From positions 7,750,001 through 7,814,000 of the forward strand of contig OU015567.1 of NCBI GenBank assembly GCA_907165135.1: 64,000 nt of DNA, in the 5' to 3' direction. A program made the translations under genes and the position numbers. The DNA is from Oikopleura dioica (lineage: Eukaryota > Animalia > Chordata). The notes beneath the pieces are model-generated. The model ran no database searches. It was given only the letters and a program-made list of their open reading frames with translations, and was not told the origin of the DNA. Every line of letters starts with the position of its first letter. Position 1 is the stretch's first letter. Positions 1 through 64,000 of the stretch are shown here, piece by piece.

Positions 1-667
1 GGACTAGAAACGTTAAGAAGGGGAAAGAACATTCTAGCATTTTCCAGTACAATTACAATTGTCGATCGAGAATCGAATCAATAGAATTACGACTACAAAG
101 GTCCTTATTTATTACATAGGATGTTTGTAGGAAAAATACAATCATTTGGTGAATGAATATTTACTTTGAACAAATACCAATAGCGTAGTAAAACTTTGAT
201 TCAATTATTCAGCTATCTTACGATGCTGGACCACATGGGCGACCGGCTGGATCCGTCTTCCGGCCGCGAGCTCACCGAATGGGCTTTGGCGAATGAAAAA
301 TTTAACAGGAAATATTCGCAAATGCATGAAAATTTCACACCTAAGTGAGTTCGTCTATTCTTGTCGCAGTTTGTGTTTATTTTTGCATTGTTGCGAATCC
401 TCGAAGCCAAAAGTTCGAAAAAGTAGAGTTCAACAGGGATGAATTTTCTAATTGGAGTCCTCCAGGATTGTTGGAAGCTGCGAGAATCTAATTCCGTTAA
501 CACTAACTATTAGCACTATTGATTATTCATCCTAATCGCTAAAATACTTTTTTCCAACTCGAAGGGGCAGCGTACCTCGAAAATGTCGATAAGAATCACT
601 GGGTTGAGATCATTTCCTCGTCGATAAAACAGGCTCAAATCGATTTTCAACCCTTGAAAAGCCAGAC

Positions 668-3359
668 ATGAAGATGGAAGTCGATCAAGATTCAGTGGCC
701 AGCAAGCAAGAAACTCCTTGGTACATGGGCAAAGCTGCCAATCGAGTCATTTATTATCCGCCAGCAAAGTCGGCTCCACACCCTGATGATGTGGAAATGA
801 AGGAGCAGGAAAGTAAGAAACGAAAAAGGAAAGCAGCCAATAAGAAGGAAAATGACCCGTGTGGAAAAGGAAGAGTTTCATCGATTCATATTAGTCTTGA
901 TTTTTATTATCACAACTTGAAACTTGAGTCAGCCCGAAAACCAGCCGTCAGTGTGCCGGCGCCTTTTTTACACACTGCTGCTGATGAACTCGTTCGCCAG
1001 GCCGAAAAGCAAAACAAGCCGGTTACATCTCCTCCATCAACCGGCAGACCCGTCAAGATTCCAACCTTCAGCACGCCATACATTGGAAGTGTATTTACTA
1101 AAAACAAGAAAGAAGAAGAACATGATGGGATCAAAGGAATCGACAAGAAACTGGTGGACATAATCGAGAATGAAATTATGAACACAAAGAAGAATATGTC
1201 CTGGGATGACATCGCTGGATTGAAAACAGCCAAAGAGGCCATCAATTATGCTGTTATAGCACCGATGAAACGGCCCGATCTGTTTACGGGCATTCGATCA
1301 GCCCCCAAGGGGGTTCTTCTTTTTGGACCACCAGGTTGAGATTCATTAAATTTGCTCGATTCTTTATTGTTTTCTTAGGAACAGGGAAGACATTGATTGG
1401 AAAATGTATCGCAAGTCAAGCAGGAGCCACGTTTTTCTCGATTTCTGCTTCTTCCTTGACTTCGAAGTGGATCGGGGAGGGAGAAAAATTGGTGAAAGTC
1501 CTGTTCACCCTTGCGAGAAGAAAAGCTCCAAGTGTCGTGTTTGTCGACGAAATTGACTCAATGTTGAGCGCAAGATCAGAGCAAGAGCATGATGCTAGTC
1601 GACGAATCAAGGAAGAGATTTGCGACTTCTTAGATTTCACTTTCTTATGAAATTTATTTTCAATCTACGCAAAGACAGAATTCCTGGTCCAAATGGATGG
1701 TTGCCGAGAAGACGAAGACGGTAAAATTGTCCTCTTGATCGGCGCAACGAACCGTCCCGAGTGCTTGGACGAAGCTGCCCGCCGTCGTCTTACTCGACGT
1801 TTATACATTCCACTGCCTTGCCACGATGCTAGGCGACAAATTATCAACGATCTGCTGAAAGATCAGACGCATACGCTTACACCCCGCGATTTTGACAAGC
1901 TGGTCGAGGGAACAGAAGGGTACTCTGGTGCTGATTTGAACTCTCTCTGTCGTGAGGCCGCACTCATGCCGATGAAGGTAATTCAAAAACTTGGAATTCA
2001 ATTTCAGAACTGATTTTAGGATCTTTGTTTGGAAGATCTTGACATCGGTTGCCAGGGTGCTCGATTCGTCTCGTCAAATTCGTCCGATCCGAGGACGAGA
2101 CGAAACGAGAAAATTCGTCGTCAATTCGTCGTCCCGGCACCCGAAAAATCCTCGTCCAAACTCGTCCTGACGATTTTTTTTCATTTTTCGTCCGACGAAA
2201 ATTTTTCGTCCGCTCGTCTCACCGAAAATTTTTTCCGGCCTCGTTTTTTTCGTCAGCTCGTCCAACCGAGATTTCTGTATTAAACTTCAGTAAAACGGGG
2301 CCCCTGAATCGCAAAAATTACATTACAATAACTTTCCGTTAATATATTGTTAAAATTTAACCTGCATGCTTCACTCATTTTGATTAGTGAAACATCCTTA
2401 ATTTTCTCTTTGAAAAAATCGAATTTCTGATAAAGCGCGGTTTGTGGGAGTATCAGGGTGGAACGTTCGGACCGGGCAAGTCGGGCAAAAAACCGGGCGG
2501 CGTAGGGCTCGATTTTACGAGGTAAAAATCGGGCAAAGTCGGGCAATAGGGCAAAAATCGGCGCCAGGGAAAATAGTCGGCGCCCGGAAGAAAAAATGGC
2601 ATCTTATGGGACATTAATACTCAAATTTTCTTTAAGAACGTCCGGTTTCGGTTCTCCATGAGTGCCCTTCTTCCTTCGGGATACAAAATAATCCTTCTTC
2701 TTCAATAAATTAACATATTTTTTGGTTTTGGGGTTGCCGAAATTTCCGAGCAAAAGTCGGCGCCCGGGCAAATCGGGCGGGCAAATAATCGGGCGGCCAT
2801 CGGGCGGCGCCGACAAAAAAAATTAATCGGGCGGGCAATCGGGCGGTCAAATTCAATCTTTTTGCCCGAACGTTCCACCCTGGGGAGTATAGAGGTGAAA
2901 ATAACTTTATTTTGAACTATTAGATCGACCGACCACCCGACTAATTTCATTTTTGAAATAGCTGGCCACTGTTTCGTATCCAAACAAGACCGACCGATAG
3001 CCCGACCTGGTCGGAATGGTCAGTGCCGACCCTTGGTTGCACAAGCTGGACAAGTTTTTTTTCGGTTTTCGGCAGGACGAACTAGACGAGTTTTTTTCGG
3101 TTTTCGGTTGGACGAGCTTGACGAATTTTTTTTCGTCCTCGTTTTCGTCCGTTTTTCGTCCGTCCGGGGAAGATTTTTCGTCCTCGTCCGTCATTCGTCC
3201 GGGAAAATTAAAAATTTTGGACGAATCGAGCACCCTGTCGGTTGCATGCCTGCCATCAAATTGAGTCATTTTCAATCCGCACTTGCCTTCGTTCGACCTT
3301 CGGTGGAAGCATCAGAAATCGTCCGTTACGAAGAATTTCTGAAGAAATTCGGAAGCTAG
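668..3359 (+). CDS. FIGNL1: Fidgetin-like 1 AAA ATPase, multi-exon; last exon interrupted by a 1185-bp MITE
   Basis: Spliced translation gives Walker A GPPG|TGKT (intron 1335-1378), Walker [14 protein letters not shown]|[31 protein letters not shown] and C-terminal RPSV..YEEF..FGS*. HTAADEL resembles the FIGNL1 FKTAKEQL region. A possible upstream exon lies at ~214-344 (ANEKFNRKYSQM), so the true start is uncertain. Confidence 0.88.
2053..3237. mobile_element. Non-autonomous hAT-type TIR element (MITE), outer
   Basis: 18-bp perfect TIR CAGGGTGCTCGATTCGTC; 8-bp TSD TCGGTTGC at 2045-2052 and 3238-3245; many subterminal CTCGTC/GACGA repeats; no transposase ORF. An 8-bp TSD with CAGGG ends is typical of hAT elements. 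Confidence 0.95.
2454..2882. mobile_element. Second hAT-type MITE nested in the first
   Basis: 17-bp perfect TIR CAGGGTGGAACGTTCGG; 8-bp TSD GGGAGTAT at 2446-2453 and 2883-2890; subterminal CGGGC repeats. Confidence 0.95.
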
Positions 3360-3515
3360 ACTTCTCACACAATCACTTATACGCACTGCCTTTTACTTTA
3401 ATAAAGTATTAAAGAGAACTTGATATATTTGATTTATTAGACTAATCTGAGGCGCAGTTGGCAGAAATTGTGGCCCCTCTTGCCACTTTTTTTATGACAG
3501 GAGTCGAAAAACCGA

Positions 3516-4420
<905 letters not shown>

Positions 4421-5040
4421 CTGCCAAAAAAGACGTTTTTAATATTTAAAGAATTTCGACGAAAGTAAAGTGACAAAATTTGCAAAATTTAACCATTAGT
4501 ACAATTAAGCAATCTCAGTGGATGGCTCCGTTAGGGTTATCCATGCAGATACGATTGGATACCTGTTTTCCTTCAGAAGGCTCAACAATGTGTTATTAAA
4601 TTTAAAATAATTATGTCACATGAGTTAAGTGGTCTGAAGATAAAAGAGCCTGTCCTTCAGCCATTGTAAAAGTCTACCGAACCAAGTTTTCTCTAAAAGA
4701 AACTCTTTTAAAAGTTGGAAATAAAAATTTCCAGCGACACAAAAATCAAGGGATCGAAGCCAGAGCTTACCACTTTGCACAAAAGTATCAAAGCGACAAA
4801 AAATGCTCTTCAACAGTGCTAGCGCTTCATTCAAAATAACTTCCTTTCAATAAAACAACTAACAACGTCTTTCATAAACTGCATGAAAAGGGAACCAAGC
4901 ATTATCTTTTTCATGTCATTTTTCATGTTTGCTGAAGTTTATTACACAGTCGATATAAAAGATAGTTTCATAGTATTACTCCAATTTTTTCTGTTTTTCC
5001 TTGTAAGGCAGAATAAAATCTAAGAGTCGAATAATTATAG

Positions 5041-5317
5041 TGAAGGGTGCTTACTTCTACTATCTCTATACTATCTCTGCAGTTGCATATAAAAAGATAA
5101 CAAAAAGGGTTACAGTAAAAAGGGTACTTTATTCTTAATCTTATCTCAGTGGGACACTCAGTCCGAATGCCTATTTCAGGCGGTTACGCTTCTTTATATA
5201 CTCGCCGCAGGTGCGTGCTCGCTAGGGGCGACGGTGAGCCGGAAGCGCTGCGCTTCTAGAATTCTCCAGAACTTTGCCCTGCAACTTGTATTGCATAATA
5301 GTAGTAGCACCGTTACA
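5041..5317 (-). repeat. 3' LTR (277 bp)
   Basis: Direct repeat of 10054-10330, preceded on the - strand by the polypurine tract. Confidence 0.96.
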
Positions 5318-5330
5318 CTCTCCCCTGCCC
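5318..5330 (-). other. Polypurine tract
   Basis: GGGCAGGGGAGAG directly 5' of the 3' LTR on the - strand. Confidence 0.85.
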
Positions 5331-6915
5331 GCAAAAGAAGTTTCAGCCCGGCCGCTTGGAGTCGCACTGTTGTGGCCGCAAGGCGCTCGAAATCAAAAAA
5401 AAATATGTTCGGCGCGTGACTGAAGCGCCAAGTTATAGCATGATTCAAAATGGTTCCGGTTATCTGATTCAGTGCGGGAGGAGAGAACTTTGTGAACCAA
5501 GAAATTTGTTTCTTTCTTTTTAATCAAACAGGTTGTTGGTTTACTGGTTTTGTTTCATCTCACATTCGTATTGCGTCTCGAAAACAATGAGGGTAAAAAA
5601 TTTAAGTTTTTGTTTTTGAAGGATGGCTTGTGAAGGCGTTATGATCTCAAAAACAAATTGTTGACGAATCGCATTCCAAGTCTCGTCGAAATTTTCCTCA
5701 ATTTAACTTATCGCAAAATAGTGTTATTCTCAACTTGTCATATAAACCCTTCCCCACCAATATCTCGTGAAGAATTTCGGTATCGAATGACAAACTGTAC
5801 CTCATCAGATCGATTTCTGCTTTATTCTTACGACTGGTGTTGGCAGGGTAAACTTACAGCGAAAACAATCTTCATCATTTTCCTGTTCTTGTTGATCTTC
5901 TTTTGTAGTTCTCCTTTAACAACAAATATGACTAGGCATTCTATTGAGACCCTTCCCCTTGGGAGGAGTACCTTTACAAAAAAGACCACTGTTGTCGGTA
6001 CGAGGTTACTTCTTTCGGACACTCGGTGGGTTTCTCTCACTCTCGTTTGCTTCCGACTCGTTCTTACATCCTAGACTTTGTTTTGACTTTGTAACGACCA
6101 CCTCTCATTCTCACTGTCGACAGATTTCAGTCTCGTCATCGTTGGGGAGGCCATTTGAAGTGTCCTTGATCGCAAATGAGCCGTCGATTGACATCTAGGT
6201 TCTGTTAATTAACCGCAGCGTTTATTATCGCTTGCCATATCATTGTTCTAAAACAACTTTCTTCGGATCTGTACAATATACTTACTTGAAAGAACCTTCG
6301 GAATGACTTCTACTGGACGTATCCGTTTCATGCAAAACAAAAAAGAATACAGATCATATTAAGTAGCCGAAGCCATTCTATTCGTTCGGATGGCAAAAAA
6401 TTTATCTCTCGTTGTGTTCGTTAAACATGTGAAAAAAAATTGACTTTGATTGATAAACCTAGGATAATCTTTGTCATTTTTGTCACCTGGCTCGGTTTAC
6501 TCTTGGTGGCTGTGAATCCAATTTCCAACTCGTTGGACTGACTCACCACCCAGTATGCTAGTTCAAAATCGTTATGATTCTTTAATTAAGATTGTCAGAT
6601 CCGGTTACCTTTATTTTGATAGCAGCTCTCTGTATATTGTCTTCTCTCTCATCAAGGTTATCTCAAATGATGAAAACGACTGTCGGCATTCTAAACATTT
6701 CATCGCTTTAAATTTTGGAACAAAAAAATCAGTTTATTCGTCGTCTTTGATTTTTCGGTTTAAGGCAAAGCGATTTCAATTGTTTCGTATGCCGTTGTTT
6801 TTGGAATTCAGTTTGCATTATTTTTTTCTTATGTTCGTCTTTGCTCGGTGAAGTACTTTTCTGTACCGTTTTCCTTTAAAAGGTTTTGACTTTAAATATC
6901 GCTTACAATGCTTAC

Positions 6916-7716
6916 TCAATTAACTTTTGATGATTTTTCAAAAAGGTCATCTGTTTCTTCGTCGGTTCTTTCCTCAGTGATGGTTCTTTTCCAAAATTCG
7001 AAGAAGTTATTGACTCTTTGTTCTTCCGCTTCTAAACAAAATTCATCTTCAAGCTGACTGATTTGACTCGTATTACCAATTTTGGGTCGATTCGGTCGAG
7101 AAGAGTCCGCTGTCTCTTCATTATCTTTCATTATTCCTGCTGGTTCTGAGTTCTCTTCTGAAGTAAGGCCTTTGCGTTTTATTTTTGTAGTTGAATACTT
7201 TCTGTCCATATTTTCGAAAGCAGCCTCGATCGAACGAAGGCTGAGATTCATGCATTCCTTCCAGTCAAGTTTTTTAAGTCTTCTTGATGAATTGAATGCT
7301 TCAACAATGCGTTGATCTCGTCGAGCGTTCAAGGGAAGCCAGCAAAAGATTTCCTGACGAACGAACTCTCCCTCTTTTAGGTTCTGGGATGCGATTTGAA
7401 GAATAAGCAGCGCGGCGTAAAAAATTCTCGTTAGATCTTCGTTTTCGGGAGTTTTTTCCAACACGATTGATGTTACATTCAGGAGGATTGTTTTTCTTAT
7501 CGAAGTATCGTTTCTTTTAATCAGATCTCTTATGGTCCAGATTGAATCTGGATTCATATAAATAAGGTTATTCAGTTGAGAATGGGTATCGATGATCTTA
7601 TCAATATCACTTTTCGGTGGATACCACGAAATATCAATTTTACCTTGATTCTTCAAACTGTCGCTCATGGCTAGTAATAGTATTGAGACTCGCTGGTTCT
7701 TATCGTTCCGAGTCAT
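6916..7716 (-). CDS. Orphan 266-aa ORF inside the LTR element
   Basis: Intact intronless ORF, same sense as gag and 136 nt downstream of it; helical N-terminal part and acidic tail; no family recognised. Confidence 0.7.
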   Translation of the reverse strand: MTRNDKNQRVSILLLAMSDSLKNQGKIDISWYPPKSDIDKIIDTHSQLNNLIYMNPDSIWTIRDLIKRNDTSIRKTILLNVTSIVLEKTPENEDLTRIFYAALLILQIASQNLKEGEFVRQEIFCWLPLNARRDQRIVEAFNSSRRLKKLDWKECMNLSLRSIEAAFENMDRKYSTTKIKRKGLTSEENSEPAGIMKDNEETADSSRPNRPKIGNTSQISQLEDEFCLEAEEQRVNNFFEFWKRTITEERTDEETDDLFEKSSKVN

Positions 7717-7852
7717 TCTTAATAAATTAAGATCTTATTCTCTAATTTAAAATTGTTTGCTTCTTATCGAATCAAATTCGTTAAATAATCGTTGTTGATT
7801 TTCATGTTATTTTCTTCCGGTGTTTACTCTTCTTCGCCGTTATTCTCCTCGT

Positions 7853-8674
7853 CTAAATTAGTTTACACGTTGACAAATGTTGAATTTTATTACCGCTTGA
7901 CTCGCTTCCTAACGCTTCATTATCAAAGGTTCTTATTTCGAAAATTCCGGGTTCATCTGTTTCTGTTCTCAGTTTCTGAGCAAAAATGCATGCGTCCATT
8001 AAATCTTGTACAGTTAGGGTTAGGTTCTCCAATTTTTTCTCACACGACCTCTTTATTTCCACCTTCGTGGCATCGCTTGCCACTGCCATAATACGATGAT
8101 ACATTATTGTCGCATCTCCTGAACTAACATTATCATTGTTGGCAAGTTTTATCATAAGGTTAAGTCTTGAAAGAAAGGCAATCAAGGATTCGCCAGGCCG
8201 TTTAATTGTTTTATGGATTTTTCGGCTGAGGTCTGAACGGGACACTCCTAAGAAGGTCATCAATGAGTATGTAAATCTTGTGAAGCTCGTTCGCTCTGTC
8301 TCTGGTATCAGCTGGTCGATATAGGAAAATTTGCCAGGCAATGTCGTAAGGAGCAGCGAACAAAGTTGTGATTCATCTACTCCTTGGGCTCGTGCCGCTT
8401 TGAAGCATATCGCGCATGAGCTTAAATGGTCCAAGAAGGAGCTTTCACTCGGGTTCCATTGAGATAGCCCGAAAGAAGACGCTTTAAGACCGACGGGCAT
8501 TTTTGAATTGTCTACTTTCTCCTTTACTATTCTAGGTTCTTTTTGAGTCTCGGGTTCCTTTATTTGTTTCTCCAGATTCTGAAATGCTTTCTTTACTGCC
8601 TCATCCCCTTGTTTGTTCCTGATTGCGCGCTCCATTTCGGCCAATGCTTGTTCAATTTGCCTTTCGGTATTCAT
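7853..8674 (-). CDS. Gag/capsid-like protein (273 aa)
   Basis: First long ORF after the PBS; coiled-coil N-terminus; KRPGESLIAFLSRL resembles the major-homology-region-like motif of Ty3/gypsy Gag; no CCHC knuckle. Confidence 0.75.
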   Translation of the reverse strand: MNTERQIEQALAEMERAIRNKQGDEAVKKAFQNLEKQIKEPETQKEPRIVKEKVDNSKMPVGLKASSFGLSQWNPSESSFLDHLSSCAICFKAARAQGVDESQLCSLLLTTLPGKFSYIDQLIPETERTSFTRFTYSLMTFLGVSRSDLSRKIHKTIKRPGESLIAFLSRLNLMIKLANNDNVSSGDATIMYHRIMAVASDATKVEIKRSCEKKLENLTLTVQDLMDACIFAQKLRTETDEPGIFEIRTFDNEALGSESSGNKIQHLSTCKLI

Positions 8675-9311
8675 TTTATGTGATCTCAGTCTTAAAACAA
8701 ACTTCTGGTTAGAAAGTAAGATAGCAACAACCGATCTATCCCTCGTTCTTCATTTGTTTTTGCGTTGGCCGGTTGGTGACGTCTTCACGACGAATTTGAC
8801 GTCGCGAACTGATGATCAGCAAAATTTTGGCAACAAAAACTTAAATTAAGATTTATTGCCACTTATCCCCTTTTTTGTAAAAAAAAACTCGTGATCAAGC
8901 GGAAGCTTTATTGGCTTCGCGCGTGTGTGTGAGCTGTGTGATGGACAAACATGATCTTTACTGATGGGGAGTATGGTACTCGTGATCAGAGGAAAGACCG
9001 AGATATCCGATTAGTGTGCTTTGACACTCGTGCGGTCAATCAAGATCCGATCTTTGATGTAAAGAGAATTTCTTTTACTTATAGGAGACTTATATTAACC
9101 AATTATATAGCCTTATCACCCTGATTGTAACGCCGAAGCCTAGTTCAGAAGCTAATCAATGTATAACTTATTATAAGCATAATTAGTGGATTTCCGGTTT
9201 GACTTTTGGCACTTACAAGCTTGATAGAAATTACGCATCGGGGAGTCTGACCTTTTCAGGACTTTCGATCTCCCACTACCCGTCAAGTGCTTGCATGGCT
9301 CGAGTCAAAAC

Positions 9312-9797
9312 GAGGGTAATTAAGCATAATTAGGGGACTTTCGATTTGATTACGGCACGCATAGCCCGGCGGCATTACAACAGGTATCCCTGCGACCGCT
9401 CAGGTCTTACAATGGCCTCATGTCAAATCAGAGGGTAATTAAACATAATTAGGGGTTTCCGATTTGATTCCGGCACGCATAGCCCGGCGGCATTACAACA
9501 GGTATCCCTGCGACCGCTCAGGTCTTACAATGGCCTCATGTCAAATCAGAGGGTAATTAAACATAATTAGGGGGTTCCGATTTGATTCCGGCACGCATAG
9601 CCCGGCGGCATTACAACAGGTATCCCTGCGACCGCTCAGGTCTTACAATGGCCTCATGTCAAATCAGAGGGTAATTAAACATAATTAGGGGTTTCCGATT
9701 TGATTCCGGCACGCATAGCCCGGCGGCATTACAACAGGTATCCCTGCGACCGCTCAGGTCTTACAATGGCCTCATGTCAAATCAGGGGGTAATTAAG
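9312..9797. repeat. Tandem array, 4 x 118-119 bp plus a partial unit, in the LTR element 5' leader
   Basis: Units start at 9312, 9431, 9549, 9667 and 9785 (partial). The middle copies are nearly identical; the first is more diverged. Confidence 0.95.
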
Positions 9798-10040
9798 CTC
9801 CTAAACGGGTTACATCAATATAAGGTCAAAAACTGTCACCTGTTCAGGTGTGAGCCACTAAACTTGGGGCCAGAATTCTGGGTGCAAGATATGGCAATGA
9901 CTCAGGGCTGAAATTAATAGTAAGGCCTTTAGGAGTGAGTTATATACTGTCTTATTTGTTTACTTAAATTCCTATTTACTTTTTTGTTTTCTCCCATTTT
10001 ACATACCTGTTAGATCGTCTCGGCTCGGGTTCGTTTAATT

Positions 10041-10052
10041 CTTCTGACACCA
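10041..10052 (-). other. Primer-binding site, tRNA-Leu-like
   Basis: TGGTGTCAGAAG one base after the 5' LTR; matches the complement of the 3' end of eukaryotic tRNA-Leu(CAA) as recalled. Confidence 0.8.
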
Positions 10053-10053
10053 T

Positions 10054-10330
10054 TGAAGGGTGCTTACTTCTACTATCTCTATACTATCTCTGCAGTTGCA
10101 TATAAAAAGATAACAAAAAGGGTTACAGTAAAAAGGGTACTTTATTCTTAATCTTATCTCAGTGGGACACTCAGTCCGAATGCCTATTTCAGGCGGTTAC
10201 GCTTCTTTATATACTCGCCGCAGGTGCGTGCTCGCTAGGGGCGACGGTGAGCCGGAAGCGCTGCGCTTCTAGAATTCTCCAGAACTTTGCCCTGCAACTT
10301 GTATTGCATAATAGTAGTAGCACCGTTACA
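10054..10330 (-). repeat. 5' LTR (277 bp) with TATA box and AATAAA
   Basis: On the - strand: TGTAAC start, TATATAAAG at 10213-10205, AATAAA at 10146-10141, CTTCA end. Confidence 0.96.
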
Positions 10331-11188
10331 ATAGAGATCGTGTTTTCTCAACCTTACCTTGATGAAATACGCGAGCAAGCACTAGAATATTCAACGTAGA
10401 AATAATTCCAAGCGAAGTCATCAGAGCATACCACTTCGCATCCCTGCTGTAATTAGGCCGGGCGAGCATCCTTTCGATTAAATGTTTCCCAACTGAGTAA
10501 CGAAAAGGAATATTTGTCACTAAATTCAGCAGTTTCACAACGGGGAAAAACGCATTCTCAGTATTTCCGGAATATTTCATCAATAAGCGTGTGTGAACGA
10601 AGACGGAATTGACCTCCATTAACAATGAAGTCAGGACGAGACCTAAGTTTTTGAAAATAAACTGCTGAGATGAAACAAGCGCACCTTGATACTTCGTGTC
10701 CTTCAGGCACGTGAGCAAAACAAGATCACAAACAGAGTGGTGTAAGACAAAAAATCCAGTGAGAAGCTTGTTGAATGGCCTTTCGACTAGGACCTTGTAG
10801 GAGTCGTAAACGTAGAAAGCGGCGGAGTATTCAAGTAACGCTTCTCCTAAGGAGTTTATCTTCGATTCCATCACGCTTGGCTTGAAAATATATTGAGTTA
10901 CTGGTTTATGGAAAGAAGTTAAAAACCGTTGGAGAAAGATAGATGGCAATGGGAGAACCAACTGCAAGAATAGATGCATTTGCGAGGGCGGCAATTTCAT
11001 GCTTCCATTTTGCAGTATTCTGAAGAGTTGCTTAAACTGTATTTACGGAAGCTATAAATTTACATGGTGCTCCTTGACATATTCAGGAATCGGGATTTTC
11101 TAAAAAGTAAGACAAATTTATCAAAAACGATGACAGCAGCTGGCCACTTAATCGCGTGGATTACGTCCTCTAAGATTTCTAAAATCAT
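10326..11188 (-). CDS. TLC (TRAM/LAG1/CLN8) domain membrane protein, TLCD1/2-like
   Basis: FFVLHH and LLMEVNSVFVHTRLLM motifs, NxxxxIPFR. Upstream exons (introns such as 10881-10926) give PIPEYVKEHH..KWKHEIAAL. Start codon uncertain; the stop codon falls inside the LTR. Confidence 0.8.
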
Positions 11189-11507
11189 TTTTTTTCTAAA
11201 AAGATGAGTAACTCACTAGCAGGAAATATGTTTTTTGTGCGTGAACGCGTAACAAACTTTTGATTTATTTTGCATCCACTTATGCAAAAGTGCCGATGGA
11301 TGAATTTATATCAGCGACGGGCCCATACTCATGAAAACATTGAGCCAAGAGCTCACTTGCGCCGTTCGGACTAAGCCGATGAACCGAGAGTCTCAACCAG
11401 GGGCGATAAGGTTTCACCCGGTTGTATCATTTTTGAAGATATTCAGAGGCAAAACATTCCATTGCTTATAAACCTGACAGTTTTCCCATTTTCATAGAAA
11501 AGAAAAA

Positions 11508-12740
11508 ATGACGAGTAGAGAACAACTAATAGGATCAAACTCAAAAAGAAGAACACCTCAAATTGCACTGTTTATTATCACATTGGTTCTCTTTTCCTTT
11601 GCAGTCAATACTTTGCGAACATATAAAGCGCCGATTAAAAAGGTACAGGAACGGATCATTCATCATCCATTTTCTTGATTACAAAAAGTAAATGAAAATA
11701 TCCTCAAAAGCGACCGAAACCAATTCCACACAAATCATCTTCCTTTCAACGAGAACAAACCAAGACTCACAGCGAAACACCCTCAAAGCCAAGCCCTCAA
11801 GTCGATCCAAACAGAGCCTATCCGCAACCGATGACGATGGAAGTAAAAGATCCATTCTGGGAAGTGTTTCCGAACATAACCGAAGGACAAGATTGTGCTG
11901 CTGATTTCAGATGGTTTCGCCCGGAAGAAGGGAGGAAAAGGACTGCGATTTCAAGCTTTCCTGGTTCGGGGAACACCTGGGCAAGACATTTGCTTCATAT
12001 GGCCAGTGGATATTGGACGGGGAACAGAAGAGGATCGAACAAGTTGGAAGCAGCCGGTTGGAAAGCAGAAAAAATGATTGCAAGGACAGAACAACTATCG
12101 CCCAAAAGACACACAGGCTTCATAACAATCAAGGTAAAGCGAATTATATTGAAATTATCTAAGTCTCTTTAGCATGCGAGTTTGAACAAGGAATAATCTT
12201 GGTCAGAAATCCCTTCGATGCTATTCTAGCCGCGTACAATCATCACAAAGCCGGAAAAACCGGGGAACCGCCGATGACAGTTTACAAAGGGCCCGACTGG
12301 CCAGAATTTGTCGACCACTGGGCTTACCGTTGGGAAGAATTTCACCTTCAGTGGCTTGCGTAAGAGATAAAAAAAGAAATTGAAAATGACTAGATGGATT
12401 TCAGTTTTGACGGACCGGTGGAGTGGACATGCTTCCAAACATTGATAAAGGACCCGGTAGAGACAGCTGGAAAATGGCTGGACTTCTTGGAGATGGACCA
12501 TCGCCGCTTAGGTAAATCCTCTTTCAAAAACTGTCACGACAGTATCTTCTCCTTTCAGGCTGCATCCACGCGGACCCAACAGGGCAATTCCAGCGAAAGA
12601 AGACGCAAGACTACTCGCATTTGTACACACCGAAGATGGCAAAATACGTCCACCAGAAAATAAAGACGATCTCTGATGGCTTCAAACAAAAGGGAATCGA
12701 AGATTGTACTCAATATTTCAAATACGATAAATGCTGTTGA
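11508..12740 (+). CDS. WSCD-like (sialate O-)sulfotransferase-domain type II membrane protein
   Basis: N-terminal TM segment; PAPS-binding-like SSFPGSGNTWARHLL; IILVRNPFDAILAAYNH; multi-exon. Confidence 0.78.
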
Positions 12741-13051
12741 ACTAAAACTCTTATTTATCAATAATTATGTTCTCTGCTCGAGTTGATATCGAATAAACTG
12801 CTAATCAAGTTAATTTCCAACCATATTCTCTACCTACCGGTTCGTAATTAGTGCAGGTTAGGGTTAGGCTTAAAATCGAGTCAAAATTAAAGCTAAAAAA
12901 TGAAGCGCAGATGCGTGGGCGAATGAGCGCGGCGCGCTGAATTCCTCCGAGTCGGAGATTCCAACGAAATGGAGAGTAAAATCTAAAAAAATCTAGAATG
13001 GAGAGATAATAACGAAAATAGAAGCAAAGGAAAAATTATGAGAGAAGAATC

Positions 13052-15842
13052 ATGATGACACCTGTGGATGATCGTAGGCGCAGGTCGTCTGCGTCTTCAG
13101 TTCAGGTTTAATTCTAGAAATTATCGTTAAATAAGGAATTTTTCTTTCTATAAATAATTTGGAAGGGATAATAAAAACCATAATTATGGGGAGGCAAAAG
13201 GGAATTATGACGCGTAAACATTTTTTTAGTCTACGATCAGCTATTCGGATAAAGAACGGCGTTGGGGAGTGTTAGACGCTCGAGTTTGTCTACCAGCCGT
13301 CCTCAATGATCCTCGAAAATCATCCCGTTACGCAAACGAGCCTGTTCCAGAGATCCCGGCTTCCACACTTCGCGAAGTGCGCATTTCCGACTTCGATGGC
13401 TACCTCCGAAAATTGAAAAACCGCAATCAAGAAAGTCAAGTCCGTCAAGTGGATCGAGAGTCTTCGAATCAGTCATTTCAAAATCGCCAAAGTCAAAGCT
13501 CGTCCAAGATTCCGTCGCGTTTTTATCAAAACGACTTTGATACAAAAAAGGAGATTCAATTTTCGTTATCGTCGGGGAAAGAAACTAAATTGGAGAACAT
13601 ATCCGTTCACGATGCACAATTGAAGCACTGGTTGGACTTGACTGAAGTTGAACTGTCAAGAAGATTGAGTTCCCGAGCAGCTTCGTTTTTAGCCGCCGTC
13701 AGTGCTCAGGATACACTCAAGGAACTACTGGAAAATGCACAGGTAACATCAGAATTTACGGTGAAAAAGTCCAGTAGCCGCTTGCCGCTTCAAGCAAATG
13801 AGAATGAAATAGGCTTTGCGCGGCTTTTAATTATTAACCTATTGAGAAAACTTTCAGAAAAATGCGAAAAACCTCCGAAAAGAAGTGAAAATCATTGGCG
13901 AAACTGTCTCCGGTACCTTCGCGGCCATCCACCGAAACAACAAAATCGCGCGCCTGAAAGAAACGACTCGTTTGCTCAAAGTGATCCAAACAGTTCAACA
14001 GAGCCCAGCGACCATTCGTCTCCTCATTTCTACTTATGACTTTTCTGCTGCTAAAGAATACATTGAAACTATACGTGAGGTGCTACACAACGAGTTGCAG
14101 GGTATTGCCGGCCTAAAGAATCTCCATGGCGAGCTTGATAATGCGGAGAAGCAATTGAATGGGATTCTTGTTGAAGAAGCAAGCAACATTTTTGATGTAA
14201 ATATAATTATAAACAGATCGATCTCGAGCAAATTTTCTATTAAAAACAACCTTAGATCCTCCTAACTCAAGAAGATATCGACGGAGAAAGAGCGAAGAGC
14301 ATTCAAGAAGCGATAGTTTGTGCTGGAAGGTTAGCTGATACGACTCAAGCGATCCATGACGTGGTTGAAAAACGCGCGGACACGCTACTTTCCCGATTTA
14401 AAGATCTCGAAGGGGTCGAAAGAATCGAAAAAGATGTGGAAAGCTTGACGAAACTGCTGCATTTGGTCAAGAGAGGCGTTTTTGTCGACGAATTTGAAGT
14501 TCTATGCAAATCTTCTGTCGAAGTCGTTCAGCACCGTCTTTTGAGAATTTTACAGGAGAAGCATTTTACACAAGAAAAAGGTACGCAAAGAATGTAGAGA
14601 ACTGAGAACTTTAATTGATAGATTTTCTCCGAATTCTGCCGATTCTTTACGAGTTTACAAACACCTGCTTGCGCGAGTTCAAGACTCAAGGGCCCCTGGT
14701 GATGCAGCTCAAGGCGGAAACGAACAAGTATCTCAACAAATTCCACGAGGAAAGGCGGCAGCGTTTGGCTCTTCTGCTGGATTCAGAAGAGTGGCGCCCC
14801 GCTGAAGTTCCCAAAGAGCTACAAGAAGCTATCGATGATGTACTGGCGCAAGGTCAGGGGCAGAGACAGGACGGTGATGTACCTGTCAAACCGAAACGAC
14901 CAGGTATAACAATACCATCAAAGAGGAAAACTTCAATATTTTTGTAGTTATTTCATCGGCAGCTGACATTTCCGGCGAAAAATTCGTTGTTATTGGTTGC
15001 TCACTTCTCATGATCAAAATGATCAAGGTACAACATCTTTCTTTGTGAACTTCGCTACCTTCTTTATTCTAGGAATATCTTGGCTGCCTGCGTCAGCTTC
15101 CAGAGCCCTCTCTTCTTCATAAACTTGCCGATCTTTTGTTTCTGTTCAATTCTCGCTGCTGCCAGCTCGTTCTCGGCGGCGGAGCGACTACTACCCTCGG
15201 CCTTCGGTCTATTACAACCAAGCATTTGGCCATCACAGGTGATTACAGTTTATTAACCTTAAACAACAAAGCTTTCTAGCTCGATCTCTTCAACTGGTCC
15301 TGCGAGTGATCCCCTCTGTCCGCGGCGCCGCCTCCTCAGTCCTTTCCGACAGCAACACAACTCAAGTTGCCCTGCGTCAGCTGAACAAAGTCGAGTCAGA
15401 TTTCCAAACTCACATTCAAGAACTCTGGGGAAAGATCTCCGCGATTATGGACGATTTCTTCGCCAAACACGTGCAGAAATACGAGGTCAGAAACAAAATA
15501 ATAGCGAAAGTCGATCAATAATTCATATTTTTGAAGGTAAAAGCACCAGTTCCATCGGCGACGATGAAGACAGTCGTCAAGCAACTGAAGAAGCTGAGCG
15601 ATTCGTTACAAGAAGTCCTCCAGCCGGCAGAACACGTGACTCTTATTTCCAAAATTCACACGAGTTTTACTCAGCAAATGGATTCACGTATCAAAGCTCT
15701 TAGTAAGCTTTCCCCTCTTCTCTTCTTTTTATCCGTTTTTTCAGAAACTTCCAAAAACGACGGGCTTCTTCTTTCCGACATTTCATTCTACATGTCAAGC
15801 GTGCGCAAGATCGAAGGAATGACCGGGATCGACTGGGCGTGA
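13052..15842 (+). CDS. VPS54: GARP complex subunit Vps54
   Basis: LPAVLNDPR; LKHWLDLTEVELSRRLSSRAASFLAAVSAQ; LALLLDSEEWRPAEVP. Multi-exon. Confidence 0.88.
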
Positions 15843-16115
15843 AAAGAAAAATTCCTCGAATGAAATTTCTATCAAACTTGAAGTGCAATTTAAACTTTCA
15901 TTCATTTGCTTCTGCGATTTTTTACCTTGAAGTTCTGTCCTCGATTTTTAGAAAAGTCTCTAGTTCAATCTCAATTATTCATACCACGCTTTTCGTATTT
16001 TTTACTTCTCTTCTCGCCTTCCTTTAACTAATATTTATAAAAATATAAACGATTCAAGCGATTCTTACTATTCGAAATCAAAGTTTCAATTCTGACTTTT
16101 TTAGCTGATTTGAAA

Positions 16116-17580
16116 ATGGCCTCGCTTTCGACATGGCTAAGAGGACTAAAAACCGGACTAACCAGTAGTAGCAGCAGCGTTTCTCGAATTATTATCGGAA
16201 ATGAAGCTGGGGATCTCGATTCTGGTGAGATTTTTATTTTGATTTTTGTCGCTTTTTAAACTTTTTAAAGCGGTTTGTGCACTTGTTTTGGCGTACACCT
16301 TCTCAATCAAGGATCCCAAATCCGTCACGATCCCGCTATTCAACTACTCAAAGGATCTCTTCTTCGTGAAAACTGAGGAACTGGTGACTCTGTTTCACCC
16401 CTAGTGTCATCTTCAGCAGGATTTGGGCTGTAAGTGAGGTCACCTTTCTTTGAGGTCGTTCATGTGCTCAAAAAGATTCAACTATCGGAAAACGACGTGT
16501 TCTTCCTTCCGCAAATGGTCGACGAACTCTTGAAAACGAATGATTTGGAAATAGTCCTTGTCGATCACAACGAACCAACTGGTCTCTTGAAGCAAACTTT
16601 CAGGTAAGGAAACTTTAGATAAGAAGGATGCTTTTAGTTGATCATTTTTCAAGTTCGAATAAAGTGTCGCTGATTATCGATCATCACCCAGAAAACGCTG
16701 CGAACATTTTATCTTGTGAGAAAAGGATTGAGCTCGTGGGTAGTTGCTCGAGTCTCGTGGCGGATTATGCGATGAAAGCTGCTGTCAATTTACCCGACGA
16801 TGCGCGGGAACTTATCGCAAGCGCCATTGTGATAGACACGTCTGGCTTCAGCCCGATTCAGGCACTTTAGCTTTTCAGAGATTATTTTATAATTGAAGAA
16901 ATAGCTCGTCGGAGATATTGACCGTGAGATGTTCGCGCGTGTGACGGATGGAAAAGAGGTGGATGTCGATTCTTTGGTCGTGGAATTGACCGATGCGCGC
17001 TTTCAAATCGATGGCCTTTCGACTAGACAACTCTTGCTCAAAGATGCAAAGCATATACAGGCAGATAAGAACAGGGTTAGTTCTTTTCCGCATTTTATAG
17101 AATTATATTTGACAGAATTGAAATATCATCTATTTTGAGATGCTGTTTTTGCCTTTTTTTCAGAGAAAATTTAGATTTTAAATCTCCATGCTCTTTTTTA
17201 ATACAATTTAGTCCATCTTTGCGGCTACTCTTCACTGCGACTTGGGTGAATTTTTGGCCAAAGAAAATACCTGGAAGGAAATCAGTGAATTCTACAATTC
17301 CGAAGAGTGCAAAAGCGCCGAGATCTTGCTCCTAATGGGAACAGTTGCTGACGGTACTAATCGAGGGTTTGGCTGGTATGCGCCGAAAATGGGCGGCGAT
17401 TTTTCCGAAATTTTCACCGCCTGGCAGGATTCGATCGGATCGTGGAAGATGGGTCCATATGAAAAACTCGCGATGCTACCAGCTGGCGCCGGGGCGAGAA
17501 CCATTTCTGGCGCAGATGGAAAAGTCGTTTCGAGAAAAAAAGCACTGCCAATTTTTATTCCCTGGTTCAATTCTCTTTGA
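16116..17580 (+). CDS. PRUNE1: Prune/PPX1-type DHH exopolyphosphatase
   Basis: IIGNEAGDLDS, LVDHN, IIDHH, IVIDT, LLLKDAK motifs. Confidence 0.88.
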
Positions 17581-17830
17581 ATCAGTTTCTTGTTTCTTCA
17601 TTTATTTATTTCAGGAAGATTTATTCTTTTTTAACGTTGAATTTTATTCAGAGAAAGAGAAACGAGAGCTGCTGAGCCCTTAATATCCAGTGAAATCAAC
17701 GAAGAGAACCGAGAAAATCAGGCACTCAAAAACTCTTTGAAAAATAAAGTTCAAGTTTATTTATTTCACTTTTCAAAAGTGACAAAAGTCAAATCAGACA
17801 TAAACAACGCTTCAAAAACACGACACAACA

Positions 17831-19610
17831 ATGCTCGTTGTCGTCGGCAGTTATGAGCAAATGCTGCTCGGATATAATATAAGCCAGGTACGAGCATTGA
17901 CGATTCTTTTCTCTATAATTTTCTCTTTTCTAAACAGGAAAAAGGCGGATTCAAACACGACTCGGCATTCACAGACCATTCGCATTCGGGTTGCATCAAA
18001 ACGATCACTTCCTCCCCGCGAATCCTGGCATCTGGTTCCACCGACGAGAGAATATGGTGAGCAATGTTCTTGTTAACTGAAAATATCATACTCTTTTTCT
18101 CCCGTGAAGCCTGTTTGATATTGAAGAAGGCAAGGAAGAGGGTATTCTCTGCGGACACGAAGGCACAGTCACGAGATTGGCCATTTACAAAGAGCATCTA
18201 ATCAGTGCTGCAGAAGATGGAACGGTCAGGTATTTTCATTGCACCAAGATTTTCAAATATGTTCCCCGGGAAAAACTAAAGTTATCATTTATAAAATCCG
18301 AATTAACTGTGAGCGCTGTCCTCTAACCCCTAAGTGGTGGCGCTTTCTGGATTTTTACTCAAAATATTTGAGTCTGAAAATCTCGGTAAATGGGTCTAAA
18401 TTATACGGTATAATTTATACCGGAATTGGGCGTAGCATATCCTCTCATTAGTGTTATGTAGATTATATTCTCCGTGAAAATGACATTGCGCAAATTTACC
18501 AAGCACACCCTGAATTATAGTTCTGTTTCTATTTTAATTTAATTACACCGGCTAATTTTAATTTGGACGATTCTTGTTTCAAAATAAGAACGAATTCGAG
18601 TACGCAACATCTATTTTAGTAAGTCTTCCTTTGTCCAGGGTGCTCTCGTTCCACTCTCAAGAATATTCTTTAACAAAACGTTGTAGAATGTGGTCACTAG
18701 AAGATTGGGAAGAAATCAAAGCGCTAAAGCATCCCTGTGCCGTGCGGGACTTTTCCGCCGACCCAAGCGGCAAATTACTCCTGACGATTGCAAACGACAA
18801 AACCCTCAGAGCCTGGGATCTGACAAAGGGCCGCGCCGCCTTCACGAAATCCTTCAGAGAGCAGCCAGAAAGAGTGCTCTGGGGACCAGATGGAAAAAGA
18901 TACGCCCTTCAAACTGGGGCCAGTAGATGCTTGATTCAGACTCTGGAAGAGTCCAAAGAAAAGATTCAGATTGATACAAAGGATCGAATCATGGAAGTCA
19001 AGTTTTTCAGGTAAGAAAGTTTCATCAAAAGAGCTATCGTTTATTTTTCAAAAAGTGAGAACGAAGTAGCAATCGGCCTCTCCAGCGGACGCGTCGAAAT
19101 CTGGAGAATAGAAAAAGGCAACAACAACAGAGACGTCGGAGTCAAGCAGTCGGACTTCTCCGCCCACTCGACGAGAATCAAGGGAATGGACATTTGCAGA
19201 GGGATACTCTTTACCGGCGACTCCAGCGGTGTCGTCTCGGCCTGGAACGACAAGGGCGAGAAGATGATGCAGTTCGAAACGAATGCTAGAATCACGTGTT
19301 TGACCGTTTCAGGAAGCGGACTGATCGATTTCGCGGAAGTTCAAGTTTGATCAGTACATTTATCCGTTGAAAAGCACCTACAGACGCGAATGAAAACGAA
19401 AGCCTCGTGGACGAAGCAAAGACAGAGCAGGTTTCTAAGGTGTGCACGAGAGCTAACTCTCTTCTCTAATTTTTCTCTAGAATTAACCCCTTTTTACATC
19501 ATTTTAACAGACGGTGTTTTAACATCCTTATGATTTCCAACGTCGGTAAGAGCCTATTTTTAGCGCAAACAGAAAGTTGACAAGAGAAGAAAGTCAAAAG
19601 GAAGCCATAA
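17831..19610 (+). CDS. PAK1IP1: PAK1-interacting WD40 protein (Mak11 homologue)
   Basis: VVVGSYEQMLLGY; HPCAVRDFSADPSGKLLLTIANDKTLRAWDLTKGR; AHSTRIKG. The 3' end is approximate. Confidence 0.85.
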
Positions 19611-20618
19611 GCTGAGAGAAGACAGAGGATAGAAGACAGATAACACCAGAAAACAGAACACTTCAATTATTCGTTTAGAACGAGCGAGAGCCATCTCCAC
19701 TTTTATATACAGCCATTTCATTGAAAAAAATAACGATCGTTAAATTCAACAAGCTTCGAAAAAAAATAAGAAAATAAATATTAGACTCACTTTCTCGTCC
19801 ATTCTTCTTGTCGATATCGAAAATTCTTGCTATTTTCTTGCCTATTTGGCATGAACTTACGCTGAATTATAAAATCACGGAGAAATTAAAATAGAAACAG
19901 TCTGCTCTATGAAAAAAACTATTCGTTTTATGTGGAACTTAAAAAGCGCTTTTCTTCAACATATAAAGATAAAAAATATTCTCTAAGCAAAGCGGGCTGA
20001 TTCTTTCTTCTCTCGCCGTGATTTTGATAATTGAAAATTGAAATTTTGAATATTTCGCAGTTTCACTACACACTTTGAACTTCGCAGGAGCAAACAGACA
20101 ATTGCTTTCTCTCGCTTTTAAACCATCGCTTAAATATACTGTAGGCTAGCTGCTAGTAGCTCCTTCGTGCTATCCCTTCATGCGAGCTACGATTTATTCG
20201 AGCTTCTACCCTAATTACTATTTGGGACTATTTATTGAAAAAAAACTCATTGGAAAAAACACACTCTCACATGTTCTTCATCACACTCTTTTTTGAGCTC
20301 GATAAAAACAACCGTTCTCCTGTCTCTCTCTCTTTCTCTGATTGAAAAATCACATTTATTGAAATGAAAGTTATTGAAAGAAAGTAAGCGATATCGATAC
20401 ATGAATACCTACTACTTTTCTCGAACTTTGTAGCTCACGACATCTTGCATTGGCACATTGACAGAAAGAAGCTAATATAATAAAATATATGTGGCTGGTA
20501 AAAATTAAGCGTAGAAGGGCTAGAAGGAGTTTTTTAGATGAAAAAATCAAGGTGAAGAACGAGAAAAAAGTTAACAAAATCGGAATATCGGAAATTTGGG
20601 ATATCGATATCGAAAATC

Positions 20619-21728
20619 ATGTCAATAGAAGATCCCTACTTTGTCGTACGCGATGACGTCGCCAAAGCTGTTGATTCCTGTGAGAAAAGAGTCGTGGAAT
20701 GGAGACGAATCATGGAGGTAAAATTCATTCTGTATTTTCAGTTGTTTTTATTTTTAATCAAGGGCACCTCAACATCTGTGAAGGCCAGAAATATCACTTC
20801 CGAGTTGCGCAGCGCGGTGAGAAGCGCTGAATGGGACCTCGAAGACCTGGAAGAATCCGTCAAGTAAGATATTTTTCAATATTCAAGTGAGAGCTTTTAT
20901 AGAGTGGTGGAAAACAATCCAAGTCGTTTCGGTATCGCCGACGATGAATTGCGGGAAAGGAAGAGCTTCATTGTCAGGATACGAAACTCTCTAGCAGATA
21001 TGAAGTCGGAACTCGAAGGTTGCAAAATGTCTTTTCTTCATTTCCCTAATGAACTAAATTCTAGCACCTGATGTAAATGAGCGTCTATTAGCGATGGATT
21101 CGAGCCCACATGTGACCATCAAGTATGATTATAAAAAGCGTTCATCATTGATGTTTTTCTAAGCGTGAACAACTCCAGATACGGAAATTCGAATCCAGCC
21201 TTTCGGGATAACAACGGAGGATATTCCCAACAATCGCAACTTCTTCAAGAGCAAGATGGGCAATTAGAACTTGTATCAAACAATGGTAATAGTACCAAGT
21301 GGTGAGAAGAATTTGACTTCTTCTTATCCGTTATCCGTGACTGATCAAAGAAAGAACAAATTGTAAAAATTAATTTTATTTGATTGAAGTACATGTACTG
21401 AATCTTTCATGGCGAAAAGACGTATTTTACAAGACCTTCCAATTTAGTTCGGGTACTCAATCAAATAAGCCGAGCAATTGGAGATGAGCTCGACGACCAG
21501 GGACAGCTACTCGACAACCTGGGCAACGAAATCGACTCAGCTCAGTCGCGGATGAACGCGACCCTCTCCAAAATCCAACGCGTTACCAGGTAGACTCATT
21601 TTTCTCGCGGCGCTTGTCTAGATCTTTACAATAGACGTATTAGACTTTCAACGGATCGACGGCAGTGGGCCGCTATTGCTGGCTTGGCTTTTCTCATTGT
21701 AATTCTGTTTATCATGCTGTTCTCTTGA
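20619..21728 (+). CDS. STX6: Syntaxin-6-like Qc SNARE
   Basis: MSIEDPYFVVRDDV; ELRSAVRSAEWDLEDLEES; SNARE motif IGDELDDQGQLLDNL; C-terminal TM segment. Confidence 0.9.
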
Positions 21729-22398
21729 AACTTTCAAACTGTGCCTTTGCTTTATCCGGTTCAAGAATTTTTTTCCTTTCGTGAAGAAAATTGGTCTTCC
21801 TTGAATGAATTTCTTTAGTTTCTTTTCAACTTGCGTCATTTTCCCTTTCGTCTTCTTGTATCAACTCTAGTTGAGAATTAAAAAGTTGAAAAATCTATAA
21901 TTTTGGCCCAAATTCTGACATTATCAAGACAACAAATTCGAGGTGATCCACTAGCGCTGATAAATTTTATGTTCAAAACAGTTCTGTATGCTTTTTTATT
22001 CTATTTTCGTTTCTAAACCGGTTTTCCTCGATTTTCGTTGAGTTTGTCAAAAATACGGCCAGTCGCTAGAACATCGCTAGAACATTTTGCCTCAACATCA
22101 AAAACAACATTAGCTAAAATCATTTGATAAAGAGAGTTGGCGGGAATTATTCAGTTTCAGGCGCGATTTTGTCTGTAAGTCTTCGTTTTTTTTCAAAATG
22201 TTATCTTTAATAGCCAAATAAAACATGGGGTCGGGTATTGGATTTAATAGTATTCGAAATTATAAATCTATTATACATTTGCAATATATTCATTGTCCAG
22301 AGAAATATATTAGTTGATATTAAATTATTTATAACTAACTTTGTCTTCTTCGAAACTTGATTTTACCTGCCTAGACATGGTAAATCGGTAACAAGAAA

Positions 22399-25300
22399 AT
22401 GGAACCGACGTCATCCTCACAGGCTGGATCCTGGAAGGCTTACAAGCTTATTAATGATCCAGCTATTCATGGACCAGGAAAGTGTTTTTAACTACTCTCT
22501 TTTCTAAACAAGAGTATTTTTTGTTTATAAACATGAACAGGAGGATTCGGCAAAGTAACCCGCTTCGATGGCGTTTCATTCAAACCCGAAGGCTACCCTG
22601 GCCAGATTCCTTCAAATCCGCGCGACCCGCGACCCCCCACTTTTGGCTTTTCGGAAAATAAAGAAATCCTCGATCTTCCCGTCCCTCGATTCGTGATTGA
22701 TGCAAATTATGTCGGCCCCGTTCCACCGCGCATGGTGACGCTTTTCTGCCTCAACGACAACATTCAGGACAGCTTTTTAAGACAAGAAATACAGCTTCGC
22801 ATGCCAGAACTAAAGAAGAACATGAAAGAAATCGAAAAACTCAAGGTCAGTTTCCGCTTTTAGGTTTTTTCTTACTGCGCTTTAGATCTATTTCTCGGAC
22901 AATGGACGACATCTTGGACTAGCAAAAGTTTCCTTCCGAACTGTTCGGCTAGCGAAGCGATGCGAATCGAAGCTCAACGGTGTTCAAATGATGGGCTCCA
23001 AAATTGGCGCTGTTATTGATCCAAAGGGGGAAATTCTAGCAAGACTGAAGCATGATATTGAAAACAGGCGCCTTGATCGATACAACATTTCTGGCAGCGT
23101 TATTTCTAATATTCAAAATTCATTCAAATCACAAGGAAAGTGGATGATTTCTCCAGTAAAAAGATTATTTCGTATTCAAAGAAAAAAATGATTTCATCCG
23201 GTCTTAAGGCAACGGAAACGGAAAACAGTTAATGCAGCAAAAAATTGCTGACAATAGTATGATCCAAGAGCTGAAGAACGAATTCGATCAAACTCAAGTT
23301 TCATCTGACGAAGGAACCCCTTTAGGTACTTTTGACTTTTTTCTTTGCTTCCTTCTTATTTTTCTTTTAGGTGATGAAACACCAACTGAAGACGACACGC
23401 CATATCAAGAATCAAACGGCCACGATAGCCACGAGATTAAAATAGTAACTCGTAACATGCCACAAAGTTGGGGAGCGCCAACTCAACGAGAGCCGCCTCG
23501 AATGGAAAATTCCGGCTTTGGAAACAACAAGAACTTATCAACGCCAAACGGACGGTACCATCATTCACCCGATGATAGAAGGTACAAAGACTCGTACAGT
23601 AGCTCGAACTGGGACGACGATAGAAGGAATAGAAGAGATCGACACTCTGAATCGAAATCGTCATGGGACGATCATCGCTCTCACAGGTCTGCCTCACTTT
23701 CTAAAGTCAAATACATCTGACTTGAATTAACAGAGATGACCGGAGAAGAGATAGATACGACTCTTACAGCAGCTCCAGAGACAAGCGAGATCGTGAGCGA
23801 AGATCGAGACATTCTGGTGGATCAAAGACCCGTGACGACGATTACTCAAACGGCGATAAATCCTGGGATCGTCATAGAGCGCGCGATCGGCAGGAACGCG
23901 ACTTGCGAGTTCCCGATCACAACTCATGGAGCAACAATGAGAGCAATCACATTGACAACAGATACAGCCAAATGAACTCCGACCATGTAAACAGTCAGAA
24001 CTAGCAGTTCTAAAAATAATCTAATTCAGGGCTGGGGATCAAATGGAAACTACCACAGCGAGAAATCGCAGGCGCATGATCCATGGGCTCGCCACGACAA
24101 CGAAATGAAGCGCATCCCTTCCTCTGAGGGGCGACCTTACAACTCCCAGCACCATCAAAGGAATGGAGCGATAAAACTAATGCTTTAGTAGAAATCAACG
24201 AGGAAAATCATCAAGGTCAAATTCGCACCCCACATAGTGAAAACGTAAACAAGCCCAATAATAATGTACAGAACAGCAACCATTCTACCATGCTCGAAAA
24301 GGTGAAGCCACCTGCCGATGGCAGCACTGAGGACATGGAGATTTCCGACGAAGAAGAGGAGGGAAAAGAAGAGAAGCGCAAGCAAGAGTTGTACGACCAG
24401 TTTGTGCGCAAGACCATTTACTTGCTGGGAAATGGAATGACGCAGAACATCCAGAAGGACATAATCAAAGTAAAGCTGAAAATTGCAGAACTGTTGGTTT
24501 ATTAGTAATCTTTAGATTTTCGAGCGTTCGATCATCAACAAATACAATACTTGGTGGCAAGAGCAGCAAGAGGCCGAGGCCGAAAAGAGTCGTATACAAG
24601 CAGCAAACAACCTCCGCCCTGAAGTACATTCCACGTCAATCTAACTTATATTTAATAAACTACCACTAGCCCGTGCAATCTCGTGTTTTTAATCCAAATA
24701 TGGACCCTGGTTCGCTTATTCCCAAATTGCCCAGCTTCAGTCTCAAACGAAAAATTATACGCCAGAGTATGAAATCATTATATTCTCGCCCTCCTGAGAG
24801 CTTTATTATAATATTATATTCACCGAATCTATGACTATTGACATTATTTTGAGCAGCTGATCCAGCGGATCCGTCAACTCAGGTTGAGTCCGAAGAGCCG
24901 AAAAAAGCCAAACAACCTCAAGAAGAACCACATGTTCCCCCGCCTCCGTACGTTTCTTTTTTTATTTTGTATTTAACTTGTTAGTTATGAATACGTACCT
25001 TTTTTCTCGTGATAATTTTGTCTTTGATGGCGATGAAAGCAGAGATCTTAGGGAGTTTTTTTGAAAGGATGACAATATTTCTGACGCGGATCAATGACGA
25101 TTTTTTATACTAGGAGCTCTTCTGAAGACGAAGTCACTGAAGACGAGTCAGAGCGAGATTCTCTCATCTCGGAGGATGATAAATTGGAGAATTTCGACGC
25201 GCCTTCCGCTCCACAAGACATACGGCCTAGTACACCGCCACTTATAGAAACGTCAGAGGATTCAAAAGATGATAAGCCAATCCTTTATTCGTCACCAAGA

Positions 25301-26572
25301 TTTAGGAAGCCGGTTAATACGATTCGTAATTATTTTTTTCAGATAATATCTGATAATCAATGACGTTTCTTGACGCTTGAATTCACACTCTTTCTAAATT
25401 TTGTTTCGACACTCTCTAATCAATTTGCCTATCAAACCGGTAAAAGGGGCGATAATCGAGCGCCTGAGTCTCTGCTTCTTGCCAACTTTCTGTATGAACA
25501 TAGCTATTGCAATCCGGAAAAACTCGCATACGACAAGAAGTCAAAAGTTTTCTTGCAAAGGACAGAAGAGGAAGAAGAAAAGCTCCTCGAGGAACCGACC
25601 AGAACCGATGTTGAAGATCTCAAGTATTTGCGCCAAGAGCTCACGAGAAGGAGATTATTGCTTCCAAAATGGAAGCCTCATCCACCTGTGGAGACGAGAA
25701 AGAAGGTAATGAGAGTTTGGGAAATATCGTAATCCTGATCAATTAAATTCAGGATAAATTATCATCTGGATGTGCCCGAACTGAGGGGTACTTTAAATAC
25801 ACCTGGGAAGAAAAGCTCCAGATGCGTCTTAAACTACATCGTCTCGGTCAATTAATCGGTAGAAACACATCTTGCGATATCTTCCAACTCTTTCAGATCT
25901 GAAACCAGAGGCAACATCTTCCGGAACCGACGCCGCTGGGCGAAAAGAAGCTGTCCAGGCGACCGATCGAGAAACGAGGAATTATCACAGAAGAGTTGCC
26001 GATGAATTCTCGGAGTCAACGATGATGAGATACAATCAACTGACGATGCGGAAGAAGAAGGTCAAATTCATGAAAAGTGCTATTCATGGATGGGGCTTAT
26101 TCGGTACATATTCTTTTGGAAATTGACACTCATCGTTGTTTTCAAGCTCTGGAAGATATTCCAGCCGATGATTTCGTGATCGAATACGTCGGTCAAAAGA
26201 TCCGCATCGGTATCGCCGACGTCCGGGAACGAGAATATACAAAATGTGGAATCGGCTCCTCGTATTTATTCAGGCTCGATACGACGCACGTAATCGATGC
26301 TACTAAACACGGAAGCTCTTGTATGTCAAAGTTGATAGTCCAAAATTTCTTATTATCCTTCGTTTTCAGCTCGTTTCATCAACCACTGCTGTGTGCCAAA
26401 CTGCATTGCCAAAGTGATTACCGGGGCGGATGGCGAGAAGAAGATCGTTATCTACTCCAAGGTCCCTATTCCCAAGAACGCGGAAGTAACGTACGACTAT
26501 AAGTTCCCCATCGAAGACGAGAAGATTCGCTGCCTCTGCTTCCACGAGAACTGCCGCGGCTATCTCAACTGA
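22399..26572 (+). CDS. SETD1: SET1-family H3K4 methyltransferase
   Basis: [10 protein letters not shown]; [18 protein letters not shown] plus RRM; WIN motif SGCARTEGY; [10 protein letters not shown]; [11 protein letters not shown]; post-[18 protein letters not shown]. Confidence 0.93.
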
Positions 26573-27200
26573 AACTCTTCTTTCGATGAAATATTTCATT
26601 ACTATTTATTATTACTTTAAGATTCAAAATGCCTGTTTTATTCAAAGAAGCAACACTGATAATGATCCTCTTAACAACGTCTTTTGATAACTATTCTTTT
26701 GTAAGGCAAATCACAAATGTGTATTATTCAAAGTATCTTCTTGTTATTTAAAAATAAGTTTTCAACTTAAAAAAATCAGGGAAAAGAGCCAACAACGGCT
26801 CTAGTCTAGTCTACTAGTCACCTATCAAGCTAGGTGCTCGCTTCCACTCCAGACCCTACAACGGTAACTGCCACTGAACTTTGCTTTACAAAAAGTTAAT
26901 TAAATCAACTTTCAACTTTCACCTGTTATGTTTTCTTTTGTTTCTGTTTCGCCTTAATAATACAAAGAAATATACTTGTGACTTGTTCTTTTTTGAGTTC
27001 TGCTGGATTTTCAAAACGGCTTTCTTCAAATTCAAAATTCAAATATACGAGGATTAAAAGCGAAAATCGACGGCTAAGTTTTAAATATAAAATGCTCTGC
27101 TTTGTGACTTTTATTATTCTAAATATATATTTTAAACGAGTGAGCTGTACTTTTTACTCGAAGGAAACTAAATTAGTTGTTTTCAGAGAAAAATATAGAG

Positions 27201-28888
27201 ATGGGAGGAGACGGAGGAACCTGCTGCAAGGCGCGCTCGATTATGACCAAAACAAAAAAGGAGAAAAAGAAACAAGACGTAAGTTGAGAACTTTAGTTCG
27301 TCAATAATTGACTGCTGGATTAATTAGCGAGAATACGAAGTGAACGCAAAGTGGACGTTCTGCTCCATTTCCGGCAAGTCGCTGACCAAGCCAATCGTCA
27401 GTTGTCAACTGGGCAAGCTCTATAACAAAGATGCAATAATAGAGTTTCTACTTGATCGTGCTAAACAACCTCCCGAGACCCAGCGTCGTCTCAAGCACAT
27501 CAAAGGACTAAAAGATGTTGTAGAATTGAAGCTGACGGCGAATCCAAGGTGCGTAACTAAGTTTATATTTAGAAGATGTTTTAAACTAAAAATTACCAAA
27601 TTATTTTCCAATTGTGAGTCAATTTGAGGCTTGAGTGTGAAGAAAACAATAAAAGAGCATCTGTGATTTCGACATTTGTTTCACATCGTAAACAAATTCC
27701 ATTCCATATACTTATGACGAGGCAGTAAAGGGTGCGGATGAGTTTCTTACCGTTGAACTCCCCGAAAACCTTCGAAAGTTAAAGATTTCAATTAATGAAA
27801 GTTCCTAAAAATATACAGTATATAATATACCCAATTAAAGCCACCGAACCGATGCTCATGGAACGCAGCACGGTGCCAAGTACCACTGCCCGATCTCGAC
27901 TCTTGAAATGAACGGCCGCCACAAATTCGGCTACATTCTCAGCACTGGAAACGTAATCTCCGACCGGGCGATTCAGCAACTCAAAGAAGACAACATGATT
28001 ATCGGTAATGAGACTCACCACAAAAAAAATGAGTGCAAGCCATACTTTGTACGTTTTTGTTATGAACACAACCTCATTGACAAGCGTCATCCGTTTTGGA
28101 GCAAAAATACAACTCAATTAAAAAATGTTTGTTTTAAAAACTGCAGATGAGCCAATTCTTGAATGTTCGACCAAATTAGATTAAATTGAGGCCGAGTCTA
28201 TTAATGGAGACTTCTTGAACTAAAAATAATTGTTTCTTCTTCCAGATCCATCGAATGAGCAGAAGTACCCGCTTGATGACATCATTTACATTAATTTGGA
28301 AGAAGAAATCGATATTGAAAAACAGCTGAATAGAATGAAGGCTAGAAAAGAAGCCAAAAAAGCTTCAAAGGTTCTCTCAAGTATCAATACTTTCCCAAAA
28401 CTAACGTTGAATTGTAGGCCAATAAACGGCAGAAAGCAGAGGGCGAAGAGGAAGCCCCAAAGAAGAAAAAGAAGTCGATCATTGTCCCTCAACGTCTGGA
28501 AAAGTCAACGATCAACTCCAGGCTCAATACAATAACACGTAAAAATCATGATTCATGAAGCAACAACTTTTAGTAATTGTTAATTTAGGAACTTCGATCA
28601 AAGACGGAGCAGAATCCGTCAAAAATCAAAAGCAAAAGTCTGAAGTTCTCTCCGCTCTTTTTACCTCGCACGATTCTTTCATTGGCGATCTTACTGCGGA
28701 GGCACTGGCTGGAAGGTAGGAACCATTCTTTGCTAGAATCCCCTGAAATAAAACTTTTTCGAAGAACGGCGAATATGGCCACCGCGGCCATCCAAAAAAT
28801 CAAAAATGGCGTGCGATCTAACGAAGCTCGAGAAACTCAGAAGAATCTGAAATACGCGCGCTACAAAGCCGGTGGTTTAAACAACTGA
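27201..28888 (+). CDS. RTF2: Replication termination factor 2 (Rtf2 RING-like)
   Basis: MGGDGG start; WTFCSISGKSLTKPIVSCQLGKLYNKDAIIEFLLD; CPISTLEMNGRHKF. Confidence 0.85.
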
Positions 28889-29086
28889 TCGTTTGTCGTC
28901 CTCTTTATTTTCTCGAATAACAAACATCATGTTTGTAAGCGTTATTGTTTCTGCCAGCAAAAAATGTACCATTTTCAAAATGGAATTTCAATTGAACTTG
29001 ATTTTTACCGACTGTTTTATCATTTCCATAAAAGATAACAAATTTACCGATGTTTGTTTATCGTCTTTTCTTTTTCTTAGAAAGCT

Positions 29087-30289
29087 ATGATAACACTGCG
29101 ACCGCCGCCACAAAGCATCGCCCGACAAGTCCGACTCCTGAGTCAGACTCAACAACTAGCAGGAAACAACAGACGAATGGCCAAAGAAAAACAATCCCTC
29201 GACGGCGACAAGCCCTTGACGTATGAGAGGCGATTCAAGCCGCATAGAATCAACAGAATCAAGCAGTTCCAGTGCGTCAATACGACGAATTTGAAAGATT
29301 TTGGCTTTGATGTAAGTAAAAATAGATTCATTCGTCATTTCCAATATGCTTGTTTCCTTGTTATTATAACAAAATGCTTTTAAGAGCAATTGTTCCTGAG
29401 CACTTTCGCTTCTTGAGTACAATATTTGTATAAAAATATTAGTCTCATCAATTCAATTGAATTCAGATGAATTACTTCAGACAAAAAGAAACCTCCCAAT
29501 GAAATCATGTGAACTCGTTAATCCTTGATTCTAGCTCCATGGAGATAATCACGCAGAAAACGCGATTTACGAAGATTTATTCATCAAAAAGTTCCTTCAC
29601 GGTGTCTTCTGGCATCAGCTGATTCCCGAGCAAGGAATTGCCATTTTGAGAAGATTGAATGAAATTGAAATTGTTGTCACGATCACAGAGGTTCGTGTTT
29701 AAGACTTTCGCACTCGTCCGCAAAAGTAAAGGAGAAATTGAGAAATAGACAGAGTATCTGTGTATCTACAAGTTGAGAATACCCGTAGTTGCGAAGAAAA
29801 TAAGTTTATCTTTGTCGTATAGTTTGTTTTAAGTAGAGTTGATTAAATTAAGTACCGAGTCGGTACTGCCGACTTATGTTCTTGACCATGTATTGAATAC
29901 ATTCTCCAACATTGTTTTTACATTGGTAATAACAATCTTGCTTGATTCGATCTTGGCTACCCCAGTTGGCTGTCTAGTTCTCACCTTTTTGTCTAGAATT
30001 CATCAAAATAATTAGTATTATTATCCTATTCATGATCTTTGAAAAGAAAGTGGGTTTAGAAAGTAATTCGAATATTTAGACGCACAATCCACTGACAAAG
30101 CCGGTAGTTGACCCACCAGGAAACATCTTAACGAAGCAGCGTCCGATCAAAATGGAGCCCGGGACCGTTGGAGACTTTTATTTCAAAGCTGGCTTTGTGG
30201 AAACGATTTTGTCGCATCAGCTGAAAAGAAATGTTACTTGTACAATGAAATTCGCGTATAGGGATCAGACGCATTATTCTTACTGGTAG
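29087..30289 (+). CDS. MRPS24: Mitochondrial ribosomal protein uS3m
   Basis: Basic presequence; GDKPLTYE..KPHRI; EDLFIKKFLHGVF; C-terminal FKAGFVETILSHQLK. Confidence 0.82.
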
Positions 30290-30354
30290 ACACTGAACTC
30301 GGAGTTCTTAGTAATTTCTTTTTGAATCAATTGTTTAAAGTCACAAGTTTTCAG

Positions 30355-33300
30355 ATGCGTAATGGCGGAGCAATGAAACGAGTTCGCCCTGAGCGGTTTG
30401 TTACTAAGAAATCGCTAAATGATAACGATAGGATGCGGATTCCATCAAAGGCTTCTTCTATCTATGACGATGAGAATTCAAAGTAAGACATCTATCTCGT
30501 AAATCTAATTAAAAATTAACGATAAAACCTTCAAAGATAAATTTTTCAAAGATAGAGAAATAATAACATGACGCTTCGAAATTATCATCTTTATCATATG
30601 ACTATTTTTTACGTATTTTCTGCTTATCAAACACGTGTTTAGCAGCACAGACGAAAGTCTTAACCAACAAAGTCTCTTTGCTCAAATCAAGCAATTGGAC
30701 AACTCGCTCGGTTCCTACTGGAACGTTGCTCCTGAAACTGATTCAACCGGAAGACGACCAAGAAAGAAAACGGAGCGACTTCAAATGTAAGTTTTCAAAG
30801 AAAAATGATTGTCTGTGAGTCAGAAAGGCGCAGTCCGAAAGCGCGATAACCGATCTTCCCAAGATCTGATTTCGTGTCAAGCCAAAGCTACCCATTTCGC
30901 TTTTTCATTTATTTATGGAGAGAATGAAGCCCGAGCATATTCCTCTTCGAAAGGCGTCTCTAATAATTTATTTAGAGATAAAATTATATGAAAAGTAAGA
31001 AAATAAACTCATTTTTAATGATTATACACTGTATAATATACACTTATTAAGTGTCATTTAAAATGATTAAGGTGGTAGAAACAGCTTTTTTGAAAAAAGC
31101 CGATTTTTGAACGGCGCCCAAGCTCAGCCAACCTTAGATTATTTAATTCTCTCTTCGACTTTAGTTAGATTTATCTTAGATCTAAAAACATCTGTTTCTA
31201 AAATTATTTTTTGTTATTTAACTGTAGAGAGCGAAAAATCAACCCATCTCGTCGAAAATGCCGATTTTAGCCCATTTTCAAGCACGGTTATCTCGAGTCA
31301 TGTGATGAACCGAGAATTTCAAATCTAATTTTAGGAAAATTCAACCCTTTTTCTAGGAGCATCTATGATTGAAATTGCGTAATCATGAAAAATGATAATG
31401 TTGCGAGGCCGATTGAAACTTGTGTCTCAAATTTTCAAAATTTTGAATTTTAAAGATCATTTTTTCGTGATACCCTTAAGTTATGGTCCTTCCAAAATTA
31501 TTCAAGATGATCATGTGATCCAAGCAAATCTATTCTTTTCCCGTTGATCCCCTTATTAAACGATTTTTACTGTGGCTAAATTTCGAAAAACTCAAATTTG
31601 CGCCAAAACTTCAACTTTTAAGGCAATTTTTAGGGCGTTCCAACATAGTTAGAACATTGTTATTGATAGAATTATATTTTTCGTGCATTGGGTTATCAAA
31701 ATCTTCAAAAAAATTTTTAAATTTCCATTTTTGGCAAAAGCTGTTTCTACCCCCTTAAGTGACAAAGCTTGCGTATGATGTTCGTGTTTAGAAAGATACT
31801 CGCAAAAATAAAGAACTTTCAATGAAAGTTTCAAATTGTCTATAAAACGTTTAGTCTGAGATAGAGACGCCTTTCAAGTCGTTCAGTGAGGGTTGTAAAC
31901 TTTACAATCTTAAGGGGGAGGTCGACGAGAATCGGGATTTCTGTAACCAAAAATCCGGAAAAACCTGCTTAGATAGGCGAATTCTGACTTTTCAGGTGAA
32001 AAGAAAAGTGTTTGAAAAATACAGCGGCGAAAACTAGAAAAAAATTTTTTTCGAAAAATTTTTCAAAAAATTGGGTCAAAGTGGGGGTTACTCGTAACCA
32101 ATAAATCTCGAAAACGGGATTTTTTTTTTCGTCTAATTAAATAAATAGTAAGTTGAAACCCTTAAAAATACAGCGGTGACAATATAAAACGGGCTGCTTT
32201 TATATAAAAAATTTTTTCTGTTTACTAAAAATATGCGATTTTCCTAAAAATCGTCATTTTTGCTCATTTTTCACGGAGAATGTTACCAAAAGCGCCGAGA
32301 CTCGAAATTTTTTACTGATTATGATAAGAAAACCATTCAAAAACAATATCTAGTGAATAAAAATCGGATTAAGATTGTTTTTGGGTGAAATAAGAAACTT
32401 TAAAATTTTGTAAAATCTCGAATTTCAGACACAAAATTGAAGATTTTGTTAAAAAAAGTTAGTCAATGCCCAAAAAGCTGGAGACCAAAAATGTTCCTTT
32501 TTTATTAAGGAATCCAAAAATATAACCAAAATTTTGAAAAAGCGAAAAAATTTTTCTCGTCGACCCCCTCCTTAAGTTAAAACAGTTATAATCTTACATT
32601 CTCTTTCATTTATCTATTAGGTTCTATTGGTAATTATTATTTGCAATAAATATTCCTAACCCGCTCAAGGTCGATATAAACCGTGCATTATCTATAGAGA
32701 AGAAGAAACGAAAAGCAATGGCGATCCAAACAGCCCCGTAAAAAGAAAACAACAGTCTCGGAAGACGAAAAAAGAAGGTAATTACCTTTGGTTAACTTTG
32801 TTAGTAAACTCTGATAACGGGCATTTTAAGAATTGAAAAGAGAAGCTGGAGTTGATGTTTCTGATGATGAATCTTTCAAATCGGGATCGAATGATAGGTC
32901 TACCCATCAGGGCTCGGACTTTGAGGACTTTGATGAACCAAGAGACGTTCCAACTTCGCTTACTGGTGCTAAAAAACGAAAGGTAACACTTTTTTATTGA
33001 AACTTTTTAAAAATCTTTCCGAAATAGGCGAAGACGCGTCCACGTACCGACCTGACGTCCTTAAAAGTGCGCCTCATGCTCAATCGCCACGAAAGCCAAC
33101 TGTCTTCGACGATGGAGGCAAGTCAAAGTCGAAGATAAACTTCTAAAGACTAAATTTAAGAAACTTTGTGGCACACTAACCCCAAGCGAACTCATCAAAG
33201 ACGTATCGAAACACCTCATGGAAAGTTATAACAGCCAGCCTCTCCTGCTCAAGTCTGAAAAGACGATTCTCTGCCACATAAAAGACGAGGACTTTGAGGA

Positions 33301-33585
33301 AAAGACCAAACCGCAAATTTGTCGAAGTCCATCGGTAACCACCCTTTTTCAGATAATAAAATTTAACTTCAAATTCAGCCTGATCGAACGCTGCCAATCT
33401 CCAAGAAAGCGGAGCAAGAGCTGAAATTGAGCTTGAAAAAGCGGCTCGCTGATCGTCGCATTCTAGAGCGCGACCCCAACTCTGAAGCGTTCAAAGCAGT
33501 GGTCGCGGCGAAGGCGAGTCTCTACGAATTCTTGAGCAAAAATTTCAACAACGATGGGACGCGAAAGAAACCTGCCAAGGCCTAA
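30355..33585 (+). CDS. Unrecognised lysine-rich multi-exon protein
   Basis: Open exons bounded by splice signals at 30355-30482, ~30641-30786 and ~32620-33585 (including a GC-AG intron at 33118-33160). ATG lies directly after TTTTCAG. No family recognised. Confidence 0.6.
31071..31754. mobile_element. TTAA-flanked MITE (Kolobok-like), 684 bp
   Basis: TIR GG(T/G)GGTAGAAACAGCTTTT, 18/19 match; TTAA at 31067-31070 and 31755-31758. Confidence 0.88.
31914..32571. mobile_element. TTAA-flanked MITE (Kolobok-like), 658 bp
   Basis: TIR GGGGGAGGTCGACGAGAA versus GGAGGGGGTCGACGAGAA, 16/18; TTAA at 31910-31913 and 32572-32575. Confidence 0.88.
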
Positions 33586-34302
33586 TTCATAGAATTTACT
33601 GCTCAACCCAATCGATGACAATTATCAATTGAGAGTTTATCAACAACCATTACTTATGATTTAGATTTTACTGATTCTAACTTTATCAAAATTAAATCTT
33701 TCTTTCATTTATTACCTAAAGACGGAATTACAGTTAAATATAGTTATTCTGCATTAAACATTGCCTGACTTATTTCCTATCTCGAACCTCGCTCCCTGAA
33801 ATCACCAAAAACACGATTCCTTTTGAAGAAAACGAAATAAGTACACCCTTAGAAATTCAAAAATAAAACTGAAGCATATTCTCAATCCTCGTCTTATTCT
33901 CTTCACATGATCTTCTCCCCGCCGGATCGGGTTTTTCCCTAAAATCAGGGCAAAAAATGCTAGTGGCGTGAGCTCAGGGTAGCTTATCGCTCCTCACCCC
34001 TCCCACTAATATGGCACACACCCCTGCATTATTGTATTAGTTCGAAGTTTGGAAGAAAACGACCAGAGAACTACTGGTATTTCTGATAGAATGTTGCGAC
34101 GATTTGGACTTCGAGTGTTCCGAGGTGCCTCCCGGGCGGCTTCTTCTTTCAAAGGTGACATATTGGAAAAATACATGCAAGTGTATAAAGATATACAGTA
34201 CACTATATCATACTGCGCGTCATAACTAGTATTAGCAAGCGGAAGTAAAATACGAGACATAGAGTTTAAAATTGAGCCATCAAAGTATACTAAAATCACG
34301 AG

Positions 34303-36339
34303 ATGACTTCCATAGAGGATTTGAAAACTATCAAAAAGAAGCGCCAACTAAAGGGTTCTGAATATGCGCATATATTTTATATGATTAAACTGTATTTTCT
34401 AGCGGCTGATTTGACCGTTGAAGTTACTAAATCGCCAGCCCAAAAGCCCGAGTCCGCTGATAACTTGCCCTTTGGCGCCGTTTTCACCGATCATATGTTG
34501 GAAATCGACTGGACCGCCGAGAATGGATGGGGCACTCCAGAAATCAAGCCATTCCAAAACTTATCGCTGGTAAATTCAACATTTTCCAAGTTCAATTTCC
34601 GAAAATAAACTCTTCTCCTTCTGTAGCACCCTGCCGCCAGTTGCCTTCACTACGCCATTGAGTTGTTCGAAGGGATGAAAGCTTATAAACGACACGACGG
34701 CAAAGTGGTTATGTTCCGACCAGACAGAAACATGGCACGAATGCACTCCAGTGCGGTGCGAAGCGCTCTTCCTGAATTTGACCAGGTATGTTTCACTGTC
34801 ATGTCTTGAAGTCTCCAGCGAAGCCAGGTTCAATTCTTACTTGAACTATTTTAGGAAGAGATGCAAAAATGCATTCAAAAGCTCGTCGACTTGGAGCGAG
34901 ACTGGATTCCTGACTCTAAAGTTGCTTCGCTCTACATTCGACCGACGATGATCGGCACAGAACCTACACTTGGCGTTTCTGTAAGCAAAAGAATATCTAA
35001 CGCTTTACCACTAAACCTTTAGCCACCAAAATACGCTAAATGCTTCGTCATTCTTTGCCCCGTCGGTCCTTACTTCCCAACTGGCGGATTCAACCCCGTT
35101 TCTCTTCATGCTGATCCCTCCGTCGTCCGAGCTTGGGATGGTGGATCTGGAAACTTCAAAATGGGCGCTAATTATGCTCCTACTATTCATCCTCATATGG
35201 AGGTAAGTTTTGCTTTCGAAAACTTAAAATAACTATCATTTTAGGCGATGAAAAAAGGCCACCAACAGATTCTCTGGCTTTACGGAGACGAGCATTACAT
35301 CACCGAAGTCGGCACAATGAATCTGCTTATCTACTGGGTAAACGAGAACGGCGAAGAAGAACTTGTCACTCCACCTATCGAGCAGGGCGTTATCTTGCCA
35401 GGTGTGACCAGAGACTCGCTTTTGACTCTCGCACGTGAGTGGAACGAGTTCAAGGTGACCGAGCGGCCAGTTACGATGAAAGAATTGGTCGATGCTTTGG
35501 ACCAGGGACGAGTTAAGGAAGTCTTTGGTGCCGGTACTGCTTGCGTCGTCTGTCCAGGACAGGGTCTCTTATTTTTCAAAAAGATTCTCTTGGAGGTCGA
35601 ATATTTTGTCAATAATGATTATTTGCGGCCCACTAACGACCGCTTATCGTTGTTCGTAACAAATTTCTTTTTATTTTTTGTTAGTTGGAGAATCTTGGTA
35701 TAAATTATACCGTTATACTACCGTTATATTATCTGGTAGAACGATTTATTGCGCGTTGCAAGTTGTTTCGATGCGCAATAATCAATTTTCGTGCCTGACC
35801 TATCGCGGAAAAACAGCACAGTTGCTCCATGTTTAAATTTGTCAAGATAGAACATCGTATTTCTCTAAATTCAGCTCAGTTTGACAAGTATGCAGCGGGC
35901 GGGGTTGAAATGACAATATCCCCTCGTTGTTCAAATATGCGTTCGACATATCTTCAACTGCCTAGGACGTGCCAGTCGTGGAATTCACAAGGTTTGCTGT
36001 ATTTGCAAAGAGGCGAGTTCGAAGATATTCTGTCGCAATTTCGCAACCGAGCTCAAGTTTTTTTTATGTGGAAAGATGAATTTTTACTTTTCGAATGAAA
36101 ATGACTTCATTTCTAGTTTGCTAGATTACAAGAGCATCGAAATTGATGTTTTCTGTGTCCCCACAGGTGACGCTTTCTAACGTGACCCGAAAACAGTGAA
36201 CCGTGTCACCTACGGCGACCGTGTCTTGGAAATTCCAACGATGGATAACGGCGCCAAACTTGCCACGCGCTTCTTAAACACTCTCAACGACATTCAGTAC
36301 GGCAACACCAGCCGAGAAGGATGGCAAGTCATCTTCTAA
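34303..36339 (+). CDS. BCAT: Branched-chain amino acid aminotransferase
   Basis: [10 protein letters not shown]; [14 protein letters not shown]; GNFKMGANY; ITEVGTMN; [11 protein letters not shown]; [14 protein letters not shown]-terminus uncertain. Confidence 0.93.
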
Positions 36340-38363
36340 GCTCAACATGCCAATTATACCTACGAGCCAATATTTTTTGCCACAAACCAACGAACTACAC
36401 CATTATACTCATTTTATACGATTGTTTTTTTTTCTTAGCAGTGTTTTTTTCGTTTGAATTTTTTACACTCCTAGATCGTTAATCGATTTCTTTATTATAA
36501 TTATTTAAAATAAGCCACTAAGATTATAATTTATAAATGTTTTGTCTGCTCGTTTCCAAAAGGGCTTGAATTTCACTGTGAAGTTCTCGATTTTAGTCTT
36601 TCTGGTGCAATTTCGAACTCCGAAATTTTACCGCTTTCATACTGCACTTCTAAACCTGTTCTCAGCATGGTTTCACAAGTTCCATCCAGCCCTCGTTTTG
36701 TTCCACGCTCTCGTTAATACCAAATTATATTATTGTTATTATGATATTTTAAAAATGTACTCTGTTCAACAAGGAGATTCAATAAACAGTACTAACTCAG
36801 AAAGCCATTCGCGTATTCCTATGTCGTGACATGTTCTTTTAATTGTACGACATGATAAAAATGCTTTTTAAATTGACGACTCTTGATCATTCTTTTTAGG
36901 AAAGGGCAAGCAAGTTGGCTTGCAAAAAGATCGAAAGAAGCACTTTTCAAGTGCGCAAATTAACGAAAGTAACCAGACTAAAGGCTCAGGAAGGTGATTA
37001 TCATTTTTGGCGGTTTTGAGCTATCTGCTAAACATACCCCGGTGCATGCTCTAATCCTGCTCGTTTTTTCGCAGAAGGCTATCTGCCATGACCTCCAATT
37101 TCGTAGTGAACTCGGCGAACCCGTAGACAAATTCTCAAGTTCTCAAGTTTCCTTTCACTAAAGTAGCAAATGCTACTTGAACCGCTTAAAACTTTATTTG
37201 GCAAACCAACAAAATGAGCGTTTCATGTTTCATGTTCATTAATTCTCTGTATCGAGACAAACAAGACGTGCGCCTCTTAAGATATTAGTAATACCACATT
37301 AACATATTCAGCAAGAATAAAGTTCTTTCGTTTTAGATGATAAGCAAGTCCCAATTTTTATCGACGCTTCCGAAACTTGAGTGATAAGATGGATGAACTT
37401 TTGTTCGATGAAAACTAGGTTTAGTAGGAACTTTATAGAGTTCTGGCGCGTTTAGTCTTATCACCTAAAGTTCATGCCTTAAATTTCAGATATTTCTTCC
37501 AGCAAATTCCATTGACTGAGCCCGAGGCAGCGGAATAGAGAAAGGGAACTCTACGAAAGAGTTCGATGGTTGTTCCATCATGTTTTTAGAAACGAGCTTT
37601 CAGTGGAAGCATGTCCAATTGTTGACGTCGCACACAACTTGTACCAATCAACGGAGATAATCGAACATGCCCACAACATAGTTAGTGAAGAGTTCTCTCC
37701 CTTAAATCTACAGCATTTCTGACGAAAAGGTTTATTGAAAGTGGAATTGATGTTCGAGCGGAGACTCGTTCTTTCCAGAGTCTGGGTACCCGCTGAAGTC
37801 AAATTGGTCATTTTTAGCCATCAATTTTTTCTGTTTTTTGATCCAGAATAATATTAAGAGCACCAAAGACTTCTTAAAGGACAAAGAAAAAAAATAATAT
37901 TTTTTGAAAAATTCACCACGTGACTATTTTCTCGGGAATAATTCTAGTTTTTTGGCTCTAATTTGTGACCCCATCACGCCCCATAAATGAGACCCATATA
38001 TATTGAAAGAGCTTCAAAAATGCTTTCAGAAAATGTCACTCATCGAATTGCAGGACATTGCAGGCAGATTCTAGAGACGTTTAAAGGTCAGGATTTGCGA
38101 AATTTCCGCGATGTAGGGTGTTCGAATCCCGACGATGACACTTTTTTTTCGAGGTGGACTTTAGTTATTTCTTATCTTTTTCGAATAACTATTTACCCTT
38201 GATACCTAAGAATCAACTTGGGGCGCTAGAGAGTATTGTAAAATTTTTAAATCAAAACCATAATAATGGAAAAAGCCTATATAATTAGAATTTTCGTAGC
38301 GGATGGGTGTGGGTGGGGTTGGGGACATAACTGAGATTGATCAACTCAGTGTTCCAAGCCATT

Positions 38364-41300
38364 GTCAAGCCCCTTAAATTAAATAATCAAGGAACGGGGC
38401 TGAAACGGCCCGAAGGGCCGTCAAGCCCTTAAATTAAATAATCAAGGAACGGGGCTGAAACGGCCCGAAGGGCCGTCAAGCCCCTTAAATTAAATAATCA
38501 AGGAACGGGGCTGAAACGGCCCGAAGGGCCGTCAAGCCCCTTAAATTAAATAATCAAGGAACGGGGCTGAAACGGCCCGAAGGGCCGTCAAGCCCTTAAA
38601 TTAAATAATCAAGGAACGGGGCTGAAACGGCCCGAAGGGCCGTCAAGCCCTTAAATTAAATAATCAAGGAACGGGGCTGAAACGGCCCGAAGGGCCGTCA
38701 AGCCCTTAAATTAAATAATCAAGGAACGGGGCTGAAACGGCCCGAAGGGCCGTCAAGCCCCTTAAATTAAATAATCAAGGAACGGGGCTGAAACGGCCCG
38801 AAGGGCCGTCAAGCCCTTAAATTAAATAATCAAGGAACGGGGCTGAAACGGCCCGAAGGGCCGTCAAGCCCTTAAATTAAATAATCAAGGAACGGGGCTG
38901 AAACGGCCCGAAGGGCCGTCAAGCCCCTTAAATTAAATAATCAAGGAACGGGGCTGAAACGGCCCGAAGGGCCGTCAAGCCCCTTAAATTAAATAATCAA
39001 GGAACGGGGCTGAAACGGCCCGAAGGGCCGTCAAGCCCCTTAAATTAAATAATCAAGGAACGGGGCTGAAACGGCCCGAAGGGCCGTCAAGCCCCTTAAA
39101 TTAAATAATCAAGGAACGGGGCTGAAACGGCCCGAAGGGCCGTCAAGCCCCTTAAATTAAATAATCAAGGAACGGGGCTGAAACGGCCCGAAGGGCCGTC
39201 AAGCCCCTTAAATTAAATAATCAAGGAACGGGGCTGAAACGGCCCGAAGGGCCGTCAAGCCCCTTAAATTAAATAATCAAGGAACGGGGCTGAAACGGCC
39301 CGAAGGGCCGTCAAGCCCTTAAATTAAATAATCAAGGAACGGGGCTGAAACGGCCCGAAGGGCCGTCAAGCCCTTAAATTAAATAATCAAGGAACGGGGC
39401 TGAAACGGCCCGAAGGGCCGTCAAGCCCCTTAAATTAAATAATCAAGGAACGGGGCTGAAACGGCCCGAAGGGCCGTCAAGCCCCTTAAATTAAATAATC
39501 AAGGAACGGGGCTGAAACGGCCCGAAGGGCCGTCAAGCCCCTTAAATTAAATAATCAAGGAACGGGGCTGAAACGGCCCGAAGGGCCGTCAAGCCCTTAA
39601 ATTAAATAATCAAGGAACGGGGCTGAAACGGCCCGAAGGGCCGTCAAGCCCCTTAAATTAAATAATCAAGGAACGGGGCTGAAACGGCCCGAAGGGCCGT
39701 CAAGCCCTTAAATTAAATAATCAAGGAACGGGGCTGAAACGGCCCGAAGGGCCGTCAAGCCCTTAAATTAAATAATCAAGGAACGGGGCTGAAACGGCCC
39801 GAAGGGCCGTCAAGCCCCTTAAATTAAATAATCAAGGAACGGGGCTGAAACGGCCCGAAGGGCCGTCAAGCCCCTTAAATTAAATAATCAAGGAACGGGG
39901 CTGAAACGGCCCGAAGGGCCGTCAAGCCCTTAAATTAAATAATCAAGGAACGGGGCTGAAACGGCCCGAAGGGCCGTCAAGCCCTTAAATTAAATAATCA
40001 AGGAACGGGGCTGAAACGGCCCGAAGGGCCGTCAAGCCCTTAAATTAAATAATCAAGGAACGGGGCTGAAACGGCCCGAAGGGCCGTCAAGCCCCTTAAA
40101 TTAAATAATCAAGGAACGGGGCTGAAACGGCCCGAAGGGCCGTCAAGCCCTTAAATTAAATAATCAAGGAACGGGGCTGAAACGGCCCGAAGGGCCGTCA
40201 AGCCCTTAAATTAAATAATCAAGGAACGGGGCTGAAACGGCCCGAAGGGCCGTCAAGCCCTTAAATTAAATAATCAAGGAACGGGGCTGAAACGGCCCGA
40301 AGGGCCGTCAAGCCCTTAAATTAAATAATCAAGGAACGGGGCTGAAACGGCCCGAAGGGCCGTCAAGCCCTTAAATTAAATAATCAAGGAACGGGGCTGA
40401 AACGGCCCGAAGGGCCGTCAAGCCCCTTAAATTAAATAATCAAGGAACGGGGCTGAAACGGCCCGAAGGGCCGTCAAGCCCCTTCAATTAAATAATCAAG
40501 GAACGGGGCTGAAACGGCCCGAAGGGCCGTCAAGCCCCTTAAATTAAATAATCAAGGAACGGGGCTGAAACGGCCCGAAGGGCCGTCAAGCCCCTTAAAT
40601 TAAATAATCAAGGAACGGGGCTGAAACGGCCCGAAGGGCCGTCAAGCCCCTTAAATTAAATAATCAAGGAACGGGGCTGAAACGGCCCGAAGGGCCGTCA
40701 AGCCCCTTAAATTAAATAATCAAGGAACGGGGCTGAAACGGCCCGAAGGGCCGTCAAGCCCCTTAAATTAAATAATCAAGGAACGGGGCTGAAACGGCCC
40801 GAAGGGCCGTCAAGCCCCTTAAATTAAATAATCAAGGAACGGGGCTGAAACGGCCCGAAGGGCCGTCAAGCCCCTTAAATTAAATAATCAAGGAACGGGG
40901 CTGAAACGGCCCGAAGGGCCGTCAAGCCCCTTAAATTAAATAATCAAGGAACGGGGCTGAAACGGCCCGAAGGGCCGTCAAGCCCTTAAATTAAATAATC
41001 AAGGAACGGGGCTGAAACGGCCCGAAGGGCCGTCAAGCCCTTAAATTAAATAATCAAGGAACGGGGCTGAAACGGCCCGAAGGGCCGTCAAGCCCCTTAA
41101 ATTAAATAATCAAGGAACGGGGCTGAAACGGCCCGAAGGGCCGTCAAGCCCTTAAATTAAATAATCAAGGAACGGGGCTGAAACGGCCCGAAGGGCCGTC
41201 AAGCCCTTAAATTAAATAATCAAGGAACGGGGCTGAAACGGCCCGAAGGGCCGTCAAGCCCCTTAAATTAAATAATCAAGGAACGGGGCTGAAACGGCCC

Positions 41301-41391
41301 GAAGGGCCGTCAAGCCCCTTAAATTAAATAATCAAGGAACGGGGCTGAAACGGCCCGAAGGGCCGTCAAGCCCCTTAAATTAAATAATCAA
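38364..41391. repeat. Homogeneous tandem array: 54 x 55/56-bp hairpin unit plus a 27-bp partial
   Basis: Unit GTCAAGCCC(C)TTAAATTAAATAATCAAGGAACGGGGCTGAAACGGCCCGAAGGGCC. 3001 bp between the first and last unit starts equals 54 units. Variation seen: C3/C4 run length and one A>C at 40485. No variable spacers, so not CRISPR. Confidence 0.98.
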
Positions 41392-41414
41392 TTTTTGTCA
41401 TCGAAATTGAGTTT

Positions 41415-41720
41415 TTGAGGGTTGAAATAGCTACTTAACAGTGTTTATAGTCACAAATTCAATCATTAGAAAAAACCACTTTTTCGAATTTTGATGCTCT
41501 CTAGTGACCCCGAGATGAATTTTTTTGAATTTTTGACCTCAGAATGGACTTTTAGAGGGTTGAAATAATAGCTAAACAATGTTTTCAGTCACAAATACTT
41601 TTATTTGAAAAACTCACTTTGACGAACTTTCATGACCTCTTATGACCCCAAGATGAACTTTTTTCGAACTTTTGACTTCGGAATTGAACTTTTGGGTACT
41701 TATTTACTATAGTCACAAAG
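41415..41720. repeat. Degenerate ~137-bp tandem repeat (about 2.3 copies)
   Basis: Recurring GAGGGTTGAAATA...AGTCACAAA...GACCCC.AGATGAA blocks. Confidence 0.7.
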
Positions 41721-44053
41721 TTTCGTTCAAAAAGGACTAGAATATCGACCACTCATTTTTTTCAGCGGGTACCTATTTCCAGACCCTTCCAAGACACTTG
41801 TCATAAGCATATCGTATGTGTATGATTATATTTAGTACCGTTTTCTAGGTTTGCTAGTGGACAATAATGATGGATCGCAACTTTTCTAGCTTCTCAAAGA
41901 GTTAATCTTAAAATCCAGTGTTGAAGGTAACGCAAATATATCGCTTCAGTTCAAAAAACTTTTTCTCGATGACGAAAAATGGGCGTTGCCAGTGTGGAAA
42001 CTTCCTAACAGAGAATGCAAATATGTACAGTCCGAGCAAATAACCATCACCTCACGCGGACACGCCTATTTTTCTGGTTGATATTTGAACTTAGCATTTC
42101 TATTTCGTTACATAATTTCGCTCAATGGACTCTATTGTATGTACACCCAGTTACAGTAGAAGTGCTTTCTACTCAGCCTATTCGCCAAAGAATAACTTTC
42201 CGTAATCATATGCTAGAGCTCAAGTCGAATAGATTTTGAAATACAAGCAAAATCCTTATCATATGGTCTGATTTCTATTTTCTTCTCTTTTCCAGATAAA
42301 TTTTCATTTTTGGTTATGTTTTTCTGACTCAATGCAGAGCGCATAATGTCCCGCGGTGCTGCCCACGTGTCTTTCGAACCCTTATCACTTCCAGCCATTC
42401 TTTCTCGGCTTCCATTGAGGCGTTTCGGTTCAATTTGACGGTCTCCAATCAGCGAGACTTTTTACTGTATTTGTACGCAAACGCGTTTCGGGTTTCTTCA
42501 GAGTTTCGCCAGAATTAACCTCCAGTCAAACGGCTCCCTGCGGCGTTCTGAATGATAAGACGAGGGCGCTTCGGATGGAACAGACACTGGCGCTGGAGGT
42601 CCGTCGCTACGTCGCATAAACCACCAGCTCCGCTCTGCTGCCCTGGTGGAGAAAAAATCATGATATAGTAACACCATATCATTCAGCGATCACTCAAAGA
42701 CCACAGCAGACAACCCGGAACGAGCTTTTTTTTACTGAAGTTCAGCGGTTTTTTCTAAATTACACGCGAATTTATCAGAGATACGAAGACATTTATCACC
42801 AAGGTAAGATTCTCTTGATCGTTTAATGAATAAAGATACCCCAAAAATAACTAAACCATATTTTATGGTTGATATATCACAAACTACGACAGCGCCTGAT
42901 GTCGCAAAAGAGTCGTTCATGTATATTTTTTGGAAATAAAAGGCTGTTCGGCCGGTTAAAATTTCATATACGCTCCAAAAAACAACATCACTAATATGAT
43001 ATCAGCAATTGCTAAGTCACAAGGTAATTGATGTTTAGAAATGATCATTTTTAACTGCTGGGGACCAAGTGGTACTGCACCAATAGTCACTATTGGGCGG
43101 AAGGTCTAGTATCAAAATAAGTCGGCATCTATTTCACTCAGCTCAGCAAGGTTTAAAATTGTAGACTAAGAAATGACAACCCTTCTAGGATAGCAGGGCA
43201 GTGAGGATGGGGATGATGCCTGTCCGGTAATTTGACCCAAAGTCCGACATTTGCAGACACTTTGTTGATAACCCGTGATGTTTTTTCTATGCCCCCGGTC
43301 GTTTATGTTTTTTTGGAAAAGGAAGTACTGAGAATATTTTGAAAGCAGAAGCCGCAAGCTAACCTCAATCTGCGAGGGTGTTAAAGTTAAGAGGAACCTT
43401 AGCACGCGGCAAAATGACCGGTGCATGATGCTGCCGCGTGTAGGCTGAAGGTGCGCAGAAGCTGGCTGCTTGACCGTGGCAGCACTTCTCCCTGAAAACG
43501 CGCAGCGCAACACTAACTCGCTCGAATAGAGTGACAGGGTTAGCTCTACTAGCCTCAAGCAGGCCCCCGCAGACGCAAACGCACAGCTCCATGGTGTGGT
43601 GTTTTTTTGGCAAAACTTTCGAAATCCATACTTCAGGCCAGAAATTCATACTTTTAGACGTAAAATCTTTAAGGTCGTCTTTCTTTTTGAGAATAACTTA
43701 CCTCAGATTTATATGATCAACCGACTTGGATTTGCAATTTTTCTTTCATCGGAGTAAAACAAGATATTCAATCGAAAGCTGTGTTTTTAGTAACAATGTT
43801 CGCGCTAAGTAATGATTATGGGTTGCGGATGCTGTCTATTTTTGAGTACTGAGCAATCGGAAATAGACAGAACTGTGAAAAAATAGACAGCGTTTAACCT
43901 TATCCTATTTATCCTTCAAATACGAGGGTTGTTTTTGGTACTTTGAAACACCGCAAACAAGCAGTTATGTATCAAATTTACTTATTTATTAGAAATAATG
44001 CCAAGTAGATATTAATTAAATAGAATATAGTAATTTTTTATTGTATAAAAAGG

Positions 44054-44080
44054 ATGACTCACAGTGCATGAGTATAAATA
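44054..44080 (+). promoter_or_regulatory. Possible AP-1 site plus TATA box upstream of the ZBTB gene
   Basis: TGACTCA followed about 11 nt later by TATAAATA, ~300 bp before the ATG; motif match only. Confidence 0.3.
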
Positions 44081-44383
44081 CTAGCGATAGTCGTTGCGAC
44101 GCGTGCAGTTGGAACGCATGAGAGTTCATGTCTCGGGGGCACTAAGAAACTCACTCGCGTCAGCAGGGACTACGAGACGCTAGAATTCTAACGGCATCAA
44201 GCTCGTCAGATAAGGTTCTTTCCGAATAACTACAGTCTTCTTTTGTTATTGGGACAACCTCATTTCTCGCCAGTCTAATTTTGTACTTCCTGTTTAGTCA
44301 ATTTAAAAATTACCTTGGGACGTCGGAAATTTCACATTCAAATCATTCAACCCATTTTTTAAGAAAAAGAAAACAGAAGAAAG

Positions 44384-45910
44384 ATGGACGCTCTCATTCC
44401 TAAACACCTCGGAGAGCTGATGTACCGACAATGCTTCAGCGAGCAGGAATATTGCGACCTCGTCATTCGATCGAAAAATGGCATCAACTTTGCCCACTCC
44501 TCCGTGGTTAGCCTTGCCTCGGCCATCTTCAAGAGGCTGATCAGAGAAGCAAACGTCATCGAGAACAAGCGAATCATCGACCTGTCCGACTGCGACCAGC
44601 CCTCGATTCAAGCAATCATCGAATACATCTATACTGGCAGAGAGGTAATAATCTTATTCCGCGTTTTGTTCGTTCTTTAGACCAGCTTTTTTTTAGGTCA
44701 GCATTTTTACAACTTTTATCTACGGTCGAACTCTAGTTAAACATTAACTCGCAAAGCGATTGCTTGCACGTTCCACTTTAACTGGACCTCACGTGAAGCT
44801 TCGAATCCTTTTATCTTCAAGGATTAGGGTTGTTAGAAATTTCCAGAAGACTTTCTCCCTCGGCCACGATTAATGCTCTTTTAATGATAAGATAAGCCCT
44901 CTATAAACCTACTGCCATTTGCTTATCAGTCCGAACCTTGAGTCGTCTGAATTTTCCTTAAATTGAAACCGTTGAATTTAGGCTGATTAATTTTTCGGTT
45001 CAAAAAGGTTAAGGAAAACTACTAAAATTACAAATTTACATGCGTAACTGCGGCCTAACCTAGATATGGACGAACTCTTAAATTAACCTAAAAACAATTT
45101 GTTTCCGGGACCAACTAATGACGTAAATTTACAACAATAGCACAAACGCAGTTTTATGAAAATATCAAAGAAACAAACGTATTTTTAGAATTTCCCATTG
45201 GAAAACCGCGCTCAAATCCTGAAGCTTGCCTCTTTTCTCGAATGCCAAGGAATCCTGAAATGTCTCCTCGGACAAATCCGAGAACAGCACTTTGGCACGA
45301 CTAGACAAACTCAACTTTCTCCAGATTCCGGCCTCCACAGTCCGGATATCAAAATGGAACCTCAAGAAGAACAAGGACATGTGACTCTCCACCGCGTGAT
45401 CCGACTTGCCCCTGCGAATCAACCAGAAGGTCACGGTTTCTGCAATTCCTCAGCCTATTCTTCCCCTCCACAAAGCGAAGAAGACGAGCAGGAAGAAAGG
45501 ACTCAGCCAGACCCAGAACAAATCAAACAGGTAAATAAAAAGTGGCGCTCTTGAGCCAATCTCTTTCATGACAACTCATCGTGACATGCTTTTTTGCATT
45601 GATCGTCTATCAGCTTTTTAACAGAAGTTTGTAGAACGAAATCGAAGCGCGAAAATACTGCAAAGAGTGCAAGAAATCCTTCGCCACAGTCGGCAGCTAC
45701 ACGAGGCACTTGCGAATGATTCACTTCAAACTGAAGCCACTATCGTGTGCAGTCTGTCGTCATGCGTTCTACCAGCGCTCTGATCTAAAGAAACACGTCC
45801 TGCGCCAGCACCCCCACGAGGCGAACGCGATACTTGGCGCAGAGGAGCGCAACCGAATGATAGCCAATATGGGCCCGCCGACACTCATGAATTTCAATCA
45901 AGAAAACTGA
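44384..45910 (+). CDS. BTB/POZ plus two C2H2 zinc fingers (ZBTB family)
   Basis: CDLVIR..FAHSSVVSLASAIFK..IIEYIYTG|..ILKLASFLEC; fingers CKECKKSFATVGSYTRHLRMIH and CAVCRHAFYQRSDLKKHVLRQH. Confidence 0.88.
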
Positions 45911-46240
45911 GAAGACTCTCATTTTTCAATAGAGCAAGAATAAGTTCAGGCCGTCTGCATATTATACACCCTTTTTCTCATTATGTTATTTATTTAAATG
46001 GCATAAAACTCTGTTTTTGTTTGCTATTTTTCTTTTCTGGCAACACTTTGCAATCTGTAGCTTCTCCAGAAATAAGACTGTACATATTTGTTTCGCGTTT
46101 ATTACCTTACCAATCTCGAACTTTGTTGATATACATGTGCGAGCGTTATGATCAAAATAAAGAAAAAAAATACCAAAAATTCGTTTTTTTACACAAATAT
46201 ATTTGCAGAGAATAAAAAAAATATAAATATCAACTTTTGT

Positions 46241-49200
46241 TCAGTCAAGTTGGCAGAGCATGGCTACGCCTCGGCCGATCCAATGCTCTTCTGGTTGATC
46301 AGTAGGAACTGTTAGCATAATGACGAAGTTGGTTGAGTGACCAGTTGTAGAGAGGGTTCCACGTCTTGCAGATGTTTTGTAAACAGGACAATTGTACTGA
46401 GGACGAACTGGGAGCTCGTCTTTCTTGCACGGCTTCAGCCATATTTTAGGCATCGTGTCAAACAAGATCTAAATTGAAATTGAAGACGTTCATGTCTCTC
46501 TTTATTCAAACCTTTGGGTGCGATTCAGCGAGAAGTTTCTTTTCTCTGTCCCATCTTGCACCTTCCAAAAAGAAGCCATATATAAACGCGCCATCATCTG
46601 GTGCTGTGTAGTCCTTATCCTCCATGATTTCGTAGTCGAAAGTTAGCAAGTCAATAGGGATCTTGTATTTTCTAGCGTAGTTTTGTTGAACGCCAGTCAG
46701 AAACGCCTGCGTGAAGAAGAATCCAGAACACCAGAATTGTTGAGGAGTACCGTTGTCATACCAGTCCTAAAGATTCAAATAATGAGCAAAAGACTTAAAT
46801 AGCCTATTCAACAATTGATCATATATCGAAAATAATTACCAGGTTCAAGGCTTACCTTAAGAAAATTAAGTCGATCAAGCAAATCGTTGAAATATCCTCC
46901 AAGAGTTTTGAGCGAAGGATAAGACTTTTTAGTCCATAAAGTCGGGATTTGACCACTAAGTACTTCGCGGAACATTGTTTCCAGGTCCGAGTTCATCACA
47001 ACAAGACCCTAGAATAAAATAATAAACGCTGAAATAGACAAATTAGGGCATTCGTTGTTCAATTATTACATGCGAAAACAAGCTTTTAATAACTACCTTG
47101 ATCGCCTTTTGAATTTCGATAAGCGAATTGCGCACAACTTTCGTGAGCGCATTGAATCGCACCATCTCTTGAACAAGAACTGTATTCATCGATTCTTCGT
47201 ATCTCGTCGGGAACTTGCGCATCGTCGCTTCAATGTCAAAGTCATCTGGTAGTTTGTTGAGCATGTCTTTGGTAACTTCAAGCACGGAATCGTCATCTGA
47301 TGCTCCAGCATTTCCACCAGCTGCTCGTGACTAAAGCAAAAGAATTCATAAATCGCAACGAAAATACAATGTATACCATTGTGAGAAGCACGGAACCAAG
47401 GAGAGAGTTCGTCTCATTTTGATCTTTCGTGATGTCAGCATTCGGATGCATTCCGAAGACTTCTGGCTTCACCAACAGCGGCAAATTTCGACAAAACTCC
47501 AGATAACTTTCCCTCTAGTTTAACGAAATGTTTTTATCTGGATTTCGATGAAAAAACATCTTTTAATTCCGAATAAGCCAACAATTTATGTCTCAGATAA
47601 GTCTGCAGCTGAAAGCTTGCACTCGTTCAAGTCTATCAGTCTGAAAGCCAGTCTGCTCAAGCAATAGAAACTTTAGTTTAAACCAGTCCCTTTCATGATC
47701 TCCATCTGGGGGCACGGCAAAAAGACCGTCATTATCAAAAGCATAACCGGGAGTGTCAACTGTATCTCTTCTGTAAACACGTGAAAGCAGTGCCAATAGA
47801 CATCTTCTATCTTTATCGTCAGTGACTCTACCACCATAATTACATTCTCCAGTCAAGTAATTGATTGCATCTAATGGGATGAAATCGTACTGATTCAGGA
47901 AAATCTGCAACTGGCGTACAGAAATACGCAGGTCAGTCTCGTTGAATTCATAAGGTATGTTCCAACCAATCGGGCCGAATTTACGACGCTCTTGGACAAG
48001 ACCATGGAAAAAGCACAGGCCAAAGAGGAGCTTCTTAAAATGTACGTCTTGTTGGCATCCCGTGAACCACTCGGGATCAGAGATAGGATCGGAAAGATAT
48101 GACCTGATCATGTTGGCCTTCATTCCTGCTGGAGCTTCGTTCGTCATCTTGACACCATTCTGCAAGACTGAAACGGGAAAGTTCGGACTCGGATAGGAAG
48201 TCAACCATAATCTGAAGTTGGGATGAGTGGTTTCAGGATTCAAATCGTAGCAAATTTTCTCAAGAGTCGTCATCCACGAAGTAGCCAAATGACAGTTTTG
48301 AAGAACAACCCATTTTCCTTCCTCAATACCCTTGTTGATCATTTTTATTGCGATCGGCCCTTGACCCTGGCCAAGCGAAAGGGATGAAATTTTCGAACCC
48401 ATGTCTTCGTCGTCAGCAAATTTTAACAACGCAGCATTGGGATCAGATCCAGGAGAAAGAATAAAGATCAGAGGTGCGCAGCTATGCGAGTCGGCGTATG
48501 AGCCTGGGAGATCAAATGGAGGTGGCTCAATAAACCTCTGACCAATTTTTTCAGTGATGAATGCTTGAAGAGCAGGTATGAGTTTGTCTGGCCGTAAACA
48601 TCGAAGAATGAGAAGCCGCTTGAAAAGTGATAAAGATCCGTATTTTCCGGGAGGTACAGCATCTTGCGGCTTTTAACGGTTTACTGCACATGAGAAGATA
48701 TTTTATGAATAAGAAATATGAGTATTTTTAATTTAATGGGTCTCCAATTGACTAATCGGCAGCTGACATTTCAAAAATAGAGTGTGTAATCATTATTCAA
48801 ATTGTCGAGTTGAGAATCTCATATTTCAGATGTAGTAAACTGTCCTTGTTATCATCATAAATTACCTTCCATTGAGCACTCAACTCTTTAAAATCGCTTA
48901 TTATCCCCTTGAAATCGTCTCCAACATCATTTAGTCGGCAGATCTCATCCCAAGATTTCGTCGGTATCCAGTCGACCGGTTTTTCATTGGGATTTTCTAG
49001 GCCAACACCGCCGGTTAGAAGGAACCTGAAGTCCTCCATCGACACTTCGTTTCTGTGCATAAGCAGATTTGTGCAGAGAATGAACGAGAACAACAGCTTG
49101 TCTTTCTCAAAGAGCGATCTACAAACATTACAGTACAGACTGTACGTAAAGTAGTCCTGCAAATTGCTCAATCGTGTTGTGATGTCATCTGATTTTTCCG

Positions 49201-52200
49201 ACTTTTCGATTCCCTTTTCAAACAGGCTCACAAACCAAGTCAGTGAGTATTGGTACATGGGATCTATATTCGCCAAATCAGAAATCGTAAAGAAGAGAAT
49301 TGTGGAATGGATGGCGATAGGGGTGTATCCTTTTCTTGCCTCGTCAATTTTACGTTCAGTTACTTCGGCGATTGCCTGTTTTTCAGAGATTTCATTCGCA
49401 AGAACTTTCGAGCTGGAGAGGATCTTGATCGCCGTTTCATCTTCCAAAATATTTCCTTCGGAACTAGAGAGCACTTCCAAAATCTTGTCTTCAATTTCCT
49501 TGAGCTGTCGCTTGTTTTCAGCTCCTTGAAGAATCAGTTGGTTCTTTTCCTCTTCAAGGTCGGGTCTTTCCAAGGCAACAACGATTCCTAGAAGTTGATC
49601 TTGAAGGCCTTCTTTCGTGATCATAAAGTTGAGAAGTGTAACTTTGACGGATGTTTCTGGAAGATAATGTGGATTTCTGAGCTTGGTCGTGATATAAAAT
49701 CGGAAATCGTTCGAATATTCTAGCGTCGAGTCGCCAAGGCGGATGCACAAAGCGCCTCCTTGTTTAAACGTTTGCTTCAGCAACAGTGGCTCCAATATCG
49801 GATCAAGCTCTTCGCCAATGTCTTCTAAAAGAACAGGATTTCCAAACTGAATGCAGTTTTCAAGCGTCCTCACAAAATCTGTGTCAGTTAGTTTTATCAC
49901 GTGGAGATTGTTTGACTTCTCCATATTTTTGATCCACTTGTTTGCTTGACCCTGAGGATCAATCAGAAGTGGCCAGCGAGTAGAATTCGCGATGATGATG
50001 CCATTGTCGATCGAAAAGGAGTCTGAAGGCAGTCCAGCGATATTCCAAGCTCTTATTTTGACTGGATCGCCAAGGACGCCAGAAAGAGCGAATTTTTCAG
50101 AACAGGGTATTTTCTCAGCAATGCAAAGCTCTCGCCATTCTTTGATAGCGTCTTCTCTGTATACCGAGGTAAAAGCACCGAGATATGCAACAACTCCTGC
50201 TGAAATCAAAACGTCGCCTGTGAGGTTTTCGTACTGGATCCCAAGATTATGCGCCATTTCTGTCCATCTGTCTTTCTCTCCACCAAGTGATTCGATTAGT
50301 TGTTTGGCACGGACGAGCTTTTTGGAACAAAGATCGACTTGATTTTCCAAATCGCCTTTTTTCCTCTTGTTATTGATAAGCGTTTCTTGTAGAACCGCCA
50401 TTTTATCTTGGACCTCTTTGAGCTGGTCTTGCTTGGCCTTCAAAGCTTTCATCACAACTGCTAGCTCTCCTTCTGCTTCTTTGAGTTTTTCCTTCTTTGG
50501 TGCTACCACTTTCGCGACTTTGTCGTACGACTCAATTGCTCGGACCCATTTACAAATGCCCGCACATGCTGACGAAGCTTGAACGACCTTTTCTGGATGG
50601 AAATCTGGATGAGTGATGTATTTTGTTCGAATTTGCTTGATGTAAGCTGCTGGAATGTTGTCCTTGTCAAACTCAATAAGCGACTGAAGGAACTTCATAT
50701 CTCCAAGCATTCTCTTCGCCGGTCCCCAGTAGTCCTGAATCATTTGACCAGAGCCAGACGGATCTGGCTTCTTCTCTGGCTTGATACCTTTGAGCACACA
50801 AACGGCTTCAAGGATCAATTTGACGACAGCAGGAGGACTACCGAATTGCTTTACGACACCGATATCCTTTGGTGTCAGAGTGTTGAGGGCTGCCATGGCA
50901 CTTTCCAGAATAGGTATAGCTTCGGCAAGATCCGCGTCACATTCATCCTTGAATAGGTTAAATTGTGTCATAGAATTTATACGATTCTTCTTCTTTTTCT
51001 TTGATCTAATTATTATCGATGATTCTTTGTATATGCGACAAATGTAGGACATGGAAGAATATAAGATACGTAATAAAAAGTCTCTATGCCTCGATGATTT
51101 TTCAAAAGAGATTTTTAACCCATTCCTTAATCGCTTTAGCTGCCATTGCTTGCTCATTCGCAACGGCTTCATCTGCCCGCACAACTTTCTCCACTTTAGC
51201 GACTTCCACGCTTTCCTTTTCGACTTTGATCATAATTTTGTCAACTTCCTTCGACGACTCTACGAGCTGCGGTTGAAGAGCTTCGAGCTCGATTTGCATA
51301 GCTCCAACGGCTTCTGCTGCGGCGCCCAGTTTCTCCAATCCAACAATGTATCGATTCTTCATTTTGCTGATTTCCGTGCGTCTTTTGTCGAGCAAATTTT
51401 TATACGTAGAAATCAAGACAAGGTATGAGGTTGGTGTGACGTAGTTATGACGGCCAGCTTCATCTTTGAAACGGTCAGTGAGCCCACGTGACGATTGATG
51501 AAAGTTTTTACAAAGACGGACACAAGACGCTTTGTGCGCGTCACTCATCTCTACTTCCTCCATGAATTTCTGCGCAACAGAAGCGAGTGCATCGTCAGGC
51601 CAGCTTTGGAACCAATCAATCGTGCAACAATTAACGAGCGACGGGAACATTCTTTGATGAGATTTGACAACTATATTCTTGAGCAAGAATACAATAATTA
51701 TCTTTGAGAACATACAAATTGTATAATAAAATAAATTAAATCTCGTTCCTAAGACGCTCGACGAGCGCATCTCCGATCGGAGACATAGCCAGTACAATAT
51801 GAAGCTGGTCTTTGACTCTCTCAATAAACATGTTGAACAAGGCGAGCGGAGTTCCATCCGTTTGTAGCGCCTTATCACGCTGTTTGTCCAGTTGACGCAT
51901 TTTGTTAATGATTTCTTGTTTTTCATCAGCTGCGAATATGTTTGGAACTTCTCCAGCATTCAGCAAATTGTTAATATCTTCGAGGAAGGCTTCCTCCTTG
52001 ATTTGCGTATCAGTGAACAAGAAAACACCTTGTCAAAAGTTATTTATCGCTAATTCCAAATTAATTATCTTGCTTTATTTTTAACCAAAGAAGATGCTGT
52101 TCTTTTTGTTATAAATAAAAACTCTTTCCTTGTCGATCCGTAGCAGTCGCTTTCATCAAGATAACTTTCAGATCTTCTCGCCATTCTGTTAACCCGTAGC

Positions 52201-55200
52201 CTTTTCCGATTTCCACCTAGACGAAGCTCATAATAATATTTACTTTTTGATTATAATTTGCTTAATTTTCAAAAGAATAAATTCTTTTTCGAGTTAAAAT
52301 TTAACATGCTACTTGGTAAGCGTAAAATCTTGAGGTAGAAGTTGAGCCTTTCCTGGAAAAGCTCACAGTCCGCCATGAAAGCCGCCAGTCTAGTCAACGA
52401 CTGTCTGCCTGATCCACCAACGCCGACGAGCAGAGCATGGCCTCTTGGTTGCTTAAGAAGTCGCGAAATACGTGATATGTGCTCGATGGCAAAGCGGAAC
52501 AACACCAGGTTCATCGGTTTTTTATCAATTAAGTTGAATTCAGCAAGTTGCTCAGTGACGGTTTCTTTGAGCTCTTCAACATCTGGCACCTGCAGATAAT
52601 ATCCATTATCGTTTTTCGGGACAAAGTCGCAGAACATGAGAGAGCGCAGATCATCCTGCGTGATTGTTCCTTTATTCCCTTTTTGTTCAGATAAGAAATT
52701 GCTTTGCAAATTTTAATTCCACTTTGGCTTTTTTTATCCGTTCCTTGGTCATATTCATTGAAAAGGGATGCGAAGGAAGTTTTCAGATGTTCTTCTGTCA
52801 CTTTCTCGATCTTTTCGAATAGCCAGGCTTGATCTACGTCGTCTACAAGACGATCATAGTATACTCTTAGCACTTCGTGTACCCAAAGTTGCTTGATAGA
52901 ATCTGTTGTTGGGGCGCTAATCGGGTTTGAGAGGCAAACACCCTGAATTACTCTTGCGAAGTCGCGAAGGTTGAAAAGATAGTGCGATTTTTTCGGCGTT
53001 GGTAGAAGATTTTTAATCGTCGAGTGAAAGATTTCGAGGGTTCCGGAGATGATTGGTTTGATCAAATCAGAATACGTAGACTCGAACTGGTTCTTGATGT
53101 TGAAATGCCAGTCTAACATTCGACTGAAGATCGTGGACATGCTCGCATCGTCGAACTCGTTGATTGTGATGGTATTGAAATGACGTAAAAATCTGGCTGT
53201 GACTGGATTTCTTCCTCCACCAGCTGGGCCCATTGCACCCATGAACTGAATATCCACGAGATCAATCTGGTCAGAGTTGTGTTTATGTATTTTAAAATAT
53301 CTAAAATTATCTACTAGCTAAGTCTATTGACAACCAGCCTTGGTGCAATCTTTCAAGTCATACCAATTCCAGTGATCAAGGGCCTGGCGAACGAGCTCAA
53401 TCGGAGGCTGAGCTCCATATGTTCCGCGCATAGGCATATTTACGTCATCAATGAAGATAATTGTCTTCTTGCCCATCGGTGGACCGAAAACACCTTTGCG
53501 ACGTTTGTCCAGTTTGCTCATGATAATGTCCTGAGTTTGCTTCGATGTTGTTTGAGCGGAAAAATTGATGACTAGTGGGCGATATTTGTCCTATGCGGAG
53601 TACAGATGTGGATTAAAATGATTGATAGAATAATTTCGGTTAGATACGGTTAGATTTCGGCCATACGGTTGATATGATAATATCATAATTATAAAGATTA
53701 AAATGCACGAGACAATAATTTCGGTGTCAATATAATGGCGCGATGTCCCAATCAATTAATATTCATTATGGAGCATTATCAGCTGCTTGGCTGGCCACAA
53801 ATTGTACTCCGTCCCTGATCAAGATCTTTAACCAAATAATTGTTAACATAAACGGATTTTCCCGTTCCAGTTGGACCGACAAACAGTGAAGGCATTTTGT
53901 TTTGAGTAAGAATGTCCATGAGATATGTGTATCGAACTGTGTCTTGCGTTGGAACGACGATTTGATTGAAGTCAAGGCCAGCTGGAATTTTAGGACTATT
54001 TCTGAGCTCTTCGGTCCATCTTTCCCAACGACCAATTCCTTCTCGGATAAAGTTCCACGCATAAATGCTTTCAGTCTTTGGAATCGGAACGTAAAGAGAA
54101 CGTGTCGGAGATTCGACTTTTGTGATCATGTTGAATTTGCTCTTTGTTAATTCTGAGAGAGGGCCGTCGATCATTTCGCGAATGAGCATATCGAACTTTT
54201 CTCGACCTTCGCTGTTAATTCCTCCTCCAAGAGACCATGTGCACGAGAACAGGAATATTCCCTCAAGCCAGCTGTAAACATCTCGTTCGTGCATATCAGC
54301 TACTATCTTGGGGTCAGAGAGCTCTGTGAACTGACACTGCATCAATCTCATGCAAGAAACCGCCATATTCGTTTGACTTACTGGAGAGAGATGACGGACA
54401 CCCGACTTTCTATTGAATTCAAGCAAGGCTGGAAGATATCTATCCATCAATGCATTGAGGAATGTCTTCATTTCGGTCGAAAAGCTTTCCGGAAGCGTGT
54501 TCAGCCACGAAGCTGCCATCGGCTGCCAACCCAACATGTGAGGCTCCATGTAAATCATACCACAGCGAGAGACAGTAGCTGGCGATGCCACCTCTAAATC
54601 TTCCGGTTCGAAGATCAGATTCGTCGTGCTTGCCAGTTGGATGATTTCTCCCGACATCAGACAAAGCTTTTTGTTGTCGTCAAGTACTGTATTCATGTTC
54701 TCAATCCAAACCGCATCGACAGGTCCATCAAACATGAGCCATTTTCGATTTGGGTTTGTTGAAACTGCAAACTGACGATAAGACACGGCGAGGATACCAT
54801 CGGACCACTCGTGTGACACTGGATCGAACTGTCCGTACAGTTGTCCCATCGTGATCGATTTTGGGTTGATAACTGTAATTTCAACTTGATTTTCGAAATT
54901 ATGCCGTTCGTTGATGATTTTTAATGCTTTTGCCAACACCCTGTATGCTGACGTTTTTCCACCAAACGGATCTCCAACGATCATAAAACCGTGTCGGACG
55001 ATCATCATTTCATAAATTTGCAGAATTTTGTCAAGGAAAAATGACGGTAACTGAAGATTCATCTCGGTGCAAACTTCTTCGATTGCCTCTTCAAACATTT
55101 TGTAATCTGGCGGTGGAAGTTCTATGCCAGGGAATAAATCAGTCGTAATACCCTTGAAGAGAGGCAGATCTTGAGCCAAGAACTTCGGCAAGTTGACATC

Positions 55201-58200
55201 AATAATCGACCTGAGCATAAGAATATCTTCAACGTCATCTGGGTATTTGAGTTTTAGATTGCCTGCCGCTGTGAGGACAGACTTGACAGCTCTCATACCA
55301 TAATCATAGTGGCATTGCGAAGAGAGCTGTTCGGAACAGAGTCGATAAGTCGCCACAATTTTAACTGACAGCGGTCGAGCTCTGACGAATCCAAATGAGT
55401 AAAGTGAAATTTCAGAAATGAGTGCATAATCTGGTACCATCATAGCAACAGATCGGAAAAGCGCTTTCAAGTTATCTGGAAGCTCTGATCGACCAGCATA
55501 GCCGGGGTTCATGGTAATGAAGACTGCGCAAGTTGGATCCAACTTAATGTCTGTTCCTTCGAAGAGAATTCTGCTTGATCCGGCTCCGATTCCTCGTTGA
55601 ATGGTCATAATCTGCTGTGCGACGACTTTTATTAGTTCAAAGAACTTCAAAGTTCGTTCGTTAACATCGGTTTCGGGTTGCCGAAATGGTGCTGAAAATT
55701 AGCCCCTGCAATATGTGAATAATTGATATAAATAGATATCACATCTGATGATAACGAAATAGATACATGGTAATTTTATATGATTTGCTATGTTAGTTCA
55801 AAAACTTCAAAGTTGTTAATCTTTATACCAGCTGGCCGATATTCTGGTTGTTAAACAGAATAATGGTGCTAAAGTAAGCGCTGATGTGGTATGAAGTTCT
55901 CACTGGGTAAATTTGGAACGATTCAGTTAAATGATCCCAAAATGATTCTTGTTCAAATAACCATTTTAGGCGCAAAATGCAACAGTTGAAAAAACAGATG
56001 ATAATAAATTATTAATAATCAATGAACTGGCCTGAGAGTACTTCAAGATCGATTCGATTGAACTCGTCAAAGCAACTCCACGCACCACAAGAAGCTAGTC
56101 CTTTGAAGAACTTTCCAAGCGCAAGGTAGTCAAGACCATCTGAGCAATTGAATACAACGCACTGTTTCGCCACTGCTTTGGCCAAATCTTTAGTTGTTTC
56201 AGTTTTACCAGTACCAGCTGGTCCCTCTGGCGCTCCACCGAGATGAAGATTAAGCGCTCCAAATAATGTCCTGTAGCATCGATCGGTGAGTGGTGTGATG
56301 ACGAGACGTCCAGAGTTTCCGAGATACTCGTAGCCGTAGTTCAAGTATGCATTGATCATTCTAGTGACGAAGTGGTAGTCGCCGTTTCTGACCTCATCCG
56401 GTTCCCAGTAATATCGAAGCTGGGCCAGCCAGTCAAAATCATTCGGCTGATCAATCTTCTTGTTGATCAACACTTGCAGGACGTCACGAGCGTGAACATC
56501 GAGTACAACGAGAGCTCCAAGAGTAACTCGATTTTGCTTGCTCAGCTTGCCCCGGACAAGTGCGACAATCTCATTAATTTCCCCGTTGCATTGTTCCAAA
56601 TATTTTTCCATAGCCTCGTGACCTTCGACGATAGAATTGGTAACATTATCAGTCCAGTATTTTTGAGTCACGGCAAGAACAGCTTGTCCAGGGTATTCCC
56701 TGACCCACTGGCCTCTTGGCCGAGTCGGATAAGTTTCCAACCCGACGCCGCAGACCTTCCAAACTGAGTCAACCATGATCTCTTCTAATTCCAGAAGCCA
56801 CTTTTCAACCTGACCTCTTGCCTTCGAAGTTGATATTTCTTGCGAAAGCTTAACTTCTTCGCCTTCAGATGACAAAATGTGGGTAATGTCGAGAATGTCA
56901 GTGAAATTCAACTTCGCAACACCCTCGAAGCACTTTTTCAAATGCGGCTGAACACGAGTTGGATCTTTGGTTTCGGAGAGAATTTCCAAAAGCTCATCGT
57001 TTGACAAGAAGAAAAATCGAGGAAAGTAAAGTCGTTTCTTTTCGAGATACTCATTGAGTCCTTTCAAGATCATTTCGAGCAGTTGGTTGGAGCCAATCAG
57101 TCGCTCCAGTAGCTTGTCAATTTTAATAACAGCTAGAACATGCTGATCTTGAAGGGCGACTTTGATGATTTCTCGCCAGGTTTTATCAACTTTTGTAAAA
57201 CGACGTCCTTCTTCCGGCATTTGCGCCATGATATCGGGCGAGGAAAAGATTGGTTCAAGGTAAAGCCAGGTTGCTTGTACCTTTAGCCACTCGTCAAGAA
57301 CTTCTTGAGTGAGCAACAATTTGCTCTCCCAGTCCTTAATCTCTTCCTCGAACGGCTTTATAAAAGGACTTCCCCGCATCGTCTGAGTTTTGACAATGTG
57401 ATCATCAAGAAGCATTTGAATATCATCGACGCCAGAGAGGATAGATGTTCCAGTCTCTCGATAAGGCAGCAAGGTAAAGCAAACATCGTCCCATTCGATG
57501 ATCATCTTTTCCATTGCTTTTTCGAGAGAATACTCTTTCGAAGCAGATTCCGAAACGGCATCAAATTGTTCGAGATATTTTCCAAGATCCATTTTGAGAT
57601 ACTGTTCGACATTGCTGTTATATGCTTTTCAAGGAAATATTTGATGTGTTATTATAAATATTAAGAAAATGACCGTGGTGGACTACCAGGTCATCAACAA
57701 GCTGTCATGATTTATTTGGAGATCGTATTTGACATATTGCACCTCAAAAATTATATTACCAATATTGGCAATAAACTTGAAGCACGATCCTTGATTCGTC
57801 GGGAGCAAAATTGTCAACACCAACTATTTCTGCCATTTTAGTCCAGTGACGTTCGCGCAGACCAGGATTGCAAATTGTCGAAATGATCGGTAGATTTTCT
57901 TTGAATTCATCAACGATAGATTTTGTCGCCGTTGCGATGGATTTTGCTTTTGGATTGTCACCAAGTTCTTTTTCCAGTTTATAAAGAGCTCTCCAGGTTC
58001 CGCTCACCTCCTTAATTATTTACTTAAAGAAAGGGCGGATTATTATTTATGTACCTGCTCAATGTCATCTGGGTTCATTTTGGTCATATCTCCGTGCATC
58101 CACTTATCATGATTCGCCACAAATGTAGCGCAAGTCTCATACAGCCTTCCATATGGAGCCAAATTCTGAGACACCTCAGTTCTCAGTGGATACGCTGAGA

Positions 58201-61200
58201 CTTCCCATCCATACGCTTCTTCTTCTAAATTGAACTGGTCAATGGTCTCGAGAGCCTTATCGAGCTTCTGCTGTAGTTTTTGAGCTTTCTGATGGTATTT
58301 GTCAACTTGGTTCGGATCCGCAAAGCCTTTGAACTCTTCCAGTTGTCGTTGGTAGGATTCGAGGTCTTCTTGAAATCGTGCACGCCTGTTTTTCAGCTCA
58401 TCCTGATACACATTCGTCTTGTCAGCGATGATGCTTTCGTGATCGACGAAGACCTTTTCAATCCTGCTTGGCCAGGTGAAAACATCAGAATTGAGCCTAA
58501 CGTCGCGAGGGGCCATTTGCGTCTCTCCACAAAGAAAGAGAAGGCGATCTTTTGTATGACGAAGATCTTTTTCGATCTGCGCCATTTTGCCTCCTGGAGC
58601 TCTTATAGCTTTGATTTCTTCTGAAAGAGCCATGAGGTCCTCGGTATCTTTCGGCGTAGAAAGTGCTTTTCTTGAGATTCCATCGAAATCAGAACAGAGT
58701 GCTTCAGTCAATTTGACGTGATCATCTTTCATTCGATCGACAAACTTGGCAATTATTTCTTCGACGCGCTTGGACAGACTTCTGATGAGCTCAGAACTGT
58801 GAAGCTCGAACATGCCGAACTGAATTATTCGGGGCTCTTCGTAAAGAATTTGGTTCAAAGCTCCGCGATAGTTCTTTATTTGCTTTTGGTACTCGCGGAA
58901 TGTGTGCTCTTCAGATAGAAACTTGTCCACTTTCTCGTTTGCTTCGCAGGAGATGAGCGGCTTGTACTTCTTTAAAACTTAATTTTCTTGTTTAAAAATA
59001 GTCGAATTTATAGATCTCAATTAATCTTAATGGGTCATTTTTAATGGCATAATGACTCATTTATAATATGCTCATTATTTTTTAAAATCGAAGACAGTAT
59101 ATCGATTTAGATTACTGATAGATGACACTGTTTTGAAACAGCGCCATCATTAAAAAACTATAAATACTGATCTTTGATTTCGTTTTCATAGACAACCTCG
59201 AAAAAGAAAAACAACAAGGATGAATATATTTTTGGGACTTTTTAGCTTGTTCGGTGCTTCAGCTGCTTTGAGGATGATGAAACGCAGCGGGTAAGGAAAA
59301 TAGGCGAAATTATAAAATGAAAAAAATTTAAGGCCAAGTGAAAGTGCTATTGACGATGCATCTGATGTCAATTTTAATTTGATGTTCGTGTGCGATATTT
59401 TATTGAGCTAAGAGGCCAATGCACTTTGAATGAATCATTCAAATAAGGGCACTACGAGGCTATAATTCGAGCTGCCCTAACCCTAACCCAAGCGGTCTTA
59501 CAGTGTAAGACTTACACCATGTTCAAAATCATATCGCACACGCCAAATCTGATTGAGCTTTTGAAATTGATGGAAAACGATCCGGAACGATTTGCTGATG
59601 ATGAAGGGCCAGCTCGAGGATGGGGTGGACAACGAGTTCTCGAGTTTTAATTTCTATTTTCTTCTTTGTTTTCAAAAAATCCTTGCCTGCGACATATCTT
59701 TAGGAAAAACCTAAACTATTTTATTTTCATTTCTCGCAAAATAAAATCAAGATATTTTACAGTTTTCTTCCTTGATTTCAACTGTATAACACTTACGGTA
59801 TGCCTTTTATTATGCGCATGCTTAATCACATGTCTACGAGTTACAGACATTTTATCGAACTTGAAACCTTAACTAATGCAATTATAATGATAATGAGCAA
59901 TATAAGAATGCATTAGCAGGCTCAGTGACCGTAAACTGACACGTGACTGGCATGAAAAGCAGAAGCAAAATACGTTTTTAGCGGATATTAATCATTAAAA
60001 ATTCTGAGGTAAATGGCGAATCATTTACCTTTTTCTAAATGCTCTTGTGGCTTTTTAGAAGCCTCATTGATGACGCTGTCGATCATGACCTTGGCTCCTT
60101 TGACAATATTCGGAAGAATGATCGGTCGTAGATTTCCCGTGTCACCAGCGCGGCTTGTGAAAGGTTTCTCCGAGTACAACTTCGTCTCGACTCTTGGGAC
60201 CTGGTTCACTCCTGATGCGATGACGTCGGTAATGCTTCGCATGTACTGGTGGAAATCGGACATTTCAGGCTCGAATTTCACCTGTTCTCCGTCGATGACA
60301 AGCCGAATAACGAATGAAAACTAAAGTTCCTTTTTTAGGATGAGAAAATACTGGTTACTTACGGTTGAATCTGGCTCCTGTGAATGCTTGATAAGAGTTT
60401 TGTAGTCATAGATGGAGTCAAGTGCGAGATTTTGAAGCTGGCGAGTAAGCAAAGTCGCGGTACTCTCAAAAAAGCCACACAGCTGTTTTGACTTCATATT
60501 CTGCAGCGAGTCGTTCTTTTTGTTGTACGCGTAGAAGACATTTTGAACTTCAGGAAACCAATTTCGAAGGAGCTTGTCTTTAGTTCCGTCAATGTGGCTC
60601 ATTGCTTGCGAGTGAAAGTTTTCTAGTTCGATTGCTTCAGTCATTGCTTTGAAATCGCCCGTTTGGATCAATCTTAGGCTCTGGAAGCCTGTTTCCCAAA
60701 GTTTGAGTAGATCTCCATGAATGGGTCTTGTAAATGGAAACAGGTAGTTTTTGCATGCGTCAGTTGCTGCAGCAAAATTTGCCTCTGTTTCGGGAGTTTT
60801 TCTACGACATTCGATTCGATGAGCAGTGAGAAAATCATTTTTGTTCTTCTTTTTTCTTCGTCTTCATCGTTTATGATAGTGACCTTATTTAGATTGAATA
60901 TAATCTGTATAATTATTTTTCGATCAAAAAGCTCTTTGAAGTAATGCTATATCAAGCCGGTTTCTCACGTATCAAAGCCATATCGGTTTAAAGCGGGTTA
61001 CAAAAATTAAAGTAAATCCAATAATCAGTCCCCTCGGTGACATTCAGACAATCTGTCTGACCCAGAAGTTTCGAGTCCTGATTATATAATGACCAGGGAA
61101 TAAAAGACAATTAACTTAAATTTATGGAAGAATACTGAATATTCAACTTTCCTGTCGATTATCCTTCAGGACGAAGTCAACGATTGCCTTCTTCACACTC

Positions 61201-61774
61201 AGCAAATAATCTTCTCGAATAGTTTCGTTCAAGTCTCGGAGTTCTTTTTCATATTGCTTATATTTTAGAATATCGGGCACATGGTTGAAGATCTCGTCGA
61301 GCCAGGATTCTTCTAGTGGGGCGACGTTGGAAGTATCAAATCCGTGCTGAATGTAGTAATAGTATCGTAAAATATCGATCTTTGTCTTTCCATCAGCTTC
61401 TGTTTTAGAGGGTCCTCAAGTGATATGCTAATTTGAACAAGGCCTGAATCTGACTATTTACTGAATTCGAAATTTCTCGATTTTAACCCTCTCCTGTCGA
61501 GCCCGCTTCGGCTAATGCTTGACAAAGCTCCTCTCGAAAAGTCTTTCTGTCCCTCTTTTTTGGTTCCTTGGTCCTTTTCGTCTTCTTTTGCGGCTCCATT
61601 TGCTCCAGAGTTGAAAGAGTGCTCTTTTCTGACTCTGGCGGGAAGAATAAAAGTGGATCGGAAGATGTCCATTTGGAGCTTTATTTTTGTTTATGAGTTT
61701 TTTCTGGTTGGAACTTACGTGGAAGTTTTGGAGAAGAGTCCGCTACTGGGGCCCCTTCTCTTCTTATCCGGCAT
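46241..61774 (-). CDS. DNAH7: Axonemal inner-arm dynein heavy chain 7 (about 22 exons)
   Basis: [11 protein letters not shown]; P-loops [33 protein letters not shown]; stalk/MTBD; C-terminal STTGHSTNF...[14 protein letters not shown], resembling DNAH7 as recalled. Start codon approximate. Confidence 0.9.
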
Positions 61775-62355
61775 TTTTAATCTCTTTTTGGGTCACATGA
61801 AAATCAAACACAAAGAGCAATAAGTAACTCTATTACAGGAGTACTGTTAAGTATTTAATTTCTCGAAGCGTCCTATTTAGTTTACGCTCGCACTCAATAA
61901 TGCTCAGGTCGCCATGGTGATTCCCATAATCTGATCGCTTCAACAAGCAGCTCCTTGAGCCGATTGACACTTTTCTTAGTCACACTTTTTACTTTTATAA
62001 TATAAATTTCATGCTAGTTAATTCAAATCATAATGTTTGTGTTATATTCAGAATTTTTGAAAAGTACCCTTTCAAAAAAAAAATTTAGCCTCTGGTTCCC
62101 GACAAAAAAAATAAAAAATTATAACAAACTCATTATTTTAGGTTATAATTGTTTAGAAATATGGTACTTGAAACTTTGAAGAAAAGAAAACTTACTTTTA
62201 AAAAGGATCAGAGTCAAATTCCGGCAGTCAAATTCGGGCGGTTTCCTGAAGATGTGTGTAAGAAAGTCAGCGCCTAGCTTAGAGGCGATATCGGATTGCA
62301 ACTGCGAGAAATGCAATTCTGAAAAAGCTGGTGTCAGTCCCGGCCGACGCCAATC

Positions 62356-64000
62356 ATGGTGTTTTTCAGCATTTTTCTACTACGCCTGGGATTGGCCCAG
62401 AGTAACTACTGTGGTCGAGAGGGATGGTTTTATACAGGAACAGTTGAATCAAGGAGCATTCCACTATGCTTAGACGTACAGAGAGAATAGGCAAAAGTTC
62501 AACTTTCTTAAGAAACCGATGCCACCGTCGGATCCTGCTCAAAGTTTTTTGCAAAGCCCTTTACTTGGGAACAAGCGAGAGAAAAATGCTTGAATAAGGT
62601 AAAAAAATGAGTTTTTTCCTCATACTCAAACATTATCTTTGCAGGGCGCTCATCTAGCGTCGATAAGAAACGATCGACAGCTCGAAATCTTCCGACAAAA
62701 TGCTCCTAGAAACAGCGAATTATGGGTGAACCATCGCCAGAGTGAGAACAGCTGGGCAGATGCGTCTAATTTGCCGATGAGCATGTCGTACGAGATTTCC
62801 ATCGAGTCAAGAGCAAGTTCTGATGAATGCGCCGTCATGGATACTTCTGGTAATTTCAAGGCGAGAGACTGCAATGAAAAGCGCACTTTCTTCTGCCAAT
62901 ACGAGGTAGAGTAGAATGTATAATAATTCTTATTATGCATAATTAAAGGCACCAGTCCGTGGGTGCGAAGCTTTCAAATTCACAACGGTTTTCCGCGAGC
63001 TCGATGACTTTGCTGGAGACTACTCTAGAGGAAAGCGATCCCAAAAATATTTACTCCGTAAAAATATACGACTTTTAAAGTCTTTGAAATTCTATATCGC
63101 TTCTAAGCATCAAGCAGCTCAGGCGAAGATTTGTTTGTGCTATCGAAAGACATCGAATCCAGTGGCACTGACGGCGACAAGGAGGGTATTACTTTAGAGG
63201 TTTTTGTGATTTTTAGCTGATTTTTGTTTTGATACCCTAAACAAAGAAGGCTTTCGTTTCAAAAACAAATGAAAATGGAGATAAGATATGGGCACTTCTT
63301 GATGAGAATCTCAATGTCAAAGCTAAAAGTCTTTATTACTCGTCCTGTCCTGCTGACTCTCAAAGCTGGGTCTATTTGGCAAGATCCGGGAAGTTCGAAG
63401 CTCTATCTATCAATCAGGAAGGATCTTTAGGAAGAGGATGATCAATTCTAACTAAATAACCAAATGCGTGATAGTACTTTTGACATTACACTAGCTATAT
63501 TTAGTCAAGATAAGTTTTCATCCAGTTCAAGTTCGCACTGAAAGTTATAACCCCTTCTTCACTACATTCTGTCAGTATTTGATGCCGATTGAGTCAGTAA
63601 TTGGGGTTGCTGAAATCATGAAGCGAGAAACAGATACTTTTGTACACGGGCTTCCGACTTGGACTAATGCTGAAGCACGTATCGAACGACGAGCTAGTGG
63701 CGGATGGAATTTCAAAGATCAAGAAGATCAAATCCTTGCTTATACAGAACAAAACACATTCTGTCCTGGTGATGCCATCAGTTGGACTCTTGTTAGCACT
63801 GGAGGTGAAATCAGCAGTCCCTTCTCACTAGAGAATATCCCAGTCAACTGCATCAAGCTCAAAACTTGGACTGCTGGCCATATTAAAATTTCTGTCAATC
63901 TTAAATCCGGAGCGGAGAAGGCTCTTTTCGAGAAACTTCAATTCCTTACCGATGATTATAACGAGCAATTCTGCTTTTCAGAAGAAATTGAGTCTATTTC
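62356..64000 (+). CDS. Secreted C-type lectin domain protein (partial, runs off the window)
   Basis: Signal-peptide-like MVFFSIFLLRLGLAQS; CGREGWFY|..CSKFFAKPFTWEQAREKCLNK|GAHLASI..LWVN..CAVM..FKARDCNEKRTFFCQY; further unrecognised exons follow. Confidence 0.8.

Follow-up and report, generated by a model that had tools for sequence, protein, structure and literature searches.

A run of eleven non-GT introns with predicted stem-closed ends in a DNAH7-type dynein gene of Oikopleura dioica

Introduction

Non-GT introns in Oikopleura are already known. They make up 11–12% of introns genome-wide in O. dioica (PMC8008620), are three-fold enriched among new introns of Oikopleura and have been attributed to a permissive major spliceosome (PMC8008620, PMC4122922), while for O. 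dioica GA-AG introns an upstream AG was described and the mechanism was left unknown (PMC7072748). The introns described here, found in a 64-kb stretch of the O. dioica genome (the window), are similar to these G*-AG introns (GA-AG, GC-AG and GG-AG; Denoeud et al., 2010, via PMC4122922; PMC8008620; PMC7072748) in a donor of G plus non-T, an AG acceptor and an exonic AG, in enrichment among lineage-specific introns and in a background of very short GT-AG introns. Not described in these three accounts (PMC4122922, PMC8008620, PMC7072748) are the terminal helix in a fixed register, the co-evolving arms, the drift of base +2 at orthologous introns and the run of such introns within one gene that mark this locus.

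In another larvacean, Fritillaria, the inverted repeats of introner transposons themselves serve as non-canonical splice sites (bioRxiv 10.1101/2025.08.15.670264; PMC11282704). The Fritillaria borealis introns of introner/MITE origin (Henriet et al., 2019, via PMC11282704 and bioRxiv 10.1101/2025.08.15.670264) share with the present ones the larvacean host, the inverted repeats at intron ends and the occurrence of non-GT borders at lineage-specific positions with GT-AG at shared positions; they are removed by the U2 spliceosome in an organism with no U12 system, and here a spliceosome is inferred. The F. borealis borders, AG-AC or AG-AT, are part of the repeats themselves, whereas the present introns have G[ACG]-AG borders and repeats that start about 4 nt inside the donor and stop about 8 nt before the acceptor; neither a multi-copy family nor a clear target-site duplication was found here, in contrast to that system.

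Euglenid nonconventional introns (PMC11282704) also have non-canonical borders, a helix (+4..+6 with −8..−6) that juxtaposes the ends, junction repeats resembling target-site duplications and a suspected MITE origin. However, their borders are variable, and their excision is seemingly non-spliceosomal and yields circles (PMC11282704), whereas the G1, G5 and AG acceptor kept here point to the spliceosome. A terminal helix of Oikopleura non-GT introns was not found in the searchable literature, in which Denoeud 2010 and Henriet 2019 are covered through later papers.

Intron-internal pairing that probably unites reactive sites and is kept by compensatory change is known from yeast too. Goguel and Rosbash in 1993 and Libri et al. 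in 1995 reportedly described yeast helices that shorten long introns, the donor region being paired with the branch-point region. Those helices reportedly have their 3′ arm upstream of the branch point and belong to GT-AG introns, whereas here the 3′ arm lies within 8–16 nt of the acceptor of non-GT introns.

The dynein gene and its intron run

The located part of the gene, at 46241..61415 on the minus strand, encodes a DNAH7-type axonemal inner-arm dynein heavy chain. Residues 134–3992 of the 3994-aa homologue P0006 map by tblastn to 61409-46247, the stop codon is TGA at 46243-46241 (minus strand), and P0006 is continuous over every junction of the spliced model. Exon E2 aligns end to end with residues 1393–1995 of the DNAH7 chain 9fqr_Xw, which among solved structures is its best match, scoring 905 bits where DNAH3 reaches 721 and DNAH12 697. 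Introns were modelled below 58975, the N-terminal third of the gene lying above this point. Sister lineages (L001-L005), the close relative L007 and three more distant relatives whose genes are compact (L006, L008 and L009) served for comparison.

The initial annotation listed ten introns without a GT donor, and this observation is confirmed: all ten were located on the minus strand at their listed coordinates, with donors AG|GA (seven), AG|GC (two) and AG|GG (one), AG acceptors throughout and measured lengths of 65–406 nt in the window. The exonic AG|G context of every donor was noted correctly as well; for GA-AG introns of O. dioica it had been reported before (PMC7072748). The ten are consecutive and lie in the motor-domain part of the gene, but the run is longer than was described, since an eleventh non-GT intron (47689-47513) stands directly next to it. 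Splicing restores the conserved dynein frame in eleven exon pieces (47690..58010, minus strand), each with one stop-free frame and with phases that chain: E0 58010-57790, E1 57614-56032, E2 55625-53815, E3 53590-53339, E4 53266-52744, E5 52678-52353, E6 52216-52129, E7 52028-51749, E8 51651-51126, E9 50947-48845 and E10 48669-47690. E0-E10 are 91–100% identical to sister lineages in amino acids at about 80% nucleotide identity, which points to purifying selection, and the exon structure was found again in five independent metagenome and Logan contigs.

In the modelled part, GT-AG introns flank the run on both sides as had been stated, one upstream and four downstream (all minus strand). The upstream one (58011..58054, 44 nt) is specific to the window's lineage, its site being uninterrupted in L002, L003 and L004 and contiguous by tblastn in L008 and L009, and it has no terminal helix above background. 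Downstream are d1 (47331..47376, 46 nt), at a position common to L008 and approximately to L006; d2 (47009..47096, 88 nt), common to L008 and absent in L006; d3 (46767..46855, 89 nt), with its acceptor at 46767 set by frame check; and d4 (46469..46511, 43 nt). The positions common to L008 mark d1 and d2 as older GT-AG introns. With 5 GT and 11 non-GT introns, a single-block arrangement has a chance probability of 6/4368 = 0.0014, and 11 non-GT introns of 16, set against the published genome rate of 11–12% (PMC8008620), one of about 3e-7.

Nearby GT donors offer no usable GT-AG alternative for any of the eleven introns. Within ±60 nt no in-frame, stop-free GT-AG pair exists for 9 of the 11, those for introns 3 and 6 were rejected because they would remove 12–30 conserved residues, and intron 11 has GT in no register. 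The junction peptides of introns 2, 3, 4, 6, 7 and 8 are single gapless blocks in uninterrupted coding DNA of L006 and L008; those of introns 9 and 10 match uninterrupted coding DNA of L006, where the L008 alignments are partial, and that of intron 5, in a variable stretch, matches with a 2-aa gap. RNA supports one junction, the tenth, which is exact in sister-lineage reads 88–95% like the window: loose read ends (7 reads in X4) join 48672 to 48848 with a 3-nt AAG ambiguity and no register with GT. A search for an RNA run from the window's own lineage found none.

The introns individually

All eleven lie on the minus strand. Intron 1 (57615..57789; GA-AG, 175 nt, phase 2) occupies a position common to L002, L003 and L004, all three with a GC donor. 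Its arms are 57785-57780 / 57627-57622 (GTGCTT/AAGCAT), and in the MFE fold 10 terminal pairs shut the intron off. Intron 2 (55626..56031; GC-AG, 406 nt, phase 1; arms 56028-56023 / 55639-55634, AGTTCA/TGAACT) is common to L001-L005, with donor GG in L001 and L002 and GT in L003-L005, and absent in L006, L008 and L009. Intron 3 (53591..53814; GG-AG, 224 nt, phase 0) is confined to the window's own lineage and L007, where it measures 143 nt and exon nucleotide identity to the window is 91%; L001-L006 and L008 lack it and have the exons fused in frame. Its arms (53811-53803 / 53604-53596) read CGGAGTACA/TGTACTCCG in the window and CGGAGTTT/AAACTTCG in L007; while the exons differ by just 9%, the arms show two double compensatory changes. 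Intron 4 (53267..53338; GC-AG, 72 nt, phase 0) is GC-AG also in L001-L005 and L007 and absent in L006 and L008; RNAalifold predicts the terminal helix alone, with UA<->CG covariation, the window arms being 53335-53330 / 53280-53275.

Intron 5 (52679..52743; GA-AG, 65 nt, phase 1) is GA-AG in L001 (85 nt) and L003 (81 nt), and its arms, CGGATAA/TTATCTG in the window (52740-52734 / 52694-52688), are AGGATTAAAAT/GTTTTAATCCT in L001. It is absent from L006, and L008 carries a GT-AG intron close by, in a variable stretch, that may or may not coincide with it in position. Intron 6 (52217..52352; GA-AG, 136 nt, phase 0; arms 52349-52343 / 52230-52224, AGGCUCA/UGAGCUU with one G-U pair) is absent from all sister lineages sampled, the site being uninterrupted (..FQ VEIG..) in L001-L004, L006 and L008, as in the spliced peptide. 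Intron 7 (52029..52128; GA-AG, 100 nt, phase 1), GA-AG also in L001-L004 and absent in L006 and L008, has the 7-nt direct repeat GACAAGG on both borders and an MFE fold with 15 terminal pairs from +3/−7 (arms 52126-52120 / 52041-52035). Intron 8 (51652..51748; GA-AG, 97 nt, phase 2) is GA-AG in L001 and L003 and absent in L006 and L008; the arms read GAGATTT/AAATCTC in the window (51744-51738 / 51665-51659), GACAATTG/CAGTTGTC in L001 and TGGGACA/TGTCCCA in L003, differing in sequence with pairing kept.

Intron 9 (50948..51125; GA-AG, 178 nt, phase 0), into which the genomic ORF P0386 runs on (GAACG..), is GA-AG in L001 and absent in L006, and L008 has its own intron about 10 codons upstream. 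It carries a 12-bp terminal helix (51125-51114 / 50962-50951) with AAG flanking each side and a fold z of −2.5. Intron 10 (48670..48844; GA-AG, 175 nt, phase 0) is GA-AG in L001, the arms being GTTTACT/AGTAAAC in the window (48840-48834 / 48685-48679) and GTTTAT/ATAAAC in L001. Intron 11 (47513..47689; GG-AG, 177 nt, phase 2; arms 47686-47678 / 47523-47515, CTGGTTTAA/TTAAACTAG) has the 5-nt direct repeat AGGGA on both borders. At its donor site L001 appears, as read by eye, to have a GA-AG intron whose acceptor makes the product 2 aa shorter; L008 lacks the intron, and L006 is uninterrupted with a 2-aa gap.

The terminal helix

The non-GT class combines an exonic AG, G at +1, non-T at +2 and G at +5 (in 10 of 11) with an AG acceptor that is preceded by an A-rich tail, not by a pyrimidine tract. 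A predicted terminal helix of 6–12 bp joins about +4/+5 to about −8/−10, and in the MFE fold it closes 10 of the 11 introns. Matched 5′ and 3′ ends form on average 7.7 bp (6.5 Watson-Crick), against 5.4 (4.3) for mismatched partners, and none of 20,000 permutations reached the observed stem length. GT-AG controls of the same gene and L008, a small set (n = 10) of shorter introns, gave 5.5 (4.0), that is, background. In orthologous introns the helix occupies the same register with different sequence. The dedicated recognition mode suggested initially thus gains indirect support at the sequence level, from a helix in near-fixed register, its co-evolving arms and GT-AG neighbours without it.

These introns probably arose as hairpin or inverted-repeat insertions, and a permissive U2 spliceosome, aided by the helix, probably splices them. 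Each would go back to a short introner- or MITE-like element, bearing inverted repeats close to its ends, that inserted at an AG|G site, and the permissive U2-type spliceosome of the larvacean would remove it through the AG acceptor and a donor, AG|GnAnG, that is otherwise near consensus. The helix would draw both splice sites together, and this proximity may offset the +2 mismatch and the intron length. A helix that aids splicing would explain its compensatory upkeep while +2 is free to take any of the four bases, as seen between orthologues with A/C at intron 1 and C/G/T at intron 2. Since the helix covers +5 and +6, also needed for U1 and U6 pairing, its effect on splicing could be a hindrance as well as an aid.

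It is rather unlikely that the helices are functionless, decaying remains of such inverted repeats or hairpin insertions, the spliceosome tolerating any +2 given AG|G..G+5 and an AG acceptor. The donors are indeed near consensus except at +2, a permissive spliceosome has been proposed (PMC4122922), the helix is weak in L001 intron 9 (4 bp only) and in window intron 4 (one mismatch), and whole-intron fold energies are just modestly lower than those of shuffled sequences (z = −0.3 to −2.5). Neutral decay, however, predicts equal native and cross-lineage chimeric stems, whereas swapping 3′ ends among lineages within an intron lowered summed stem length from 197 to 178.9 ± 5.4 (P = 0.0004), or, counting Watson-Crick pairs only, from 172 to 150.7 (P = 0.0003). 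Moreover, the helix persists in register though the interiors of orthologous introns no longer align between lineages, and double compensatory changes occur in introns 3, 4, 5 and 10. The arms thus co-evolve, kept by compensatory changes in sister lineages.

Age and origin of the introns

Eight of the ten introns first listed, all except 3 and 6, stand at identical sites in sister lineages despite about 80% exon DNA identity and are therefore old within the clade. Among the larvaceans compared, introns 1-4 and 6-10 are absent from the more distant relatives where each contig reaches (2-10 from L006, 1-4 and 6-10 from L008, 1 and 2 from L009), and for intron 5, also absent from L006, the nearby L008 intron is a possible counterpart. 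Gain of these introns within the clade is thus supported, but not the single burst of gain that had been suggested: introns shared by sister lineages and those confined to the window's lineage (3 and 6, the former also in L007) were gained at different times. Across the 64-kb window and about 100 kb of related loci, none of the eleven introns has a second copy, which leaves a mobile family unsupported there. Direct repeats of 2–7 nt at the borders represent only putative target-site duplications, since their AG (with the following G where present) is also splice-site consensus.

Could the introns instead be ancient, their GT having eroded under a permissive spliceosome, and have been lost in the relatives, perhaps when spliced cDNA recombined with the gene? 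Oikopleura often loses introns (PMC4122922), the position comparison covers larvaceans alone, and intron 2 has GT in L003-L005, an indication that GT and non-GT interconvert. Yet L006, L008 and L009, which lack these introns, have their own at other positions, almost all GT-AG; the introns shared with L008 are the GT-AG introns d1 and d2; and erosion leaves the terminal helices, the greater length and the missing pyrimidine tract unexplained. Ancient origin is thus improbable, and gain of hairpin-like insertions within the clade remains the preferred reading.

Route of removal and significance

Excision by a route other than the normal spliceosome, like that put forward for the nonconventional introns of euglenids, would fit the missing pyrimidine tract and a helix register strikingly like the euglenid +4..+6 with −8..−6 pairing (PMC11282704). 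It is very doubtful here, since G+1, G+5, the exonic AG and the terminal AG are almost invariant, as recognition by U1, U6 and U2AF predicts, euglenid nonconventional introns are without fixed borders, and Fritillaria non-canonical introns need the U2 spliceosome (bioRxiv 10.1101/2025.08.15.670264). An error of the gene model (nearby GT donors in use, a pseudogene or an assembly artefact) is hardly credible, having nothing in its favour beyond the RNA being from another strain than the window's, and having against it the missing workable GT-AG alternatives, the junction peptides matching uninterrupted orthologous coding DNA, the conserved exon structure in five independent contigs and junction 10 in RNA reads. 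With splicing by a permissive U2 spliceosome as the likeliest route, the stem-closed ends would provide a testable clue to how these non-GT introns are spliced.

A run of non-GT introns in the DNAH7 gene

The gene can be assigned to DNAH7 (inner-arm axonemal dynein heavy chain) by its best match over paralogues and by its motor domain order. Exon E2 (55623-53815, minus strand), one of the exons E0-E10 that lie between the non-GT introns, aligns end to end with residues 1393-1995 of DNAH7 chain 9fqr_Xw and matches DNAH7 best, with 905 bits vs 721 for DNAH3 and 697 for DNAH12, and on orthologous contigs the domains follow in the order DHC_N2, AAA_6, AAA_5, AAA_7, AAA_8, MT, AAA_9, Dynein_heavy, AAA_lid_11 and Dynein_C. 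Exons were searched singly, and junction peptides of 24-25 residues were compared locally. A homologue of 3994 aa (P0006) maps without break from 61409 to 46247, crossing every junction; matches in the representative protein search reached at most 57% identity over comparable length, and P0006 serves as a ruler, not as an orthologue. In the N-terminal third of the gene (above 58975) there are weak matches from P0006 only, and here two dynein tail exons lie about 1 kb apart, with no long open frame between them (58976-60020, minus strand); this gap is likely an intron, unusually long for this genome.

The ten introns proposed by the initial annotation, all on the minus strand (introns 1-10 at 57789-57615, 56031-55626, 53814-53591, 53338-53267, 52743-52679, 52352-52217, 52128-52029, 51748-51652, 51125-50948 and 48844-48670), were recovered with donors AG/GA in seven cases, AG/GC in two and AG/GG in one, with AG at every acceptor and with lengths of 65-406 nt; their G+C content is 24-36%. 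The 11 exon pieces have one stop-free frame each, and the phases chain as 2, 1, 0, 0, 1, 0, 1, 2, 0, 0. The run is unbroken, as had been claimed, but it does not stop at ten, since directly after exon E10 there is an eleventh non-GT intron (intron 11, 47689-47513, minus strand), a GG-AG intron of 177 nt with an AG acceptor, a 5-nt repeat AGGGA at both borders, a 9-bp terminal helix and a GT donor in no register. On both sides of the run the modelled introns are GT-AG, in agreement with the same annotation: within the modelled part (below 58975) a 44-nt GT-AG intron lies just upstream of the run (58054-58011, minus strand), and four others (d1-d4, of 46, 88, 89 and 43 nt) lie downstream on the same strand, between the run and the stop codon that ends the gene (46243-46241). 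The published proportion of non-GT introns in Oikopleura is 11-12% (PMC8008620), and 11 of 16 has a probability of about 3e-7 at that rate, while the probability of one contiguous block among 5 GT and 11 non-GT introns is 6/4368. The use of nearby GT donors instead, considered from the outset as the alternative, is contradicted by the sequence around the borders, because for 9 of the 11 introns no in-frame, stop-free GT-AG pair occurs within 60 nt, and GT-AG alternatives at introns 3 and 6 would delete 12-30 conserved residues.

All eleven introns start with G followed by a base other than T and end with AG, as the G*-AG introns of Oikopleura do, and the orthologous introns in L001-L005 and L007 (contigs with related dynein loci) are built likewise, with the exception of GT at intron 2 in L003-L005. 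In GA-AG introns of O. dioica an exonic AG before the donor and an A after GA are conserved (PMC7072748). The AG/G context, recognized initially for the ten, holds for 11 of 11; A is found at +3 in 7/11 and G at +5 in 10/11, the introns end in A-rich tails (AAG in 6/11), and a pyrimidine tract is absent.

Two further features of the window may be mentioned. Coding exon E1 contains a sub-threshold match to Rfam RMST_9, a conserved region of a human lncRNA (56788-56980, minus strand; 54 bits vs a gathering score of 65), which probably reflects dynein-like sequence in the family seed and not an RNA gene here; known RNA genes were also searched for in the introns, and none was found. The region 38001-42000 has a G+C content of 0.46-0.49 and an AT skew of +0.23 to +0.31, compared with about 0.41 and about 0 elsewhere.

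Intron positions in relatives

Relatives were found by word searches with single exons, and the contigs were then fetched. The closest of them, L007, shares about 91% exon nucleotide and 99% amino acid identity with the window; L001/L002 and L003/L004/L005 constitute two sister lineages (about 80% nucleotide and 91-100% amino acid identity), L006 is at about 80% amino acid identity, and L008 and L009 are more distant, with compact genes and introns of 45-60 nt. The compactness of the window gene, its GT-AG introns of 43-89 nt and the existence of sister lineages at about 80% nucleotide identity are in keeping with Oikopleura dioica as the host. The sister lineages have introns 1, 2, 4, 5, 7, 8, 9 and 10 at exactly the same sites, again mostly without GT, and base +2 drifts across orthologous introns: the sister-lineage donor is GC instead of GA at intron 1, GG (L001/L002) or GT (L003-L005) at intron 2, GC at intron 4, and GA at introns 5, 7, 8, 9 and 10. 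The sites of introns 3 and 6 are empty in all sister lineages, and intron 3 occurs in L007. Further away, L006 is without introns 2-10, L008 without 1-4 and 6-10, and L009, within the extent of its contig, without 1 and 2. The outgroups have their own introns elsewhere, almost all of them GT-AG (one intron of L006 may be GC-AG), and the positions of the GT-AG introns d1 and d2 are common to the window and L008. L002-L004 do not have the GT-AG intron at 58054-58011, and L008 and L009 are unbroken there, so that this short ordinary intron, too, was either gained in the lineage of the window or retained by it alone.

The uninterrupted coding DNA of L006 and L008 forms single gapless blocks with the window junction peptides at introns 2, 3, 4, 6, 7 and 8, and that of L006 matches gaplessly at introns 9 and 10; the junctions of introns 2, 3, 4 and 6-10 are thus supported independently of RNA. 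An apparent extra intron of L001 in exon E9 (L001:6464-6562) was rejected, as it is a run of N in a metagenome scaffold, that is, an assembly gap. Within a GT-donor intron of about 280 nt in the L006 dynein gene there is a tRNA-Asn(GTT) gene (L006:4092-4166, plus strand).

RNA evidence

A search for sequencing runs gave no RNA run that contains the window. When four RNA runs with the same species label were aligned to 48400-54399, 35 reads were placed, all of them only 88-95% alike to the window and hence from another lineage. No joint within this region reached the listing threshold, and the sole informative reads are those with loose ends at junction 10. Here 7 reads of run X4 break off at 48672 and carry on with sequence found from 48848 onward, the continuation matching L001 at 28/30 bases and the window at 26/30. 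This indicates that a further sister lineage has E9 spliced to E10 in its mRNA where the model predicts it; the junction is ambiguous by three bases (AAG), and GT appears in no possible register. Precise removal from mRNA is suggested by reads at junction 10 only, in that sister lineage, and at the gaplessly matching junctions it is predicted from orthologous coding DNA. Reads at 51973-52023 were assigned to a paralogous dynein (..GKKMIFLFTD..). Word searches for transcript-derived proteins with E9, E2 and E8 gave only ORFs of genomic contigs, and the genomic ORF P0386 runs on into intron 9. The coding sequence of the same-label runs differs by 5-12% from the window, mostly at synonymous sites (48600-48700 and 51970-52025), which implies that the species label spans several deeply diverged lineages.

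A helix joining the intron ends

The longest contiguous pairing between the first and the last 22 nt was determined for each of the eleven introns. The mean helix formed by an intron's own ends is 7.7 bp with G-U allowed and 6.5 bp with Watson-Crick pairs only, vs 5.4 and 4.3 when 5′ ends are combined with the 3′ ends of other introns, and none of 20,000 permutations of intron ends reaches the observed sum. The helix keeps its register: in 8/11 introns the first base of the 5′ arm is +4 or +5, with a range of +1 to +5 over all eleven, and the last base of the 3′ arm lies between -3 and -10. Regarded as terminal inverted repeats the arms are 6-12 bp long and in most introns subterminal (+4/-8), being truly terminal in intron 9 only. 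In this gene the helix is specific to the non-GT class; ten GT-AG controls (five each from this gene and L008, one of the ten with a wrong 3′ end) gave 5.5 and 4.0 bp, which is background. The terminal helix closes 10/11 introns in MFE folds, and in introns 3 and 9 it is present in both the MFE and the centroid structure (z = -1.4 and -2.5, respectively); fold significance was assessed with mononucleotide shuffles and, for introns 3 and 9, with the folding tool's own shuffles. Intron 2 contains two direct copies of AACTTTGAAGTTnTTTGAACTAA (55793-55814 and 55632-55654, minus strand), the second of which supplies the 3′ arm of its helix.

The two arms co-evolve. Orthologous introns have the helix in the same register despite differing sequence, as in intron 8, where the arms are GAGATTT/AAATCTC in the window, GACAATTG/CAGTTGTC in L001 and TGGGACA/TGTCCCA in L003, in intron 5 (CGGATAA/TTATCTG in the window, AGGATTAAAAT/GTTTTAATCCT in L001) and in intron 10 (GTTTACT/AGTAAAC in the window, GTTTAT/ATAAAC in L001). 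One mismatch in the window arms of intron 4 is C:G in L001 and T:A in L003 and L007 (RNAalifold), and between the window and L007, at only 9% exon divergence, intron 3 has changed A:T to T:A, C:G to T:A and G:C to G:U. If the arms were merely neutrally decaying repeats, a 5′ arm should pair equally well with the 3′ arm of another lineage. However, when 3′ ends were exchanged among lineages within each intron and stem lengths were summed, own-lineage arms paired better than swapped ones (observed 197 vs swapped 178.9 ± 5.4, P = 0.0004; Watson-Crick only, 172 vs 150.7, P = 0.0003). The intron interiors are no longer alignable between lineages.

Origin of the introns

The empty sites in relatives bear out the idea that the introns were gained, but not that they came in one burst, for the gain was step-wise and introns 3 and 6 postdate the others. 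Presence and absence at intact orthologous sites, by which introners and MITEs are recognized, is seen when the sister lineages are compared at introns 3 and 6 and, as far as their contigs extend, when distant relatives are compared at introns 1-4 and 6-10. The pattern comprises shared positions that are GT-AG, lineage-specific positions that are mostly non-GT with paired ends, and the two younger insertions. A like pattern is reported for Fritillaria, whose non-canonical splice sites are formed by the inverted repeats of introner transposons (PMC11282704; bioRxiv 10.1101/2025.08.15.670264), and the locus also agrees with the three-fold excess of non-canonical borders in new introns of Oikopleura (PMC4122922). 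A search of the 64-kb window and of 10 related loci found no further copy of any of these introns, which leaves a mobile family as a hypothesis. The direct repeats of 2-7 nt at the borders (AG to GACAAGG) are candidate target-site duplications that are not distinguishable from the AG/G splice consensus, which by itself yields the common AG(G) core; intron 9, with its truly terminal repeat, has AAG on either flank.

Possible mechanism and significance

The U2 spliceosome would be the machinery that removes these introns, since G1 and G5 persist, together with the exonic and terminal AG, and since larvaceans are devoid of the U12 system (bioRxiv 10.1101/2025.08.15.670264). The helix might help by drawing the two splice sites together; a difficulty for such a role is that it spans +5 and +6, positions also read by U1 and U6. 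The nonconventional introns of euglenids, in which +4..+6 pairs with -8..-6 and which seem to be excised as circles without the spliceosome (PMC11282704), have their helix in about the same register. They are, however, without fixed borders, whereas G1 and the terminal AG are invariant in the window introns, so the latter do not belong to that class and only the mechanistic resemblance stands. We tentatively propose, as a reading that has somewhat less than an even chance of being correct, that the spliceosomal introns of Oikopleura include a second class assisted by structure, in which a short helix peculiar to each intron and set at fixed distances from the two splice sites partly replaces the T at +2. 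Base +2 could then be any base, the arms would co-evolve, and hairpin-bearing insertions would become introns at once; such insertions would still be occurring (introns 3 and 6) and would accumulate where long stretches of coding sequence are poor in introns, as in the dynein motor domain.

To explain how Oikopleura manages without GT in about one of nine introns, a permissive spliceosome, a variant U1 and m6A on U1 have been put forward (PMC4122922, PMC7072748, PMC13326754). The dynein gene offers a compact natural test set: it carries eleven non-GT introns, has orthologues from three or more sister lineages for comparison, and includes two cases of presence vs absence in which the empty site is intact, and the adjacent GT-AG introns act as internal controls. 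Together with the drifting +2, the co-evolving helix makes a direct prediction for minigene mutagenesis, and the locus records step-wise intron gain in a chordate, with a pattern that matches Fritillaria.
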